Part shown: positions 1 to 64,000 of the stretch, one piece after another
Layout: each line of letters starts with the position of its first letter
Numbering within the stretch: the stretch's first letter is position 1
Assembly: GCA_963975885.1 (NCBI GenBank)
Contig: CAXBIS010000011.1
Span: 54,977-118,976, forward strand
Origin: an uncultured Azoarcus sp.
GTDB lineage: Bacteria > Pseudomonadota > Gammaproteobacteria > Burkholderiales > Rhodocyclaceae
Direction: 5' to 3'
Length of the DNA: 64,000 nucleotides
Position numbers and translations under genes: made by a program
The notes under the pieces: model-generated
What the model saw: only the letters and a program-made list of their open reading frames with translations
The model's database searches: none
Told to the model about the DNA's origin: nothing

Positions 1-249
1 GGACGTGGAATTGGCGCCCGTGCCGGCGAGCACAGGGATGCGATCGCCGGCATGCTCGACGGCGACACGGATCAGCTCGCAGTGCTCGTCCATGTCGACG
101 GTGGGCGACTCACCCGAGGTACCGACGATGACGATGCCGTCCGTACCCTGTTCGGCGTGGAAATCGATGAGCGAGCGCAGACGCGGATAGTCGAGACGAC
201 CGTCCTCGTGCATGGGGGTGACGATGGCAACCAGGGAGCCGGTGATCAT
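1..249 (-). CDS. dapA: 4-hydroxy-tetrahydrodipicolinate synthase, N-terminal 83 codons (gene continues past the left edge)
   Basis: The reverse complement from ATG (249-247) reads [83 protein letters not shown]. This is a canonical DapA N-terminus. It is absent from the ORF track because there is no stop inside the window. Confidence 0.85.
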
Positions 250-381
250 GGGTGTCGGAGCAATGGCATCAAAACCGCGATTCTACCTGAAGAAAAACGC
301 GGTAAGCCGTAAGCTTCGAGCTGCAAGTGTGGCCCGTCACCGCTTTGCTGACAGCTTGCAGCTTGGGCTTACGGCTCGTCC

Positions 382-654
382 TAGGGCCTGTTCACACTTG
401 CCATGGCGGTCGCGCTTGGCCCAAATGGCTCGCAGATCAAGGCGCGGTGACGCCGCAATACCGGGCGTCTTGCAAGGAGCCGCAACGCAGCAGATGCGGG
501 CCATTTGGGCCAAGCCCTGCGGGTGGGTCTGTATGGCCGCGCCGGCGGCGTTGCGCTCATTGTCAAGGGAATGGTCATTGCCTGCTTCGCGCGTCTTGCC
601 GGCACAGCCATACAGACCCACGCGATCCGCCAGCGCAAGTGTGAACAGGCCCTA
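382..654. repeat. 273-bp nested-palindrome element with perfect 20-bp terminal inverted repeats (MITE/REP-like)
   Basis: 382-401 TAGGGCCTGTTCACACTTGC is the exact reverse complement of 635-654. There are two internal long stems: 414-429/500-515 (16 bp) and 523-537/607-621 (15 bp). Only mirror-image shadow ORFs are present. Confidence 0.7.
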
Positions 655-1569
655 AAGGTCGGCCAGCGCGCGAACGTGCTCGACCGCCGAGCGTCCCAGC
701 GCGGACAGCGCATAACCGCCCTCGAGCATCGACACGATGCGCCCGTTGGCGCACTCTAGCGCGCGCAACTGCCCGGTGACCCAGGCAAAGTCGGCCTCCA
801 CCAGCGCGCAGGAGGCCATATCGTCTTCCAGGTGCGCGTCGAAGCCTGCCGAGATGAAGATCATCTGCGGCTCGAAGCGGCGCAGCGCCGGCAGCCATTG
901 CGCGGTAACAATCTCGCGCAATGCCTCGCCACGCAGCCCGGCGCGCACCGGCACGTTGACCCAGTGTTCGGGGGCTTCGCGATCGCCGCTGTAAGGATAG
1001 AACGGATGCTGGAAGGTGCTCGCCATCATCACGCGTGCATCCTCGCCGAGAATGTCTTCGGTGCCGTTGCCGTGATGTACGTCGAAATCGACGACCGCGA
1101 CGCGCCCCAGCCCGTGCGCCTCGAGCGCGTGCAGCGCCGCGATGGCGATGTTGTTGAACAGGCAGAAACCCATCGCGCGCGACCTGCAGGCGTGATGTCC
1201 GGGCGGGCGCACTGCGCAGAACGCGTTGTCGGCCCGCCCTGAGACCACCAGATCCGTCGCCAGCACACCGGCGCCGGCGGCGCGCAGGGCGGCATCGAGC
1301 GTGCGCGGGCCGATTGCGGTGTCAGGATCGAGATGGTGGATGCCGCGCTCGGGTACGGCCGCGCGCAACTCGCCCAGATAGGCCGCCGAGTGCGCACGCA
1401 GAATCTGCGCGTCGGTCGCCAGCGGCGCGTCGTGGAACTCCAGATACGCATCGAGCCCCGAGGCGATCAGCCGGTCGTTGATCGCGCCCAGGCGCTGCGG
1501 GCATTCCGGATGATGCGCACCCATGTCATGCAGGGCGCAGTCCGCGTGGGTGATGAAAGCCGTCGCCAT
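652..1569 (-). CDS. histone-deacetylase-family (HDAC/AcuC-type) deacetylase/amidohydrolase
   Basis: 305-aa ORF containing HPECPQRL, RPPGHHA and DFDVHHGNGTEDI motifs typical of the Zn-dependent HDAC family. Its TAG stop (654-652) lies in the last 3 nt of the palindromic element. Confidence 0.85.
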   Translation of the reverse strand: MATAFITHADCALHDMGAHHPECPQRLGAINDRLIASGLDAYLEFHDAPLATDAQILRAHSAAYLGELRAAVPERGIHHLDPDTAIGPRTLDAALRAAGAGVLATDLVVSGRADNAFCAVRPPGHHACRSRAMGFCLFNNIAIAALHALEAHGLGRVAVVDFDVHHGNGTEDILGEDARVMMASTFQHPFYPYSGDREAPEHWVNVPVRAGLRGEALREIVTAQWLPALRRFEPQMIFISAGFDAHLEDDMASCALVEADFAWVTGQLRALECANGRIVSMLEGGYALSALGRSAVEHVRALADL

Positions 1570-1620
1570 GCGAGCCGCTCCCGAAACGAACCAGAATCAG
1601 AGTGGTCTATTATCCCCGCT

Positions 1621-2565
1621 ATGTCCGATCCCAGCCAGCCACCCGCCCCGTTCGAACGCGTCACGCGCGTACTTGCCGCCGCCAACGAAATCATTCTTGG
1701 CAAGCCTCAACCGTTGCGGCTCGCGCTCGCCTGCCTGATCGCGCGCGGCCATCTGCTCATCGAGGACCTGCCCGGCGTGGGCAAGACCACGCTGGCGAAC
1801 GTGTTCGCCCGACTGATCGGCCTGCACTACCAGCGCGTGCAATTCACCAGCGACCTGCTGCCCGCCGACATCACCGGCGTGTCGATCTTCGATCGCGAGG
1901 CCGGCGCCTTCCGCTTCCACCCCGGACCGCTGTTCGCACAGCTCATCCTCGCCGACGAAATCAACCGTGCCACGCCGAAGACGCAAAGCGCGCTGCTCGA
2001 GGCGATGGAGGAGCGCCAGGTCACGACGGACGGCGAAACCCATGCACTGCCCGAGCCCTTCTTCGTCATCGCAACCCGCAATCCGGCTACGCAGATTGGC
2101 ACCTTCCCACTGCCCGAGAGCCAGCTCGACCGCTTCCTGATGCGCATCCACATGGGCTTTCCGGGGCGCGAGGCCGAACGCGCACTGCTCATGGGCGAGG
2201 ATAGACGCGAACTGCTGGGACGCACGCCAGCGGCGATTTCTCCCGACGACATGCTGGCCCTGCAACGCGCCGCACAGGCAGTTGTGGTTGCGCCACGCCT
2301 GATCGACTATGTGCAGGCCCTGCTCGCGGCCACGCGCGTCGACCCCGACCTGGCCGGCGGCCTCAGTCCGCGTGCCGGCCTCGGTCTGCTCGCCGGCGCG
2401 CGTGCCTGGGCGCTGATCGACGGCCGCGACCACGTATTGCCCGAGGACGTACAGACGGTCTTCCCGCATATCGCCGGCCATCGCCTGCATCTGGCCAACG
2501 ATGGTCGCCCGGTGCCGCCAGCGCTGCTCGCGCGCCTGGTGGCCGGCGTTGCCGTGGACGGATGA
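1621..2565 (+). CDS. MoxR-family AAA+ ATPase
   Basis: From ATG 1621: MSDPSQPPAPFERV...LIEDLPGVGKTTLA (Walker A), LADEINRATPKTQSALLEAMEE (Walker B and sensor). About 314 aa, typical of MoxR. The track ORF start at 1333 overlaps the upstream gene and is rejected. Confidence 0.9.
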   Translation: MSDPSQPPAPFERVTRVLAAANEIILGKPQPLRLALACLIARGHLLIEDLPGVGKTTLANVFARLIGLHYQRVQFTSDLLPADITGVSIFDREAGAFRFHPGPLFAQLILADEINRATPKTQSALLEAMEERQVTTDGETHALPEPFFVIATRNPATQIGTFPLPESQLDRFLMRIHMGFPGREAERALLMGEDRRELLGRTPAAISPDDMLALQRAAQAVVVAPRLIDYVQALLAATRVDPDLAGGLSPRAGLGLLAGARAWALIDGRDHVLPEDVQTVFPHIAGHRLHLANDGRPVPPALLARLVAGVAVDG

Positions 2566-3536
2566 AAACAACCGAAGCGCTGGAACGCCTGCCCGACGCG
2601 CTCGCGCGCAAGTTCGGTCGCAGGCGCGACGACACCCTGCCGGTCACGCTGCGCCAGGGGCGCATCTATGTATTGCCCACGGCCGCCGGCCTGTCCTTCG
2701 CGCTTGCGCTGCTGGTGATGCTGATCGGGGCGATCAATTACGGCCTGAGCCTGGGCTACGCGCTGGTTTTCCTGCTGTTCGGACTCGGCGTAGCCAGCAC
2801 CGTGCACGCCTTTCGCAACCTGCTCGGGCTGCGCATCCTGCGCGTGGCGGTCGAGCCGGTGTTCGCCAACGAGACCGCAACGCTGCGCCTGTACGTCGAA
2901 AACCCTTCGAACTGGCGGCGTGCCGCGCTGCGCATTCGTGTCGGCGACATCGAGACCCATGCAACGCTCGAAGCGGGCGCCGCCGAGACGCTCGCCGTCG
3001 CCGTGCCCACCGAACACCGTGGCTGGCTCGCGATCGAGCGCATCGCGCTGTACACCACCTGGCCACTCGGGCTCGCCAGGGCCTGGAGCGTGCTGCGACC
3101 GACTGTCTCCGTGCTCGTCTACGCCGCGCCCGAACGCAACGCGCCGCCCCTGCCCTCGGGTGACGGCTCCACCGAAGGCCTGCGGGGAGACGGCGATGAC
3201 GACTTTGCCGGCCTGCGTGCGCACCGGCTCACGGACTCACCCCGCCATGTCGCCTGGAAGGCGGTGGCGGCCGGCGGGCCGATGCTGACCAAGGAATTCG
3301 CCGGAAATGAGGGCGCAGCCCTGGAACTCGACTGGCATGCCCTATCCGGGTGTCCGCAGGATGACGCCCGCGCGGCGAGGCTCACCGCCTGGGCGCTGGC
3401 CGCCGAATCGCGCGCGCTGAGCTACGCACTGACGACACCCGATGGCCGGCTCGCGCCCGCGCACGGACGCGCTCATCTGTCCGCCTGCCTGGCGCGACTC
3501 GCCCTGGCCAGGAGCCGCCATGGCCCGCACGCCTGA
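2562..3536 (+). CDS. DUF58-domain protein (MoxR-associated)
   Basis: Its ATG overlaps the MoxR stop (ATGA). There is an N-terminal double-TM segment followed by a DUF58-like region. The position directly after moxR is the classical arrangement. Confidence 0.8.
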   Translation: MKTTEALERLPDALARKFGRRRDDTLPVTLRQGRIYVLPTAAGLSFALALLVMLIGAINYGLSLGYALVFLLFGLGVASTVHAFRNLLGLRILRVAVEPVFANETATLRLYVENPSNWRRAALRIRVGDIETHATLEAGAAETLAVAVPTEHRGWLAIERIALYTTWPLGLARAWSVLRPTVSVLVYAAPERNAPPLPSGDGSTEGLRGDGDDDFAGLRAHRLTDSPRHVAWKAVAAGGPMLTKEFAGNEGAALELDWHALSGCPQDDARAARLTAWALAAESRALSYALTTPDGRLAPAHGRAHLSACLARLALARSRHGPHA

Positions 3537-5496
3537 TCGCGCAGCACCACGCGCGGCGTCGCTATGGCTGTTTGCAACGGCGCTGGTCACGGTGGTGCCG
3601 CACACGGCCTATCTGCCGCTGTGGGCATCGGGCGCGTGCGCGCTGCTGCTCGCATGGCACCTGGCACGCGCGCGCAGCAACGGCCCGAGGATCGGGCGCG
3701 TGCACCGCCTTTCGCTGCTGCTCATCGCGCTCACCGTCGCGCTCGCCGTGCGGCTGGATTTCGGCTACTTCTTCGGCAAGGCACCGGGCATCGCGATGCT
3801 CGCCACGCTGCTGTGCATGAAACTGCTCGAAGGCAATAGCCCGCGCGACGTGCGGGCCGGCGTACTGCTCGCCTTCTTCCTGCAACTCGCCCTGTTCTTC
3901 GACGACCAGACGCTGACAGCCTCGTTGTTCGCGCTGACCGGTGCGCTGTGCGCGGCGGCCACCATGCTCGCGCTCGAAGACCCCGAGCGTTCGCCGTGGC
4001 GCACGCTGCGTACCGGTGGCACCCTGATGCTGCAGGCCATACCGTTTCTGATCGTACTGTTCATGCTGTTCCCGCGCCTGCCCGGGCCGCTGTGGGGCCT
4101 GCCGCGCGACGCCTGGGAAGGCATGACCGGCCTGTCCGAGGAGATGGCGCCGGGCTCGATTGCGGAGCTCGGCCTGTCAAGCGAGATCGCGCTGCGCGCC
4201 GACTTTGCCGACACGCTGCCACCACCCGCACAGCGCTACTGGCGCGGTCCCGTCCTGAGCGAGTTCGACGGGCGCGTGTGGCGCATGACGCGCAGCGCGC
4301 AACTTGCCGAGCCGGCCTATGCACTCGCCGGCCCGGCCATCGACTACGTGCTGACGGTGGAGCCGCACAACAAGCGCTGGCTGCTCGCGCTCGACTTCCC
4401 GGGCGAAGTGGCGCGCAATGACGTCGCCTACGGCAGCGAATACATGCTGCTGGCCGAGCGTCCGTTGCGCACGCGCACGCAGCTTTCGTTGCAGGCCTAT
4501 CCGCAAACCATCATTGGCCAGGAGGAATCGGCTGCGGTACTGGAAGCGGCCACGCGCCTGCCCGAGGACGCCGGCCCGCGCACCCGTATTCTGGTGGACG
4601 AACTCGTCGCCGACGCCAACGATGCCTCGCAGATCCTCGATCGCGTGCTCGCTTGGTTCTCGACCAACGCGCTGACCTACACGCTCTCCCCGCCCCTGCT
4701 CGAGGACGACCCCATCGATGAATTCCTGTTCGACGCGCGCCGTGGCTTCTGCGAGCACTTCTCGTCGGCCTTCGTCTTCATGATGCGCGCTGCCGGCGTG
4801 CCTGCGCGCGTCGTCACCGGCTACCAGGGCGGCACGCTCAACCGCGTCGACGGAACGCTGGTGGTGCGCCAATCCGACGCCCACGCCTGGGCCGAGACCT
4901 GGCTGCCCGGGCGCGGCTGGGTACGCGTCGATCCGACCGCACTGGCCGCACCATCGCGTATCGAGAGCGGCGTCTCGGCCGCGCTGCCTGCCGGCGAGAC
5001 GCGCCCGATGATGATGCGCGATGGCGCCGCAGCCGATGCGCTGCGTGCACTGCGTGATCGCTGGGAGGCGCTGGGCAACGCCTGGAACCGCAACGTGGTC
5101 GGCTACGACCGCCAACGCCAGAGGGACTTCCTGCAGCACCTGGGCTTCGAGCAGCCGGATTGGCGCACGCTGGGCTTCGCGCTCGGTGCGGGACTGGCGA
5201 CCTTGATGCTGGCTCTGCTCGCGTGGGCACTGCACCAACGCCGCTCCGGAGATTCGCTCGATCATCTGTGGCGCCGCTTCGGCGCGCGCCTGGCGCGCCG
5301 GGGTCTGGCGCGTTTGCCTGCAGAAGGCCCGATCGATTACGCTGAGCGAGTCGCACGTGCGCTGCCCGACCGGGCGAGTGAGGTGCGCCTTATCGCGCGC
5401 AGCTATGCGCGCCTGCGCTACGGTCCACCGAGCGCGAACGCCACCGCGCTGACGCGCGAGCTGGCACAACGCATCCGGGAGTTTTCACCACAATGA
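3520..5496 (+). CDS. transglutaminase-domain membrane protein (DUF3488/TGase type)
   Basis: A multi-TM N-terminal half is followed by a GFCEHFSSAFVFMMRAAGVPARVVTGY...DAHAWAE Cys-His-Asp transglutaminase core. I chose the in-frame ATG at 3520, which overlaps the DUF58 end, over the track start at 3442. Confidence 0.8.
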   Translation: MARTPDRAAPRAASLWLFATALVTVVPHTAYLPLWASGACALLLAWHLARARSNGPRIGRVHRLSLLLIALTVALAVRLDFGYFFGKAPGIAMLATLLCMKLLEGNSPRDVRAGVLLAFFLQLALFFDDQTLTASLFALTGALCAAATMLALEDPERSPWRTLRTGGTLMLQAIPFLIVLFMLFPRLPGPLWGLPRDAWEGMTGLSEEMAPGSIAELGLSSEIALRADFADTLPPPAQRYWRGPVLSEFDGRVWRMTRSAQLAEPAYALAGPAIDYVLTVEPHNKRWLLALDFPGEVARNDVAYGSEYMLLAERPLRTRTQLSLQAYPQTIIGQEESAAVLEAATRLPEDAGPRTRILVDELVADANDASQILDRVLAWFSTNALTYTLSPPLLEDDPIDEFLFDARRGFCEHFSSAFVFMMRAAGVPARVVTGYQGGTLNRVDGTLVVRQSDAHAWAETWLPGRGWVRVDPTALAAPSRIESGVSAALPAGETRPMMMRDGAAADALRALRDRWEALGNAWNRNVVGYDRQRQRDFLQHLGFEQPDWRTLGFALGAGLATLMLALLAWALHQRRSGDSLDHLWRRFGARLARRGLARLPAEGPIDYAERVARALPDRASEVRLIARSYARLRYGPPSANATALTRELAQRIREFSPQ

Positions 5497-6527
5497 ACCG
5501 CGTTCTCAGCATGCTCGCCTGTACCGCCATACTGGCGCTGCCGACCTTTGCCGCCCACGCCTCGTACGCCGAGCACGAAGAGGCCCGTCATTTCATCGCG
5601 GAGATGGTGCGCACGCACGGCCTGGACGAGGCCGAACTGCGCTCCGTCCTCGATCGCACCGAGCGCCTCGACCGCGTCATCGAACTGATTCGCCCGCCTG
5701 CGACCCGCCCCGGTGGAGAGCGCTCCTGGGTTCGCTATCGCGACCGCTTTCTCAACGACGCGCGCATCGAAAACGGGCTCGACTTCTGGTTCGAGCATCG
5801 CGCCACGGTGGATGCGGCCAGTCGCCGTTTTGGCGTACCGCCCGAGTTCATCGTTGCCATCATCGGGGTCGAGACCCATTACGGACGTCACACCGGTAAT
5901 TTCCAGACCGTGAACGCGCTGGCCACCCTGGCCTTCGACTATCCGCCGCGTGCCCCGCTGTTCCGGCGCGAGCTCGAGAACCTGCTGCTGCTGGCGAACG
6001 AACAGCAACGTGACCCGTTCAGTTACTACGGCTCCTACGCCGGCGCGCTGGGCTATCCGCAGTTTCTGCCGAGCAGCGTGCGCGCCTATGCGGTGGATTT
6101 CGACGGTGACGGACGTATCGATTTCGAGTCCGGCCCGGCCGACGCAATCGGCAGCGTCGCCAACTACTTCGCAGAGCATGGCTGGCGCCCCGGCGAACCG
6201 GTCGCCACGCGCGTGGCCCTGCCCGACGGGCTGGACCCTGCGCCACTGATCGCCGCCGGCATCGAACCTTCGCTGGATACCGCACAGCTGGCTGCGCGGG
6301 GCGTAATCGGTCTGCGCGGGGAATTGCACACCGCGAACGCGACGTTGTTCGACCTGCCCACGCCGGGAGCCGACACGCAGTACTGGCTGGGCTATCGCAA
6401 CTTCTACGTGATCACGCGCTACAACCGCAGCAGCTTCTACGCAATGTCGGTGCTGGAACTGGCCGAGACGCTGCGCTACCGCTTCGAGCGCGAGCACACC
6501 GTCGCGAACGCGACGAACGAAGACTGA
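5493..6527 (+). CDS. mltB: lytic murein transglycosylase B
   Basis: Signal peptide followed by IIGVETHYGRHTG, YAGALGYPQFLPSS and DFDGDGRID motifs characteristic of MltB/Slt35. The ATG overlaps the upstream stop. Confidence 0.85.
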   Translation: MNRVLSMLACTAILALPTFAAHASYAEHEEARHFIAEMVRTHGLDEAELRSVLDRTERLDRVIELIRPPATRPGGERSWVRYRDRFLNDARIENGLDFWFEHRATVDAASRRFGVPPEFIVAIIGVETHYGRHTGNFQTVNALATLAFDYPPRAPLFRRELENLLLLANEQQRDPFSYYGSYAGALGYPQFLPSSVRAYAVDFDGDGRIDFESGPADAIGSVANYFAEHGWRPGEPVATRVALPDGLDPAPLIAAGIEPSLDTAQLAARGVIGLRGELHTANATLFDLPTPGADTQYWLGYRNFYVITRYNRSSFYAMSVLELAETLRYRFEREHTVANATNED

Positions 6528-6528
6528 T

Positions 6529-7476
6529 CTACAAAAGGACGTCGCGCGAAATGCCGCGGCGGCGGATGGAACGGCGTAGCTGACCAAGCGCCTCGAGCTG
6601 GATCTGGCGCACGCGCTCGCGCGTCAGACCCAGACGTACGGCCAACTCCTCAAGCGTCATGATCGGGCACTCGTCGATCCCGTAGCGGTGACGGATCACG
6701 GTGCGCTGTTTGTCATTGAGCTTGTCGATCCAGTCTCGCACCAGATCCTCGATCTCGTGTTCCTGAATCATGGTGTCGGCGGAACACGCCTGGTCGTCGG
6801 CCAGCGACTCACCGATGGACAGCGTCGGATCGATGTCGAGCGGTGCGTCCAGTGAGGCCGTGTGCTCGGCCAGCGCGAGCAGTGCGCGCACCTGGTCGAC
6901 GGTCTTGTTGAGTCGCTGCGCAACTTCCTCGAGCGTGAATTCGCCGTTGCCGAGCGCCTCGAGCGCGCGTTGCGCCCGCAGAACCTGGTTGAGTTCCTTG
7001 ACCACATGCACGGGCAATCGGATCGTGCGCGACTGGTTCATGATCGCGCGCTCAATGTTCTGGCGTATCCACCAGGTAGCGTAGGTCGAGAAGCGAAAGC
7101 CGCGCTCGGGGTCGAATTTATCGAGGGCGTGCATCAGCCCGAGGTTGCCTTCCTCGACCAGGTCGAGCAGCGGAATGCCGCGGTTGAGATAGTGCTTGGC
7201 GATATTGACGACCAGGCGCAGGTTGCGCTCGATCATGGTCTGACGCGCTTCGAAGTCGCCCGCCCGCACCCGGCGAGTCAGCACCCCTTCCTCTTCGGCG
7301 GTCAGCAGGGGGTTGGCGCCGATCTCGTTGAGATAGATCTGCGTGACGTCGCTGAGAAAATCGCTCTCTGCCGGAGCGGGCGTTGCGGCCGGCTCGCCCA
7401 GCGCCTCAACCTCAAGCGGCAGATCCGGCTCGCGGGCAACGCTCTGTTCGTCGTCGTCATCGGCCGAATCGTACAT
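6529..7476 (-). CDS. rpoS: RNA polymerase sigma factor RpoS
   Basis: Sigma70 regions 1.2-4 are present ([30 protein letters not shown], region 4 HTH). The gene sits downstream of nlpD, pcm and surE, as in the classical rpoS locus. Confidence 0.9.
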
Positions 7477-7489
7477 GCGGACCTCGTCG

Positions 7490-8446
7490 TCAACGCGCCG
7501 GCAGGAACTTCGCGGGATCTACCGGCTTGCCCTGCTTGCGAATCTCGAAATGCAGTTTCGGGCGATCCGCATCCGTACTGCCGAGCTCGGCGATCTTCTG
7601 ACCCTTGCTCACCTTGTCGCCCTCCTTGACCAGCAATTCGCGGTTGTGGGCATAGGCGGTCAGAAAGTCGTCTTCGTGTTTGATGATGACCAGTTTTCCA
7701 TAGCCACGCAAGCCGCTGCCCGAATACACCACATTGCCCGCAGCGGCGGCCACGACGGGGTCTCCAGGTTCGCCTGCGATGTCCAGCCCCTTATTGCTGG
7801 ATTCTTCGAAACCCTCGATGACCTCGCCGCTTGCCGGCCACAGCCACGTCGCCTCAGGGGCCGCGGGAGGGGCGGGCTCTTCAGTCGGCGCTGGCTCAGC
7901 CTCGGGAGCGGTGGCGGGCTGGGCGGGCGTGTCCGGCGGCGACGGAATCGGAAACGGTGGTTCGGACGGCAGTATCCGCGGGTTGATCGCTGCCCAGGCC
8001 TCGTCCGAGTACTCCGTACGGCCACCACGCGGTGATGCGATGAGCGGCACCTGCGCGGCTGGCTGGCCTGGCTCACTCGCCTCGCTCTCGACGCCCGGCG
8101 TCTCGATCGGGCGCACCGTAACGGCTTCCGCGCCGGTGCCGACATCGGGCGGAGCCACACGCAAGCGCTGTCCAACGCGAATCTGATGCGGATTTTCGAG
8201 CCCGTTCCACTGCACCAGGTCGCTTACGCTCTGACCATAGGTGCGGCCGATTCCAAGCAAGGTGTCGCCCTGGCGCACGACGTGATGTTGCCCGTCGGCC
8301 TGCGCGCCCCGCGTGGAAGCCTCCGTGCCGCGCGACGAGTCGCCGAACGGCGCGGGCAGTTGCGACAGGCACCCGCTCAGCAACAAGGCCGAAGCCAGTG
8401 GCAAGAGCAGCCGTGCCGTATTTGCGCGATCGATCGAGTTCTTCAT
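7490..8446 (-). CDS. nlpD: LysM/M23-peptidase lipoprotein NlpD
   Basis: Lipobox LLLSGC, a LysM segment ([17 protein letters not shown]), a Pro/Ala-rich linker and a C-terminal M23 domain (GLDIAG...[10 protein letters not shown]...AHN...LHFEIR). Confidence 0.85.
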
Positions 8447-9096
8447 TCCAGTCCACTCAGCAATGGTACGAAACGGACCGCTTCGTACCGACTTTCCCTG
8501 AATACGTCTCCGATCCGCTCGGTCATCACCAGCCGCTGTTCGCCGCCAGCCCCAACCGGGATCATCATGCGCCCGCCCGGCGCAAGCTGGTCGCGCAGGG
8601 CCTGCGGCAACTCACGAGCACCCGCCGCAACGATGATGGTGTCGAATGGAGCCGCCTGCGGCAAGCCCTGCGAGCCATCCCCGTGCTTGAGGCGCACATT
8701 CGGATAGCGGAACGGTCGCAGATTCTCCTTGGCCTGCTCGAGCAGCCCGCGAATTCGCTCGATACCGAACACCTCGGCCGCCAGATGCGAAAGCACCGCC
8801 GCCTGATAGCCGCATCCTGCACCGACCTCAAGCGTGCGCCCGAGTTCGCGCCCGGCACGCAACAACTCGATCATGCGCGCAACCACATAGGGCTGGGAGA
8901 TGGTCTGCTGGAAACCGATCGGCAGCGGCGTATCGTCATAGGCGTTATAGGCAAGTGCGGCATCGATGAAATGCTGCCGCGGAACACGCAGCATCGCGTC
9001 GAGCACACGCTCGTCGCGAATACCCTGGGCGCGCAGTCGCTCGACCATGCGAAGCGCAGCCCGGCCACCCGCGTGTGCCGTTTCACGCACCCCCAT
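8443..9096 (-). CDS. pcm: protein-L-isoaspartate O-methyltransferase
   Basis: Contains [11 protein letters not shown] and the [18 protein letters not shown] motif. Overlaps the nlpD start by 4 nt. Confidence 0.9.
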
Positions 9097-9099
9097 CTC

Positions 9100-9244
9100 A
9101 GAGCCTGTGAATAAATCTGCTGCGCGGACCGATTGCTGCGTTGCTCACTCGCTCACTCCTCGCCTATCCATCTGATATGTCTCGTCGTTCGCTCGCTCGC
9201 GCCTTGCACTCGGCCCTGCTCGCTACGATTTCTTCACAGGCTCT
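9100..9244. repeat. intergenic element bounded by 18-bp inverted repeats (17/18 match)
   Basis: AGAGCCTGTGAATAAATC (9100-9117) pairs with GATTTCTTCACAGGCTCT (9227-9244). The interior is pyrimidine-rich with a tandem GCTCACTC GCTCACTC repeat. It fills the whole pcm-surE spacer. Confidence 0.5.
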
Positions 9245-9987
9245 CAGACATCGAGCCACTCCGCGACGGCATTGATCTGACCGTTGTGGGTCAGATCGAC
9301 GCGCAGCGGCGTGACCGAAACATAACCTTCCTCGACGGCTTGAAAATCCGTCCCTTCACCCGCGTCGGCTGCCTGCCCGGCCGGCCCGATCCAGTACACC
9401 GTCTCACCGCGCGGCGTCGTGCCGCGAATGACCGGCTCGGCCTTGTGGCGCTTGCCCAGGCGAGTCACGCGCACGCCACGGATGTCGTCAGTACTGCGGT
9501 CCGGGATATTGACATTGAGCAGCACGGGCTCGCGGAACGGATCGCGAATGAAGCGCGCTACCAGATCGCGCGCAACCTCGGCGGCCGCCGTGAAGTCGGT
9601 CGCCGATTTGCTCGCGAGCGAGAACGCAATGGCCGGCACTCCAAGCAGGAAACCCTCGGTCGCCGCGGCGACCGTACCCGAGTAGATCGTGTCGTCGCCC
9701 ATGTTGGCGCCGTGATTGATGCCCGACACGACCATATCGGGCAGATGATCGAACATGCCCGTGACGGCCAGATGAACGCAATCGGTGGGCGTGCCGTTGA
9801 CGAAATTGAAACCGTTGGCGGCCTGTCTGAGCGCGAGCGGACGATCAAGGGTGAGCGAATTGCTCGAACCGCTGCGATCACGCTCCGGAGCGACCACGGT
9901 GATGTCGCCCAGGTCGCGCAGCGCATCGGCCAAGGCCGCCAGACCGGGTGCGAAATAGCCGTCGTCGTTGCTTAGAAGTATGCGCAT
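9244..9987 (-). CDS. surE: 5'/3'-nucleotidase SurE
   Basis: From ATG 9987: [15 protein letters not shown]...[21 protein letters not shown], the canonical SurE sequence. The track start at 10017 adds 10 unlikely residues. Confidence 0.9.
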
Positions 9988-10166
9988 CGGATAGGAAGCC
10001 GGCGGGATCGCGGGCAACGCCGCGAGGGGTTGTTAGCTCGCCGATTCTAGCACATGGCTTGCGGACACCCGGGCACGCCATGCGGCCGGTCACGCCATGC
10101 CGATTGCCTTGTCTGAGGGGAAGACGATGTAATAACTTCGTTACCACATTTAAAGGAGTAGCCGTC

Positions 10167-10517
10167 ATGCGAACCACCATCCGGAGAATCGGCAACTCCC
10201 GCGGCGTCCTGATTCCGGCGGCCCTGCTTGCGCAGACTCGTATCGTCGATGAAGTCGAGATCACGCTCGATGGCAACCGCATCGTCATCGAACCAGGCAA
10301 GCCACTGCGTGAGGGCTGGTACTCGGGCTACGACCTGAAACTGGACGCGGACGCCTGGGAAGACCTGCCGCCGGCGGCCGACAGCGGTGAGTGGGAATGG
10401 TCAAGAACCGCCCCGCGGTCCGCCGCGGCGATGTGTACCGGGTCATCCTGGAGCCAACCATCGGCACCGAGATCCGCAAGACCCGCCCCGCCCTGGTCGT
10501 ATCCGCCGATGACATGA
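10167..10517 (+). CDS. AbrB/MazE (SpoVT)-type antitoxin, apparently C-terminally extended
   Basis: AAAGGAG RBS at 10152-10158. The product begins MRTTIRRIGNSRGVLIPAALLAQ...IVIEP, a swapped-hairpin AbrB fold signature. The family-typical end ...GEWEW is reached at 10400, but the frame stays open to 10517 across the toxin gene. Confidence 0.7.
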   Translation: MRTTIRRIGNSRGVLIPAALLAQTRIVDEVEITLDGNRIVIEPGKPLREGWYSGYDLKLDADAWEDLPPAADSGEWEWSRTAPRSAAAMCTGSSWSQPSAPRSARPAPPWSYPPMT

Positions 10518-10721
10518 ACCACACCTTGCCCCAAGTGATTGTCGCGCCCATCACCGGCAATGGCCAACCACTGGGATGTCGGCCGGAAATCATGCTCGAA
10601 GGCCGCTCGGCGCGCATCCTTCTCGACCAGATTCGCTGCATCGCCAAGTCGAGACTGCGGCCGCATCGACCACCTCCCCGAAAAGCTCTGGCACGAAACA
10701 CTGCTGTGCATGCTCGCCTGA
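10397..10721 (+). pseudogene. MazF/PemK-family endoribonuclease toxin, frameshifted near 10655-10662
   Basis: The N-terminal 88 codons read MVKNRPAVRRGDVYRVILEPTIGTEIRKTRPALVVS...LDQIRCIAKSRL, which is MazF/PemK-like. The family-like C-terminus GRIDHLPEKLWHETLLCMLA* sits in the +1 frame and ends at 10721. The annotated frame instead runs on to 10849, into the convergent porin gene. Confidence 0.65.
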
Positions 10722-10787
10722 TCCGGCAGGTCAACGCAAAAACGGGCGCCGAAGCGCCCGTTTCAATCGAATCGTCAGGAAAGACGA

Positions 10788-11792
10788 TTAGAAGAAGTGA
10801 CGAACACCCACGGCGAAACCGTCGGTATTGTTGCCGGGATCTGCATTGACGGCGAAGTTACGCAAGGAGCCTTTATCATTGTTGATGCGCGTATAGCCCG
10901 CGTAGGCCGTCGTACGCTTGGACAGATCGTGGAAGTACACAATCGACCACATATCGGCATCAAGATCGCTGTCTTCGTGGTTCAACTGACCGTAGCCGAG
11001 GGAGACTTTACCGGCTTGGCTGACCGGAATCGCACCGCTGACGCTCCAGACGTCATTTTCCATCGAACCGACGTCGACCGTCTGCCACGACGCGGAGACC
11101 TTGGCGACGCCGAAGTCGTAGGCACCGCTGAGCATCCATTCTTTCTGGTCGGAGCTACCACCGCCGTCGATGCGATGGTAGATGACGTTCGCTTCGATCG
11201 GGCCGTTTTTGTAAAGCGCGCCCAGACCCAACTTGTCGTCTTCACTGCGATCATTGTCCTGATTTTTCTCGCCTAGAGCATAAATGGCCTGGAACTCCAA
11301 GCCACCGTAGGACTTAGACCGGTAGTTGATCGAGTTGTTCCAGCGAGCAGCACCAGCAAGGCGGATGGTTGCACCAGCCCCACCGGCGAGCACCGCCTGC
11401 GGAGTAAAGGTACCGGAGAGCAGGAAGTTGCCGGCATCCCTGATGGATGCATCGTAACCTGGCGAATACTGACGACCGAGACCGACGAAGCCGAAGCCAC
11501 CTTCCAGGCCGAGATACGACCTACGAGGGGTCAAAGCAGTACCAGTATCGGCAGCAATCCCGTACTCGAGGTTGAACTTGGCCTTCAACCCGTTGCCCAA
11601 ATCCTCGGTGCCCTTGAAGCCGATGCGCGAGGCACGGAGGGTGCCGCTTTCAACACCGCGGAACTTGTTGTCACCCTGCTTGGCATACACCATGCCGACG
11701 TCAACGATACCGTAGATGGTGACATTCGACTGCGCCATCACCGGCGCAGACATCAGGCCGGCAACCGCCAGAGCAATGAGTTTCTTTTGCAT
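10788..11792 (-). CDS. outer-membrane general porin (Gram-negative porin family)
   Basis: Signal peptide MQKKLIALAVAGLMSAPVMA, then QSNVTIYGIVDVG. It has an alternating beta-strand pattern and a C-terminal ...GVRHFF. Confidence 0.85.
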   Translation of the reverse strand: MQKKLIALAVAGLMSAPVMAQSNVTIYGIVDVGMVYAKQGDNKFRGVESGTLRASRIGFKGTEDLGNGLKAKFNLEYGIAADTGTALTPRRSYLGLEGGFGFVGLGRQYSPGYDASIRDAGNFLLSGTFTPQAVLAGGAGATIRLAGAARWNNSINYRSKSYGGLEFQAIYALGEKNQDNDRSEDDKLGLGALYKNGPIEANVIYHRIDGGGSSDQKEWMLSGAYDFGVAKVSASWQTVDVGSMENDVWSVSGAIPVSQAGKVSLGYGQLNHEDSDLDADMWSIVYFHDLSKRTTAYAGYTRINNDKGSLRNFAVNADPGNNTDGFAVGVRHFF

Positions 11793-12445
11793 GAATTTCT
11801 CCTCTAGTTTTAAGCTGAAACCAGCAGCGCCTGCTGGCCCGACTTACCTCTCAATCGAGAAGCTGGGGTGATTGTGCAAAAGCGCTGCCGGTGGCCGCAA
11901 GCTCGGCGTAACAAAAAGAAAGATGAGGCGGCGGATTGTGTTGCGTGCCCGCAACAAGCGCTCGAACCAAGGTCACGGGTAAACCCCGACGACCCTTCGC
12001 GCACCTTTCCTGCACCCAGTATGCGTCGACGCGGATCACCCGCGGTCAATCACACCGAAGCGCCTCACCGGGCTTGCTTGGGGGCATTTCGCGACGCGTC
12101 GGCGACGACCATATTCCGATGCATGACATCCTGCCCGGATGCATTACGCGTCGGGCCAACCCGCCCCCTCGAAGCGAGACGGCCCGATGCTCACCGCAGC
12201 CTTCGGTGCGCGATGCGGCCCGACATGTCGCGGTACGGCAACACCCCCAGGGGGTAGGACTGCGAGTCATCCGCAATAAAATGCTTGTGTTCGCGCAACC
12301 CCGGCCTCATACTGCGTTGGCGGGTTTTCAAAGTACGTCGGCTCTTCGTAGTACCTCAGCGGTATCGGCAAGTGCTCTTGACCTTGATTCTCGTATTTTC
12401 GGGCTCACGCCCACGTTTCATTCAATCATTGCAAGGATGCACATC

Positions 12446-12652
12446 ATGGCAACCGGTACCGTAAAGTGGTTCAACGACGCTAAGGGCTTCGGCTTCATCA
12501 CCCCCGCGGACGGCGGCGAAGACGTCTTCGCTCACTTCTCCGCGATTCAGGGTGGCGGCTTCAAGTCGCTGGCCGAGAACGACAAGGTTTCGTTCGACAT
12601 CGTGTCTGGCCCGAAGGGCAAGCAAGCCGCGAACATCCAGCGCATCGACTGA
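12446..12652 (+). CDS. cspA: cold-shock protein, CspA family
   Basis: 68 aa: [35 protein letters not shown], carrying the RNP1/RNP2 motifs. The exact paralogue is not resolvable. Confidence 0.9.
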
Positions 12653-12674
12653 ACGTCTGCCGCTGAATGAAAAA

Positions 12675-12700
12675 AGCCCAGGTCATCCTGGGCTTTTTTA
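12675..12700. terminator. intrinsic terminator after cspA (A-tract upstream, so possibly bidirectional for tenA)
   Basis: AGCCCAGG-tcat-CCTGGGCT, an 8-bp stem followed by TTTTTT. Confidence 0.7.
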
Positions 12701-12770
12701 CGTCCACTCATTACGTTCGCTCACGCCTCAAATGCAGCACGTCCAACACCAACGCAATTAAGAGCAGGCC

Positions 12771-13436
12771 CTAGTCGGCCAGATCCAGTCCCATCTGCCA
12801 GAAATCGGCCTCCAGTCGCGAGGCTGCATCGAAGATTTCCACCAATTCGTCGAAGCGTGCGGCATCAACCCGAGCGAGCCTGGCGTCGACCCACTCGCGC
12901 TCGTCCAGCGCGACCTGCTGAAACTCGTCACCGGCGTACATCTCGATCCACGCCGCATAAGGGTTGCCGTCGAGCCGCGTGAAAGGTTGCTTGAGTAACC
13001 ACCGTGCGATCTCCGCATAACCAATCATGCATGGCGACAAGGCCACATGCAGGTCCAGCAGATCGCCCCGGTTCCCGGTATCGAGCACGTAGCGTGTATA
13101 GGCCAGCGTCGCGCGTGACTCAGGCAGGCGCGCGAGTTGCGCCTCGGAGATGCCCCATTCGCGGCAATAGGCTACGTGCAGGTCCAGCTCGACATCGAGG
13201 ATCGCTTTCAGGCCATCACCGGCACGGCGCAGATCAGCCAGATCGCGGCTTTTGTAGGCTGCCAGCGCAAAGGCCCGCGCAAAGTGGATCAGGAACAGAT
13301 AGTCCTGCTGCAGGTAGTGACGAAATGCAGGCTGCGCAAGATCGCCCGCGCCAAGGCTACGCACGAAGTCGTGCCGACAGTACGCCTCCCACGAATTACG
13401 GCAGCGTTGCTTGAGGACGTCGAAGCGGTGCGTCAT
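12771..13436 (-). CDS. tenA: TenA-family aminopyrimidine aminohydrolase (thiaminase II)
   Basis: 221 aa with the HDFVRSLGAGDL, FRHYLQQDYLFL and LSPCMIGYAEI pattern typical of the TenA/PqqC-like fold. Confidence 0.8.
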   Translation of the reverse strand: MTHRFDVLKQRCRNSWEAYCRHDFVRSLGAGDLAQPAFRHYLQQDYLFLIHFARAFALAAYKSRDLADLRRAGDGLKAILDVELDLHVAYCREWGISEAQLARLPESRATLAYTRYVLDTGNRGDLLDLHVALSPCMIGYAEIARWLLKQPFTRLDGNPYAAWIEMYAGDEFQQVALDEREWVDARLARVDAARFDELVEIFDAASRLEADFWQMGLDLAD

Positions 13437-13523
13437 GTCACAAATCCTCGGTCGACGCGGAACTCGGTTTCGTCAAGCGGCTTACAAAGCGCCGCCCCGG
13501 GTGCATGTCGACAGGCACCCAGT

Positions 13524-14462
13524 TCACGAGCGTTCGTGTTCGCTGTCGTGGCACCCGTACAAAGCTGCACCGTCATGCGCATGACGAGGATGCTCGAACT
13601 CGAGGGTGGAATGGCCGATGCCGAATCGCTCCTCAAGCGCGGACTTGATCTGCGCCTTGATTGCCTCGATACGGGTCCAGCCCTGCTCGGACAACACCAC
13701 ATGCGCATCCAGGGTGAAAATTCGCTCGTGCACCTGCCAGAGGTGCACATGGTGCAGGTCGGCCACGCCATCGATCGCTCGCACGGCCTCGAGCACATCT
13801 TCACTCTCGACCCCAGGGGGACTGCCCAGCATGAGGGTACGCATGGGCGTTCCGATCTCGGTGAACGATAGATACAGAATGTAGATCGCGATGCCGATGG
13901 TAATTGCCGGATCGACCCACCACATGTCGTAGAGAATGATGAGCGTACCGGAGACGATCACCGCAACCGAAGCCAGCGCGTCGGAAAGATTGTGCAGGAA
14001 AAGCGCGCGGATGTTCACGCTGCCCTTCTGCATGGAATACGTAAGTAACGCCGTCAGCGCGTCCACGATCAGCGCCACGCCCGCGATGGCGACTACCATC
14101 CAGCCAGCGACCTCCGGCGGATCTATGAGCCGCATACCCCCTTCGTAGACCAGGTAGAGCCCGATCACGATCAGCGTGGTGTAGTTTATCAGAGCAGCCA
14201 CCACCTCGATCCGGCCGTAGCCGAAGGTCATTCCCGAATCCGCCGAACGACGTGCGATCTTGCGCGCAGCAAAAGCGATGAGCAGCGCGGCCACGTCCGA
14301 GAAATTGTGCAGGGCATCGGCAATCAGCGCGAGGCTACCCGCAAGAATGCCCCCGACGATCTGTGCGACGGTGAGGATGCCGTTCGCCCAGATTGCTACC
14401 GCAACGCGGCGGTCTCCGCTTTCTGGGTCGAGATGAGCGTGGTCGTGATGTGAATGGGCCAT
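13524..14462 (-). CDS. czcD: cation diffusion facilitator metal-efflux transporter (CzcD-type)
   Basis: His-rich N-terminus MAHSHHDHAHLD, six TM segments with LALIADALHNFSD and LHNLSDALAS metal-site motifs, and a C-terminal cytoplasmic domain. Confidence 0.8.
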   Translation of the reverse strand: MAHSHHDHAHLDPESGDRRVAVAIWANGILTVAQIVGGILAGSLALIADALHNFSDVAALLIAFAARKIARRSADSGMTFGYGRIEVVAALINYTTLIVIGLYLVYEGGMRLIDPPEVAGWMVVAIAGVALIVDALTALLTYSMQKGSVNIRALFLHNLSDALASVAVIVSGTLIILYDMWWVDPAITIGIAIYILYLSFTEIGTPMRTLMLGSPPGVESEDVLEAVRAIDGVADLHHVHLWQVHERIFTLDAHVVLSEQGWTRIEAIKAQIKSALEERFGIGHSTLEFEHPRHAHDGAALYGCHDSEHERS

Positions 14463-14729
14463 CAGGAGGCTCCTTTTGACAACGAGCTATTGGCCGAACC
14501 GTCGAAGAGTCGGCGCCAGAATCTATGCGGACTCCGATCGTTACGCGCAGATCGGGATGCATCGCATGGACACGGCGGATGATCAATGGCAATCAAAGCA
14601 CGGTCGCTGCACGAGCAGAAGGGACAGGCGTCCGGTATTGATGAATACCGGACGTACAACGCGGCGACAACCAGTTTGCCACGGGCGCAAAGGCTGACAA
14701 TAGCGTTGATATTGTCAGGCGCGCGGGCA

Positions 14730-17700
14730 TCAGGCCACGTCTTTGAGCTTTGCTTTCGAAAAAATCCCGAACAGCACGGGAAGCACAAAGAGCGTCAGAA
14801 AAGTGGACGTCACCAGCCCCCCGACGATGACACTCGCTAACGGCTTCTGTATTTCCGCACCAACACCATTAGACAGCAGCATCGGGATCAACCCCAACGC
14901 CGAGGTCATAGCCGTCATCAGTACCGGTCTGAGTCGCGACGTCGCTCCGTCGAATACGGCATCGGAAACTATCAACCCATCAGCGATGCGCTGATTGATG
15001 CTTTCAACCATCACGACACCATTAAGTACAGCCACCCCGAACAGCGTAATGAAACCGATTGAACTCGGCACCGAGAGATATTGTCCGGACACCCATAAGG
15101 AAAACACCCCCCCGATCACGGCCAACGGCACGTTGACCAGGATCAGCAAAGCCTGCCCCACAGAATTGAAGGCGAAGTAGAGCAACAGGGCGATTAGGCC
15201 TATGGAAACAGGAACGACCAGTGACAGCCGTTTTTGAGCACGCTCCTGATTTTCGAATTGCCCTCCGATCTCGACCGAGTAACCTGTTGGCAATTCGACC
15301 TGCTCTCGAATTACCTGACGGATGTCCGCCACGACGCTACCCATGTCGCGCCCTTCCACGTTCGATTGAACAACGACGCGGCGCTGAACGTCATCACGAC
15401 GCACCTGAGGAGGACCAGAGGCAATCGTGACCTCGGCGACGTCTCCAAGCCGCACCAAGGCGCCGGACGGCGCTCTTAATCGGAGGTCCGAGATTGTTTC
15501 ACGATCATCGCGAAAACGTTCATCGAGACGTACGTAGATATCGTAACGTTCATTACCCTTGATGATCTGGCCGGCGCGAGCCCCGCCCAATCCGTCCCGC
15601 ACCAGCGTCATCACATCACCGACGGCGAGACCATAACGAGACAACGATCTACGATCGGGCGTAACGACGAGTTGCGATTCACCTACGATCTGTTCCATCG
15701 CCACATCGCGTGCGCCTTTAACGGTCTTGACGACAGCCTCGATCTCCGCGCCCTTCTCGGCGAGCACCTTCAAGTCAGGCCCGAACAGCTTGATGGCGAG
15801 CTGAGCTTTTACACCCGAAAGCAATTCGTCCACCCGGGTCGCAATCGGCTGTGAGAAATTCAATAGCAACCCCGGATGCTGCTCCAGCCTCTGCTCCATC
15901 AGTGACTGCAATTCATAGCGGTTGGATGCACTGACCCACTGTTCTGCCGGCTTGATACCTATATAGATCTCGATGTTGTTGACCGGCTCCGGGTCGCCGC
16001 CCAGTTCCGCGCGACCAATGCGTGACAAGGCATAGGTCACCTCCGGAAACTCCATCAACATCCTTTCGAGCCTGGGGGCCACTTCCAGCGCCGTATCTAG
16101 GCTCGAAGACGGCGCAAGAGTAACCCTCAGATTGATCGTTCCCTCTTCCAGTTCGGGCACGAACTCGGTGCCAAGCCGGGGAACCACCAGCGCGGCCGCG
16201 GCCACCAGCAAGACGGCGACTGCGACGACCGCCTTGCCGTTGCGCATCGCCCATTTCAGACCCTTCCGGTAGACCGAATCGAGCGGCTTCAAAACCCAAC
16301 TCTCACGCTGGCGAATCCCGCTGCGGAAGATATAACTGGCCAAGGCCGGAACGATCACTAGAGCCACCAATAGCGCAGACAGCATCGCGAGGATAATGCT
16401 GATGGCCATCGGCTGAAACAGTTTGGCCTCGACTCCTTGGAAACTGAACAACGGCATGAAGACCACGAGAATAATGGCGGTCGCAAAGAAGATTGGCCGG
16501 GCAACTTCCCGTCCGGCTTCCTGAATCCGCAGCGCGATGCCATTACGATCATGGACGACATCCAGCGGATCCTCGTCCCGCCCGTCTACCAGTTGTTTGC
16601 GTTCCGCATCATGCTCCGCGTCCGGGTGGGTCAGATGCTTGAACATGTTCTCTACCATGACCACCGAACCGTCGACCAACATGCCGATCGCGACAGCAAT
16701 ACCGCCCAACGACATCAGGTTGGCTGACAAGCCGTACCAGGCCATGACCATCAAGGCGATACCAACGGATATCGGAATTGATATCAGAACAAGAAAGGTG
16801 GCCCGCAAGTTCATTAGAAACAAGGCCAGAATCACAGCAATGAATACGAAGGCAAGCAACAGCGCATTGACAACCGTCCGTACCGCCTGAGTGATCAAGT
16901 CCGCCTGATCGTAGAATGCCTCGAAGCGCACGCCTTCGGGCAGCGCCTGACTGATTCGTTCGACACGCGCGTTGATCGCGTCAATGGTCGATTTAGTGTT
17001 CGCGCCCATACGCTTTAGTACGATCCCGGCCACGACTTCCCCGAGTTCCTCGACTTTGCCTTCGGCATCTTTCCGGGTCATGGTCACTGCACCCTGGCGA
17101 ATCTCGCTACCGACATCGACGCGCGCCACATCCGCAACGGTCACTGCCACACCGTCGACGGTTCTCAGGGGGATCTGACGGATTTGTTCCAGACCCTGTT
17201 CGCCGTGATCCAGCCATCCGGTGCCCCGAATCACCAATTGCTCCTGACCCCGATTCATGTACCAGCCGCCGACGTTGGCGTTGTTGCGTTCCAGCGCCGT
17301 CATTACATCATCCTGACTCAGGTCGAACGCCAAAAGCCGAGACGGATTCAAGTTGACCTGGTACTGGCGGACATCTCCTCCAAAGGACAGCACATCAGTG
17401 ACACCTTCGGCCGGAATGAGCAGCAGTTTTACCACCCAATCATTGAGGCTGCGCAAGGCCATCGCGTCATAGCCCGAACCCGGATCGGCCATCAGAAGAT
17501 ACTGATAGACTTGGCCGAGACCAGAGGTATTGGGCCCCATTTCCGGCGTTCCGATACCCTGGGGAATCAGTTCCTTCGCCGCCTGCAGGCGTTCAAACAC
17601 CAGCTGACGTGCAAAGTAGACGTCAGTCCCGTCTTTGAACACCACGGTAATACCGGAAAGACCGGTTTTTGAGATGGAGCGCACCTCTTCGACGTCGGGC

Positions 17701-17927
17701 AGCGCGTACATGACTGCTTCGATCGGATAGGTAATCAGCTGCTCTACTTCTTCTGCCGCGAGCCCGGGGGCTTCCGTATTCACCGCAACCTGTACATTGG
17801 TCACGTCTGGAAATGCGTCCAGATTGAGCCGAGGGATGACCGAGACGGCAACCCCCATCAATGTGAATAGCGCAATCACTACAAGCAAGCGGTTTCTGGC
17901 GGCCCAATCTATGACTCGATTAAACAT
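14730..17927 (-). CDS. czcA: CzcA/CusA-family heavy-metal RND efflux pump
   Basis: 1065 aa with 12-TM RND architecture. N-terminus MFNRVIDWAARNRLLV...DAFPDVTNVQV is typical of the HME-RND family. Confidence 0.9.
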   Translation of the reverse strand: MFNRVIDWAARNRLLVVIALFTLMGVAVSVIPRLNLDAFPDVTNVQVAVNTEAPGLAAEEVEQLITYPIEAVMYALPDVEEVRSISKTGLSGITVVFKDGTDVYFARQLVFERLQAAKELIPQGIGTPEMGPNTSGLGQVYQYLLMADPGSGYDAMALRSLNDWVVKLLLIPAEGVTDVLSFGGDVRQYQVNLNPSRLLAFDLSQDDVMTALERNNANVGGWYMNRGQEQLVIRGTGWLDHGEQGLEQIRQIPLRTVDGVAVTVADVARVDVGSEIRQGAVTMTRKDAEGKVEELGEVVAGIVLKRMGANTKSTIDAINARVERISQALPEGVRFEAFYDQADLITQAVRTVVNALLLAFVFIAVILALFLMNLRATFLVLISIPISVGIALMVMAWYGLSANLMSLGGIAVAIGMLVDGSVVMVENMFKHLTHPDAEHDAERKQLVDGRDEDPLDVVHDRNGIALRIQEAGREVARPIFFATAIILVVFMPLFSFQGVEAKLFQPMAISIILAMLSALLVALVIVPALASYIFRSGIRQRESWVLKPLDSVYRKGLKWAMRNGKAVVAVAVLLVAAAALVVPRLGTEFVPELEEGTINLRVTLAPSSSLDTALEVAPRLERMLMEFPEVTYALSRIGRAELGGDPEPVNNIEIYIGIKPAEQWVSASNRYELQSLMEQRLEQHPGLLLNFSQPIATRVDELLSGVKAQLAIKLFGPDLKVLAEKGAEIEAVVKTVKGARDVAMEQIVGESQLVVTPDRRSLSRYGLAVGDVMTLVRDGLGGARAGQIIKGNERYDIYVRLDERFRDDRETISDLRLRAPSGALVRLGDVAEVTIASGPPQVRRDDVQRRVVVQSNVEGRDMGSVVADIRQVIREQVELPTGYSVEIGGQFENQERAQKRLSLVVPVSIGLIALLLYFAFNSVGQALLILVNVPLAVIGGVFSLWVSGQYLSVPSSIGFITLFGVAVLNGVVMVESINQRIADGLIVSDAVFDGATSRLRPVLMTAMTSALGLIPMLLSNGVGAEIQKPLASVIVGGLVTSTFLTLFVLPVLFGIFSKAKLKDVA

Positions 17928-17942
17928 GGGGACTCCAACTGT

Positions 17943-19232
17943 TCAGTGGTTATGCGGATCGAAGCCGCCCTTGGCGATTTGCGAAGCAACAAAAAATGCC
18001 CCTTGCATGACGACCTGCTTCCCCGGCTCGATACCCACTATTTCACGCACCGACCCCAGGGCGCGCCCGAGTTCGACTTCGACCGGCTCGAATTTTCCGG
18101 GTGCGTTTTCAACGAAGACAGTCCAATCTCCGTCTGCCCCGCGCATCAGCGCGGATTCGGGCACCGCGAGCACGGCAGTGTCGGTGCGAAAGCGAAAGAA
18201 AACCTCGGCGAATTGGCCCGGATGCAGGCGATGCCCAAGGTTATCGACCAGCAGGCGCACCGTGCGAGTGCGCGTGATCGGGTCGATCGTATGGGCCTCC
18301 TGGCTCACCCGCGCTTCCGCCCGCGCTGCACCCGCGCGGACTTCCGCCAAGGTTCCCGCGCCGAGAGTCAGGGTCATGTCGGCTGGTAGGTGAGCTTCGA
18401 CCCAGAGTTGCTTTTCGTCCGCCAGCATGATGAGCGGCGCACCGGGCTCGATACGCTGTCCCTGCTCGAACTCGTCGGCAAGAACTGCGCCATCGATTTC
18501 GGCTCGCAAGGTATATTCACCAAGGTTATTGCTGCTCCGTTTCCGCTCGGCTTCGAACGCCGACTTTTCCACCCCATAGGCCAACAGCGTAGCCTCTGCG
18601 GCCTCGATATCGGACTGGGCACTTACGTATCGCTGCTCTCCGACGGTCTTCCTCCCAAGCGCCCTCACCCTTTGCCATTCCGACCAAGCTTTTTGATACT
18701 CGGCCTGGGTGCGAGCCACGCTCTCGCTGAACAGAGTGACCAACGGCTGTCCCTGTTTGACATGGTCGCCCAAGGCGACATGACGGCGCAGCACCACGGA
18801 GGCCACCCTTGGCGACACGCGGTAACTGGTGTAGCCATTCGACAGGATCTCGCCCGGCGCATAGAGTTGATACTCGACTACCCGGGCCACGAGGGGTTCG
18901 ACTTTGATGTCGGCGAGCGCCATTTGAGTGGTATTCAATGCGGTCGCAGCGGATTCCTCTTCATCGTGACCGTGACCGTCCTCTCCGCTCACGTCACGCT
19001 CGTGTTTCGCGTCTTTGTCATGGTCATACGCGGAATCGGATAGGTGGTCGCCATGGGCATCGCCTTCCGTGTGTTCTTCCACGCGATCATGATCACGAGC
19101 TTCGAGCTCTTTGTCCTGCATCGCCTTAGCATTTTCCGCGTGAGAATGCGCGTCCTCTTTTTCCGCCCATGCGTAACCCACAACGGTCGGAACGAGCGCG
19201 GCGATCAGGACGCCAATATAGATGTTCTTCAT
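17943..19232 (-). CDS. czcB: RND periplasmic adaptor (CzcB-type) with a His/Asp/Glu-rich N-terminal region
   Basis: From ATG 19232: MKNIYIGVLIAALVP (signal or anchor), then a 90-aa His/Asp-rich stretch, then HlyD-like barrel-sandwich motifs. Lies directly upstream of czcA. Confidence 0.8.
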   Translation of the reverse strand: MKNIYIGVLIAALVPTVVGYAWAEKEDAHSHAENAKAMQDKELEARDHDRVEEHTEGDAHGDHLSDSAYDHDKDAKHERDVSGEDGHGHDEEESAATALNTTQMALADIKVEPLVARVVEYQLYAPGEILSNGYTSYRVSPRVASVVLRRHVALGDHVKQGQPLVTLFSESVARTQAEYQKAWSEWQRVRALGRKTVGEQRYVSAQSDIEAAEATLLAYGVEKSAFEAERKRSSNNLGEYTLRAEIDGAVLADEFEQGQRIEPGAPLIMLADEKQLWVEAHLPADMTLTLGAGTLAEVRAGAARAEARVSQEAHTIDPITRTRTVRLLVDNLGHRLHPGQFAEVFFRFRTDTAVLAVPESALMRGADGDWTVFVENAPGKFEPVEVELGRALGSVREIVGIEPGKQVVMQGAFFVASQIAKGGFDPHNH

Positions 19233-19242
19233 GTCGAAATTC

Positions 19243-20475
19243 CTAGCGTAGATTCGAACGGTCCAGCAACTGAACCAGTTCTCCGGATTGGAGCAGGACG
19301 TCGGCAAGGGCGAGCCGGGCCTGCTTTTCCAGAGCGATGCCCGCCGACAAACTATCCGCTCGCTGATTCAGGGCCTGCAGGTACTCGGTCGTTGAAAGGT
19401 CACCGCCGTTCCACTGCTGCCTGAGTAGATCAGAACTTTTCTCTATGCGTCCCTGCACGAGTTCTTGCCAGCGATCATATTGTTCTGCATAACGCCACCA
19501 GGCAGCGTGCGCGGCCCGCCAACTGAAACGTTGCTTGCGATATACATCTTGGAAGCGAGCCTCCGCTTCCAAAGCCATTTGCGAGGCAGCTCGCGTTTCG
19601 GCGCTGAAGTTGTTGCGTACGTTGAGCGGAATGGAGACAGCCACCCCCACGACGTGCTCGCCTCCATCGCGACCTGCATTGACGCCAAAAGTTGGCTTCG
19701 CCTTGGTGGAAAGTCGCACCACATCGGCTTCTCGCGTCAGGGTCTGCCAACGGGCCTGCGCGCCAGCCACCGCCGGGTGCTGCAACAGGTCCTGATCCGT
19801 AGTTGGCGCGGGCGCAGACGGCCAGAAACCGGCTGGAACGCCACCTTTCTCGGGAGTCCACTCCGGCAACAGTTCAGCCAAGCGAATTTCCGCTTTTCGT
19901 ATCGCCGCCTCGGCTTCGGCGACTTGCGCCAGCCGTTCCGACAATGACAGGAACGTCAGTTCGGCATCTACGCTACCCAGATCGCCCAAACGCTGACGTT
20001 TATCCACTTGCTCAAGGAGCTTGTCGAGAAAATTCTTTTGTTCCTTGGTAATGCTCGCGGCCTGACTGGCTGCTTCCCACTCCACCAACGCAGAGATCGC
20101 CTCGGCGGACTTCTCCAGCAACTGCTGCCGATAAAGCGCTTCGGCGGCACCCCGCATGAACATCGCCTTTTGTGTTTGCGCCCCCCGCTGGTCCCACCAG
20201 TCAATGGTCTGCCGGACTCCTACCCGGTAGTTGCTGGCACCCGCATTGCGCTCCAGGTCGGTCGAAAGCTCCGGGTTGAAGAGCGGCTGCTCGGCCGCAT
20301 CGGCACTGGCCTGGGTACCCAGCAGTTGCTCCCGGGCGGCTACTATTTGAGGGTGCTGTTCAATCTGGGAGTTAAACCAGACCGACCAACTCGACACATC
20401 CGCGTGGGCCAGCACGGAAAAAAAGCAGATGCATGCACCGAACAAAGCGCGCCCGAATTTGTGAAATCGACTCAT
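19243..20475 (-). CDS. czcC: outer-membrane efflux factor (CzcC/TolC family)
   Basis: From ATG 20475 (GGAGAA RBS): MSRFHKFGRALFGACICFFSVLAHA signal. About 410 aa with helical repeats typical of the OMF family. First gene of the C-B-A order. Confidence 0.8.
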   Translation of the reverse strand: MSRFHKFGRALFGACICFFSVLAHADVSSWSVWFNSQIEQHPQIVAAREQLLGTQASADAAEQPLFNPELSTDLERNAGASNYRVGVRQTIDWWDQRGAQTQKAMFMRGAAEALYRQQLLEKSAEAISALVEWEAASQAASITKEQKNFLDKLLEQVDKRQRLGDLGSVDAELTFLSLSERLAQVAEAEAAIRKAEIRLAELLPEWTPEKGGVPAGFWPSAPAPTTDQDLLQHPAVAGAQARWQTLTREADVVRLSTKAKPTFGVNAGRDGGEHVVGVAVSIPLNVRNNFSAETRAASQMALEAEARFQDVYRKQRFSWRAAHAAWWRYAEQYDRWQELVQGRIEKSSDLLRQQWNGGDLSTTEYLQALNQRADSLSAGIALEKQARLALADVLLQSGELVQLLDRSNLR

Positions 20476-20779
20476 GGTGATTCTCCTTCGTTTGGGCACC
20501 TCGAATAAGCCGAGGTTTCGGTAAATCCCGCCGCACAGCCATGAAAGCGAGGGGATGTTTCTCGTTCGCTTGGGCACAACTCACCGCTTTTCGCGGCGTC
20601 GTCGTCCCACTCGTGCGAGGATTCAGCTTGGGATATGGAAATATCTACTCCTCGCGCGCGTCAGCCAGCCTAGGCTTCGAGGCTCGTGGCTTTTGAGGAA
20701 ATCGGCGAGGAGCGCGGACGGAGGACGTCGGCCCGCAAGGGATGCGCGTAAATTTTGAACGCGATCTTTGGCCTCGCCG

Positions 20780-21124
20780 TTAGGCGACGAGGCTGGCCCA
20801 TTTGGGCCGTTCGATACGGGAAGGGGGAGACAGGGTGACAGGCAATTGCAGGTCCGCTACGGCCTGTCCGACAGACGCGTAAAGATCAAGATCGAATGCG
20901 ACGACTACTAGTGTCTTGGCGTGCAATTTGCACGTTGCGCAGTCCGGATGTTTGGACGACGGCGATTTCGGCTCGTCGCGATCATCATCGCGGTGGCTAT
21001 GGTCGTGGTGCCCGAAGTGCGATGCATCGGCACCCTGTTCGTGCTCGCAATAATCGCCTGCAACCGCCCAAACGGACTGAAGCGGCAACAAAGCAAACAG
21101 CAGGATGGCGATCCATCTATTCAT
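20780..21124 (-). CDS. small secreted His/Cys-rich protein, CzcI-like
   Basis: From ATG 21124: MNRWIAILLFALLPLQSVWA signal, then YCEHE...HFGHHDHSH...DCATCKLH...IERPKW. The size, motif layout and position upstream of czcC recall CzcI. This comes from memory of the family, not from a search. Confidence 0.5.
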   Translation of the reverse strand: MNRWIAILLFALLPLQSVWAVAGDYCEHEQGADASHFGHHDHSHRDDDRDEPKSPSSKHPDCATCKLHAKTLVVVAFDLDLYASVGQAVADLQLPVTLSPPSRIERPKWASLVA

Positions 21125-21232
21125 AAGTGTGATTATAGCATTCGCGCTCGTGCGCAAACAAACATGGGCGTTGCGCGGATTGCCGGCGCGAGGCGGCGGG
21201 CGTGTGCTCGAAGCCCGGGATCGACAGGGCAT

Positions 21233-21973
21233 TCATTTCGGTTCTTGCGGGCCGCAGCAGTTCTCCTTCCCTGTTTGCGCGCTTCGCCCGGAAGAGGCCT
21301 GCGGGACGCAGGAGGCGGGAGCTTCTGCGGTGCCGCCATCGATGCCGGCGTCGGTAACAGCGTTGGCGCGCCATTCCTGCAGGGACTCACGAATGATCTG
21401 TACCGCAGAATGCAGGAACAGCGCCGCGATCAGGAGGCCAACGAGGAGGTCCGGCCACAGACTTCCGGTGAGCGCGACCAGACCGGCTGCGGCGATCACG
21501 CTGCTGTTGGCGATCAGATCGTTGCGCGAACACAGCCACGTCGAGCGCATATTCAGATCATCGGCGCGGTGGCGATACAGCATGGCGGCGCAGAGGCCGT
21601 TGGCTAGCAGCGCCAGCGCGCCGACGGCGGCCATCCAGTCGGCGGCAGGGACTTCCTGCAGCATCAGTTTGCGCACCGCGTCGGCCACCACCACCACGCC
21701 GAAAAGCAGCATGAAGCCGCCCTTGAACATTGCTGCGCCAGCGCGTGCACGCGCTCCGCGGTGGAGCACGAACAGCGTCAGCGCATACACCGAGGCGTCG
21801 CCGAACATGTCGAGCGAATCCCCCAGCAACGCCGTCGAACGGGCAATCCAGCCAGCGGCGAATTCCACCACGAACATGGCTGCATTGATGGCCAGCACGA
21901 TGTAGAGTACGCGGCTCTGGCTGGCACGCAATTGCGCCAGTTCGCCAGCCTTGTTCTCGCAGCAACTATCCAT
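21233..21973 (-). CDS. short CDF-family cation transporter with terminal Cys pairs
   Basis: 246 aa. TM core with LLGDSLDMFGDASVY and SRNDLIANS motifs (CDF sites). N-terminal MDSCCE and C-terminal ENCCGP. Divergent from a MerR regulator. Confidence 0.75.
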   Translation of the reverse strand: MDSCCENKAGELAQLRASQSRVLYIVLAINAAMFVVEFAAGWIARSTALLGDSLDMFGDASVYALTLFVLHRGARARAGAAMFKGGFMLLFGVVVVADAVRKLMLQEVPAADWMAAVGALALLANGLCAAMLYRHRADDLNMRSTWLCSRNDLIANSSVIAAAGLVALTGSLWPDLLVGLLIAALFLHSAVQIIRESLQEWRANAVTDAGIDGGTAEAPASCVPQASSGRSAQTGKENCCGPQEPK

Positions 21974-22014
21974 GATCTTTTCCTGCCGAATCGAACACAG
22001 CGGCTAGCATGAAG

Positions 22015-22036
22015 CTTGTAGCGACTATAAGGTCAA
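22015..22036. promoter_or_regulatory. candidate MerR-type operator (imperfect dyad) overlapping a TTGACC -35 hexamer on the CDF-gene strand
   Basis: CTTGTAG-cga-CTATAAG (22015-22031) is an imperfect palindrome. TTGACC reads on the minus strand at 22036-22031. I could not find a convincing -10 hexamer. Confidence 0.3.
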
Positions 22037-22041
22037 GTCCC

Positions 22042-22467
22042 ATGAGCACGCGGACTTTCACCGTGGGGCAACTCGCGCAGGCCACGGGCACGCGTGCGGT
22101 GACCATCCGCTATTACGAACGCATCGGTCTGTTGCCGTCCGCCGCGCGCAATGCCTCTGGCTACCGGGTGTATACGGCGCAAGAGCGCGATCGCCTGCGC
22201 TTCGTCCGACGCAGCCGCGCGCTGGGCTTCAGCCTTGAAGACATCCGCGATTTGCTCGAACTGGCCGATCATCGCCGGTCCTCGTGCGCCGCGGTAGACG
22301 CGAAGATCACCCAGAAATTGGAACAGGTGCGCCAGAGCATATGCGACATGCAAGGCCTGGAACAGGAACTCGAACGCCTGTCGTCCTGCTGTCAGGGCGG
22401 CGTGATCGAGGAATGCCGCATCATCGAGTCGCTTGGATACGAGCCGGGCGACGGGCACCGCCGCTGA
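22042..22467 (+). CDS. MerR-family heavy-metal-responsive transcriptional regulator
   Basis: From ATG 22042: MSTRTFTVGQLAQATGTRAVTIRYYERIGLL (MerR HTH), then a coiled-coil dimerisation helix, then Cys cluster SSCA ... SSCCQGGVIEEC as in ZntR/CadR-type sensors. Confidence 0.85.
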   Translation: MSTRTFTVGQLAQATGTRAVTIRYYERIGLLPSAARNASGYRVYTAQERDRLRFVRRSRALGFSLEDIRDLLELADHRRSSCAAVDAKITQKLEQVRQSICDMQGLEQELERLSSCCQGGVIEECRIIESLGYEPGDGHRR

Positions 22468-22883
22468 TCAGGGAAACCTGCCGCAATCGCGTCACGGTTC
22501 AAAAGCGGCCACATGCCGATGGTGAATCACGCCGGAAGCCCCTCGTCCCGAGCGCGCAACTGAAAGGCGTTTTCGAGCCGCGCGAGCCGGGGCTTGTGGC
22601 CCGAAGCCACGTAGGCCTGAGCCTACGAGAGTTGCTTCAAGGGAAACTCGCGCAGCACTTCCGGGCGGCGGGCAACGGAAACCAGCCAAGGCGAGCGGTT
22701 TGTAATGATGGCCATGAGTACCTCATCGTCAGTTGAAGAGGACTCGTGTAAGCAACGGTTTTTATGGCGGGCGCACTGCGGTGTTGATTTTCGTGTCGCG
22801 CTCGTGTCGCGCCAAAACGAATTAGCGCGACACTGGGACGCAGTCCCAAGAGCGCGAGATAACGCAAACCCTTGATTAAAATC

Positions 22884-22913
22884 AAAAAATCCACTTCATG
22901 AGTGGCTTTTTTG
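22884..22913. terminator. short hairpin flanked by A- and T-runs downstream of tRNA-Pro
   Basis: AAAAAAT-CCACT-tcatg-AGTGG-CTTTTTTG. The stem is only 5 bp, hence the low confidence. Confidence 0.45.
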
Positions 22914-22923
22914 CGGGAATTGG

Positions 22924-23000
22924 TGGTCGGGGAAAGAGGATTCGAACCTCCGGCCCCTGCGTCCCGAACGCAGTGCTCTACCAGGCTGAGCTATTCCCCG
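22924..23000 (-). tRNA. tRNA-Pro (anticodon CGG)
   Basis: The reverse complement folds as a cloverleaf: acceptor CGGGGAA/TTCCCCG, D arm GCTC-AGCCTGGTA-GAGC, anticodon arm CTGCG-TTCGGGA-CGCAG, T arm GGAGG-TTCGAAT-CCTCT, then an encoded ACCA tail. 77 nt. Confidence 0.9.
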
Positions 23001-23035
23001 ACGCTTTGAAACCTGCTTTGAAACCCTTTGCAGCG

Positions 23036-24004
23036 CTAGAAATCTCGCTCAACTGCAAAGGCTGACAATTTTAGCAGCGCATCCTTGAAAACGGAAGGGG
23101 GCAAGTGCAACAAGGCTCCAGAAGCGAGTACGGACTCGGAACGCGCGAACGCCCGGGACGCTTCCAGCGCACCAGTGTCGCCGATGATGCTCAGGATGTC
23201 TCCGAAGGCGTCACGTTCGCCGTTCTCGATCGCCGCGCGCACGCGAGCGGTCTGCGCATTCGTTCCGCGCTGCATCGCCAGGATCAGCGGCAACGTCGGC
23301 TTGCCTTCGGCCAGGTCGTCTCCAAGGTGTTTCCCGGTAGCCGCCTCCTCCGAGGAATAGTCGAGCACGTCGTCGATGATCTGGAAGGCCGTGCCCAGAT
23401 GCATGCCGAAACTCGCCATTTCGCGCTCGGACGCATCGTCGACTTCGCCCAGGATCGCCCCCAGGCGCGCCGCAGCCTCGAACAGCTTGGCGGTCTTGTA
23501 GCGGATCACGCGCAGATAGCCGTCGAGTTCGACGTCGGCGTTGCGCACGTTGAGCAGTTGCAGGACCTCACCTTCGGCGATCACGTTGGTGGCGTCGGCG
23601 AGCACCTGCATGACGCGCATGTCGCCGACCCCGACCATCATCTGGAAGGCGCGGGAATACAGGAAGTCGCCTACAAGTACCGAGGCGGCGTTGCCGAACA
23701 CGGCATTGGCAGTGTCGCGGCCGCGACGCAAGTCCGACTCATCGACGACATCGTCGTGCAGCAGCGTCGCAGTGTGTATGAACTCGACCACGGCCGCGAG
23801 CTCGACTTGATCGCGACCGCGATAACCACAGGCTGCGGCGCACATCAGCACCAGGGCCGGACGCAGTCGTTTGCCCCCGCTGCCGACGATGTACTCGGCG
23901 ACCTGGCGCACCAGGACCACATCCGAATGCAGGCGCTGGCGAATGACATCGTCGACCGCCTGCATGTCGGCGCCGATCGGCGCAAGGAGTTGCTGGATCG
24001 TCAA
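23036..24004 (-). CDS. ispB: octaprenyl-diphosphate synthase
   Basis: Polyprenyl synthase motifs LLHDDVVDESDLRRG and FQIIDDVLDY are present. I prefer the TTG start at 24004 (…TIQQLLAPIGADMQAV, which matches the spacing of IspB N-termini). The track start GTG 24088 remains possible. Confidence 0.85.
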   Translation of the reverse strand: MTIQQLLAPIGADMQAVDDVIRQRLHSDVVLVRQVAEYIVGSGGKRLRPALVLMCAAACGYRGRDQVELAAVVEFIHTATLLHDDVVDESDLRRGRDTANAVFGNAASVLVGDFLYSRAFQMMVGVGDMRVMQVLADATNVIAEGEVLQLLNVRNADVELDGYLRVIRYKTAKLFEAAARLGAILGEVDDASEREMASFGMHLGTAFQIIDDVLDYSSEEAATGKHLGDDLAEGKPTLPLILAMQRGTNAQTARVRAAIENGERDAFGDILSIIGDTGALEASRAFARSESVLASGALLHLPPSVFKDALLKLSAFAVERDF

Positions 24005-24166
24005 GATGGGGGGCCTGCTGGAAAAGGCGAGATGGTAGGGGCCGGCTCCGTGACGCGTCAAGAACGCGATCCGCGTCCGGCGTCGCACGGAGAATTTGAA
24101 TAATCGGTCTTCAAGATTGCCGCACTTCGGTCGTTAAGCGGTAGACGAACCACCAAAGCCGCATCC

Positions 24167-24544
24167 ATGCTTCTGCGAACCCGACTGCTCGTCTTACTGT
24201 GTGCGCCGCTGCTGGCCAGCTGCGACATGCTGTACGACGTGCTCGACATCCCCGACCCCGAGCGGCGCGCAGCGGCGGCCGAGGCCGAGGGCCGAGCCAT
24301 CGGCGGCGGTTGCCGGCATTCGGGACGCGCCCTCGAGGACTGTTACTCGCTCAATCCGCAGGTATCGAAGTCGGCCATCTTCGCCGGCTGGCGCGAGATG
24401 AACGACTACATGACGGAGAACAACCTGTCCGAGGTCCCGACGCGCATGGATCGCAATAGCGCGCAGGCACCGGCCTCGCGATCCCTGCCGTCAGCGAACG
24501 GCGCGGCGGGCTCAGACTCCCCGCTGCCAATCACGCGCCCCTGA
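24167..24544 (+). CDS. hypothetical lipoprotein
   Basis: Signal plus lipobox MLLRTRLLVLLCAPLLASC. 125 aa. No family recognised. Confidence 0.55.
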   Translation: MLLRTRLLVLLCAPLLASCDMLYDVLDIPDPERRAAAAEAEGRAIGGGCRHSGRALEDCYSLNPQVSKSAIFAGWREMNDYMTENNLSEVPTRMDRNSAQAPASRSLPSANGAAGSDSPLPITRP

Positions 24545-24557
24545 ATCTGACACGGCG

Positions 24558-25595
24558 TCACGGCGCCGGATTGGTGTGGCGAGCGTGGATTTCGTCGATT
24601 TCTGCCAGCACATCCAGGTGCAGTATCACCTCTCGCGCCGCGAGATTCTCTTCCAGTTGTTCCAGTGTCGTCGCACCGATGACCGTGCTCGTAACGAAGC
24701 TCTGCCCGCATACAAACGCCAGCGCCAGCGTGGCCGGGCTCATGCCGTGTCGACGCGCCAGATCGGCATAGGCTTCGACCGCCGGTCGCACGCCCGGTGT
24801 CGCGTAGCGCTTTCCGAACGCAGGAAAGCGCGTCAACCGGGCACCGGCGGGCGGAACGCCCAGGTACTTGCCGCTCAAATGCCCGAAACCGAGCGGCGAG
24901 TATGCGAGCAGGCCGACGTGCTCACGATGGCACATCTCCGCAAGCCCGTACTCGAACACGCGCGAGAGCAGGCTATAGACGTTCTGGATCGACACGATGC
25001 GCGGCAGACCCAGTGCATCGGCCTGACGCAGAAACTCCATGACGCCCCAGGGATGCTCGTTGGACAGCCCGATGTAGCGGATGCGCCCCTCCTCGACCAG
25101 CCGCGCCAGCACCTCGAGTTGGGCGCGCACCGGCACGCATTCGCGCTCGGCCGAAGGGTCGTACCGCCATTCGCCGAACATCGGCTGATTCCGCTCCGGC
25201 CAGTGAATCTGGTAGAGGTCGATGTAGTCCGTGCCCAGACGCTCCAGACTGGCTTCGACCGCGGCGCGAAGATTGGCCTCGTCGAGCGCCAGCGGCCCGC
25301 CACGGATCCAGTCCATGCCACGCGCGGGGCCGGCCACCTTGGTCGCGACGACGAGGCGGTCGCGGCGCTGGCGTGCAAGCCAGCGTCCGACGATGCGCTC
25401 GGACTCGCCCTGCGTGGCGGCGCGCGCGGGCACCGGATACATCTCGGCGGTGTCGATGAAGTTGATTCCCGCGTCCAGCGCGCGATCGAGCTGATCGAAG
25501 GCCTGCGCGGCGTCGTTCTGTTCTCCGAAGGTCATCGTTCCGAGACACAGGCTCGAGACTTCCGGCCCACGCTCGCCGAGTCGGCGGTACTCCAT
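24558..25595 (-). CDS. NADP-dependent aldo/keto reductase (Tas-like)
   Basis: From ATG 25595: MEYRRLGERGPEVSSLCLGTMTFGE...INFIDTAEMY...IDLYQIHWP. 345 aa, AKR family. The Arg-rich 173-aa N-terminal extension in the track ORF is rejected. Confidence 0.85.
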   Translation of the reverse strand: MEYRRLGERGPEVSSLCLGTMTFGEQNDAAQAFDQLDRALDAGINFIDTAEMYPVPARAATQGESERIVGRWLARQRRDRLVVATKVAGPARGMDWIRGGPLALDEANLRAAVEASLERLGTDYIDLYQIHWPERNQPMFGEWRYDPSAERECVPVRAQLEVLARLVEEGRIRYIGLSNEHPWGVMEFLRQADALGLPRIVSIQNVYSLLSRVFEYGLAEMCHREHVGLLAYSPLGFGHLSGKYLGVPPAGARLTRFPAFGKRYATPGVRPAVEAYADLARRHGMSPATLALAFVCGQSFVTSTVIGATTLEQLEENLAAREVILHLDVLAEIDEIHARHTNPAP

Positions 25596-25696
25596 GAATG
25601 CACTCCCGTGAACTGGCGTTGGGCGGATGCGACAGTGGTCCGGGCGCGGCCGGCCACGTATCATCCGCGCACCCGCAAGATGATACAGGCGCTCCG

Positions 25697-26800
25697 ATGA
25701 CCCGCGAAGACACCCCAACCCCGCCCGAAGACGCCCACGCCTGGGGTCTGATCGCGCTGTGCCGGGCTGGTTTCGAGCGCGAACTCGCCGGCGAGCTCGA
25801 CGCCTTCGGTCGCGACTTGGGGCTGAACGGCTACGTGCGGGCCCACGAGGGCACGGGCTTCGCCGTGTTCGAGGCCGTCGAGGCCATCGATTTCGCCGAT
25901 CTGGCGCAATACTGCGACTGGCACGCACTGGTGTTTGCGCGCACGCTGATGCCATGGTTCGCGCGCGTTGACGATCTGCCTGACGATGACCGCGCCAGCC
26001 CCATCGTCGAAGCTGCGCGCGGCGCGGCGCAACGCTTCTCGACGGTCGCCATCGAGCACCCGGATTCGGACGCCGCGCGACCGCTGTCCGGCTTCTGCCG
26101 GCGCTTTGCCGCACCGCTTGCCAAGAAACTGTCGGCGCGCGGCGCGATGCGTACCAGCCGCAGCAACCTCGCCGCCCTGCACGTGATCTTCACCGACGAG
26201 AAGACCGCATGGCTCGCCGCGGCACGAGCCGATCGCGAGGCGCCGTGGCCAATGGGCATTGCGCGTCTGCGCATGCCGCGCGAGGCCGGCAGTCGCTCCA
26301 CGCTCAAGCTCGCGGAAGCGATTCTCGGGATGCTCACCGAAGAAGAACGCACGGTCGCGATGCGTGCCGGCATGCGCGCCGTTGACCTGGGCGCCGCACC
26401 CGGCGGCTGGAGCTGGCAACTGGCCTGGCGCGGGTTGCACGTCACGGCGGTCGACAACGGACCGATGGCCGAATCGGTGATGGCCACCAGCATGGTCGAA
26501 CATGTGCGCGCCGACGGCTTCACGTGGCGCCCCCGGCGCGCGGTGGACTGGCTGGTATGCGACATGGTCGAGCAGCCTTCACGCATCGCGTCGCTGATGG
26601 CCGAATGGATCGGCACCGCGCGCGCAAGGCATGCAATCTTCAACCTCAAGCTTCCGATGAAGCGCCGGCTGGACGCGGTGGCGCAATGTCGAAGCCTGAT
26701 CGAGAAGCGGCTGGCGAGTGTCGGCCCCTTCGACCTGCGCATCAAGCACCTGTATCACGACCGCGAGGAAGTCACCGCCTATCTCACGCTGCGCCGCTGA
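25697..26800 (+). CDS. rlmM: 23S rRNA (cytidine2498-2'-O)-methyltransferase
   Basis: From ATG 25697. THUMP-like N-terminal half, then AVDLGAAPGGWSWQL (SAM motif) and WLVCDMVEQPSRIA, as in RlmM/YgdE. Confidence 0.85.
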   Translation: MTREDTPTPPEDAHAWGLIALCRAGFERELAGELDAFGRDLGLNGYVRAHEGTGFAVFEAVEAIDFADLAQYCDWHALVFARTLMPWFARVDDLPDDDRASPIVEAARGAAQRFSTVAIEHPDSDAARPLSGFCRRFAAPLAKKLSARGAMRTSRSNLAALHVIFTDEKTAWLAAARADREAPWPMGIARLRMPREAGSRSTLKLAEAILGMLTEEERTVAMRAGMRAVDLGAAPGGWSWQLAWRGLHVTAVDNGPMAESVMATSMVEHVRADGFTWRPRRAVDWLVCDMVEQPSRIASLMAEWIGTARARHAIFNLKLPMKRRLDAVAQCRSLIEKRLASVGPFDLRIKHLYHDREEVTAYLTLRR

Positions 26801-26952
26801 CGCCAAGCCGGAAGGGCTTGACAGCAAAAGGAAAGCGCACGTCGCGTGTATAATCGCGACTTTGGTTGCACCGGGCGACGCTCGTTTTCCGGTGCCGGGC
26901 AACCCGCCCACGCGAACCGGCCCGAGCGCGGCCGCCAGGAACTGAACCGACC

Positions 26953-28443
26953 ATGAGCTTTGCCGACCTCGGGCTGATTCCCGAGCTTCAACGAGCCGTT
27001 TCTGAGACCGGATACACCGAGCCCACGCCGATCCAGGAACAAGCGATCCCGGTCGTGCTGAGCGGCCTCGACATGATGGGTGCGGCGCAGACCGGAACCG
27101 GCAAGACCGCCGGTTTCACGCTGCCGCTGATTCAGCGCCTGGCGCGCCATGCCAGCACCTCGACCAGTCCGGCGCGCCACCCGGTGCGCGCGCTGGTGCT
27201 CGCGCCCACGCGCGAACTCGCGGTACAGGTGCACGAGTCCGTCGAGACCTACGGCAAGTACGTGCCTTTGCGCTCGATCTGCATCTACGGCGGTGTCGAC
27301 ATGCGCGGCCAGATCGAGGCACTGCGCCGTGGCGTCGAGATCGTCGTCGCCACGCCGGGGCGGCTTCTCGACCACGTTCAACAGAAGACCATCCAGCTTG
27401 GCCAGGTCGAAATGCTGGTGCTCGACGAAGCCGACCGCATGCTCGACATGGGCTTCATCCCCGACATCCGTCGCATCCTCGACCTGTTGCCGGCGCAACG
27501 CCAGAGCCTGCTGTTCTCGGCCACCTTCTCGGAAGAGATCAAGAAGCTTGCCGACCGCATGCTCAAGAACCCGACCCTGGTCGAGGTCGCGCGCCGCAAC
27601 ATGGTCTCGGAAACCATCGAACACCGCGTGCATCCGGTCTCGGCCGGGCTCAAGCGCAACCTGCTCGCCCACCTGCTGCGCCATGAACCGGACGCGCAGG
27701 CGCTGATCTTCGTCGACACCAAGCTGCTGTGCGGGCGCCTCGCGCACTATCTGACGCGGCAGGGCATCTCGGCCGACGCGATCCACGGCGACAAGAGCCA
27801 GGGCCAGCGCACCGACACGCTCGAGGCCTTCAAGTCCGGTCGCCTGCGCGTGCTCGTCGCCACCGACGTGGCCGCACGCGGACTCGACGTCTACGACCTG
27901 CCTCTGGTGATCAACTTCGAACTTCCGCACACGGCAGAAGACTACGTGCACCGCATCGGCCGCACAGGCCGTGCCGGGCGTAGCGGCAACGCGATCTCGC
28001 TGGTGTGCGCCGAAGAGAAGGGGCGGCTGGCGGAGATTCAGAAACTGATCGGGCTCGACATCCCGCAGGAGGCCGTTCCCGGCTTCGACCCCGAGCCCGA
28101 CTACGACGAGGTCGGCACCCATCGGCGCAAGCACCGCGAAGCTGCCCGCCCGGAGCCCGCCCCGGCCGTCAAGGCCGCACCCGCGCCGTCGATACCGACG
28201 GCAACACCAACGGCGCAGACAGCAACACCGGCGGCGCAGACCTCACCCCGACGCGGCAGCGACGCACGCCCGGCACGTCCGCGCCGGGACAAGCGGGTAG
28301 CCGCCGACGGCTTCGACTTCAGCAAGCCTTACGCCCCGGCATCCGAAGACAGTGCCTCACCGACCGTCGACAGCGACCGTTCAAGCGGTCGCCGCGACAA
28401 ACGCCCGGTGGCGGTCCTGCTGGGCGGCCTGGGGCGCAAATAG
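26953..28443 (+). CDS. rhlE: DEAD-box ATP-dependent RNA helicase (RhlE-like)
   Basis: From ATG 26953: Q-motif (GYTEPTPIQ), AQTGTGKT, DEAD (VLDEADRM), SAT, HRIGRTGRAG, and a basic low-complexity C-terminal tail. Confidence 0.85.
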   Translation: MSFADLGLIPELQRAVSETGYTEPTPIQEQAIPVVLSGLDMMGAAQTGTGKTAGFTLPLIQRLARHASTSTSPARHPVRALVLAPTRELAVQVHESVETYGKYVPLRSICIYGGVDMRGQIEALRRGVEIVVATPGRLLDHVQQKTIQLGQVEMLVLDEADRMLDMGFIPDIRRILDLLPAQRQSLLFSATFSEEIKKLADRMLKNPTLVEVARRNMVSETIEHRVHPVSAGLKRNLLAHLLRHEPDAQALIFVDTKLLCGRLAHYLTRQGISADAIHGDKSQGQRTDTLEAFKSGRLRVLVATDVAARGLDVYDLPLVINFELPHTAEDYVHRIGRTGRAGRSGNAISLVCAEEKGRLAEIQKLIGLDIPQEAVPGFDPEPDYDEVGTHRRKHREAARPEPAPAVKAAPAPSIPTATPTAQTATPAAQTSPRRGSDARPARPRRDKRVAADGFDFSKPYAPASEDSASPTVDSDRSSGRRDKRPVAVLLGGLGRK

Positions 28444-28516
28444 ACACCGCTTTTTGTGCCTTTTCGGGCGAAGGCCCGCTGTAGGCGGGGGTATTCTGGT
28501 TACCTTGCGCGGCTGC

Positions 28517-30064
28517 ATGCCGCAACCGGAGCTACGGCCAGAAATCATGCCACCGATTCCGCCCAAGCCGGCCAGACCGCCGCACGAACCTTTCGTCGCA
28601 GACTTCTCGGAAGGTCTGGAGACCGGCCTCTACCTCGCCCTGCTGGAACTGATCGACGAAGGTCTGATCATCACCGGCGACGAGGTCATGATCGACGCCA
28701 ACAGCGCCGCCTGCCGGCTGCTCGAGCGCGACTATCGCCAGATCGTCGGCCACCCGCTGTCCGAACTGTTCCCGAGTGAACGAGCCTTTCTGGCAGCACG
28801 CGAGCGCCTGCTCATCCAGGGCGAGATGCGCGGCAGCATCCAGGTCGTGCTGCCCGGCGGGCGACGACGCGATCTGCGCTTCATCGCCGCCGCGCGACTG
28901 CGTCCCGGCATGCACGCACTGATCCTCAGTCCGGACATCGTCGCCGAAGCCTATGGCAGCGGACTCGCCCCGGCCGAGGATCGCGTCTGGCCCAAGCTGG
29001 CCGCCGCACTCGATCAACCGATCATCGTGCTCGACGACAACGGCCGCGTGCAGGCACTCAACGCGCCCGCAACAAGACTGCCCGGAATCGACGGGCTGGA
29101 TCTGCGCGGCGAGATGCTCGAAGGCACCGTCCCGATCGAGTGGCCGGCACCGCACGAGCCGCCGGTCGCGCGCGTCGCGGGCGTGCGCGCACGCATCCTG
29201 CCCGGCCCCCGCGGCGGATGGCGCATCCTGCTGCTACAGGGCACCGAGGCGGAACAAGCCCAGCCCACGCCGGTCGAGCAGAGCCCGCGCCGGGCGCGTC
29301 CTGCGCATCCGCCGGGCAACGGCATCCGGTTGGCACTGGAGCATGGTCAGTTCTCGCTGTCCCTGAGCCCGGTGGTCGACGCACGGGACGCAAGCACCTT
29401 CGGGGCCTCCGCCGAATTGATCTGGGATCACCCCGGGCGCGGGCTGCTCGGCCCACGCGAGTACCACGAGGAAGCCATTGCAGCCGGGCTCGCCGGGGAA
29501 CTGGACGGCCACCTGATCCAGTGCGCGCTCGAGGCTGCGGCCCAGTGGCCGCAGCAACGCAGCGAACGCTGCACGATCGCGATCCGGCCGACCGCCGCCG
29601 ACGACGAGGCCTGCGCACGGCTGATCGAAGCCTCGCTCGCGGCCAGCGGCGTCGCACCGGCACGCATCGATCTGGCGTTGAACGCGAAAACCCTTGCCCG
29701 TGCAGACATGACCGTCGCGACACTGCGACGGCTGGGCGTCGGACTCGCGCTCGACCAGGCCGGTGCCGACGACCTACCGCTGGACGCGCTCGCACGCGGC
29801 GGGTTCCGGGCCTTGCGCGTGCCTGGCGAACTGGTCGAGCGGCTGGGCCATGACGAACACGCCGAAGGCGTCATCGAACTGCTCGTCAGTCTGGCAGCGA
29901 GCCTGCGCGTCGAACTGGTCGCCTGTGGCGTGTCCAGTGCGGCGCACCGCGACTTCCTTGCCGCGATCGGTTGCCCGCTTCAGCAAGGCCCGCTCTTCGG
30001 GCCACCACTGACCGCTGGGGGCTTCGCCGCCCGGTTGCGTGCGCAAGCCGGCCAGCCGCGCTGA
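28517..30064 (+). CDS. PAS-like sensor protein with a degenerate EAL domain
   Basis: The N-terminal PAS-like part reads LELIDEGLIITGDEVMIDANSAACRLLERDY. The C-terminal EAL-like fold has ELIW in place of EALxR, and the DDFGTG-type and EGVE-type positions are not conserved (LDQAGADD, ACGVS). Confidence 0.7.
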   Translation: MPQPELRPEIMPPIPPKPARPPHEPFVADFSEGLETGLYLALLELIDEGLIITGDEVMIDANSAACRLLERDYRQIVGHPLSELFPSERAFLAARERLLIQGEMRGSIQVVLPGGRRRDLRFIAAARLRPGMHALILSPDIVAEAYGSGLAPAEDRVWPKLAAALDQPIIVLDDNGRVQALNAPATRLPGIDGLDLRGEMLEGTVPIEWPAPHEPPVARVAGVRARILPGPRGGWRILLLQGTEAEQAQPTPVEQSPRRARPAHPPGNGIRLALEHGQFSLSLSPVVDARDASTFGASAELIWDHPGRGLLGPREYHEEAIAAGLAGELDGHLIQCALEAAAQWPQQRSERCTIAIRPTAADDEACARLIEASLAASGVAPARIDLALNAKTLARADMTVATLRRLGVGLALDQAGADDLPLDALARGGFRALRVPGELVERLGHDEHAEGVIELLVSLAASLRVELVACGVSSAAHRDFLAAIGCPLQQGPLFGPPLTAGGFAARLRAQAGQPR

Positions 30065-30079
30065 ACGCCAATCGCGGCG

Positions 30080-30397
30080 TCAGTACTCGAGCAGCGTCCG
30101 ACAATTCTCGTCGCGACCGGTCTGACGGCTGAACTCAGCCAGACGCTGATCGACGAATTCATCGGGGATGCGCTTGTCCGCGCAGTATTCGCGCAACAGC
30201 ATGGCCTGCGTCGAATGCTGCAGATCACGCACGGTTTCCGCCACGGCCGGCATTGGATATCGGTAGGGCTTGCCGTCGGCCTCACGCGCATCGATCACCT
30301 CGCCTCCGGCGGGTGCAGGTGCGTCGGCATCGCCCTGCTGCGCACCCACAGGACCAGAAAGCAGCAAGGCGGCGAGGAGGGAGAGAACGACACGCAT
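30080..30397 (-). CDS. small secreted hypothetical protein
   Basis: From ATG 30397: MRVVLSLLAALLLSGPVGA signal. 105 aa with two Cys. No family recognised. Confidence 0.5.
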   Translation of the reverse strand: MRVVLSLLAALLLSGPVGAQQGDADAPAPAGGEVIDAREADGKPYRYPMPAVAETVRDLQHSTQAMLLREYCADKRIPDEFVDQRLAEFSRQTGRDENCRTLLEY

Positions 30398-30462
30398 GAA
30401 CCGCTCCGGGACACGAACGATAGGGTCCTTGTATACCGTGACGCGCCGCCGGACAAGCGCAG

Positions 30463-30489
30463 AAAAAAGGCGCGCCCTGCAGGCGCGCC
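30463..30489 (-). terminator. intrinsic terminator after pntB
   Basis: The minus strand reads GGCGCGCC-tgcag-GGCGCGCC-TTTTTT. This is an 8-bp GC stem followed by a T6 run, 32 nt after the pntB stop. Confidence 0.7.
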
Positions 30490-30520
30490 CTTTCGCAATG
30501 CTCACGACCACGGACTGGCG

Positions 30521-31894
30521 TCAGCCATCGAAGGCCTTGATCTGCGCGATGATCTCGCCCACCGCGTCCTGCGCGCTGCCGTAGAGCATGCTGCAGTTCT
30601 CCTTGAAGAACAGCGCGTTCTCGATGCCCGAGTAACCTGCGCCGCGGCCGCGCTTGATCACGATCGCGTCGTTGGCCATGTCGGCGTTGAGGATGGGCAT
30701 GCCGTAAATCGGGCTGGATTTGTCGGTACGCGCCACCGGATTGACCACGTCGTTGGCGCCGATCACCAGCGCGACATCCGCCTGCGAGAACTCGTTGTTG
30801 ATCTCTTCCAGGTCGAAGATGCGGTCGTAGGGCACACCGGCCTCGGCCAGCAGCACGTTCATGTGGCCCGGCATGCGTCCGGCCACTGGATGGATCGCGA
30901 ACTTGACCTCGACACCGGCTTCCTCGAGCAGTTGGGCCATCTCCCATACCTTGTGCTGGGCGCCGGCCACCGCCATGCCGTAGCCCGGCACGATGATGAC
31001 CTTGCCACCGAAGCGCATCAGGGACGCGGCATCCATCGCCGAGGTCTCACGCATCGTGCCCTGGCTCTCGCCCGAGCCCTCGACCGCGGCACCGGTCAGT
31101 GGCGTGAAGATGATGTTGCGGATCGGGCGGTTCATCGCCTTGGCCATGAGCTGTGTGAGCAGCATGCCCGAAGCGCCCACCACGATGCCGGCGACGATCA
31201 GCATCGGCACGCCCAGCACGAAGCCCTTGAAGCCGACTGCAAGACCGGTGAAGGCGTTGAGCAGCGAGATCACCACTGGCATGTCGGCACCACCGATCGG
31301 CAGCACCAGCACCACGCCTAGCGCCAGCGCCAGCACGAAGAACAGGAAAATGCCGAAACCCGAGGGGTCGTCGGAATAGCCGATGGTCAGGCCCAGACCG
31401 AAGGTGATCAGCGTCAGGAAGAAATTGATGCTGTTCTGCTGCGGCAGACGGATGGCCTTGTTCATCAGGCCCTGAAGCTTCGCGAACGCCACGCACGAGC
31501 CCGAGAAGGCCACCGAGCCGATGATCGCGCCGAGCACCATCAGCGTGGAGACCATAGCCGAGTGATCGACCCCACGCACCAGCTCGATCGCCGCGATGCC
31601 GGCCGCGGCACCGCCGCCCATGCCGTTGTAGATGGCGACCATCTGCGGCATGTCGGTCATCTTGACCGTCTTGCCCGACCACCAGGCCACGCCACCGCCG
31701 AGCACGATGGCCAGTACCATCAGGCCGATGTTGTGCAGGTCGGAAACGAAGAAGGTGACCACCGTGGCGGCGATCATCGCGAAACCGGCCCATACGATGC
31801 CGCGACGCGCGGTGACCGGCGAGCTCATCGCCTTCAGGCCGAAGATGAACACGATCGTGACGACGAAATACGCCATGCTGACAAACCAGTTCAT
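30521..31894 (-). CDS. pntB: NAD(P) transhydrogenase subunit beta
   Basis: 457 aa with a multi-TM N-terminal half and a C-terminal NADP(H) domain: VIIVPGYGMAVAGAQH, GRMPGHMNVLLAEA, VIGANDVVNP. Confidence 0.92.
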   Translation of the reverse strand: MNWFVSMAYFVVTIVFIFGLKAMSSPVTARRGIVWAGFAMIAATVVTFFVSDLHNIGLMVLAIVLGGGVAWWSGKTVKMTDMPQMVAIYNGMGGGAAAGIAAIELVRGVDHSAMVSTLMVLGAIIGSVAFSGSCVAFAKLQGLMNKAIRLPQQNSINFFLTLITFGLGLTIGYSDDPSGFGIFLFFVLALALGVVLVLPIGGADMPVVISLLNAFTGLAVGFKGFVLGVPMLIVAGIVVGASGMLLTQLMAKAMNRPIRNIIFTPLTGAAVEGSGESQGTMRETSAMDAASLMRFGGKVIIVPGYGMAVAGAQHKVWEMAQLLEEAGVEVKFAIHPVAGRMPGHMNVLLAEAGVPYDRIFDLEEINNEFSQADVALVIGANDVVNPVARTDKSSPIYGMPILNADMANDAIVIKRGRGAGYSGIENALFFKENCSMLYGSAQDAVGEIIAQIKAFDG

Positions 31895-32205
31895 TTGGCG
31901 CCCCCTTCGTTCTTCTTGTTCTTGCCGCCGGACTTGAACATGCCGAGCATGCGTTCAGTGACGATGTAGCCGCCAGCCGCGTTGGCCGCACCCAGGAACA
32001 CCGCGACGAAGCCGATCAGCAGTTGCAGCGGATCATTCGGGTCGGCGTGGCCGAGCGCGATCATCGCGCCCACCAGCACCACACCGTGCACGAAGTTCGA
32101 GCCGGACATCAGCGGGGTGTGCAGAATCACCGGCACGCGGGAGATCACCTCGTAGCCGGTGAAGGCCGCGAGCATGAAGATGTATAGAGCGGTAAAGCCT
32201 TCCAT
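31891..32205 (-). CDS. pntA: NAD(P) transhydrogenase subunit alpha, membrane part (PntAB)
   Basis: 104 aa, three TM helices (FTGYEVISRVPVILHTPLMSGSNFVHG). The stop overlaps the pntB start. Confidence 0.85.
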   Translation of the reverse strand: MEGFTALYIFMLAAFTGYEVISRVPVILHTPLMSGSNFVHGVVLVGAMIALGHADPNDPLQLLIGFVAVFLGAANAAGGYIVTERMLGMFKSGGKNKKNEGGAK

Positions 32206-32220
32206 TGCGTCAGCTCTCCT

Positions 32221-33387
32221 TTAATTGTTCGAGTCGAGCCCGAGCGCCTTGCGCACGCCCTCGTGGCGAACTTCGCCGTCGTGGGTGAGGCAGGCTCCGC
32301 TCATCACCTCGTCTTCCCAGTCGAGCGTGAGCGCACCGTCCTTGATGAACGGGCTGATGAAATTGAACAGATTCTTCGCGACCATTTCGGACGCGTGCAC
32401 CGGCATGCGACTGGCGATGTTGGTCGGCCCGACGATGAGAACGCCGTCGACGCGCTTCTCTTCGCCGGCCACCGTGCCTTCGACGTTGCCGCCGGTCTCG
32501 GCCCCCAGATCGACGATGACCGCGCCGGGCTTCATTTGCCCGACCATCTTCTTGGTCACGATCACCGGTGCCTTGCGTCCCGGCACCGCGGCGGTCGTAA
32601 TCAGCACGTCGCACTGTGCGATGGCCTTGCCCAGGCGCTCGGCCTGCTGCTTCTTCTCGTCGGCGGTCAGCTCGCGCGCATAGCCACCCTCGCCGGTCGC
32701 GTCGACGCCGGTTTCGACGAACTTGGCGCCCAGCGACTCGACCTGCTCGCGCGTCTCGGGGCGCACGTCATAGCCCTCGACCTGCGCGCCGATGCGCCGT
32801 GCCGTGGCAATCGCCTGCAGGCCGGCCACGCCGGCACCGATGACGAGCACGCGCGCCGGACGGATGGAACCGGCCGCGTAAGTGAGCATCGGAAAGAACT
32901 TCGGGCAGTGGTTGGCGGCGATCAGCGCGCAGGCGTAGCCGGCAACGGCCGCCTGCGAGGACAGCACGTCCATGCTCTGCGCGCGCGAGATGCGCGGCAG
33001 CAGTTCCAGGGCAAAGGCGGTGACGCCACGCTTGGCGATGGCCTGCACGCGCTTGGCGTCGGACCATGGCTGGAGCATTCCCACCAGCACCGCGCCGGGC
33101 TTCAACTTGCCGATGAGCTTCTGGCTGGGCGGTTGCACGCACAGCACCACGTCGGCACCGGCGTACACATCCTCGCCACTGTCGGCGAACGCGACATCGC
33201 CGAAGGCCTCGTCCGGGAAATGCGCCTCGGCGCCCGCACCGCGCTCGACGAGCGCGCGCGCGCCGAGTCCGGCGTATTTCTTGATCACATCGGGCACCAC
33301 CGGCAGGCGGCGCTCACCGGCCGCCTTCTCGGCGGCCACGCCGATCACCAGCGGTGTCGGCTGTGCGGCTTCGGTCTGTTCGCTCAA
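32221..33387 (-). CDS. pntA: NAD(P) transhydrogenase subunit alpha, soluble part (PntAA)
   Basis: Alanine-dehydrogenase/PNT fold: VLVIGAGVAGLQAIATARRLGA-type Rossmann motif (VLVIGAGVAGLQAIATARRIGAQV). TTG start at 33387 is preceded by AAAGGAA at good spacing. The track ATG at 33435 is less likely. Confidence 0.88.
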   Translation of the reverse strand: MSEQTEAAQPTPLVIGVAAEKAAGERRLPVVPDVIKKYAGLGARALVERGAGAEAHFPDEAFGDVAFADSGEDVYAGADVVLCVQPPSQKLIGKLKPGAVLVGMLQPWSDAKRVQAIAKRGVTAFALELLPRISRAQSMDVLSSQAAVAGYACALIAANHCPKFFPMLTYAAGSIRPARVLVIGAGVAGLQAIATARRIGAQVEGYDVRPETREQVESLGAKFVETGVDATGEGGYARELTADEKKQQAERLGKAIAQCDVLITTAAVPGRKAPVIVTKKMVGQMKPGAVIVDLGAETGGNVEGTVAGEEKRVDGVLIVGPTNIASRMPVHASEMVAKNLFNFISPFIKDGALTLDWEDEVMSGACLTHDGEVRHEGVRKALGLDSNN

Positions 33388-33650
33388 GGTCTGTTCCTTT
33401 CCCTTTCGGGCGTGCGTCGCGTGGCGCTTCCGCACGCGACAGGAGACACGTCGCAGCGCGGGAGTTTCGCCCGCAAACGGGCGACCACGCGCCGGTTACG
33501 GCGGGGTCCGGGCGTCGCTCCGACTCCGTCCGGCGGGCCGGCTTGGAGCCGGATCGGCGCCGCTCAAAAGCGCAATGATACCGATTGCGGACCATCGCTC
33601 ACAAGTCGGTGGCTGTCGCACGCCCGCCCACGCCGCCCCAAGAGTTGCCT

Positions 33651-34892
33651 TCACGCGGCCGCGGTGAGGCGCTCGTCGATGTATTCGATCCAGTGGCGCA
33701 CCGGCACATCGGTGGCCGGATCGAGGTGGGTGATGCAGCCGATGTTGGCCGAGGCGATGCGCCGCGCGCCGTGCTCGGTAAGCGCGGCGAGCTTGTCTTC
33801 GCGCAGGCGATGCGACAGTTCGGGCTGCAGCAGCGAATAGGTCCCGGCCGAGCCGCAGCACAGATGGGCGTCGCGCACCGGCAACAGTTCAAAGCCGGCT
33901 GCCGTGAGCACCGACTCGACCACACCGCGCAGCTTCTGTCCGTGCTGCAGCGTACACGGAGCATGGAAGGCGAGCTCGCCGGCGCTGCCGGGCGCGGCGT
34001 CGAGGCGCTCGACCAGGGCGTCGTGCTCGGCCGCGACGACCTCGCCGATATCGAGCGTGAGCCCCGCCACCCGCGCGGCGCGGGCCGCGTAGGCCGCGTC
34101 GTCGGCAAGCAAGTGGGCATAGTCGCGCACCTGCACGCCGCAGCCCGAGGCCGTCATGACGATGGCCTCGATCTCGCCGCGCTCGATGGCCGGCCACCAC
34201 GCATCGATGTTGCGTCGCGCGTCCGCGCGTGCGCCCTCGTGATCGTCCAGGTGCTGACGCAACGCGCCACAGCAACCCGCGCCCCGTTGTTCGACCAGCG
34301 AGATGCCGACGGCGTCGAGTACGCGTGCCGCGGCCGCGTTGATCGACGGCGCCATCGAAGGTTGCACGCAGCCCGCCAGCGCGATCGCGCGCCGCGCATG
34401 ACGCGGCGCAGGCCAATGCCCGGCCGGGCGCGCGAGCGGAACCTTTTCCTTGAGCGCGGCAGGCAGCATGCCACGCGCCAGGCGCCCGGCGCCCATCGCC
34501 GCGCCGAACAGGCCGGCACGCGGCACGAAGGCCTTCAATGCCCAGCGCATCGCGCGCTGGCCCAGCGGACGCGACACGCGCTGCGAAACCACATGACGCC
34601 CGATATCGACCAGGCGCCCGTACTCGACGCCGGACGGACAGGTGGTCTCACAGGCGCGACAGGTCAGGCAACGATCCAGATGCAGCTGCGTGCGCTGCGT
34701 CGGTTCGTCGCCCTCGAGCACCTGCTTGATCAGGTAGATGCGCCCGCGCGGCCCGTCGAGTTCGTCGCCGAGCAGCTGGTAGGTGGGACAGGTTGCGGTA
34801 CAGAAACCGCAGTGCACGCACTTGCGCAGGATGGCGTCCGCCTCCTGGCCCTCGCGCGTGTCACGGATGAAATCGGCAAGCTGGGTCTGCAT
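33651..34892 (-). CDS. glcF: glycolate oxidase iron-sulfur subunit
   Basis: Two ferredoxin-type CxxCxxCxxxCP clusters (CVHCGFCTATCP, CLTCRACETTCP) plus CCG domains. 413 aa. Confidence 0.9.
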   Translation of the reverse strand: MQTQLADFIRDTREGQEADAILRKCVHCGFCTATCPTYQLLGDELDGPRGRIYLIKQVLEGDEPTQRTQLHLDRCLTCRACETTCPSGVEYGRLVDIGRHVVSQRVSRPLGQRAMRWALKAFVPRAGLFGAAMGAGRLARGMLPAALKEKVPLARPAGHWPAPRHARRAIALAGCVQPSMAPSINAAAARVLDAVGISLVEQRGAGCCGALRQHLDDHEGARADARRNIDAWWPAIERGEIEAIVMTASGCGVQVRDYAHLLADDAAYAARAARVAGLTLDIGEVVAAEHDALVERLDAAPGSAGELAFHAPCTLQHGQKLRGVVESVLTAAGFELLPVRDAHLCCGSAGTYSLLQPELSHRLREDKLAALTEHGARRIASANIGCITHLDPATDVPVRHWIEYIDERLTAAA

Positions 34893-34904
34893 AGGGACTC
34901 GTCC

Positions 34905-35969
34905 TCAGAACGCTGCGTACATTCGGCCGGGATTGAGGATGCCGGCCGGATCGAAGGCGGCCTTCAGGCGGCGATGCGTCTGCATCAGCGGCGCCGTGGG
35001 CGCATGGAATACCTCGCCGTTGCGCTCGCCGCCGCGAAACAGCGTGGCGTGCCCGCCGAGCGCGGTGGCGCGCTCGCGCGCGACATCGGGCGCGGCGTCC
35101 GAGCGCAGCCAGCGCTGGCCGCCGCCCCACTCCAGGTACTGGGCGCCGTCGAGCGCCAGCGCCGCGGCGGTGGTCGGCAGCGCGAACCGCCACAACGGCG
35201 CATCACCGGCAAAGAAGTCGTCGCGCTGTTCGCGCAACGCCTCCCAGTAGGCATCGGCATCGGCCCCATCGAGCGCCTCGCCGCCCAGGCGCTCGCGCGC
35301 GGCATCCACCGCCGCGCGCGCACCCGACAGGCGCACCCGCAACACGCCATCGTGCCAGGCAGTGGCCGACACCGGCAGCGGCTCGGCGCCCCACTCGTTC
35401 ATCCGAGCGAGTGCCGTGACCTCGTCGCATTCGAGCGCCAGCGTGGCCTCGGCCACGGGGCGCGGCAGCACCTTGAGCGAGACCTCGACGATCACGCCCA
35501 GCGTGCCCAGCGCGCCCGTCATCAGGCGCGAGACGTCGTAGCCGGCGACGTTCTTCATCACCTGGCCGCCGAAGGAGAGCAGTTCGCCACGTCCGTCGAT
35601 CACCTTCATGCCCAGCACGAAGTCGCGCAAGGCACCCACCGCCATGCGCCGCGGCCCAGACAGGCCGGTGGCGACCATGCCGCCGACAGTCGCGTGCTCG
35701 CCGAAACGCGGCGGTTCGAAGGCCAGCCACTGGCCTTTTTCCGCCAGGGCTGCGTCGAGTTCCGCGAGCGGCGTGCCGGCACGCACGGTGACCACGAGTT
35801 CGGTCGGCTCGTAGGCCACGATGCCGGCGCACTCGCGCGTGTCGAACAGCTCTCCGGCCGGCTCGCGGCCGTAGAAATCCTTGCTGCCGCCGCCGCGCAC
35901 GCGCAGCGGCGTGCGGGCTTCGGCCGCGGCGCGGATGCGCTCGCGCCACACGTCGATGATCTCGCTCAT
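34905..35969 (-). CDS. glcE: glycolate oxidase FAD-binding subunit
   Basis: 354 aa with an FAD-binding PCMH-type domain (VRGGGSKDFYG, VTVRAGT). Located between glcD and glcF. Confidence 0.85.
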   Translation of the reverse strand: MSEIIDVWRERIRAAAEARTPLRVRGGGSKDFYGREPAGELFDTRECAGIVAYEPTELVVTVRAGTPLAELDAALAEKGQWLAFEPPRFGEHATVGGMVATGLSGPRRMAVGALRDFVLGMKVIDGRGELLSFGGQVMKNVAGYDVSRLMTGALGTLGVIVEVSLKVLPRPVAEATLALECDEVTALARMNEWGAEPLPVSATAWHDGVLRVRLSGARAAVDAARERLGGEALDGADADAYWEALREQRDDFFAGDAPLWRFALPTTAAALALDGAQYLEWGGGQRWLRSDAAPDVARERATALGGHATLFRGGERNGEVFHAPTAPLMQTHRRLKAAFDPAGILNPGRMYAAF

Positions 35970-36082
35970 GAATCCTTCCTCTTGTCCGGCCGGCGCGACA
36001 CGTGGCGCAGCGTCATCCAGGCGCCGATGAACATCAGCACCGGTACGCCCACCAGCAGCAGTTGCAGCCAGCCCTTGTCCAT
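35966..36082 (-). CDS. 38-codon single-TM micro-ORF, translationally coupled between glcD and glcE
   Basis: MDKGWLQLLLVGVPVLMFIGAWMTLRHVSRRPDKRKDS. Its ATG is 1 nt after the glcD TGA (TGAcATG) and its TGA overlaps the glcE ATG (ATGA). Third-position GC is host-like. It is a hydrophobic helix followed by a basic tail. Confidence 0.5.
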   Translation of the reverse strand: MDKGWLQLLLVGVPVLMFIGAWMTLRHVSRRPDKRKDS

Positions 36083-36083
36083 G

Positions 36084-37592
36084 TCAGAAACGCGGCAGCT
36101 CCGGGTGCGGCAGATCGCCACCCTTGACGTGCAGCCGCCCGTATTCGGCACAGCGGTTGAGCGTGGGGATGGCCTTGCCGGGGTTGAGCAGACCGTCCGG
36201 GTCGAAGGCCGCCTTGACGCGGAAGAAGGCATCCAGCGTGGCGCGATCGAACTGATTGCACATCTGGTTGATCTTCTCCACGCCGACGCCGTGCTCACCG
36301 GTCACCGTGCCACCGAGCGCGATCGACAGTTCCAGGATGTCGGCACCGAATTCCTCGGCGCGATGCAGTTCGCCCTCCTTGTTCGCATCGAACAGGATCA
36401 GCGGATGCAGGTTGCCGTCGCCGGCGTGGAACACGTTGAGACACCCCAGGCCGTACTTCTTCTCCATGCCGGCGATGGCGTCGAGCATCTCGCCCAGGCG
36501 CTTGCGCGGAATGGTGCCGTCCATGCAGTAGTAGTCGGGCGAGAGCCGCCCGGCGGCCGGGAAGGCGGCCTTGCGTCCGGCCCAGAATCGCAGGCGCTCG
36601 GCCTCGTCGCGCGAGACGCGGATCTCGGTGGCGCCAGCCGCCTCGAGCACCTCGCGCATGCGCGCGACCTCCTCGGCCACTTCCTCGGGCGTGCCATCGG
36701 ACTCGCACAGCAGGATGGCCTTGGCGTCGAGCGGATAGCCGGCATGCACGAATTCCTCGACGGCGATGGTGGTCGGCTGGTCCATCATCTCCAGGCCGGC
36801 CGGAATGATGCCGGCTGCGATGACCGCGGCGACCGCATCGCCGGCCTTGATCACGTCGTCGAAGGCCGCCAGCACGCACTGCGCGAGCTGCGGCTTGGGT
36901 GTGAGGCGGACGGTGACCTCGGTGACCACCGCCAGCATGCCCTCCGAACCGATCATCGTCGCCAGCAGATCGTAGCCGGGCGCGTCGGGCGCGGCGGATC
37001 CGAACTCGACGACTTCGCCATCCATCGTCACGCCGCGCACGCGCAGCACGTTGTGCACGGTCAGACCGTACTTGAGGCAATGCACGCCGCCCGAGTTCTC
37101 GGCCACGTTGCCGCCGATGGTGCAGGCGATCTGCGAGGACGGGTCGGGCGCGTAGTACAGGCCGTGGGGCGCGGTGGCTTCGGAAATGGCCAGATTGCGC
37201 ACGCCCGGCTGCACCACCGCCGTGCGTGCCAGACGGTCGATGGAGACGATGCGGTTGAATTTGGCCAGTGAAAGCAGCACGCCGTGGGCATGCGGCAGCG
37301 CCCCGCCGGACAGGCCGGTGCCGGCACCGCGCGCGACAACCGGCACGCCCAACTCGCTGCAGGTGCGCAGGATGGCAACCACCTGCGCCTCGGTCGAGGG
37401 CAGCGCCACGACCATCGGCAACTGCCGGATCGCGGTCAGGCCGTCGCACTCGTAGGGGCGCACGTCCTCGGTGTCGTAGATCAATCCGCCCGGCGGCAGC
37501 AGCGGCGACAGGGCGGCGATCACGCGTGCGCGATCGACGCCGGAAAAATCGCGCTCGGCCACGTTCGGCGGCGCATCCAGCGTGGTGTTCAT
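36084..37592 (-). CDS. glcD: glycolate oxidase subunit GlcD (FAD-linked oxidase)
   Basis: 502 aa with an FAD_binding_4 domain (VVARGAGTGLSGGA) and an FAD-oxidase C-terminal domain (GTVTGEHGVG). Confidence 0.9.
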   Translation of the reverse strand: MNTTLDAPPNVAERDFSGVDRARVIAALSPLLPPGGLIYDTEDVRPYECDGLTAIRQLPMVVALPSTEAQVVAILRTCSELGVPVVARGAGTGLSGGALPHAHGVLLSLAKFNRIVSIDRLARTAVVQPGVRNLAISEATAPHGLYYAPDPSSQIACTIGGNVAENSGGVHCLKYGLTVHNVLRVRGVTMDGEVVEFGSAAPDAPGYDLLATMIGSEGMLAVVTEVTVRLTPKPQLAQCVLAAFDDVIKAGDAVAAVIAAGIIPAGLEMMDQPTTIAVEEFVHAGYPLDAKAILLCESDGTPEEVAEEVARMREVLEAAGATEIRVSRDEAERLRFWAGRKAAFPAAGRLSPDYYCMDGTIPRKRLGEMLDAIAGMEKKYGLGCLNVFHAGDGNLHPLILFDANKEGELHRAEEFGADILELSIALGGTVTGEHGVGVEKINQMCNQFDRATLDAFFRVKAAFDPDGLLNPGKAIPTLNRCAEYGRLHVKGGDLPHPELPRF

Positions 37593-38332
37593 GACTCCGT
37601 CTCCTCTTCGGCGAGCGCGCGCCAGCGCGCCGGATCCAGTCCCAGCCGGCGTGCCGCGCCGACCAGATGGGCCGCCGCGGCGCGACGCGCGCCGGGCGCG
37701 TCACCGGCCGCGATGGCCGCGAAAATGCGTTCATGCTCGCGCTGCGCGTCACGGGCACGCCCGGCGCGATGCCCTGCCGCGCTCCAGGTGGGCGCACGCG
37801 AACCCGAGAACTGCTGCCCGACGAACTGCTGGAAACGCGCCAGCGCGCGGTTGTGCGTGGCCTCGGCGATCGCCACATGGAAGGCGTCGTCGTCGACCAC
37901 CGCATCGGCCGCCTCTGCAAGCGCGGCGCGCATGCGCGCCAGCGCCGCGCCGATGCGCGCCAGATCGGCCGCGTCGCGCCGCTCGGCAGCGAGCGCCGCG
38001 GCTCCGGTCTCGACCACGTAACGCAGTTCGAACACGTCGGCCGCATCCTGCGGCAGCACGTCCGGCAGCGGCAAGCGGAACACGCCCTCCCCCGGGCGCG
38101 CCGCGACGAAGGCGCCCGAGCCCTGACGCGTGCGCACGCAGCCGTCGGCCTTGAGCCGCGCGACGGCCTCGCGGATCACCGCGCGACTGACCCCGAAGCG
38201 CTCGCACAGCACTTTCTCGGTCGGCAACTGCGTGCCCGGCGCGAAACCCTCGGCGCGCAGCCAGGCCTCGAGCGCATCGGCCACCTCGTCGGACAGGCGC
38301 GCCGGGCGTTGCGTCGTTTCGGGTGCGTTCAT
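37589..38332 (-). CDS. GntR/FadR-family transcriptional regulator (GlcC-like)
   Basis: From ATG 38332: a wHTH (LPTEKVLCERFGVSRAVIREAVARLKADG) plus an FCD-type C-terminal domain. The stop overlaps the glcD start (ATGA). Confidence 0.8.
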   Translation of the reverse strand: MNAPETTQRPARLSDEVADALEAWLRAEGFAPGTQLPTEKVLCERFGVSRAVIREAVARLKADGCVRTRQGSGAFVAARPGEGVFRLPLPDVLPQDAADVFELRYVVETGAAALAAERRDAADLARIGAALARMRAALAEAADAVVDDDAFHVAIAEATHNRALARFQQFVGQQFSGSRAPTWSAAGHRAGRARDAQREHERIFAAIAAGDAPGARRAAAAHLVGAARRLGLDPARWRALAEEETES

Positions 38333-38568
38333 GGCAGCGATCAAGTTGTCAGACAAATTGATGCTACGCCATCGCGCCGAGCGTGTCACCTGCGATCGTC
38401 GGAAGATATCGGCCCGCCTTGTTCGAGTAACTACATAGTATTGACAAACGAAAACACGGATGCTTCACTTACTACACAGTTACGCCACAACGTCCGCCCG
38501 ACAACAACAAGACGCTGGCCGCTGTACCCAAAGCTTCGCAACGTCACACCACAAGAGGAGGTCCGACG

Positions 38569-39564
38569 ATGTTCAAGCGTCACACACTCAAGCTCGCCGC
38601 CGCACTGTTCACGGCGTCCGCGCTGGTCACCACCGCTCACGCCGAGCGGCTTTCGATCTCGACCTGGGGCAGTCCCAAGCACCCGCAGGTGTCGCAGTTC
38701 ATCCCGCAGTTCGAAAAGAAGCTCGAAGAGAAAAGCGGTGGCAAGTTCCGCGTGCGCAGCTTCCAGGGCGGCGAGATGGTCAAGCAGGAATTCGTGCCGA
38801 CTGCGGTCCCTCAGGGCACGGTCGACATCTCGTTGACGACGATGGATACCTGGTCTGGCCGCATTCCCGAGGTTTCCATCCTGACCACGCCGCTGTGGAA
38901 CAAGTCCATGCAATGGACGCGCGACAACCTCAAGCCGGGCAACCCGATCTTCGACTACTACAACGCCAAGTTTCGTGAGCAGGGCGCGGTCATCCTGGTG
39001 ATGTTCGACATCGGCCCCCCGGTGCTGTCGACGAATTTCCCGGTGGCCCTGCCCGAGGACATGGAGCGCAAGTCGGTACGCGTGTATTCGCGCGGCGCAG
39101 GCCTGGTGATCCAGGAACTGGGCGCCTCGCCGGTGACGATGGGGGTCGGCGACGTGTATTCCGGTCTGCAGCGCGGCACCGTGGATGGCGCCATGGGCGG
39201 CCTGGGTGGCGCCGTGGGCCTGAAGCACTACGAAGTCACGACCAACATGTTCGTGCAGAACGGTGTCATCGGCACGCTGGTGCACGCCTACGTGATGAAC
39301 CGCGACAAGTACGAAAACATGGATCCCGAACTGCGCAAGGCGCTGGTCGCCGCCGCGGAGGAAGCGCGCGACGAGATGCAGCAGTACCTGATCGACATCT
39401 ACGCCAAGCAGGTCGAAGAGGTGCGCCAATCGGGCTCGACGGTCACGGTGCTCGATCCGGGCAGTGCCCAATGGAATGCCTGGGAGGATGCGCTGGCCGG
39501 CTTCACCGAGAAGGCCCGCAAGGAGTACCCGGCCGAGCTCGTCGAGCTCATCGCTGCTGAGTAA
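38569..39564 (+). CDS. TRAP transporter substrate-binding protein (DctP family)
   Basis: Signal peptide MFKRHTLKLAAALFTASALVTTAHA. 331 aa, DctP-like. Followed by the Q and M subunits. Confidence 0.85.
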   Translation: MFKRHTLKLAAALFTASALVTTAHAERLSISTWGSPKHPQVSQFIPQFEKKLEEKSGGKFRVRSFQGGEMVKQEFVPTAVPQGTVDISLTTMDTWSGRIPEVSILTTPLWNKSMQWTRDNLKPGNPIFDYYNAKFREQGAVILVMFDIGPPVLSTNFPVALPEDMERKSVRVYSRGAGLVIQELGASPVTMGVGDVYSGLQRGTVDGAMGGLGGAVGLKHYEVTTNMFVQNGVIGTLVHAYVMNRDKYENMDPELRKALVAAAEEARDEMQQYLIDIYAKQVEEVRQSGSTVTVLDPGSAQWNAWEDALAGFTEKARKEYPAELVELIAAE

Positions 39565-39627
39565 TGCACGAGGGGGCCGCCCCTGCGAGGGCGGCCCTGC
39601 ATCCGAACCCCTGCCAGGAGACCACCC

Positions 39628-40137
39628 ATGTCTTCCGTGCAAGAACCGACGGGCTTCGTCCGCACGCTCGAGACGACCGGCAAGCTGATGACCGGCTTGT
39701 CCGTGGCGCTGATGATCGTGCTCGCGCTACCCATCGTCTACGACGCGCTGTTGCGCGCCTTCGGCTACCCGACCATCTGGGTATTCGAGACCACGCTGTA
39801 TGCCTTCATTTTCATCGGCTTTCTCGGCAACGCGCTGGCCGTCAAGCGCGGGGCCCATTTTCGCGTGACCATCCTGGCTCAGCTCTTTCCGCGCGCCAAG
39901 CCAGCGCTGGACATGATCTCCAACGTGTCGGTGCTGCTGTTCGCACTGCTGGTGATCACTTCCGGGCTGTACTTCGCCTGGTACTCGTGGAGCAACTCCA
40001 TCGGCTCGTCGACGCTGCTCGAAGTACCGCTGTGGATTCCCAACCTGGCCATTCCGATCGGCGGGATCGGGCTGTTGCTGCAGACCATCGTGCAGATGTG
40101 CTGCGGCATGCCCGACCACGGCGAAGCCGGCGACTGA
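39628..40137 (+). CDS. TRAP transporter small permease (DctQ family)
   Basis: 169 aa, four TM helices. Positioned between the P and M subunits. Confidence 0.8.
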   Translation: MSSVQEPTGFVRTLETTGKLMTGLSVALMIVLALPIVYDALLRAFGYPTIWVFETTLYAFIFIGFLGNALAVKRGAHFRVTILAQLFPRAKPALDMISNVSVLLFALLVITSGLYFAWYSWSNSIGSSTLLEVPLWIPNLAIPIGGIGLLLQTIVQMCCGMPDHGEAGD

Positions 40138-40144
40138 GAGGCGC

Positions 40145-41437
40145 ATGATGGATTTCATCTACGACTACGGCGGTTTCATCGCGATCTTCCTGCTGTTCTT
40201 CTTCATGCTGCTGTCGATGCCGGTGTTCGTCGCGATGGGGCTGTCGGCCTTTCTCGCATCGTTGCTGCTCGAAGACCCGGTTCACGCCTTTCGCTCCTTC
40301 ATCCAGATCAGCTGGCAGGGTGCATCGATCTTCGAACTGGTGGCGCTGCCGCTGTTCATCCTGACCGGCACCATCATGCAGCGCACCGACGCGGGCCGCG
40401 ACCTGTTCGAGGTCACCAAGGCCTGGGCCGGCTCCATCCCCAATTCGCTGGGCGTGGCGACCATTCTGGCCTGCGGCATCTTCGCCGCGATCTCGGGCTC
40501 GAGCATCGCCACAGCCGCGACGGTGGGCCTGGTGGCGATCCCGCTGCTGCTCGACGAGGGCTACGGCCAGCGCCGCGCGGGCGGCTTCGTGGCCGGCGGC
40601 GGCACGCTGGGCATCATCATCCCGCCGTCGATCCCGCTGATCCTCTACGGCGTGATCACGGAGACCTCGATCGGCCAGCTGTTCATCGCCGGCGTGCTGC
40701 CGGGCGTGCTGATGATGTCGCTGTTCCTGCTCTACGTGGTGCTCTCGCGCCCGACCGTGCGTACCCGTCACGAAGTGCCGCTGGCCGAGAAGCTGCGCAT
40801 CACACGGCGCTCCATCGGCGTGATCCTGCTGCCACCGATCATCATCGCGGCGATCTACACCGGCGCGTTCACGCCCACCGAGGTCGGCGCACTGGCGGTC
40901 GTCTATGTGGCGATCCTGGGTTTCGCCCAGCGCCGTCTGGACTGGCCCAAGCTGCGCGAGGCGGCCATCGTCGCCACGGCGACGACCTCGATGCTGTTCA
41001 TGCTGATCGTGTTCGGCCAGTTCTTCGCCCACTTCCTGACCTTCGAGCAGGTTCCGCAGAGCATCGCCCAGGCCATCATCGACAACGCATCGGGCATCGC
41101 CGCGGTGACGCTGATGATCCTCGCCTATGTCGTGATGGGCATGTTTCTGGAGAGCGCGGCGATGCTGCTGATCTCCATCCCGATCTTCTATCCGGTCGCG
41201 ATGCAGCTGGGCATGGACCCATTGGTGTTCGGCATCTTCGCCTGCATCGCAATGGAGATCGCGCAGATCTCGCCGCCGATCGGGGTGAATCTGTTCACGA
41301 TCCACGGCATCTCGCGCATCAAGCTCGGGCGACTGGCACTGGGTGCGGCGCCTTTCCTGCTGATCCAGATCGCGATGCTGTACGTCGTCTATTTCTTCCC
41401 GGAATTGGTGCTGTGGCTCCCCAATTCCATGAAATGA
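40145..41437 (+). CDS. TRAP transporter large permease (DctM family)
   Basis: 430 aa, about 12 TM. GSSIATAATVG and IISPPIGVNLF motifs typical of DctM. Confidence 0.88.
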   Translation: MMDFIYDYGGFIAIFLLFFFMLLSMPVFVAMGLSAFLASLLLEDPVHAFRSFIQISWQGASIFELVALPLFILTGTIMQRTDAGRDLFEVTKAWAGSIPNSLGVATILACGIFAAISGSSIATAATVGLVAIPLLLDEGYGQRRAGGFVAGGGTLGIIIPPSIPLILYGVITETSIGQLFIAGVLPGVLMMSLFLLYVVLSRPTVRTRHEVPLAEKLRITRRSIGVILLPPIIIAAIYTGAFTPTEVGALAVVYVAILGFAQRRLDWPKLREAAIVATATTSMLFMLIVFGQFFAHFLTFEQVPQSIAQAIIDNASGIAAVTLMILAYVVMGMFLESAAMLLISIPIFYPVAMQLGMDPLVFGIFACIAMEIAQISPPIGVNLFTIHGISRIKLGRLALGAAPFLLIQIAMLYVVYFFPELVLWLPNSMK

Positions 41438-41481
41438 GCACTACCCGAGCCCGCCATACGTCATAACGAAGGATTGTTGCG

Positions 41482-42717
41482 ATGAAACTGACAGAAGAAG
41501 AGCGCGCGATGCTCGCCGGCGAGTTCGGCCAGCCGTGCAAATGGGCCATGGAACACATGATGCAGGTCGGCCGGCTGTTCGACGCCGAGGACTTCGTGCC
41601 GGTGTCGCAGGCGCACATGATGGCCGACCCCGAATCCCTGGGAGACGCCGGCGTGCGCTTTCTCGAGGAACAGGCTGCCGCCGGAGGGCGCGTGCGCATC
41701 CCGATGATCACCGACCCGCGCGGCGTCGACCTCTCCTACTACAAGGAACTGGGCCAGACCGAGGACATGGCGAATCTGGAGCGACGCACCATCGCCGCCT
41801 GCGGCAAGCTCGGCATCCTGATGACCGACACCTGCATCAACTACCAGACCATCATGCCGCCGGTACGCGGCGACCACGTGGCGTTCGGCGACACCGGCGT
41901 GGTGATCTACTGCAACAGCGTGCTCGGCGCGTATTCGAACTTCGAGGGTGGCCCGTCCGCGCTGGCCGCGGGGCTGACCGGGCGCACGCCGCGCTACGGC
42001 CTGCACCTGGACGCCAAGCGCCGCGGCACGCGCCGCTTCGTCGTGCGTCACCAGCCGCGCGGGCTGACGGACTGGGGCATTCTCGGCGGCATCGTAGGCC
42101 GTGCCAGCGGATCGTACTGGCAGGTGCCGGTGATCGAGGGTATCGAGCACGCGCCGTCCTCCGATGACATGAAGCACCTCGGGGCCGCAATGGCGAGCTA
42201 CGGCTCCACCCCGCTGTTCCACATCGTCGGCGTCACGCCCGAGGCGCCCACGCTCGCGGCCGTGTTCGACGGCACACCGCCGCCCGCCACCGAAATCGGC
42301 GAGTCCGACTACCGTGACTTCCAGGGCAGCTTCGGCGGACGCGGCGAGAAGGTCGACGTGGTGGTGTTCGCCGCGCCGCAACTGTCGCTGATCGAGATGT
42401 CGCGCGTGGCCGAACTGCTCGACGGGCGCCACATTCATGCCGACACCGCGATGATCGTGTGCACCTCGCCACCCGTGGCCGCCGACTGCGACCGCCTGGG
42501 CCTGACCGCGCGCATCGAGGCCGCCGGCGCCAAGGTGTTGCGCGGCACCTGCTTCTACCAGCAGTACGCGCGCGAGATGGGCGAGGCCAACGGTTGGCGT
42601 CGCCTGCTTTCCAATTCGACCAAGATCGTCAACATCATCGGCGGTTACGGCTATCAACCTTCGCTGGCGAGCATGGAGGCATGCGTCGACTCGGCGGTCG
42701 CAGGAGAAATCGTATGA
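41482..42717 (+). CDS. aconitase X catalytic subunit (DUF521)
   Basis: 411 aa: MKLTEEERAMLAGEFG...VSQAHM...TDTCINYQ...GDTGVVIYCNSVLGA...GGPSALAAGLTGRTPRYGLH. This matches the pattern of the AcnX large subunit. Confidence 0.8.
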   Translation: MKLTEEERAMLAGEFGQPCKWAMEHMMQVGRLFDAEDFVPVSQAHMMADPESLGDAGVRFLEEQAAAGGRVRIPMITDPRGVDLSYYKELGQTEDMANLERRTIAACGKLGILMTDTCINYQTIMPPVRGDHVAFGDTGVVIYCNSVLGAYSNFEGGPSALAAGLTGRTPRYGLHLDAKRRGTRRFVVRHQPRGLTDWGILGGIVGRASGSYWQVPVIEGIEHAPSSDDMKHLGAAMASYGSTPLFHIVGVTPEAPTLAAVFDGTPPPATEIGESDYRDFQGSFGGRGEKVDVVVFAAPQLSLIEMSRVAELLDGRHIHADTAMIVCTSPPVAADCDRLGLTARIEAAGAKVLRGTCFYQQYAREMGEANGWRRLLSNSTKIVNIIGGYGYQPSLASMEACVDSAVAGEIV

Positions 42718-43133
42718 GCACCATCCTCAAATGCCATGTCGGCGTCGGCAGCAAGGTGCGCGGACGCGCGCTGGTGGCCAACGACAACTTCTCGGCACGC
42801 TACGACCTGGATCGCCTCAAGGGCGTGTTCTCGCGCCCGGCCCACAAGCTCGTCGGCCAGTCCTACGTGGATCGCATCCTGGTACTCAACACCGCCAAGG
42901 GCGGCGTGGCCTCGGCCTGGATGCTGCACGAGATGCGCTCGCGCGACATGGCGCCGGCAGCGATCCTGTTCAACGAGGCCAACACCATCCTCGCCCAGGG
43001 TGCGGCACTGGCCGGCATGACGCTGTGCGACCGCTTCGCCGACGGCGACGTGACGCAGCTCATTCGCAGCGGCGACGAGTTGATCGTCGACCCGGAAGCC
43101 GGCACGGTCGAGATCGTCGCCTCGGTCGCATGA
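42714..43133 (+). CDS. aconitase X swivel-domain subunit (DUF126)
   Basis: 139 aa. The ATG overlaps the upstream stop. GRALVANDNFSARYDL...LVLNTAKGGVASAWML is typical of the AcnX small subunit. Confidence 0.8.
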   Translation: MSTILKCHVGVGSKVRGRALVANDNFSARYDLDRLKGVFSRPAHKLVGQSYVDRILVLNTAKGGVASAWMLHEMRSRDMAPAAILFNEANTILAQGAALAGMTLCDRFADGDVTQLIRSGDELIVDPEAGTVEIVASVA

Positions 43134-43214
43134 TCCACGCAGCCCCCGCCTCGGCGGGGCCATTTCCTCGACTCGCCCCGCCCACCCAGGCGGGGCGTCG
43201 CGGCTGGACGAAGC

Positions 43215-43988
43215 ATGGAAAACCTGCACCCATTGCAATACGCGGCAATTGGCTCGCTGTTCGTGTGGAGCGGCTTCGTGCGCGCCGGTCTGGGCTTTGG
43301 CGGCGCCGTGCTGGTGCTGCCGCTGCTGTTGTTGATTGTCGACGACGCGCTGGTTTTCCTGCCGTTGATCGCCGCGCACATGCTGGTGTTCGGGCTCTGG
43401 GCGGCGCTGCGCGGGGCATTGCAGCCAGCCGGCTCGGCGCCGGGCCGCACGCCCGGAATCGATTGGGCCTATCTGGCGCGCGCCACACCGTGGATGTTCC
43501 CCCCGGCCATCGTCGGCATCTTCGGTCTGCTGACGCTGCCGCCGCGCGTGACCAGCGCGATCATCTTCGCGATCGTCATCGCCTACGCGCTGGGCTACGT
43601 GTTCGCTCGCCCAATCCGCAGCCGCGGGCCCAAGAGCGACGCCGCCCTGCTCGCGCTGGGCGGCTACGTGATGGGCAACTCGCTGATCGGCGGGCCGCTG
43701 ATCGTCGCGGTGTTCGCTGCCCATGTCGCGCGAGAGCAATTGCGCGACACGCTGCTCGCGGCCTGGGTGGGCATGGTGGTGATCAAGCTCGTCTCCTTCG
43801 TCGCGGCCGGGGTCGACCTGCAACTGGTGCATCACGCCTGGCTGCTGCCATGCGCGCTGCTCGGCCACGTGGCCGGCCAACGCCTGCACGACCGACTGCT
43901 GCAGAGCGACCCGACACGCTTCTTCCGCGGGCTCGGCGTACTGCTGCTGGCGCTGGGAATCTTCGGCCTGATCGACACGCTGCGCTGA
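43215..43988 (+). CDS. TauE/SafE-family anion exporter (DUF81)
   Basis: 257 aa, about 7-8 TM. GFVRAGLGFGGAVLVLPLLLL motif. Confidence 0.75.
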   Translation: MENLHPLQYAAIGSLFVWSGFVRAGLGFGGAVLVLPLLLLIVDDALVFLPLIAAHMLVFGLWAALRGALQPAGSAPGRTPGIDWAYLARATPWMFPPAIVGIFGLLTLPPRVTSAIIFAIVIAYALGYVFARPIRSRGPKSDAALLALGGYVMGNSLIGGPLIVAVFAAHVAREQLRDTLLAAWVGMVVIKLVSFVAAGVDLQLVHHAWLLPCALLGHVAGQRLHDRLLQSDPTRFFRGLGVLLLALGIFGLIDTLR

Positions 43989-44037
43989 GCGCGCCGCGTC
44001 CCGGACTGCGACACAATGACGCGCTGGAGGAAAAGGG

Positions 44038-44823
44038 ATGGAGGCAATGACGGACCGCGCCGACGAGATCGTGCGCCGCATCCCGCGCGAGGGCAGCCGG
44101 CAAACCAAGCACGTGCAACTGCGCATGGCGATCAAGGCGTCGATCAGACAGGGCGTGTGGAAGCCGGGCGAGAAGCTGCCCACGGAGACCGAACTGGCGG
44201 ACCGGCTGCCGTTCAGCCTGGGCACCATCCAGCGCTGCTTCCGCGACCTGGTCGATGAGGGCATCGTGGTGCGAAAGCGCGGCCACGGCACCTTCATCCC
44301 GCCGCGCATCAAGGAATTGTTCGACCCCTGGCACATGCGCTTCCTGGCCGACGACGGAAAGAGCTTCCTGCCGGTCTATGCCCATGTGCTGCGCCGCTTC
44401 ACGATCACCGGCCACGGCCGCTGGACCGAGCACCTCGCTCAGCGCAACGAGAAGATCCTGCGCATCGACCGGCGCATGCAGATCGACGAGGAATTCTCGG
44501 TCTACGCGCGCTTCTACGCCTGCATCGACCGCGTCGCCAAGCTCGCCGAACTGCCCATCGAGTCGCTGCACAGCGCCAACATCAAGAAACTGATCGCGGC
44601 CGAGTTCAACACCCAACTCGCCACAGCACGCCACTACATCGAACAGGCGACGATTCCGGTACCCGGCTGTCTGGCCATCGGTGTGCCGGTCGGCACCACG
44701 GCCATTCTGGTAAGCTGCACGGCATTTTTCGGCTCCGGCCCGGCCGTCTACTATCAGGAATTCTTCGTGCCGCCGACCCGGCGCAAACTGTTCCTTGAGA
44801 GCCGGCTCGGACTGGGCCTGTGA
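44038..44823 (+). CDS. GntR-family regulator, HutC subfamily (UTRA domain)
   Basis: A wHTH (LPTETELADRLPFSLGTIQRCFRDLVDEGIVVRKRGHGTF) followed by a UTRA-like C-terminal half. Confidence 0.8.
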   Translation: MEAMTDRADEIVRRIPREGSRQTKHVQLRMAIKASIRQGVWKPGEKLPTETELADRLPFSLGTIQRCFRDLVDEGIVVRKRGHGTFIPPRIKELFDPWHMRFLADDGKSFLPVYAHVLRRFTITGHGRWTEHLAQRNEKILRIDRRMQIDEEFSVYARFYACIDRVAKLAELPIESLHSANIKKLIAAEFNTQLATARHYIEQATIPVPGCLAIGVPVGTTAILVSCTAFFGSGPAVYYQEFFVPPTRRKLFLESRLGLGL

Positions 44824-44848
44824 ATCGGTAATCACCTCCTTCGCCCGC

Positions 44849-46579
44849 ATGAACCAGCCCCCCGCGACCTGGCGCGACCGCCTGATGCCTTTCCTCGCCT
44901 GGCCCGCGCAATGGCGCGCGCTGGGCGTGCGCGGCGACATCATCGCCGGCATCACCGTCGGTCTGGTGCTGGTGCCACAGGCGCTGGCGTATGCGCAGCT
45001 GGCAGGGCTGCCGCCGCACATCGGCCTGTACGCGGCGCTGCTGCCGGCCATCGTGGGCGCGCTATTCGGCTCCTGCGGCGCGATCGCCACCGGCCCGGTG
45101 GCGCTGACCTCACTGCTCACTGGAGCGAGCGTGATCGCGGTGGCGCGCCCCGGCACCGAGGGTTTTCTCGAAGCGGCCATCGTGCTCGCCCTGCTCTCGG
45201 GCCTGATCCAGCTCGCGCTCGGGGGGCTACGCCTGGGCTGGCTGCTGAAGCTGCTCTCGCGCCCGGTCATGACCGGCTTCATCAGCGCTTCCGCGCTGCT
45301 CATCGCGCTGTCCCAGGTGCCGTCGATGCTGGGCCTGCGCATGACGCGCTCCGAGCATTTCATGGTCGATTTTTTGACCATGCTGACCACCTTCACGGAC
45401 CTGCACCTGCCAGCGCTGGTGTTTGGCCTGGCCACGCTGGCGGCGTTGATCGTCATGCGGCGGCTCGCGCCCAAACTGCCCGGGGTGCTGATCGTGGTCG
45501 CCATCGCCACCACCATCTCTGCGGCCACGGGCTTCGAAGCCGGCGGCGGGCGGGTCGTCGGCCACGTACCGCAGGGCTTGCCCGACTTCGTGCTGCCTGC
45601 ATTCGAGTGGAACCTGATCATCGCGCTGCTGCCAGCCGCCTTCGTGATCGCGCTGGTGAGCTTCATGGAGGTCACCGCCAGCGCCAGCGTGATCACTGCC
45701 CGCACAGGCGAGCGCTGGCGACAGAATCAGGAACTGATCGGTCAGGGCCTGGCCAAGATCGCGGCGGCCTTCAGCGGCGGCATGCCGGTGTCGGGCTCGT
45801 TCTCGCGCTCGGCCCTGAATTTCGCCACCGGCGCACATACCGGTCTTTCGTCGATCGTCTCGGCGACCTTCGTCGTCGTCACGCTGCTGTTCCTGACGCC
45901 GCTGCTGTGGCACCTGCCGGTTGCGGCGCTGGCCGCCGTCATCGTGCTGGTGGTATTCAATCTGCTCGACCCGGCCGCTTTCCGCCGTACCTGGCTGGCA
46001 GGTCGCGACGACGGCATCGCGGCGACGGCGACCTTCGTATCCACGCTGGCCTTCGCGCCCAACATCCAGAACGGCATCCTGGTCGGACTGCTGATCTCGC
46101 TCTCCTTGATGCTCTATCGCGACATGCAGCCGCGCGTGGCGCTGCTTGGCCTGCACGAGGACGGCACGTACCGCGATCGCGAGCGCTTCGGCCTGCCCCA
46201 CCCGCACCCGAATCTGGTGATCATGCGCTTCGACAGCGCGCTGACCTTCGTCACCTCGGAACTGTTCGAGGACGCCGCGGCCGACGCGCTGCGCGCGCAG
46301 CCCGACGTCAAGGTGTTGCTGGTCTCGGCCGCCGGCATCAACAACGTCGACTCGACCGGACTGGACGCGATCTCGGCACTGCATGCGCGCGCCATCGCGG
46401 AGCAGCGCACGCTGGCCTTCTGCGGGTTGAAGAAGCAGATCATCGACGCAATGGAGCGCACCGGCCTTTGGGAGCGCCTGCAGCCGCACGCGCATTACCG
46501 CACCGAGCAGCACGCGCTCGAAGTCCTGCTGGCGGAGTTGCCCCCACCACCGGAAGATGACACCCCGTCGGCCGATTAA
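44849..46579 (+). CDS. SulP-family anion transporter with C-terminal STAS domain
   Basis: From ATG 44849: [28 protein letters not shown] (SulP signature), a multi-TM core, and a C-terminal STAS domain ([15 protein letters not shown]). Confidence 0.88.
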
Positions 46580-46659
46580 GCATCGCAGGCACACATCGGA
46601 CATCGCCCTACCCGACAAGCGGTAACGTCCGACGCGCCGCGCCGAACCGGCACAAGTCC

Positions 46660-46688
46660 TTGACTATCCGCGACTTGGACGGCAGAAT
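46660..46688 (+). promoter_or_regulatory. sigma70-like promoter for rplU-rpmA
   Basis: TTGACT (46660-46665), a 17-nt spacer, then CAGAAT (46683-46688). It lies about 45 nt upstream of the rplU ATG. Confidence 0.5.
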
Positions 46689-46731
46689 GCGCGATTCTTC
46701 GCACCACCTATCCATTCATTGGAGCTTTTCC

Positions 46732-47043
46732 ATGTACGCGGTCATAAAAACCGGCGGCAAGCAGTATCGCGTCGCTGCCGGCCAAAAACTCAAGGTAGAA
46801 CAGATACCGGCTGACGTGGGCTCCGAAATCACTCTCGACCAGGTTTTGATGGTCGGCGAAGGCGAGTCGGTCAAGATCGGCACGCCACTGGTTTCGGGCG
46901 CAACGGTCAAGGCCACCGTGGTCTCGCACGGTCGTCACGACAAGATCCGCATCTTCAAGATGCGCCGACGCAAGCACTACCAGAAGCGTCAGGGTCATCG
47001 CCAGAACTTCACCGAGCTTCGCATCGAAGACATCACGGCCTGA
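46732..47043 (+). CDS. rplU: 50S ribosomal protein L21
   Basis: [23 protein letters not shown]... 103 aa. GGAG RBS at 46721. Confidence 0.95.
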
Positions 47044-47061
47044 GTCAGGAGGGAATAAGAC

Positions 47062-47325
47062 ATGGCACACAAAAAAGCCGGCGGCAGTTCCCGTAACGGT
47101 CGCGACTCCGAATCAAAACGACTCGGCGTCAAGCGTTACGGTGGCCAGGCCGTCACCGCAGGCAACATCCTCATCCGTCAGCGTGGCACCCAGTACCATC
47201 CGGGCGACAATGTCGGCATGGGCAAGGACCACACGCTGTTCGCGCTGTCCGACGGCACCGTGCAGTTCTCGGTCAAGGGCCCGCTCAAGCGTCGCTTCGT
47301 GGCGATCGTTCCGAACGCGGCCTGA
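47062..47325 (+). CDS. rpmA: 50S ribosomal protein L27
   Basis: [29 protein letters not shown]... 87 aa. Confidence 0.95.
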
Positions 47326-47346
47326 GCACCCCCGAAGACGCGAAAA

Positions 47347-48489
<1,143 letters not shown>

Positions 48490-48509
48490 ACCCGTGATCC
48501 GATAAGGCC

Positions 48510-49625
48510 ATGAGAGAGAAGATCCGATCCTCCCGCCGCCTCGTCGTCAAGGTGGGCAGCGCGCTGGTGACCCGCAACGGCGCCGGGCTGGACAAGGCCG
48601 CGATGGCCGACTGGGCGCGTCAGATCGCCGAGCTGCGCGCAGCCGGCAAGGAGGTCGTGCTGGTTTCATCGGGTGCCATCGCCGCCGGCATGCAGCGCCT
48701 CGGATGGACGAAGCGCCCCCACGAAATGCACCGCCTGCAGGCGGCAGCCGCGGTCGGACAGATGGGGCTGGTGGAGGCCTACGAGGAGGCCTTCTCGGCG
48801 CACGGCGTGCACACCGCGCAGATTCTCCTCACGCACGAGGATCTCGCCGACCGCAAGCGCTACCTCAATGCGCGCTCGACGCTGGCCACGCTGCTCGAGC
48901 TGGGCGTGGTGCCCATCATCAACGAGAACGACACGATCGTCACCGACGAGATCAAGTTCGGCGACAACGACACCCTGGGCGCCCTGGTGGCCAACTTGAT
49001 CGAAGCCGAGGTGCTGGTCATCCTGACCGACCAGCCCGGCCTGTTCACGGCGGACCCACGCAAGGATCCGACCGCGACCCTGATTGGCGAGGCTGCGGCC
49101 GAGGATGCCAGCCTGGAAGCGATGGCCGGCGGCGCCGGCACCGGCATCGGCAAGGGCGGCATGATCACCAAGGTGCGCGCTGCGCAGCGGGCCGCGCGCA
49201 GCGGCGCACACACCTGCATCGCCAGCGGCGCCGAACCGGACGCACTGGTGCGTCTGGCCGCGGCCGAGCCGCTGGGCACGCTGCTGTACGCCACCAGCAC
49301 CCCGCTGGCCGCGCGCAAGCAGTGGATGGCCGATCACTTGCAACTGGCCGGCAGCCTCGTCGTCGACGAAGGCGCGGCAAAGGCCCTGGCCACCGGCCGC
49401 AGCCTGCTGCCGGTGGGCGTGGTCGAGGTGCGCGGCGAATTCGAACGCGGCGCAGTCGTGGCCTGCCGCACGAGCGCCGGCGAGGAAGTCGCGCGCGGTC
49501 TGGTCAATTACAGCAGCACCGAGAGCCGGCGCATCGCCCGCCAGCCCAGCAGCCGCATCGAGGCCCTGCTGGGCTACATCGACGAGCCCGAGCTGATCCA
49601 CCGCGACAACATGATCATGCGCTGA
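48510..49625 (+). CDS. proB: glutamate 5-kinase
   Basis: [28 protein letters not shown], plus a C-terminal PUA domain. 371 aa. Confidence 0.92.
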
Positions 49626-49635
49626 ACCGCGTGCC

Positions 49636-51126
49636 TCACTCCTGCGCCCAGTCGCGCGCGCGCTCTACACCGCGATGCCAGTGCGCGATGACCGCCTCAC
49701 GCCGGTCACGCGACATGCGCGGCTGAAAGCGCGCCGCCTCCCGCCAGTGCGAGGCCACTGTCGCCTCGTTTGCCCACACACCGACCCCCAGCGCAGCCAG
49801 ACAGGCCGCGCCGAAGGCCGTGGTCTCGAGCATCTCGGGACGCACCACCGGCACGCCGAGCAGGTCGGCCTGCATCTGCATCAACAGGTTGTTGGCCGCG
49901 GCCCCGCCGTCGACGCGCAGTTCGCGCAAGGCACCGGCGCCGTCCGCGTCCATCGCCGAGACCAGATCGACCGTCTGCAACGCAATCGCCTCAAGCGCGG
50001 CGCGTGCGATATGCGCACGCGTCGTACCTCGCGTGAGTCCCAACAGCGTGCCGCGCGCATAGGCGTCCCAGTACGGCGCGCCCAGCCCGGTGAAGGCCGG
50101 CACCAGCACCACGCCAGCACTGTCGGGGACCGAGGCGGCGAGCGCCTCGATGTCTTCCGATCTGCGCACCAGCCCCAGTTCGTCGCGCAGCCACTGCACC
50201 AGCGCACCGCCCACGAAGATGCTCCCCTCGAGCGCGTAGGTGCTGGCACCCCGCTGCCGCCAGCCGATCGTCGTGAGCAGCCGATTGGCCGACTCCACCG
50301 CACGTTCGCCGGTATTCATCAGCAAAAAGCAGCCCGTGCCATAGGTCTGCTTGGCCATGCCCGGCGCAAGACACGCCTGACCGAAGGTCGCCGCCTGCTG
50401 GTCGCCGCCGATGCCGGCGATGGACACTTCCGAGCCGAGCACGTCGCGCCGCGTGTGGCCGCACACACCGATGCTGTCGACGACCGTCGGCAGCATCGAC
50501 CGCGGGATGTCGAACAGCGCGAGCAGATCGTCGTCCCACTGTCCGCGGTGGATGTCGTAGAGCATCGTGCGCGAGGCGTTGCCGGCGTCGGTCGCGTGCA
50601 GCGCCCCGCCGCTCAGGTGCCAGATCAGCCAGGCATCGACGGTGCCGAAGGCCAGCTCGCCGCGTCGTGCGCGCTCGCGCGCGCCGGGCACCTCGCGCAG
50701 GATCCAGGCGAGCTTGGTGGCGGAGAAATAGGCGTCCAGTTCCAGCCCGGTGCTGCGCCGAATCGCTTCGGCATGGCCGGCCGCGCGCAGACGGTCACAG
50801 TCGGGCGCGGTGCGACGGTCCTGCCAGACGATGGCCGGCGCGATCGCACGCCCGGTTGAGCGCTCCCACACGATGGTCGTCTCGCGCTGATTGGCGATAC
50901 CCAGCCCGGCGATGTCCGACGGCGCAACGCCGGCCCCGGCGATCGCCGCGCGCGCGCAGTCGAACTGCGTGGTCAAGATCTCGTGCGCGTCATGCTCGAC
51001 CCAGCCAGGCTGCGGGTAGTGCTGGCGAAACTCGCGCTGTGATGCCCCGCGCACCCGTCCATCGGTATCGAACACCATCGCGCGCGAGCTGGTCGTGCCC
51101 TGATCGAGTGCGAGCAGGCAGGTCAT
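49636..51126 (-). CDS. glpK: glycerol kinase
   Basis: [31 protein letters not shown]...[20 protein letters not shown]: FGGY/GlpK signatures. Start is ATG 51126, or 51147. Confidence 0.9.
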
Positions 51127-51192
51127 CGCGGCCTCCGTGGTCGGCATCGGTACGCAAGCCTATCAGGGGATAGCGGCAAGCGTGCGCCCCTC

Positions 51193-51221
51193 TCGACGCC
51201 CCCCGCTTAGCGCTCTATAGT
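51193..51221 (+). promoter_or_regulatory. possible sigma70-like promoter for the STAS-like/sulfurtransferase pair
   Basis: TCGACG (51193-51198), a 17-nt spacer, then TATAGT (51216-51221). It lies 30 nt upstream of ATG 51252. Confidence 0.3.
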
Positions 51222-51251
51222 GGTCTTCACGCAATCGAAGCGGAGAGCAAC

Positions 51252-51614
51252 ATGATCACCATCGACCAGAGCGACCAGCGCATCTCGATCGCCGTCTTCG
51301 GCGAATTCACGCTCGCCGACTACCGAGAATTCGAGGAAATCTTCAACTACACGCACCGCTTCAAGGGCCCGGTGGACCTGTTCATCGATCTGCGCGAGAT
51401 GGCCGGCTTCACGGTCGACGTGGCGTGGGAAGACATCAAGTTCTCCCGCCAGCACAGCAAGGACTTCCGCCGCATCGCAGTGCTCACCGAAAGCGAGTGG
51501 GTCACCTGGAGCGCATGGGTCACGCAACTCTTCGTCGACGGCCAGGTGCTGGTTTTCAACGACGAGGCCGAAGCGTTGGCCTGGATCGAAACGCCTACCG
51601 AGTCCATCGAATGA
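51252..51614 (+). CDS. SpoIIAA-like/STAS-fold protein (DUF3478-type)
   Basis: 120 aa: MITIDQSDQRISIAVFGEFTLADYREFEE...RRIAVLTESEWV. This pattern matches SpoIIAA-like stand-alone proteins. The call comes from memory. Confidence 0.6.
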   Translation: MITIDQSDQRISIAVFGEFTLADYREFEEIFNYTHRFKGPVDLFIDLREMAGFTVDVAWEDIKFSRQHSKDFRRIAVLTESEWVTWSAWVTQLFVDGQVLVFNDEAEALAWIETPTESIE

Positions 51615-52462
51615 AGCATTACGACACAATCATCGACGTCGGTACGCTGGCCACCCATCTTGGAGAGGAAGGCCTGCGAGTCATCGACTGCCGTCATAAT
51701 CTTTCCGACCCGGGCGCCGGGCGCCACGCCTATGCAGAGGGCCACATCCCCGGCGCGCGCTTCCTGCATCTGGACGAAGATTTGTCCGGCCCGCGCGACG
51801 GGCGCAACGGTCGCCACCCGCTGCCCGACCCCGACGAGTTCGCCGCGCGGCTCGGCCGGCGCGGCATCCGCGCCGACGATCAGGTCGTGGCCTACGACGA
51901 TGTCGGCGGCGCGATCGCTGCGCGACTGTGGTGGATGCTGCGCTGGATCGGCCACGATCGCGTGGCCGTGCTCGACGGCGGCTGGCGCGCCTGGCGCGAG
52001 GCCGGCCACCCGGTCGAGACGCAGATCCACGAGGCGTTGCCGACCACGCACGGCGTGCATCCGGGCTCGGTCGCCGCGATCGGTACGCAGGCCCTGCGCG
52101 GCGCGCTGGAGCGCGCCGAGGTGCTGCTCATCGACGCACGCAGCCCTGACCGCTTTCGAGGCGAGAACGAGACCCTGGACCCGGTCGCCGGCCACATCCC
52201 CGGCGCCGTGAACCGCTTCTTCCGTGAAAATCTGCAAGGCGGGCGCTTCCGCCCCGCCGATGAACTGCGCGCCGAATTCCTCGCCCTGCTCGGCTCACGC
52301 AACCCCACCGAGATCGTGCACCAGTGCGGCTCCGGCGTGACCGCCTGCCACAACCTGCTGGCCATGGAGATCGCCGGCCTTTCCGGAGCAAGCCTCTATC
52401 CGGGTTCGTGGAGCGAGTGGTGCGCCGACCCCTCACGCCCCGTCGCGACCGGACCCGGGTAG
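51611..52462 (+). CDS. sseA: 3-mercaptopyruvate/thiosulfate sulfurtransferase (tandem rhodanese)
   Basis: Two rhodanese domains. The active-site loop is CGSGVTACH. The ATG overlaps the upstream stop (ATGA). Confidence 0.85.
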   Translation: MKHYDTIIDVGTLATHLGEEGLRVIDCRHNLSDPGAGRHAYAEGHIPGARFLHLDEDLSGPRDGRNGRHPLPDPDEFAARLGRRGIRADDQVVAYDDVGGAIAARLWWMLRWIGHDRVAVLDGGWRAWREAGHPVETQIHEALPTTHGVHPGSVAAIGTQALRGALERAEVLLIDARSPDRFRGENETLDPVAGHIPGAVNRFFRENLQGGRFRPADELRAEFLALLGSRNPTEIVHQCGSGVTACHNLLAMEIAGLSGASLYPGSWSEWCADPSRPVATGPG

Positions 52463-52522
52463 GTCGGGGCGAGCGCAGCGAGGTCCGACACTGCGACCTG
52501 CCGGCGGGCCATCCGGGGAAAA

Positions 52523-53335
52523 TCAGTCGACGGCCCAGTCCACCTTCTCCACCGTCCCCAGCGAGCGCCCCAGGAAGCGCTCGCCGATGGCCTCGAAGCG
52601 CAAGGGCACGTCCGTGACATAAAAGCGATGCGCCGGCTTGCCCGCCTCGCGCGCGAGCCCCTGTCGCCGCAACTCGTCCGCGGCCAGCTCGGCGGTCGTC
52701 GTGGCCGAATCCACCAGCCCCACGCGACGCCCCACCACCCGCTGCAACAACGGTTTGAGCAGCGGATAGTGGGTGCAGCCCAGCACCAGCGTATCGACCT
52801 CCTCGGCCAGCACCGGCTTGAGATATTCGCGCGCCGTCATGCGCGCCACCGGGTGATCCAGCCAGCCCTCCTCGACCAGCGGCACGAACAGCGGACAGGC
52901 CGCCGAATACACGCGCACGCCGCGATCGAGCGCATGGATGCGCTCGGCGTAGGCATTGCTGTTGATCGTCGTCGGCGTACCGATCACGCCCACGCGCCGG
53001 CTGCGCGACCCGGCCACCGCCGCGCGCGCTCCGGCATCGATCACGTCGATCACCGGCACTTCGCCCGCACACTCGCGAACCACATCGTCGGCCACAGCCG
53101 CCATCGTGTTGCACGCGACGATCAGCATCTTCACGTCGCGCTGCATGAGAAAGCGCGCAATCTCCCCCGCGAATCGGCGGATCGTCGCCACCGACTTGAT
53201 GCCGTATGGCACGCGCGCGGTATCGCCGAAGTACACGATGTCCTCGAACGGCAGGCGATCCATCAGCGCCCGCACCACGGTCAGCCCGCCGATGCCGGAA
53301 TCGAATACGCCGATGGAACCGCCAGGTCGAGACAT
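52523..53335 (-). CDS. murI: glutamate racemase
   Basis: IGVFDSGIGGLTV, IVACNTMAA and LGCTHYPLL catalytic-Cys motifs. 270 aa. Confidence 0.92.
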   Translation of the reverse strand: MSRPGGSIGVFDSGIGGLTVVRALMDRLPFEDIVYFGDTARVPYGIKSVATIRRFAGEIARFLMQRDVKMLIVACNTMAAVADDVVRECAGEVPVIDVIDAGARAAVAGSRSRRVGVIGTPTTINSNAYAERIHALDRGVRVYSAACPLFVPLVEEGWLDHPVARMTAREYLKPVLAEEVDTLVLGCTHYPLLKPLLQRVVGRRVGLVDSATTTAELAADELRRQGLAREAGKPAHRFYVTDVPLRFEAIGERFLGRSLGTVEKVDWAVD

Positions 53336-53417
53336 GGAATCATCCGCTCACAGGAGCGCGGATTGTAGCAGTGCCGTCTTTGCTGAGGATCGGTACCCGC
53401 CCATGCGGAACCCGCAA

Positions 53418-55013
53418 CTAAGAAGAACTTTCAAGCGCGAGTGGATTCGCTCGCGAAAAAGAGCGTTCTCCACAAGTAAACGGACAAGCCCGGGTTCCAT
53501 TGATCTTCTTGCCGACTCTTCGGTTGCGGGCGTCGATGAGGTAGTCGATGGTCACGTCGCCGGGCAAGGTGACCTGACGCAGATTGCCCAGTGCGTCGTA
53601 GTCGTAGGTGGTGGTCGCACCCGACTGGGTCTTGCTTTGGAGTTCTCCGTTGGCAGTGTAGTCGTAGCTGCTGTTGCCGTAGGTGAGCAGACGGTCCTGG
53701 GCGTCGTAGGTGGCCACGGGCACGTCGTTGACGTGGCTGCGGTTGCCGTTGGCGTCATAGCTCCAGGTGGTCTCGACGCCGCCACGGGTGTGGCTGACCA
53801 GCCGTCCGGCGGCATCGAAGGCGTACTCGTCCGTGACACTGGCGCCGGACAGGGTCTCGGTGCGGGCAGTGATGCGGCCAGCCGCATCACGCGTGTAGGC
53901 GAACTGGAGTACTTCGGTGGCACCGAGTGTGGTGGTGTCGAGGGTGGGTTCGCCGAAGGCGTTGTAGTCGTGCTCCGTGGCGACCGTGCCCAGGGTGGTT
54001 GCCGTGATGAGGCCGTTCTGCGCGTCGCGTGTGAGTTGCAGCGCGCCGGCTGCGGTGAGTAGCCCGTCGGCGTCGTAGTCGAGCGCGACGGACTGGCCAT
54101 TGACCGCGATCGAGCGCAGCCAGAAGTTGTCGTCCCAGCTGCGGGTGATGCTGCCGGAGACTTCGCCTGTGGCGATCTCGGTGATCGGCAGGAAGCCGTC
54201 CCAGGTGAAGTCGAGGCGGTGGCCGCCGGGGGCGGTGACGGAAGCCGGCTGGCCGGTGTCGGCGTGGTAGGTCCAGACGGTTTCACCGACATCGGTGCTA
54301 ACGGTCGCAAGCCGACCACCGGTGTCGTACGCGAAGTCGATGGGCTCGCCGTCGGGGCGGGTGATGCGGGTCAGTCGTTTGTCGCGATCGTAGGTGTGGC
54401 GCGTGACCGTGGCGAGCCCGGCCAGTTCGGGCGGATCGTATTCGCGTAGCTGGTCGGCCTCGGTGTAGTCGAACAGATGAGCGTCGCGGCCCGGCGGAAT
54501 GACGGCGGCGAGGTTGCCGTTGGCGTCGTAGCCGAATTCGACGCTGCGCCCGTCGGAAAAGGTCTGGCGGGTGACGCGGCCGACCGGGTCGTAGTCGAAG
54601 GCCGTGATGCGATCGAGCGGGTCGGTGATCGAGGCCAGATCGCCCGCCCTACTCCACGCGAAGTCGGTGATGCGCTCGGACGACTCCCCGGCCAGGACCC
54701 GCGTGATCCGACCGCGGGCGTCCCGCTCATAGGTGAGCGGGGCGAGGCCGGAGTAGGCCTCGTGCGCCGGACGACCCAGTTCATCGAGGATCTGTTCGTG
54801 GGTGCGCCCGAGCGGCGTGCTGGTGACGCGCGTGCGATCGGCAGCGGTGCAGCTCTCGTACGGCGGGATATGCGCAGCGCATCCCGCCGGATGGTTCGTT
54901 GCAAACCTCCTTGTGCAATCGCCAGCATGCACCAAAAACCCCGTGCGCGGCGCAGTCTCTGGTCGATCATCGCCCTTTGTCCACGAAGACCGGATCAGTT
55001 GCAGCCCCCGCAC
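53418..55013 (-). pseudogene. RHS/YD-repeat protein fragment (repeat region only; both ends missing)
   Basis: About 460 aa of YD repeats (e.g. YDANGNLAAV, FAYDTGGRLATV, YAFDAAGRLVSH, YDYDALGNLRQV). The frame leaves the family consensus right after ...DARNRRVGKKINGT (near 53495). There is no N-terminal domain, no RHS core and no toxin tip. Confidence 0.75.
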
Positions 55014-55179
55014 CCTTTGCAGTCAAGCAAGTACCTGCGCAATCCGTCACGTGATCGTAAAGCGCTGGCACATATGGTGTTTTTGTGAAACAGTATGCCC
55101 ATTGACAATCAATAACGACGCACGCACGTTGATTCGATATTGCAGCGTGCAATCAAAGCACTGTTAAGCATTGAAGGAG

Positions 55180-55779
55180 ATGAAATTGGAAGTTGCAACC
55201 TGGATATCAGCCGTAGCCAATATTTTTATCGCCCTTGGCGTCGGTCTTGCTTTGTGTTCATTCCGCGGCGACCATGAAAGATCAAGACGAGAAAAAGCTG
55301 TCGAGCTTATTTCTCAGTGGGCACTGAACCTGAATAAGAGAGGGTCTGCTGCGAGAAAGCTGGTGGAAACGCTTGATCACGAAAAATCCAAGTTGCTCTT
55401 CAATCAAGAACCTCTGACGATTGGCAAGAAGCATATTGGGCTAGTTCGAGCAGCTTTGGAAGCTGATGTAAATGAGCCTGAAGGTAATGAAATTGATTTG
55501 GACGAAAATCAGTCCTCTGAGCTACGTTGGCAAGTTGTTACATTCTTAAATAGCCTTGAATCAGTACTATCGGCATGGCGGCACAATATAGCTGATAAGG
55601 ACATTATTACTGAGCAATTTAGATATTTGGTATCGAAAACCGATGGTCACTATATTTTGGAGGAATTTAGGGTTGTTGCTGGAGGTAGTCATACTTACCC
55701 AGCAATACAAGAATTTGTGGAACATCTTAAAAAAGAGCTAAATAAAAATGACGGTTCAGGTAAGCGGCCTGTTGCTTAA
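55180..55779 (+). CDS. hypothetical N-terminally membrane-anchored helical protein (cassette 1)
   Basis: AAGGAG RBS at 55174-55179. The start is ambiguous (TTG 55171, ATG 55180, or TTG 55186 with the best spacing). TM segment VATWISAVANIFIALGVGLALCSF, then a basic stretch, then about 170 aa of predicted helices with an acidic patch EADVNEPEGNEIDLDENQ. About 40-45% GC. No family recognised with confidence. Confidence 0.7.
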   Translation: MKLEVATWISAVANIFIALGVGLALCSFRGDHERSRREKAVELISQWALNLNKRGSAARKLVETLDHEKSKLLFNQEPLTIGKKHIGLVRAALEADVNEPEGNEIDLDENQSSELRWQVVTFLNSLESVLSAWRHNIADKDIITEQFRYLVSKTDGHYILEEFRVVAGGSHTYPAIQEFVEHLKKELNKNDGSGKRPVA

Positions 55780-55871
55780 CAAAACGCTTTTGTCGGACTG
55801 GTTTTCCGCTGCGCTCCAAACCAGCCGCAAAGCTTGGCGCTGGGCGTACAACCATGCTTTTTGAGTTGGAG
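55774..55871 (+). other. attC-like recombination site of cassette 1 (3' core ambiguous or degenerate)
   Basis: R'' is GCTTAAC and contains the TAA stop. Bulged stem GCTTTTGTCGGACTGGTTT / AAACCAGCCGCAAAGC with extrahelical T, T and A. Block-wise similarity to the 57414 site: AACAA-N3-GCTT-N5-GGAC ... CCGC-N2-AGCT ... GGGC-GT. Candidate 3' cores are GTACAAC (55846) or GTTGGAG (55865). Confidence 0.45.
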
Positions 55872-55888
55872 AACTATCAGGACTAATC

Positions 55889-57382
55889 ATGGCTAGCAAG
55901 CTAGAAATACTAAAAACCACCGAAATTGGCGAGCGCGTTGCGGAAGAGGAAGCCGATAGTCTGGAGCAATATTTTGTCGAAACAGACCAATGGCAGCAAA
56001 TGCGCGCAGGCAAGATTGATGTCGTGTATGGGCCGAAGGGTTCGGGGAAGAGCGCCCTATACACATTGTTAAACCGGAAAGACGGTGAGTTCTTTGATGC
56101 CGGAATACTCATAGCAGCGGCGGAAAACGTCAGGGGGGCCACCGTTTTCAGATCAATTGTTGCTGATCCGCCGCCATCTGAGATGGCATTTATTTTTCTG
56201 TGGAAACTCTATTCATTGACATTAATCGCACGCGAACTTCGCGAATACGAAGTAAAAACGGAGGAGTCAAAGGCTCTGATAGAAAGCTTAGAAAGGGCTA
56301 AGTTGTTGCCGGCCAGCGGGACGCTTTCTGGTCTTTTCACAGCAGTCCGCACCTATCTCACTAGTTGGCTAAATCGTGATGCGGATTCAGTCGAGTATGC
56401 GATAACTATCGACCCAATGACTGGCACCCCTACTTTTACCAGAAAAACGCGATTCGCTGAACAGTCCGACGATCAGAATCTTGGGGATATCCCGGTTGAT
56501 GATCTCCTAGGCGTCGCGGATGTCGCTTTACGGAAAAGCAAGTTGACTATGTGGGTGTTATTTGATCGCCTCGATGTAGCTTTCGCCGAGTCAGAAGACC
56601 TTGAACGAAATGCATTACGCGCTTTGTTTCGGGCCTATAGCGATTTGCGCGCACATTCACATATATCTCTAAAGATATTTGTAAGAGACGATATTTGGCG
56701 TCGGATAACGGAGGGCGGATTTACTGAGGCTAGCCATATTACTAAAGCAGTACACATAAGTTGGACAAACGAAAGTCTATTGAATCTAGCGGTCCTTCGG
56801 CTTATCAGCAATCAGAGTATCGTAGATTACCTATCCGTCGATCCGGCCGCCGTAAGGGCGGATTACCACCAGCAGCTAGAACTATTCTATCGTCTCGCAC
56901 CTCGTCAAGTTGACACCGGGAAAAACCCGGACGCATTCGACTGGATCGTTTCGCGAACAACAGATGCAAGTGGGAACTCAGTCCCGCGTGAGGTCATCCA
57001 CTTAATCGATGTGGCTAAAGATCTGCAGATTCAGAAATTGGAAAGAGGTGGTGAGGAACCTGAGGGAGAGATCCTGATTGATCGAAGTGCATTTAAAGAA
57101 GCTTTGCCTCAGGTATCGAAAGTGCGCTACGAGCAAACACTCATAGCTGAGCATCCCGACATGGCTGACTATCTCAAGCAGCTAGAAGGTGAAAAGTGCG
57201 AACAGACTGTTGATACACTTGCAAGGCTGTGGAAAATTGAGCGGAGCGACGCCGCAGTCATAGGTAAACGACTCGTGGACATCGGGTTCTTCGAATCTAG
57301 GGGCTCAAAAGAAGCCCCATCGTTTTGGATCCCGTTTCTATATCGAGGAGCGCTCGATTTGGTACAGGGGAAGGCAGAATGA
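55889..57382 (+). CDS. P-loop NTPase of unrecognised family (cassette 2)
   Basis: 497 aa. Walker A VVYGPKGSGKSALYTLL. Walker B-like LTMWVLFDRLDVAF. A further conserved-looking ISLKIFVRDDIWRRI. The C-terminal third is helical, possibly wHTH-like. No nuclease, protease or TM domain is evident. AGGA RBS is 6 nt upstream. About 45% GC. Confidence 0.75.
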   Translation: MASKLEILKTTEIGERVAEEEADSLEQYFVETDQWQQMRAGKIDVVYGPKGSGKSALYTLLNRKDGEFFDAGILIAAAENVRGATVFRSIVADPPPSEMAFIFLWKLYSLTLIARELREYEVKTEESKALIESLERAKLLPASGTLSGLFTAVRTYLTSWLNRDADSVEYAITIDPMTGTPTFTRKTRFAEQSDDQNLGDIPVDDLLGVADVALRKSKLTMWVLFDRLDVAFAESEDLERNALRALFRAYSDLRAHSHISLKIFVRDDIWRRITEGGFTEASHITKAVHISWTNESLLNLAVLRLISNQSIVDYLSVDPAAVRADYHQQLELFYRLAPRQVDTGKNPDAFDWIVSRTTDASGNSVPREVIHLIDVAKDLQIQKLERGGEEPEGEILIDRSAFKEALPQVSKVRYEQTLIAEHPDMADYLKQLEGEKCEQTVDTLARLWKIERSDAAVIGKRLVDIGFFESRGSKEAPSFWIPFLYRGALDLVQGKAE

Positions 57383-57413
57383 CGATGAGAGTTCTCGTTC
57401 CTGTAGATGTACC

Positions 57414-57476
57414 GCCCAACAATCGGCTTGAGAAGGACGCTCGCAAAGCGAGCGCCGCTCAGCTGGGCCGTTAGCG
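57414..57476 (+). other. attC-like recombination site of cassette 2
   Basis: GCCCAAC (RYYYAAC) - AATCG - GCTTGAG - AAGGA - CGCTCGC-aaa-GCGAGCG - CCG - CTCAGC - TGGGCC - GTTAGCG. A 63-bp imperfect palindrome with an extrahelical T, resembling the aadA-type 59-base-element layout. Confidence 0.6.
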
Positions 57477-57566
57477 TGCATACGTAGCCATGAGCCGGTT
57501 CACTTTTTTCGCCGATATTGCAGGCCAAGCAACACTTGATACGAAGGGCAGCAATCGCATTACGGC

Positions 57567-58579
57567 TGTACAGATCAAGTATTCACCTGACACCGGCCCC
57601 GAGCCGGTGTTGCTTTATGCAGCCTGCGGGATTGTCTCCTCGGGCTGCTCGGTAATGCCCGCCTCGAACATCTGAGCAGGCGTTCTGCCTTCCATCATCC
57701 GCCCCTGATGCGGGCGCTCGTGGTTGTAGTGGTGCAGGTACTTCTCCAGGTCCCCCTGCATCTGTTCAACCGACTCGTACCACTTCGTTCGCCCGGCAAT
57801 GCGGAAGTGCTCATCAAGCAAGGTGCGATGCAGCCGTTCGACGAATCCGTTGCTCTGCGGGCGTCCGACGCGAGTCGTGCGATGCTCGATACCTTCCAGT
57901 TGCAGGAACAGCTCGAACGGATGGCTGTCGGGCCGCCCGCAGTACTCGCGCCCGTTGTCCGACAGGATCGTTTCGATGCGAACGCCGTGCTCTTCAAAGT
58001 GTGGCAGCACGTCGTTGTTGAGCACATGCACGGCGGTGAGCGGCAGCTTGCTGGTGTACAGGCGACCGAAGGCGAAGCGGCTGTAGCAATCGAGCACCGT
58101 CTGCAGATAGACCTTGCCCACGCCCTTGAGCGCGCCGACGAAGAAGGTGTCGATGGCGACCAATTCGCCGGTGTGATGCACTTCGATCTGGCGCTCGCGA
58201 AACTCGGGGCTGAAGCGTTCGAGCAGGCGCACCTGTTCTTCATTCAGATCCAACGCCTGCTCGCGTTGCGCACGTTCCAGACGCGGTAGCCGGGCAGCTT
58301 GTCGAGCAAGCCGGCCGAGCCATACGTCTGGTAGTTGCGCCGGATCTCGTAGAATTGCTGCCGGCTGTAGCCCATCACCTTGCACGCGCGGCTCACGTTG
58401 CGAAGCTCCTGCGCCAGCTCCAGAAGGCTCTGCTTGCGACGTGCTATTTTCTCTTCGGTGGTCATGCGTACTTCCTCCAGGTCATGAACAGGTAGGGGTA
58501 CCCGTTTCATAACCCTGTTCGAGGCCGTATGACCACCCCCTGACATGGTCAACTGTCAGGTGAATACCGTATCAGCACA
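57567..58579 (-). mobile_element. IS481-family insertion sequence, internally deleted, with 7-bp target-site duplication
   Basis: Imperfect about 26-bp terminal IRs: TGTACAGATCAAGTATTCACCTGACA (57567-57592) and TGTCAGGTGAATACCGTATCAGCACA (58554-58579), with a 14-bp perfect core. Direct repeats TTACGGC at 57560-57566 and 58580-58586. Confidence 0.8.
57615..58465 (-). pseudogene. IS481-family DDE transposase, internally deleted and frameshifted
   Basis: The N-terminal HTH part MTTEEKIARRKQSLLELAQELRNVSRACKVMGYSRQQFYEIRRNYQTYGSAGLLDKLPG stops at 58244. The rve/DDE part (…EEQVRLLERFSPEFRERQIEVHHTGELVAIDTFFVG…SDNGREY…PQSNGFVERLH…) is in another frame. The junction is near 58285-58292, and roughly 75 codons of the family consensus are missing. 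Confidence 0.8.
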
Positions 58580-58821
58580 TTACGGCAGATGCAGTGGCGG
58601 TTCCGACAGGCAACGTTGAAAATCTCCGGTCTCACGTGCACGGCTGGCCGAAGTGGCGTGATTGCGACGTCTACCCGCATTTGATTAGCACGTCGCCTTG
58701 GAGTCCAGTCCCATTGTAAGCTTCCCATTCAGGGGCAAGCTCGGTTGGCGATAATCGTATCGCGCAAATCCTGATCGGCCGCGGGGTCACATGCGCTGCG
58801 GTCGAGCGCCCCACTCTCTGT

Positions 58822-59949
58822 TCAGTACGGATCCAGATGGCGCGCCAGCGCCCAGACCACGTGCTCGCGCACGAGCTCGGAGGGGTCGTCCGCGCGGGCG
58901 CGCAGCGCCGTGACGATCTCGGGCGAGGTCGGAGCGTTGCCCAGCGCGACGGCGAGGTTGCGCGACCAGCGTTCGAAGCCGATGCGATGGATCGCGCTGC
59001 CGGCGGTCCGCTCGTGGAAGTCTGCCTCGGTCCATGCGAACAGTTCGACCAGCGTGGCCGCGTCGAGCGCGTTGCGCGGGGCGAAGTCGGGCTCGGCGGT
59101 GATGCGTGCGAAGCGGTTCCACGGGCACACGAGCTGGCAGTCGTCGCAGCCGTAGATGCGGTTGCCGATCATCGGGCGCAACTCTTCGGGGATCGCACCC
59201 TTGAGTTCGATCGTGAGATACGAAATGCACAGGCGTGCATCGACCTCGTAGGGTGCGACGATGGCGCCGGTGGGACAGGCGTCGATGCAGGCCGTGCATG
59301 TGCCGCAGTGCTCGGCCTGCGGCGCGTCGACGGGCAGCGGCAGGTCGGTGAAGATTTCGCCGAGGAAGAAGGTGGAGCCGGCTTCGCGGTTGAGCAGCAA
59401 GGTGTGCTTGCCGCGCCAGCCCAGGCCGGCACGGGTGGCGAGTTCGACTTCGAGCACAGGAGCGGAGTCGACGAATACGCGGTGGCCGTGTGGCACTTCC
59501 GCCTCGATGCGCTTTGCGAGCTTGGCGAGGCGCGCGCGCATGAGCTTATGGTAGTCGCGTCCCAGCGCATAGCGCGATACATAGGCACGTGCGGGGTCGG
59601 CGAGTGCGGCCTCGGCATCGGCCGCGTCGGGCCAGTAGTTCATGCGCGCGCTGATCACGCGCACGGTGTCGGGCAGCAGTTCGGCCGGGCGGGCGCGCTT
59701 CATGCCGTGGCGGGCCATATAATCCATCTCGCCGTGGAAGCCCGCGGCCAGCCACGCGGCCAGCCCCGGCTCGGCGTCGGCGAGATCGACCCCGGTCACC
59801 GCGACCGCATCGAAACCCAGCTCCGCACCCCAGGCGCGGATGCGCGCGACGAAGGCGGCACCGTCGGCATCGACGGGGCCGTCGGAGGCTTGAGCATGAT
59901 TCAGGACATTCACCCCATCGATGATACCGGCCGCGGCTTCTCCGCACAT
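58822..59949 (-). CDS. queG: epoxyqueuosine reductase
   Basis: FHGEMDYMARHG, 4Fe-4S motifs CGTCTACIDACPTGA and CDDCQLVCPWN, and HEAT-like C-terminal repeats. The start is uncertain (ATG 59949 or GTG 59913). Confidence 0.88.
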   Translation of the reverse strand: MCGEAAAGIIDGVNVLNHAQASDGPVDADGAAFVARIRAWGAELGFDAVAVTGVDLADAEPGLAAWLAAGFHGEMDYMARHGMKRARPAELLPDTVRVISARMNYWPDAADAEAALADPARAYVSRYALGRDYHKLMRARLAKLAKRIEAEVPHGHRVFVDSAPVLEVELATRAGLGWRGKHTLLLNREAGSTFFLGEIFTDLPLPVDAPQAEHCGTCTACIDACPTGAIVAPYEVDARLCISYLTIELKGAIPEELRPMIGNRIYGCDDCQLVCPWNRFARITAEPDFAPRNALDAATLVELFAWTEADFHERTAGSAIHRIGFERWSRNLAVALGNAPTSPEIVTALRARADDPSELVREHVVWALARHLDPY

Positions 59950-60411
59950 CTGGCGGACGAGGCAGACACCGAGCGCGCCGGCGCAGCGCTGGCCGAGGGG
60001 CTGGTTTCAGGGCTGGTCATCTACCTCGTCGGCGACCTCGGCGCAGGCAAGACGACACTGGTTCGCGGCTGTCTGCGCGGGCTCGGTCACACCGGAAAAG
60101 TAAAAAGCCCTACGTACACCTTGATTGAACCTTATGTAGTTTCTAGATTACACTTATATCACTTTGATTTTTATCGGTTCAACGTTCCGGAAGAATTCCT
60201 GGAAGCAGGGCTGGAAGAATATTTCTCCGGATCGGGCGCGTGCCTTGTAGAATGGCCCGGCAAGGCCGAACCGTATATCGCCAATGCCGACATCGAAGTT
60301 CGCCTCAGCGTCCGCGCCCCGGGCAGGGACATCGAGGTCGAAGCACTGACGGAAACCGGACGAAGATGCGTTCACATCATGATGTCGACCCTGCAAGCCT
60401 GCCCGTCCTGA
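59896..60411 (+). CDS. tsaE: tRNA t6A37 biosynthesis ATPase TsaE
   Basis: From ATG 59896 (GGAGG RBS): LVGDLGAGKTTLVRG (P-loop), SPTYTLIEPY, HFDFYR, the TsaE/YjeE signatures. Confidence 0.85.
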   Translation: MIQDIHPIDDTGRGFSAHLADEADTERAGAALAEGLVSGLVIYLVGDLGAGKTTLVRGCLRGLGHTGKVKSPTYTLIEPYVVSRLHLYHFDFYRFNVPEEFLEAGLEEYFSGSGACLVEWPGKAEPYIANADIEVRLSVRAPGRDIEVEALTETGRRCVHIMMSTLQACPS

Positions 60412-61640
60412 ATCCTCCGGCGGGCATCACGCGACGCGAACTGCTGCGCTTCGCCGGTGCCTCCCTCGCCCTGCTCGTCAGCCCCGTCGGCTTCGCCGCC
60501 GCCACCAGTCTGGTGGCCGTGCGCGTGTGGCCCGGCACCGAATACACCCGCATCACGCTCGAGAGCGAGCGCGGCGTCGAGTTCAGCCAGATGATGCTGA
60601 GCGACCCGGATCGACTCGTCATCGATCTCAAGGGCATCGAGTTCAACGCCGTCGTGCAGTCACTCCCGGACAAGGTGCTTGAATCCGACCCGCTGATTCG
60701 GGGCATCCGCGCGGCGATCAACCGCCCCGGCGTGGTGCGCGTGGTGGTCGACCTCAAAGCCGGCATCAAGCCGCAGATCTTCACGCTCAACCCGATTGCA
60801 AGCTACGGCCACCGCTTGGTCGTGGATCTGTATCCGAGCGAGCCGGTCGACCCGATCTTGGCGTTTCTCGAACAACCCCGCGACGGCGGTCAACAGGCCT
60901 CCGCGGAAGCGGCGCGGCCGCACGTCCACACCGTGGTGATCGACCCCGGTCACGGCGGTGAGGATCCGGGCGCCATCGGGCGGCGCGGCTCTTACGAGAA
61001 GAACGTCACGCTGTCGATCGCCAAGCGCCTCAAGGCGCGCATCGACGCCCAGCCCGACATGCAGGCGGTGCTCACGCGCAACGGCGACTACTTCGTGCCG
61101 CTGTACCAGCGTGTCGCGATCGCGCGCCGCGCCAAGGCCGACCTGTTCGTGTCCATCCACGCCGACGCCTTCGTCAAACCGCAGGCCAACGGCAGCTCCG
61201 TGTACGTGCTGTCCGAGCGCGGCGCGACCAGTACCGCCGCACGCTGGCTCGCCCAGAAGGAGAACGAGGCCGACCTGATCGGCGGCGTCAACCTCACGCG
61301 CCAGGAAGGTCACCTGGCGCGCACCCTGCTCGACCTGTCCCAGACGGCCACGATCAACGACAGCCTCAAGCTGGCCTCGTCGGTGCTGGGCCAGCTCGGC
61401 GGCATCAATCGCTTGCACAAGCCCCAGGTGGAACAGGCCGGCTTCGCCGTGCTGCGCTCGCCCGACGTGCCGTCGATCCTCGTCGAGACGGCCTTCATCA
61501 GCAACCCGGACGAGGAACGGCGCCTGAACGACGGCGCCTATCAGAACAAGCTGGCCGACGCGATCATCGGCGGCATCCGCGAATACCTCGACACCGGCGC
61601 CCCGGCACGGCGCACGACGGTCGCGCGCGCCACTGACTGA
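60366..61640 (+). CDS. amiC: N-acetylmuramoyl-L-alanine amidase with Tat signal and AMIN domain (AmiC-like)
   Basis: Twin-arginine signal ITRRELLRFAGASLALL, an AMIN domain (VRVWPGTEYTRITLES), and Amidase_3 (VVIDPGHGGEDPGA, SIHADA, LVETAFISN). Confidence 0.8.
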   Translation: MRSHHDVDPASLPVLNPPAGITRRELLRFAGASLALLVSPVGFAAATSLVAVRVWPGTEYTRITLESERGVEFSQMMLSDPDRLVIDLKGIEFNAVVQSLPDKVLESDPLIRGIRAAINRPGVVRVVVDLKAGIKPQIFTLNPIASYGHRLVVDLYPSEPVDPILAFLEQPRDGGQQASAEAARPHVHTVVIDPGHGGEDPGAIGRRGSYEKNVTLSIAKRLKARIDAQPDMQAVLTRNGDYFVPLYQRVAIARRAKADLFVSIHADAFVKPQANGSSVYVLSERGATSTAARWLAQKENEADLIGGVNLTRQEGHLARTLLDLSQTATINDSLKLASSVLGQLGGINRLHKPQVEQAGFAVLRSPDVPSILVETAFISNPDEERRLNDGAYQNKLADAIIGGIREYLDTGAPARRTTVARATD

Positions 61641-61700
61641 CCTGCGCGCATCACGCAGAAGGCCTTCGATACCGTATAATTGCGCCTTTTTCAGGCGCTT

Positions 61701-62636
61701 ATGCAGGTTCTTCGGAGGATTCCGGAGCGGGCTACGCAGCCGTCGGTCCTGACCATCGGCAACTTCGACGGCGTGCACCGCGGCCATCAGGCCTTGCTCG
61801 AGTTGCTCGTCGAGCGGGCCCGGGCGCTGGGCGCGGCTGCAACCGTGCTGACCTTCGAGCCGCACCCGCGCGAGTATTTCTCCCCCGAAACCGCCCCGAC
61901 ACGCCTGGCGTCGATGCGTGACAAGCTGCTGCAGCTCGCCGCCCATGGCGTCGATCGCACCATCGTGTGCCGCTTCGACGCACGCTTTGCCGCAATGAGC
62001 GCCGAGGATTTCGTCAAGGACATGCTGGTGCGCGGGCTGGACCTGCGCCATCTGATCATTGGTGACGACTTCCGCTTTGGCGCGCGCCGCCAGGGCGATT
62101 TCGCCCTGCTACAGCGTGAAGGTGCGCGCGCCGGTTTCGGTGTCGAGGCGATGCCCACGCTCACACACGACGGCGTGCGGGTTTCCAGTTCGGCCGTGCG
62201 CGCCGCGCTGGCCGATGGCGCGCTCGATCGCGCAGCCGGCCTGCTCGGTCGGCCTTACAGCATCGCCGGTCGGGTCGTGGCAGGAAAGCAGCTCGGGCGC
62301 AGCATCGCCTACCCCACCGCGAACATCGCGCTGCGCCATTGCCGTCCGGCGCTGACCGGCGTGTTCGCGGTCGCCGTCGAAGGACTCGCGCCCGAGCTCG
62401 TGGCCAGCATCGCCAACCTCGGTTCGCGCCCGACGGTCGGTGGCGGACGCCCCAACCTCGAGGTGCACATGCTCGACTGGAGTGCCGAGTGTTACGGCGC
62501 CCATCTGCGCGTGCATTTCCTGCACAAGCTGCGCGATGAGGCGCGTTACGATTCGCTTGATGCGCTGAAGCAACAGATTCGCCGCGACGAGGCCGCCGCA
62601 CGCGCCTGGTTCGCAAACCATCCCCTACAGGACTGA
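61701..62636 (+). CDS. ribF: bifunctional riboflavin kinase/FMN adenylyltransferase
   Basis: From ATG 61701: MQVLRRIP...[17 protein letters not shown], the FAD synthetase N-terminal domain plus a riboflavin kinase C-terminal domain ([23 protein letters not shown]). Confidence 0.9.
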
Positions 62637-62650
62637 ACCCCACCGCAGAC

Positions 62651-64000
62651 ATGGCCGACTACCGCAAGACGCTCAATCTCACGGACACGCCCTTCCCGAT
62701 GCGTGGCAACCTCGCCAAGAGGGAACCGGGCTGGATCGCCGAGTGGCAGGACCGCCGCCTCTATCAGCGCATCCGCGAGAAGGCCAAGGGTCGTCCGCGC
62801 TTCGTGCTGCACGACGGACCGCCGTATGCGAACGGCGACATCCATCTCGGTCATGCGGTGAACAAGATCCTCAAGGACATCATCGTGCGCTCGAAGACGC
62901 TGGCCGGCTTCGACGCGCCCTACGTGCCGGGCTGGGATTGTCACGGCCTGCCGATCGAGCATCAGATCGAGAAGAAACACGGCAAGAACCTGCCGGCGCC
63001 CGAAGTGCGCAAGTTGAGCCGCGCCTTTGCCGCCGAGCAGGTCGAGATCCAGAAGAAGGGCTTCATCCGCCTCGGCGTGCTCGGCGACTGGGACCGCCCC
63101 TACCGCAGCATGGACTTCGGCAACGAAGCGGGCGAGATTCGCGCGCTGGCCGCGATGGTCAAAAAAGGCTGGGTGTATCGCGGCCTGAAGCCGGTGAACT
63201 GGTGCTTCGATTGCGGCTCGGCGCTGGCCGAAGCCGAGGTGGAATATCAGGATCGCACCAGCCCGGCCGTAGATGTCGGCTTCCCGCTCCCCGATTCCGA
63301 GCGCGAAAAGCTTCGTCAAGCACTGGCGATGGAGCATCTGCCTGACGGCCCGATTCATGCGGTGATCTGGACAACCACCCCCTGGACGATTCCGGCCAAC
63401 CAGGCGCTGAACGTCCACCCCGAACATTTGTATTCGCTGGTCGAAACTCGCGACCGCGGCTGTGTGCTGGTGGCGAGCGATCTGAAAGAGGAGTGCCTGC
63501 AGCGATTCGGCCTTGATCGAAAGGCCCTGGACAGCCACTTCGATCACAGCTGCACGGGTGCAGCGCTGGCAGGCATCCAGTTCCGCCACCCGCTGTACGA
63601 CCGCGCATCGCCGGTGCTGCTGGCGGACTACGTCGGCATCGACGCAGGCACCGGCATCGTGCACTGCGCACCCGCCTACGGCGTGGATGACTTCCAGACC
63701 TGCATGCAGAACGGTTTTACGACCGATGACGTGCTCAATCCGGTGCAGAGCAACGGCGTGTACGCCGATTCGCTGCCGCTGTTCGGTGGTCAGCACATCT
63801 GGAAGGCCAACCCGGTCATCACCGAAACGCTCGATGAAGCCGGCGCCCTGTTCTCGCACACCAAACTGCAGCACAGCTACATGCACTGCTGGCGCCACAA
63901 GACGCCCGTGATCTACCGCGCCACGGCGCAGTGGTTCGTCGGCATGGATCTGAAGCCCGACGGCGGCGCCAGCCTGCGCGAATCCGCGCTGACCGCGATC
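62651..64000 (+). CDS. ileS: isoleucine--tRNA ligase, N-terminal 450 codons (runs off the right edge)
   Basis: [33 protein letters not shown]...[23 protein letters not shown] (HIGH motif). The frame is open to the window end, so it is absent from the ORF track. Confidence 0.92.

Follow-up and report, generated by a model that had tools for sequence, protein, structure and literature searches.

The gap between murI and queG in an uncultured Azoarcus sp. contains a foreign, low-GC island of 3.6 kb (40-50% GC vs. 65-72% in the flanks), which raises the question of whether this island is an array of integron gene cassettes and, if so, what became of the integrase. The window, i.e., the whole stretch of DNA that was analyzed, comprises 64,000 nucleotides, and all positions given below refer to it.

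Organization of the locus

The features of the locus, from left to right, are as follows.

53488-54853, minus strand: internal fragment of an RHS gene (Pfam RHS_repeat, E 1.5e-39); left border of the locus, outside the cassette array
54854-55162, plus strand: conserved left flank, 309 bp, 54.7% GC; candidate attI or attI remnant
55163-55169, plus strand: junction core GTTAAGC, crossover G/TT; cassette 1 starts at 55164
55164-55839, plus strand: cassette 1, 676 bp, with limits set by the junction core and the R' box of attC1
55180-55779, plus strand: ORF1, 199 aa, DUF4760 domain; alternative starts TTG 55171 and TTG 55186
55774-55845, plus strand: attC1, 72 nt, full-length covariance-model matches
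55840-57470, plus strand: cassette 2, 1631 bp, beginning with CTGGGC
55889-57382, plus strand: ORF2, 497 aa, predicted Sll1717-family P-loop ATPase
57414-57476, plus strand: attC2, 63 nt, full-length covariance-model matches
57471-58750, plus strand: third, cassette-like unit, starting at the G/TTAGCG of attC2; right end provisional
57567-58579, minus strand: IS481-family insertion sequence, 1013 bp, inside ORF3
58664-58821, plus strand: right flank in common with the close relative L050, reaching the queG stop codon

An initial annotation of this DNA had proposed an integrase-less cassette array next to an RHS remnant. Its motif coordinates (GTTAAGC 55163, GTTGGAG 55865, GTTAGCG 57470, GCTTAAC 55774 and GCCCAAC 57414) and ORF starts (TTG 55171 or ATG 55180, ATG 55889 and ATG 57490) are all correct, the ORF1 stop codon TAA indeed lies within GCTTAAC at 55774, i.e., in the R'' box of attC1, and the RHS remnant is the internal fragment listed above.

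attC sites

Both palindromes are attC sites. attC1 is composed of R'' GCTTAAC, spacer AAAAC, L'' GCTTTTG, TCGGAC, a hairpin, GCCG, L' CAAAGC, spacer TTGGC and R' GCTGGGC; attC2 of R'' GCCCAAC, spacer AATCG, L'' GCTTGAG, AAGGAC, the hairpin GCTCGC-AAA-GCGAGC, GCCG, L' CTCAGC, spacer TGGGCC and R' GTTAGCG. The general layout of R'' (RYYYAAC), about 5 nt, L'', variable stem, L', 5-6 nt and R' (GTTRRRY) is matched by attC2, and by attC1 with one substitution in the GTT. The R'' boxes both carry AAC, and the crossover triplet is GTT at attC2 and at the left junction and GCT in attC1 (55839-55841). The R' box GCTGGGC of attC1 is a GTT to GCT mutant; non-standard pairs of this site in the model alignments were confined to the R box, one of them at the position of the GCT. 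The extrahelical bases, read on the top strand, are a T in the L'' box and the A of GGAC, with bulges at the expected places. In attC(aadA7) and the Vibrio cholerae repeats, the usual extrahelical base of the L box is a C, as opposed to the T of the window sites.

For this analysis, attC arrays from other genomes were used to build three covariance models (R1, R2 and R3). R1 and R2 were seeded by a pattern derived from the window; R3 was trained only on array sites not matching that pattern, which removes the circularity only in part. In the search with attC models that the initial annotation had suggested, both palindromes matched all three models over their full length on the plus strand. 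The scores were 78.7 bits (E 5e-22), 75 bits (E 1e-17) and 62.5 bits (E 1e-13) for attC1 and 30.6 bits (E 1e-6), 36.5 bits (E 6e-7) and a modest 23.9 bits (E 3e-3) for attC2 with R1, R2 and R3, respectively. Apart from 55774-55845 and 57414-57476, no attC was found in the 64-kb window at E < 0.1 with any of the models. The DNA fold z-score of attC2 was -2.5.

The two palindromes had been assigned to one attC family by a shared block, and this assignment held: the 64 kb contain AACAA-N3-GCTT-N5-GGAC just twice, at the palindromes and on the plus strand in each case, and the count rises to three when up to two mismatches are allowed, compared with 0.73 expected from shuffles. The pattern made from the two sites matched 35 places in species-representative genomes, 22 of which had a GTT exactly 5 nt past the L' box and an upstream xxxxAAC R'' box, features absent from the search pattern. 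IntI homologues are encoded at five of the matching loci, where the arrays carry the same attC family. Covariation across 51 sites backs the attC structure: both-sided pair changes were seen in 225 cells, compared with 73 +/- 7 in shuffled data and at most 57 with the partner slid.

Cassette boundaries

An integron integrase would have inserted the cassettes singly as circles, the folded bottom-strand attC recombining with its target at G/TT; the first bases of a cassette inserted in this way (TTxxxx) would therefore complement the R'' box of the attC that it carries (xxxxAAC). Cassette 1 is complementary to its R'' box at six of six positions, its first bases TTAAGC (55164-55169) being, as the initial annotation had pointed out, the exact reverse complement of GCTTAA. 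Cassette 2, starting with CTGGGC, is complementary to its R'' box GCCCAAC at five of six positions, the mismatch being the mutated T; TTGGGC would complement GCCCAA exactly. The first cassette of L050 agrees with its own R'' box at six of six positions. At the four variable positions, complementarity is complete in both window cassettes and in this L050 cassette. Among other (control) arrays, the R'/R'' complementarity rule is kept by 22 of 29 consecutive attC pairs.

The boundaries of the window cassettes were demonstrated. Regarding the three GTTRRR-type cores proposed initially, the positions stand, but GTTGGAG at 55865 was rejected as a recombination core: R1, R2 and R3 all place the R' box of attC1 at GCTGGGC (55839-55845), so that cassette 1 gives way to cassette 2 at 55839/55840.

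Cassette gene content

ORF1 matches Pfam PF15956 (DUF4760; E 3e-8) and has an N-terminal hydrophobic helix, and its product is predicted to be a membrane-anchored DUF4760 protein. Its 58 homologues are metagenomic in nearly all cases. Cassette 1 recurs in another multi-attC array (L045-L049) with 88.8% identity over 55163-55812, the homology beginning at 55163; there it has different neighbors on both sides, i.e., another upstream attC (ending with GTTAAGC) and another downstream gene cassette.

ORF2 yielded 199 bits with NCBIfam NF047389 (cut-off 75) and matches the PADLOC candidate PDC-M28C (E 1.5e-17). An AlphaFold2 model (pLDDT 83.7) had Orc1/Cdc6, Apaf-1 and BrxC as top Foldseek matches, with TM-scores of 0.3-0.48. 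On the basis of these models, the product is predicted to be a P-loop ATPase that belongs to the Sll1717 family and adopts an AAA+/STAND-like fold; its role, like any function of the cassette cargo, is putative. Its homologues (n=2660) have a patchy taxonomic spread and elsewhere form isolated islets of low GC, in one case with a degenerate attC behind the islet. The only sign of mobility of cassette 2 as a unit, an indirect one, is the homologue in Parazoarcus communis, which has a degenerate attC directly 3' of it.

The third cassette-like unit does start where it had been placed (GTTAGCG 57470, ATG 57490), but no third attC was found in 54800-58900 (R2, filters off) and its ORF is split by an insertion sequence. 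The latter is of the IS481 family (NCBIfam transpos_IS481, E 8e-58; HTH and rve domains), with 26-nt terminal inverted repeats, a transposase split into two overlapping reading frames and a 7-bp direct repeat, TTACGGC, at 57560-57566 and 58580-58586. In-silico removal of the element and one copy of the target duplication joins 57490-57566 to 58587-58719 and gives ORF3 with 69 aa. A third ORF of 61 aa was rejected as a real gene, being an artefact of the insertion at 57567-58579.

Flanks and comparison with relatives

In the close relative L050, whose QueG is 97% identical and whose flanks are 90-96% identical, the sequence agrees with the window up to ...CACTGTTA and then continues with different cassettes at the same junction. 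The homology breaks exactly at G/TT: identity to the left flank is 83-93% up to 55166, where homology ends, and 25% beyond. These include an attC (R2, E 6e-5) with the R'' box AGCTAAC, to which TTAGCT at the start of the cassette is complementary. On the right, identity with L050 is 95.8% from about 58664 rightwards. A hairpin in the right flank, followed by GTTGGCG (58744-58750), gave no match to the covariance models. The 6.5 kb to the right of attC2 in the window contain queG and ORFs corresponding to tsaE, the amidase gene, ribF and ileS of L050 and L053. An empty murI-queG site, the comparison proposed initially, was not found among the three relatives: L050 has other cassettes at the same site, L036 has an intact RHS gene, and in the more distant L053 queG has other neighbors. 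The left junction is present with 100% identity in two further assemblies, the TARA scaffold L051 (54753-57611) and the ENA contig L044 (55030-56498), which may come from the same samples as the window.

The RHS fragment is 95.9% identical to positions 3381-4746 of the gene that is intact in L036 (more than 1851 aa), with homology stopping at 54853, and the RHS gene of L050 has the same 5' truncation. The adjoining 309 bp, which end with ...AAGCACT directly before the G/TT junction, are not RHS and have no match in L036; neither an IntI-like coding remnant nor a plasmid match was found for them. Their GC content of 54.7% compares with about 68% for the host. A sigma-70 consensus scan, which is a weak test, gave no Pc promoter site at 54800-55180. 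The junction behaves like attI because L050 shares the flank up to ...CACTGTT and then carries other cassettes; two strains with different cassettes at one nucleotide call for either turnover of cassettes or a site that is used again and again, as is typical of an attI. Judged from sequence, the flank is thus most likely the remnant of an integron platform, attI, a reading that draws on one two-strain comparison. The initial statement that neither intI nor attI is visible is therefore correct for intI and too strong for attI.

Integrase search and classification

The window was compared using tblastn with IntI1 and five homologues (L003, L004, L005, L017 and L033); none gave a match at E < 0.01 in the 64 kb, of which 6.5 kb lie to the right of attC2, and the same six queries found neither IntI nor a remnant of it in 54600-55300. 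Since the window contains no such gene or remnant, the initial label of CALIN holds, and the element is very probably a short chromosomal cassette array left without an integrase. To count as a CALIN, a cluster needs two or more attC sites spaced no more than 4 kb apart (Cury et al. 2016, NAR 44:4539, PMC4889954). The two attC sites here are 1.57 kb apart on one strand, no integron integrase is encoded nearby within the 64-kb window, and the intI adjoining the array that a complete integron would have is absent from it. CALINs are a common, already described type of element, with at most five attC sites in 83% of cases (Cury et al. 2016, PMC4889954); the present one is a decaying array. Like other CALINs, it is small, with two same-strand attC sites about 1.6 kb apart, no intI nearby, and cargo of unknown function without resistance genes. 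It contains an IS, as integrons may: a quarter of complete integrons carry IS (Cury et al. 2016, PMC4889954). What sets it apart from other CALINs is that the crossover triplet of attC1 is altered by a point mutation and that the cassettes at a conserved junction are strain-specific, a hint that an attI has survived.

The sedentary chromosomal integrons found in Proteobacteria from marine and freshwater habitats (e.g., L017, Halopseudomonas salina) have the same attC family (AACAA-N3-GCTT-N5-GGAC ... GCCGC-N2-AGC-N5-GTT), obey the same R'/R'' complementarity rule and contain cassettes of matching size. Their intI adjoins an array of many cassettes with homogeneous attC sites, whereas the window has no intI and two attC sites in two length classes (72 and 63 nt).

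Origin and present state of the array

In the preferred reading, the locus was an integron whose intI would have been lost by deletion, probably in the same rearrangement that truncated the neighboring RHS gene. The array looks largely frozen because intI is absent within reach, the attC1 triplet is GCT, and the last unit lacks an attC and is split by an IS; with GCT in place of GTT, cassettes 1 and 2 would be mobilized, if at all, only as a pair, and mobility has presumably been lost.

It is unlikely that there never was an integron at this locus and that an integrase encoded elsewhere or on a passing mobile element put the cassettes into a genomic GWT target (an attG or secondary site), the left flank then being plain host DNA. 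The failure to find an IntI remnant agrees with such an origin, as do the junction GTT, which fits the GWT consensus, the isolated low-GC islets with ORF2 homologues (one with a degenerate attC behind it) and the presence of only two attC sites, since this route has been put forward for CALINs of small size and for elements with a single attC (Loot et al., bioRxiv 10.1101/2022.09.11.507474). The locus also resembles attG cassettes and SALINs (same reference) in being chromosomal and away from any integrase, with a GWT-type triplet. It differs from them in that one and the same nucleotide is followed by different cassettes in two strains, which calls for a reused site or turnover, in the left flank, whose GC content is well under that of the host, and in that no empty site was found in the relatives examined; moreover, the flank adjoins the RHS deletion junction that could have removed intI. 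A similarly low probability applies to a still working platform, in which the 309-bp flank would be an attI that still functions, the integrase being supplied in trans from a gene beyond the window, with exchange ongoing. The differing cassettes between strains with 90-96% identical flanks are in line with this, as are the intact GTT and canonical layout of attC2 and the finding of the 2016 survey that IntI was encoded on the same replicon for half of the CALINs (Cury et al. 2016, PMC4889954), but the crossover triplet of attC1 is mutated, the last unit has no attC, an IS sits within the array, and the strain difference could predate the loss of the integrase.

Far less credible than either is a horizontally acquired islet unrelated to integrons, its GC-rich hairpins being terminators or another repeated palindrome. 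Both palindromes do lie just 3' of ORFs, and the bare hairpins fold only moderately better than shuffles (z -2.5 and -1.6). This reading is effectively refuted, though, by the full-length attC-model matches with R boxes included, the complementarity rule kept by both cassettes, the occurrence of cassette 1 in another attC array with its limit at the predicted nucleotide and the break of L050 homology exactly at G/TT; both hairpins lack a T-run behind them, and a terminator scan called neither. An assembly or binning chimera, joining a low-GC segment to an Azoarcus-like contig, is just as remote: the GC change is abrupt and the source is apparently a metagenome-assembled genome, but the left junction recurs in L051 and L044 (possibly from the same samples), and in L050, which comes from an unrelated metagenome, the same two flanks enclose cassettes of its own.

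A joint proposal is regarded as quite improbable: the orphan attI would still gain and lose cassettes via an integrase encoded elsewhere, and the cassette with the Sll1717-family STAND-like ATPase would be a single-gene anti-phage module. If this were true, the integrase-less locus would serve a marine Azoarcus-like lineage as a live cassette platform whose content varies between strains.

Genomic setting

The host is a bacterium of the Azoarcus/Pseudazoarcus group with a GC content of 65-72%. Its MurI clusters at 90% identity with that of Pseudazoarcus pumilus and with a 'MAG: Azoarcus sp.' protein, and the nearest relatives of its QueG are proteins of Azoarcus, Aromatoleum and Thauera. A 13-kb 'MAG: Azoarcus sp.' contig seems to bear a MurI (MBA4742850.1) together with a QueG 98% identical to that of the window. 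A GC dip to 47-50% was also seen beyond queG, at 60000-60300, near the tsaE/amidase gene boundary.

Features of the murI-queG interval
52523-53335, minus strand: murI
53488-54853, minus strand: RHS fragment
about 55050-57480: low-GC stretch (40-50% GC)
57567-58579: IS481-family insertion sequence, 1013 bp, bounded by 26-nt terminal inverted repeats and flanked by a 7-bp target duplication, TTACGGC
58822-59949, minus strand: queG

An assembled sequence of 1370 bp (ENA ERZ3422254) was 100% identical to the window except for 98 bp absent in ORF2 (56046-56143), which are present in a TARA scaffold of the same locus; the loss would be frame-shifting for ORF2 and is either a true deletion variant or an error of a low-coverage (2.5) assembly.

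Identification of the attC sites

The five heptamers and the ORF starts lie where the initial annotation had placed them, TTAAGC (55164-55169) is the reverse complement of GCTTAA (55774-55779), and the shared block AACAA-N3-GCTT-N5-GGAC occurs exactly twice in the 64 kb, once in each of the two palindromes. The block was widened to AACAA-N3-GCTT-N5-GGAC-N(8-38)-GCCGC-N2-AGC and searched in one genome per species (185,579 species). This pattern matched 35 places, in Halopseudomonas, Pseudomonas, Vibrio, Alcanivorax, Thioalkalivibrio, Methylophaga, Psychromonas and Chlorobium, which are typical carriers of integrons. At 22 of the 35 places a GTT stood exactly 5 nt 3' of AGC and an xxxxAAC heptamer was present upstream, neither feature being part of the search pattern. 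IntI homologues (at most 50% identity to IntI1 over more than 310 residues) were encoded at five of the matched loci, and a site in Neptuniibacter was nearly identical to the attC1 palindrome.

Three attC covariance models were trained exclusively on sites from genomes other than the window: R1 on 18 pattern-positive sites, R2 on 51 sites found by R1 in pattern-matched loci (29 of them pattern-negative), and R3 on 20 pattern-negative array sites with different L boxes. Each matched the same two sites in the 64 kb, on the plus strand and at full length, and by this test the palindromes are attC sites.

Covariance model matches
attC1, 55774-55845, plus strand: R1 78.7 bits, E 5e-22; R2 75 bits, E 1e-17; R3 62.5 bits, E 1e-13
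attC2, 57414-57476, plus strand: R1 30.6 bits, E 1e-6; R2 36.5 bits, E 6e-7; R3 23.9 bits, E 3e-3

No further attC with E < 0.1 was found in the window by any of the models, and searching 54800-58900 with speed filters off gave no extra site. Covariation in the proposed helices was strong across the 51 sites, whose alignment was fitted to the model: 225 cells were changed on both sides of a pair, whereas shuffling gave 73 +/- 7 and sliding the partner gave no more than 57.

In the plasmid collection, the attC1 core was the only part of the cassette DNA that matched, at attC-like places on megaplasmids of Pseudoalteromonas, Salinivibrio and Catenovulum. One near-identical copy lies among hypothetical genes of the Pseudoalteromonas shioyasakiensis megaplasmid CP076682 (7949-13157 of the region compared). 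No integrase is annotated in the surrounding 12 kb, and this region may represent a further small cassette cluster that lacks an integrase.

Cassette boundaries

attC2 has a textbook layout, GCCCAAC-AATCG-GCTTGAG-AAGGAC-[GCTCGC AAA GCGAGC]-GCCG-CTCAGC-TGGGCC-GTTAGCG. attC1 follows the same plan, but its R' end is GCTGGGC (55839-55845). This box displaces GTTGGAG at 55865, previously proposed as the core of cassette 2: all three models stop attC1 at 55845, and 55846-55871 reached only 5 bits (E 9.9, filters off). By rule, a cassette starts with the complement of the R'' box of its own attC. For the R'' box of attC2, GCCCAAC, the exact complement would read GTTGGGC, and cassette 2 is therefore placed at 55840-57470. 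The same complementarity was observed in 22 of 29 consecutive attC pairs of control arrays and in 7 of 8 in the Halopseudomonas salina array beside intI. Cassette 1 (55164-55839) conforms perfectly, and cassette 2 does so apart from one T-to-C change in the crossover triplet of attC1. This triplet is the most conserved part of an attC, and the change suggests that attC1 has been crippled and cassettes 1 and 2 have become fused.

Cassette 1 and ORF2 homologues at other loci

Comparison with other contigs is regarded as the decisive evidence. Homologues of ORF1 (55180-55779, the gene of cassette 1) with 89% identity were found on five JGI metagenome contigs, whose DNA homology to the window begins at 55163 and extends to 55812. 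There, the attC upstream of the cassette 1 homologue ends in GCAGC GTTAAGC, the attC of the homologue itself ends in GTTAGCC (R2 E 6e-8), and the next cassette carries another gene, for an 874-aa AAA_13 ATPase. Cassette 1 is thus a mobile unit whose ends fall where predicted. In one of these arrays (JGI 3300060630, 1041-4350), as in the window, a DUF4760 cassette is followed by a P-loop ATPase cassette, an order that may have arisen by chance or may reflect a loose link in function. ORF1 and ORF2 (55889-57382) were rejected as a conserved gene pair, since the homologues of ORF1 adjoin a different ATPase and those of ORF2 lie beside other genes in Parazoarcus, Shewanella and a Logan contig.

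Parazoarcus communis CP022188 has a low-GC islet of 3 kb between leuCD and a LysR-family gene, and in this islet is a homologue of ORF2 (67% identity; 6001-7569 of the region compared). Directly 3' of it is a degenerate attC (R2 E 0.007) with the R' box ATTGAGC, and the whole looks like a stranded single cassette (SALIN).

Left junction and missing integrase

The comparison of murI-queG intervals in relatives yielded no empty site, but it did yield L050, a contig of an unrelated metagenome that carries other cassettes at the window's junction. (In a further relative, with a QueG 84% identical, tenA follows queG and murI is absent from the 10 kb fetched.) The QueG of L050 is 97% identical to that of the window, and nucleotide identity is 95.8% from 58664 rightwards and 89.8% over 53492-55166. 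On the left the alignment holds at 83-93% identity up to ...CACTGTTA, and drops to 25% past that point. Right of G|TT, L050 has a cassette that starts with TTAGCT and encodes a 125-aa protein; its attC (R2 E 6e-5) runs from AGCTAAC to GTTATAC, and a 225-aa gene follows. Different cassettes thus enter at one nucleotide in two close strains, as would be expected of an attI site. The statement of the initial annotation that no attI is visible is softened accordingly: the left flank is a candidate attI.

This flank, the 309 bp from the end of the RHS fragment to the junction, has 54.7% GC, and showed no IntI coding similarity, no match in the plasmid collection and no consensus promoter. In the promoter and terminator scan, counts did not exceed those of shuffled sequence. 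A metagenome scan with an attI-like 22-mer matched solely a TARA scaffold identical to the window, and no integrase-bearing ancestor of the flank was found by it. The final 60 nt before the junction contain the repeats AATCAA, TTGATT and AATCAA and the palindrome ATTGCA-GCG-TGCAAT (55103-55160). This is the part of the flank best conserved between window and L050 (91-93% identity), and may hold putative integrase-binding or promoter elements.

Six integrase queries detected neither IntI nor a fragment of it in the 64-kb window, including 54600-55300, in agreement with the initial annotation. The left neighbour, called an RHS remnant in the initial annotation, is an internal fragment of an RHS gene. 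In a relative at 97% identity, L036, this gene is intact and longer than 1851 aa; just an internal piece of it, ending at 54853, is left in the window and in L050 (compared regions: L036 1-6729, window 53488-54853). A deletion thus adjoins the left flank, and could have removed intI. More of the RHS 3' part is retained in L050 than in the window. The window lacks the C-terminal tip of the L036 RHS protein and a 141-aa gene beside murI (L036 4747-6729), perhaps a putative toxin tip and its immunity gene.

Third unit and right end

ORF3 (57490-57566 and 58587-58719) is interrupted by the IS481-family element, removal of which gives a 69-aa ORF. The element is present in a single copy in the window and is probably inactive, because two overlapping frames (58244-58552 and 57615-58385) divide its transposase between them. 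No attC was found in the third unit, which starts at 57471, by model search with filters off. Just 3' of the ORF3 stop, a hairpin AAGCTTCCC-ATTCA-GGGGCAAGCT followed by GTTGGCG (58744-58750) is conserved in L050; this segment (58710-58750) looks like an attC L box and R' box without the R'' box. As a third attC it gave no model match with filters off, nor did the stretch around 58640-58690, and a 41-nt attC-like layout (GTATGAC ... GATTAGC) at the matching place in L050 was rejected as too short and partly within the shared flank. Sequence from about 58664 is common to L050, so the array has no definite right end.

Cargo proteins

ORF1 encodes a protein with an N-terminal hydrophobic helix and a DUF4760 domain. 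ORF2 matches NCBIfam 'P-loop ATPase, Sll1717 family' (199 bits) and, partially, the PADLOC candidate PDC-M28C. The nearest structures to its AlphaFold2 model (pLDDT 83.7) were Orc1/Cdc6, Apaf-1, BrxC and RdrA, with low TM-scores; by this resemblance ORF2 is predicted to be an AAA+/STAND-like NTPase whose C-terminal part is helical or a winged helix. Homologues of ORF2 (50-76% identity) have a scattered distribution in Beta-, Gamma-, Delta- and Alphaproteobacteria, Cyanobacteria and Firmicutes, and the three checked in context all lie in low-GC stretches with unrelated neighbours. A literature search found no paper on Sll1717 and none of use on DUF4760. Integron cassettes have been reported to encode phage defence (bioRxiv 10.1101/2024.07.02.601719), which makes a defence role of the cargo plausible.

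Classification and origin

By definition, a CALIN has two or more attC sites within 4 kb and no neighbouring integrase (Cury et al. 2016, PMC4889954). The murI-queG element has two such sites and no neighbouring integrase, and the label given by the initial annotation is retained with corrected boundaries; the evidence supports the element as real and that interpretation of it.

A decayed integron with a surviving attI is favoured as the origin. Cassettes inserted at a genomic attG site would also leave an array without an integrase, but this is less likely: the same junction bears other cassettes in L050, the GC content of the left flank is unlike that of the host, and a deletion adjoins this flank. 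On the favoured reading of a decayed integron, decay would have comprised loss of the integrase, a crossover-triplet point mutation fusing cassettes 1 and 2, loss of the terminal attC and insertion of the IS.

The understanding of integrons is unchanged, CALINs being already catalogued by the thousands: 279 were listed by Cury et al. 2016 (PMC4889954), and 2961, of which 1362 have two cassettes, in a later RefSeq survey (Loot et al., bioRxiv 10.1101/2022.09.11.507474). The murI-queG array offers a tidy natural case of array decay, with a left junction still common to L050, and the genes in this gap are to be annotated as mobile cassettes, not as an operon. The DUF4760 membrane-anchored protein and the Sll1717-family ATPase are widespread and uncharacterised, and are candidates for functional screens of integron cassettes.

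What the first reader, a model, noticed from the sequence alone, without database searches (positions are those of the whole stretch)
55180..57382. Candidate undescribed conflict/defence module: membrane-anchored helical protein plus orphan P-loop NTPase
These are two adjacent same-strand genes in the lowest-GC part of the window (about 40-47% in counted lines versus about 65-70% in the flanks).

Gene 1 (about 200 aa) has one N-terminal TM helix (VATWISAVANIFIALGVGLALCSF). This is followed by a basic juxtamembrane stretch and an all-helical cytoplasmic domain with an acidic patch.

Gene 2 (497 aa) has a clear Walker A (GPKGSGKS), a Walker B-like hhhhD (MWVLFDRLD) and a helical, possibly wHTH-like C-terminal third. 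It has no nuclease, protease, TIR, Sir2 or TM effector domain.

I could not place either protein in a family I know. Resemblance of gene 1 to DUF4760-type proteins, and of gene 2 to Sll1717/KAP-like ATPases, is only a vague recollection. An NTPase sensor or switch next to a small membrane protein is a recurring logic in abortive-infection systems. The setting (cassette array, RHS remnant, IS) is a defence-island-like context. Because the attC between them has a doubtful 3' core, the two cassettes may have become a fixed two-gene unit. Equally, they may be unrelated single-gene cassettes.
Basis: inference. Interest (0 to 1): 0.8.

Follow-up and report, generated by a model that had tools for sequence, protein, structure and literature searches.

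The report
Two unrelated integron cassettes, side by side
The two genes are real and foreign to their host, but they are two independent integron gene cassettes that sit together only in this genome; one belongs to an ATPase family in which another branch was recently shown to protect E. coli against phages.

Summary
There are two same-strand ORFs, gene 1 (55171/55186-55779) and gene 2 (55889-57382), in a stretch of 43-51% GC flanked by 63-71% GC.

The proposed two-gene module is not supported. Of 81 loci that carry a gene 2 relative and have enough upstream DNA, none has a gene 1 relative. Of 37 loci that carry a gene 1 relative and have enough downstream DNA, none has a gene 2 relative. Neither family has any conserved neighbour. 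The only other co-occurrence is a Tara Oceans scaffold 100% identical to the window.

Each gene is a separate integron cassette with its own attC. The attC between them has a degenerate 3' core, GCTGGGC where GTTRRRY is expected. No integron integrase is in the window. An IS element cuts a third cassette.

Both families are already catalogued. Gene 1 is DUF4760 (PF15956). Gene 2 is an "Sll1717 family" P-loop ATPase (NF047389, 199 bits). Its model has an ORC/Cdc6-, BrxC- and Apaf-1-like ATPase core with a C-terminal winged helix.

The validated single-gene E. coli antiphage protein DS-41 also passes the Sll1717 model. Gene 2 is therefore a sister-branch candidate single-gene defence ATPase. Gene 1's function remains unknown.

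Verdict: new members of known kinds, of modest interest.

The parts
55163..55169 (+). GTTAAGC core site marking the left boundary of cassette 1. The cassette begins at the TT, position 55164.
   Evidence: Similarity between the window and the gene 1 relatives L082 (88% aa) and L083 (82% aa) starts at this heptamer. Upstream of it the three sequences are unrelated. The 75 nt upstream do not fold like an attC (z = +0.46).
55186..55779 (+). Gene 1: a DUF4760 protein of 197 aa from the conserved TTG start. The open frame begins at 55171. It has an N-terminal TM helix, a conserved juxtamembrane DHERSRRE motif and a helical cytoplasmic domain.
   Evidence: Pfam PF15956 scores 34.3 bits against a cut-off of 25. 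There are 67 word-indexed relatives, the best 99% identical, and 906 representative clusters at E<=1e-3, the 150 listed being about 170-330 aa. The AF2 model has pLDDT 86. No PDB fold match was found, best E 0.28. Conserved columns are listed.
55774..55845 (+). attC of cassette 1. R'' is GCTTAAC at 55774-80 and overlaps the stop codon. The R' position at 55839-45 reads GCTGGGC instead of GTTRRRY.
   Evidence: The site is conserved from GCTTAAC to ...GCAAAGC..GCG in L082 and L083, after which each locus diverges. The bottom strand of L082 folds as an R''/R'-paired hairpin (z = -2.2). The window copy loses that terminal pairing (z = -1.3).
55889..57382 (+). Gene 2: an Sll1717-family P-loop ATPase of 497 aa. 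It has an ORC/Cdc6-, BrxC- and STAND-like nucleotide-binding core, a helical lid and a C-terminal winged helix. Cassette 2 spans 55840-57470.
   Evidence: NCBIfam NF047389 scores 199 bits against a cut-off of 75. PHROG 14159 (function unknown) matches at 1.4e-106. PADLOC PDC-M28C matches partially at 1.5e-17. More than 2660 relatives were found, the best 76% identical. AF2 gives pLDDT 88 and pTM 0.84. Foldseek finds BrxC, ORC2/Cdc6 and Apaf-1 at E 9e-6 to 1e-3.
57414..57476 (+). attC of cassette 2. R'' is GCCCAAC at 57414-20 and R' is GTTAGCG at 57470-76.
   Evidence: The bottom strand folds at -18.3 kcal/mol, z = -2.5. The close gene 2 relatives L151/L152 and L150 carry GCCCAAC or GCCTAAC sites at the same place downstream of the stop codon.
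57477..57566 (+). Start of a third cassette, cut off by the IS. By the G|TT cut the cassette itself begins at 57471, inside the R' box of attC2.
   Evidence: It lies between the attC2 core and the left inverted repeat of the IS. This reading is an inference.
57567..58579 (-). Insertion sequence bounding the cassettes. It has 26-nt terminal inverted repeats, and its HTH and rve transposase parts lie in two overlapping frames.
   Evidence: The inverted repeats are 57567-92 and 58554-79, 81% complementary. Pfam finds rve and rve_3 in 57615-58385 and HTH_28 in 58244-58552.
53418..55013 (-). RHS-repeat fragment on the other side of the cassettes. It is context only, not part of the feature.
   Evidence: Pfam RHS_repeat, five stretches, 1.5e-39.

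Best explanation
This is a short orphan stretch of integron gene cassettes with no integrase nearby. It lies in a small island between murI and queG of a Pseudazoarcus/Azoarcus-like betaproteobacterium, bounded by an RHS fragment and an IS. The two genes are separate single-gene cassettes that arrived independently.

Cassette 1 encodes a DUF4760 protein. It is anchored by one N-terminal helix, and its conserved basic DHERSRRE stretch and helical domain probably face the cytoplasm. Its biochemical role is unknown.

Cassette 2 encodes a stand-alone Sll1717-family ATPase. The domain order is an ORC/Cdc6- or STAND-type nucleotide-binding domain, a helical lid and a winged helix.

By analogy with DS-41, a validated single-gene antiphage protein of the same NCBIfam family, I infer that gene 2 acts alone as a nucleotide-dependent switch. 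It would recognise a phage component or nucleic acid through its winged helix or its insertion, oligomerise, and block infection. I put that at about 0.5.

The mutated 3' core of the attC between the genes probably means IntI can no longer separate them. That would be a local accident, not evidence that they work together.

Shown: anatomy, cassette boundaries, family membership, lack of co-occurrence. Inferred: membrane topology, defence role, mechanism, loss of recombination.
For: Independence of the two genes:
- 0 of 81 gene 2 loci with at least 700 nt upstream carry a gene 1 relative.
- 0 of 37 gene 1 loci with at least 1600 nt downstream carry a gene 2 relative.
- A relaxed search gives nothing better than E = 3.6.
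- No neighbour family is shared by more than 4 of 80 gene 2 loci or more than 4 of 68 gene 1 loci.
- The best relative of gene 1 is 99% identical, but the best relative of gene 2 is only 76% identical.

Cassette structure:
- Similarity to relatives starts and stops at core sites.
- attC2 folds well.
- Relatives lie in same-strand arrays of small genes: L153 and L160 in Solilutibacter oculi.
- No Phage_integrase hit appears among the 25 strongest of 41 Pfam families on 42 ORFs of 1-49.7 kb, and none on the flanking ORFs up to 61.6 kb.

Family placement and the defence lead:
- Family assignments come, and the fold of gene 2.
- DS-41 (AAA2, WP_033812887.1, 502 aa, single gene) reduced plaquing of several Bas phages by up to about 3.6 log (PMC13092281).
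- A 99%-identical copy of DS-41 passes both NF053860 (414 bits) and the Sll1717 model NF047389 (97.6 bits, cut-off 75).
- NCBI names DS-41's homologues 'Sll1717 family'.
- The same motifs occur in the same order in both proteins: Walker A, hhhhDxLD, FV(R/W)D, ISWxN, PRE(V/L)IxL (my reading of the two sequences; BLASTP and hhalign recover three of the five).
- Integron cassettes are a known reservoir of compact defence genes.
Against: - Gene 2 is not a DS-41 equivalog. It scores 30 bits against a cut-off of 370, and only over residues 17-65.
- Direct profile-profile similarity between the two branches is weak (E 1e-3, probability 22%). The functional transfer therefore spans a large distance.
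- Defence or mobile genes among the immediate neighbours of gene 2 relatives are only a minority, and I did not test this against a background.
- No close relative was found in deposited phage genomes.
- No promoter above chance was found, so expression is unknown.
- Nothing bears directly on the function of gene 1.
- The effect of the GTT-to-GCT change on IntI recombination is assumed from general knowledge of attC sites, not measured.
Confidence: 0.7

Rival explanations
1. One reading: the two genes form a fixed two-gene abortive-infection or defence module. The ATPase senses infection and the DUF4760 membrane protein is the effector. The decayed attC holds them together.
For: The genes are adjacent, on the same strand and 109 nt apart. 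The attC between them has a non-canonical R' core, GCTGGGC. An identical copy exists in a Tara Oceans scaffold. An NTPase next to a small membrane protein is a common defence layout (general knowledge).
Against: There is no co-occurrence in 81 plus 37 informative loci, even with relaxed thresholds. Small hydrophobic ORFs are no more common upstream than downstream of gene 2 relatives, 6 of 80 on each side. Both families are otherwise stand-alone, with no conserved partner. The Tara scaffold is the same sequence, not an independent occurrence. The related DS-41 works as a single gene.
Confidence: 0.05
2. Neither cassette is a defence gene. Gene 2 would be a DNA-binding ORC/Cdc6-like ATPase serving a mobile element, for example in maintenance, replication control or regulation. 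Gene 1 would be a membrane protein with an unrelated niche function. Both would simply be integron cargo.
For: Most cassette genes have unknown and diverse functions. The gene 2 fold matches replication initiators as well as it matches BrxC or Apaf-1. Many relatives sit next to plain housekeeping genes. Gene 1 has no PADLOC hit, and gene 2 has only a partial hit to a candidate.
Against: A member of the same NCBIfam family is an experimentally validated antiphage protein. Relatives are scattered patchily across phyla as single insertions, several beside restriction-modification, Mrr or integrase genes. E. coli DUF4760 proteins are scored as likely defence genes by DefensePredictor, though they have not been validated.
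Confidence: 0.25

Closest known systems
DS-41 / AAA2 (WP_033812887.1), a single-gene antiphage ATPase of E. coli (DeWeirdt et al., DefensePredictor, Science 2026, PMC13092281; NCBIfam NF053860)
   Same: Both are about 500 aa (497 against 502) and stand alone with no partner gene. Both pass the Sll1717-family model NF047389. They share the order of motifs: N-terminal helix, Walker A, long helical insertion, hhhhDxLD, FV(R/W)D, ISWxN, PRE(V/L)IxL. Both families are spread widely across phyla.
   Different: Gene 2 fails the DS-41 equivalog model, scoring 30 bits against 370. Pairwise BLASTP finds only the P-loop. The profile-profile match is weak. Gene 2 is carried in a cassette, and its phenotype has not been tested.
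P-loop ATPase, Sll1717 family (NCBIfam NF047389) and PHROG 14159
   Same: Gene 2 matches over its full length, well above the cut-off (199 bits; 1.4e-106 to the PHROG).
   Different: These are annotation families with no assigned function. No paper in the searched library mentions Sll1717.
ORC/Cdc6, the BrxC N-terminal ATPase of BREX, and Apaf-1-type STAND NTPases
   Same: These are the best structural matches (E 9e-6 to 1e-3). The domain order is nucleotide-binding domain, helical lid, then winged helix. There are weak Pfam hits to ATPase_2, ORC-CDC6-like and AAA_16.
   Different: TM-scores are only about 0.3-0.37 and sequence identity is 10-13%. Gene 2 has no repeat sensor domain, no effector domain and no BREX partners. 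It carries a helical and beta-hairpin insertion of about 100 residues (98-200) in the ATPase core.
DUF4760 (Pfam PF15956)
   Same: Gene 1 passes the gathering threshold. It has the same size class and the same N-terminal membrane helix.
   Different: The match covers only profile positions 2-107 of 141. The family has no known function. The E. coli members flagged by DefensePredictor are longer (332-339 aa) and have not been validated.
Integron gene cassettes that encode phage defence (BRiCs; Kieffer et al. 2025, Darracq et al. 2025)
   Same: These are compact single-gene cassettes with their own attC. About a third of reported BRiCs have transmembrane helices.
   Different: Neither protein is among the described systems, judging from keyword searches of two of these papers. 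There is no integrase or Pc promoter here. No phenotype has been measured.
PADLOC candidate PDC-M28 (component C)
   Same: Residues 203-453 match the PDC-M28C profile at 1.5e-17, so it is a related ATPase.
   Different: PDC-M28 is a multi-gene candidate. The gene 2 family has no conserved neighbours, and the N-terminal half does not match.

Membership tests
Sll1717-family P-loop ATPase (NF047389) | Whole-protein score above NCBI's curated cut-off of 75 bits over most of the model | tested here: met
   199 bits, residues 13-473 on model positions 1-421 of 454
Sll1717-family P-loop ATPase (NF047389) | Intact Walker A and Walker B | tested here: met
   GPKGSGKS with K54 invariant. LFDRLD with D226 and D229 invariant in 59 sequences.
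DS-41 antiphage protein (NF053860, equivalog) | Score above the 370-bit equivalog cut-off | tested here: not met
   30.2 bits, residues 17-65 only. A 99%-identical DS-41 copy scores 414 bits.
DS-41 antiphage protein (NF053860, equivalog) | Protection against phage as a single gene | not testable with these tools
   This needs cloning and plaque assays. It has been shown only for the E. coli protein.
DUF4760 (PF15956) | Score above the Pfam gathering threshold of 25 bits | tested here: met
   34.3 bits, E 3.2e-8, residues 18-154. Fourteen of the fifteen closest relatives (P0121-P0137, down to about 50% identity) carry a precomputed PF15956 hit.
Integron gene cassette | One ORF followed by an attC whose imperfect inverted repeats end in RYYYAAC ... 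GTTRRRY | tested here: met
   Cassette 2 has GCCCAAC...GTTAGCG, a hairpin with z = -2.5. Cassette 1 has R'' GCTTAAC and a conserved attC body, but its R' reads GCTGGGC. So the feature is met for cassette 2 and only partly for cassette 1.
Integron gene cassette | Similarity to copies elsewhere ends at the G|TT recombination points, with unrelated neighbours beyond them | tested here: met
   for gene 1 (L082, L083, L084). for gene 2 (L150-L153).
Complete integron | IntI tyrosine recombinase and attI next to the array | tested here: not met
   Pfam scans returned no Phage_integrase hit for the flanking ORFs up to 61.6 kb, nor among the 25 strongest of 41 families on 42 ORFs of 1-49.7 kb; the last 2.4 kb was not scanned. 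The immediate neighbours are murI, an RHS fragment, an IS and queG.
Two-gene defence module (conserved operon) | Homologues of the two genes are adjacent in independent genomes | tested here: not met
   0 of 81 and 0 of 37 informative loci. The only hit, L081, is the identical sequence.
KAP NTPase | KAP_NTPase domain with transmembrane helices inserted in the P-loop domain | tested here: not met
   No KAP_NTPase hit at E<=1. The gene 2 model shows no membrane helices.
PADLOC PDC-M28 | Component C together with conserved partner genes A and B | tested here: not met
   Only a partial C match. No conserved neighbours in 80 loci.

The most novel reading that the evidence does not exclude
The T-to-C change in the R' core of the intervening attC has welded two independent single-gene cassettes into one mobilisable unit. 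In this lineage the DUF4760 membrane protein and the Sll1717-family ATPase would have begun to work together, as sensor and membrane effector. That would be a multi-gene defence system caught at its birth through cassette fusion. A less radical reading is also open: DUF4760 cassette proteins could be an unrecognised family of single-gene, membrane-acting antiphage proteins. I put that at about 0.25.
Probability: 0.04. Interest if true: 0.6.

Novelty: new member of a known kind. Interest (0 to 1): 0.3.

Why it matters
If gene 2 protects against phage, validated defence activity in the Sll1717 family would extend from one E. coli branch (DS-41) to a distant, cassette-borne branch. That branch has thousands of relatives in many phyla. 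It would also add to the evidence that integron cassettes stock compact single-gene immunity.

Gene 1 offers a well-conserved DUF4760 protein of about 200 aa, with a confident structure model and no known fold relative. It is a tractable test case for a family of about 900 sequence clusters.

As a claimed new two-gene system, the finding does not stand.

Tried and rejected
- Two-gene module: rejected on co-occurrence and on the absence of any conserved neighbour.
- An analogous but non-homologous small membrane partner upstream of gene 2 relatives: no enrichment, 6 of 80 upstream against 6 of 80 downstream.
- Phage or plasmid origin of gene 2: no tblastn hit in 50,697 phage records, and only three weak plasmid hits.
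- Sequence search of solved structures: only P-loop-level hits for gene 2 and nothing meaningful for gene 1.
- Fold searches for gene 1: no PDB match. There was one weak viral match, to the unnamed protein A0A3G8F6F1 (E 0.015, TM 0.46).
- Rfam scan of 54000-58800: no hits.
- Promoter and terminator scan: no more matches than in shuffled sequence.
- Strict RYYYAAC...GTTRRRY scan downstream of relatives: only 3 of 89 gene 2 loci and 4 of 63 gene 1 loci matched, against 1 of 369 control windows. The pattern is too strict to count cassettes, because it also misses attC2 and the L082 and L083 sites.
- Literature: DUF4760 has one incidental mention. Sll1717 and PDC-M28 have none.
- Exact look-up of gene 2 in the contig index found nothing, although the sequence is in the protein collection.
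- Direct profile-profile comparison of the gene 2 branch with the DS-41 branch was weak. The link therefore rests on shared membership of NF047389 and on colinear motifs.
Full report
**Observation**

The two ORFs exist as described. Gene 1 is open from 55171 to 55779. The start conserved in relatives is the TTG at 55186, six bases after that box, which gives a 197-aa protein beginning MEVATW. Gene 2 runs from 55889 to 57382 and encodes 497 aa.

GC falls to 0.43-0.51 between 55000 and 57500, against 0.63-0.71 on both sides. Third-position GC is 0.36 for gene 1 and 0.47 for gene 2, against roughly 0.7-0.9 for most host genes. The DNA is clearly foreign.

The flanks are a rhodanese gene, murI, an RHS-repeat fragment, then the two genes, an IS, queG and an amidase gene. 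MurI falls in a 90%-identity cluster with Azoarcus sp. and Pseudazoarcus pumilus proteins, and the window comes from a 254-kb contig.

**Family identity**

Gene 1 passes the Pfam threshold for DUF4760 (34.3 bits against 25). Gene 2 passes NCBIfam NF047389, "P-loop ATPase, Sll1717 family", at 199 bits against a cut-off of 75. It also matches PHROG 14159, function unknown, over its full length at 1.4e-106. It has a partial PADLOC hit to the candidate PDC-M28C at 1.5e-17 over residues 203-453. Gene 1 has no PADLOC or PHROG hit.

Neither protein is an orphan, although both families are functionally uncharacterised. The searched literature holds one incidental mention of DUF4760 and none of Sll1717 or PDC-M28.

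**Are the two genes a unit?**

- A scan of 185,579 species-representative genomes with an alignment of gene 2 relatives returned 80 loci. They come from Proteobacteria, Actinobacteria, Acidobacteria, Firmicutes, candidate phyla and others. None contains a gene 1 relative within 6 kb. A search with filters off and E up to 50 gives nothing better than E = 3.6.
- A scan of metagenome contigs with an alignment of gene 1 relatives returned 69 loci. Only one carries a gene 2 relative. That locus, L081, is a Tara Oceans scaffold 100% identical to window 54753-57611. It is the same element re-sampled, and it breaks in the RHS repeat and at the IS.
- Counting all fetched loci, 0 of 81 gene 2 loci with at least 700 nt upstream have gene 1. 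Likewise 0 of 37 gene 1 loci with at least 1600 nt downstream have gene 2.
- Clustering all neighbouring ORFs shows no family shared by more than 4 of 80 gene 2 loci or more than 4 of 68 gene 1 loci.
- Small hydrophobic ORFs are no more frequent upstream than downstream of gene 2 relatives (6 of 80 on each side).
- The closest relative of gene 1 is 99% identical, while that of gene 2 is only 76% identical. This again indicates separate histories.

**Cassette anatomy**

DNA alignments place the boundaries at integron core sites.

- Similarity between the window and the gene 1 loci L082 and L083 begins at GTTAAGC (55163-69). Upstream of it the sequences are unrelated.
- Downstream, all share an attC that starts at GCTTAAC (55774-80, overlapping the stop codon) and runs to ...GCAAAGC..GCG. 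After that each locus continues differently.
- At the R' position, L082 and L083 read GTTATGT and GTTATAT. The window reads GCTGGGC (55839-45).
- The gene 2 relatives L151/L152 and L150 have GTTGGGC and GTTAGGC respectively, about 50-70 nt upstream of their start codons. The window's CTGGGCG aligns with their TTGGGCG. The junction is therefore a normal cassette boundary carrying one T-to-C change in the near-invariant GTT.
- As single strands, the L082 site pairs its two ends while the window copy does not.
- Downstream of gene 2 there is a second attC, GCCCAAC...GTTAGCG at 57414-76, which folds with z = -2.5. Relatives have matching sites.
- About 95 nt later a 1013-bp IS with 26-nt inverted repeats (57567-58579) cuts what looks like a third cassette.
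- Relatives of each gene lie in same-strand arrays of small genes elsewhere: L153 for gene 2, and a 16-kb array in Solilutibacter oculi for gene 1.
- Pfam scans of 42 ORFs from 1-49.7 kb and of the flanking ORFs up to 61.6 kb gave no tyrosine recombinase, at least among the 25 strongest of 41 families listed for the first set. This is an orphan pair of cassettes, not a complete integron.

**What gene 2 looks like**

The AlphaFold model is confident (pLDDT 88, pTM 0.84). It shows an N-terminal helical segment followed by a P-loop core. The core carries a helical and beta-hairpin insertion of about 100 residues (98-200). After the core come a helical lid and a C-terminal helix-helix-hairpin unit.

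Foldseek's best matches are the N-terminal ATPase of BrxC (BREX), archaeal ORC2/Cdc6 and Apaf-1. E-values are 9e-6 to 1e-3, with TM about 0.3-0.37 and identity 10-13%. This agrees with weak Pfam hits to ATPase_2, ORC-CDC6-like and AAA_16.

Invariant residues include K54, D226 and D229, the FVRDD strand, the GGF.EASH loop and P366-R367-E368..H371. There is no recognisable effector domain, and nothing supports a KAP relationship.

**Link to a validated defence protein**

The weak NCBIfam hit to "DS41_1_antiphage" led to DeWeirdt et al. (Science 2026, PMC13092281). DS-41 (construct AAA2, WP_033812887.1) is a single 502-aa protein. Cloned alone in E. coli, it reduced plaquing of several BASEL phages, for example by about 3.6 log for Bas63.

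Its homologues are named "P-loop ATPase, Sll1717 family" by NCBI. A 99%-identical copy passes both NF053860 (414 bits) and NF047389 (97.6 bits, cut-off 75). Gene 2 and DS-41 are therefore members of the same family-level model, have the same size and are both stand-alone. I read the same motif order in the two sequences; BLASTP and hhalign recover three of the five motifs.

They are distant branches, however. Gene 2 scores only 30 bits on the DS-41 equivalog model. A direct profile-profile comparison is weak (E 1e-3, probability 22%). I therefore treat "works like DS-41" as a reasonable inference, at about 0.5. "Is DS-41" was tested and not met.

Immediate neighbours of gene 2 relatives include some Mrr-type nucleases, methyltransferases, ZorD-like helicases, integrases, resolvases and transposases. 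They also include ordinary housekeeping genes. This is suggestive, but I did not quantify it against a background.

**What gene 1 looks like**

The model (pLDDT 86) is one long helix. It starts in the membrane and continues through the invariant DHERSRRE stretch, followed by a compact helical domain with two short strands. The basic residues after the hydrophobic helix suggest that the domain faces the cytoplasm; this is an inference.

No solved structure resembles it (best E 0.28). One unnamed viral protein matches weakly. A full HMM search finds 906 representative clusters; the 150 best listed are about 170-330 aa and show no large fusions.

Neighbours are heterogeneous. One locus has Kiwa next door, and a few others have defence candidates. 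Longer E. coli DUF4760 proteins are listed as "predicted novel defense gene" in the DefensePredictor tables, but they were not validated.

Published work shows that many cassettes of unknown function, about a third of them with membrane helices, confer phage resistance. A defence role is therefore possible. The function remains unknown, and I would put a defence role at no more than about 0.25-0.3.

**Conclusion**

The sequence features are real. The interpretation as an undescribed two-gene module is not supported. The best account is two unrelated single-gene integron cassettes, stranded without an integrase, that happen to be neighbours. They have probably been made inseparable by a point change in the attC between them.

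Gene 2 is a new, cassette-borne member of the Sll1717 ATPase family and a credible single-gene antiphage candidate. Gene 1 is a typical DUF4760 protein of unknown role.

Noticed in passing
window 57567-58579: A 1013-bp IS with 26-nt inverted repeats. Its HTH part (58244-58552) and its rve part (57615-58385) lie in different, overlapping frames. This is either a programmed frameshift or a broken transposase. The IS appears to have cut a third integron cassette.
   Followed up: partly
window 54753-57611 = L081: A Tara Oceans metagenome scaffold (TARA_R110002049_G_scaffold54607_1) is 100% identical over its whole 2859 nt. It ends in the RHS repeat on one side and 45 nt into the IS on the other. 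This suggests that both the RHS sequence and the IS are repeated in the source genome.
   Followed up: partly
window 53418-55013 (-): An RHS-repeat ORF whose first 80 or so residues are not RHS-like, and with no recognisable N-terminal domain or C-terminal toxin tip in Pfam. It is probably a remnant. Together with the cassettes and the IS it forms an island of about 5.4 kb between murI and queG.
   Followed up: partly
window about 10000-23000: A second stretch of lower GC (0.56-0.63 against about 0.65-0.71). The Pfam scan of window ORFs also found RND efflux components (ACR_tran, HlyD, OEP) and a PemK/MazF-type toxin somewhere in 1-49.7 kb. I did not locate these or examine them as a possible island.
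   Followed up: no
P0338 and P0362 (relatives of E. coli DS-41): The validated antiphage protein DS-41 passes the Sll1717-family model NF047389 as well as its own equivalog model. The large, unstudied 'Sll1717 family' annotation therefore already contains an experimentally proven defence branch.
   Followed up: yes
L160:1-16591 (Solilutibacter oculi CP029556.1): A run of more than 20 small same-strand genes around the gene 1 relative. It includes Imm33, SnoaL, a small multidrug-resistance protein and many genes with no hit. The downstream site matches GCCTAAC...GTTAGGC. It looks like a long chromosomal integron array.
   Followed up: partly
Neighbours of gene 1 relatives (members of alignment A11, loci L082-L137): One gene 1 relative lies next to a complete Kiwa pair (KwaA and KwaB, E down to 1e-117). 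Others lie near PDC-S71, PDC-S31 and a TIR effector. I did not record which loci these were.
   Followed up: no
L153:1-5126: A gene 2 relative (69% identical) sits in a metagenomic contig of mostly same-strand small ORFs (71, 105, 81, 139 and 220 aa). This looks like a cassette array, and none of the ORFs is DUF4760-like.
   Followed up: partly
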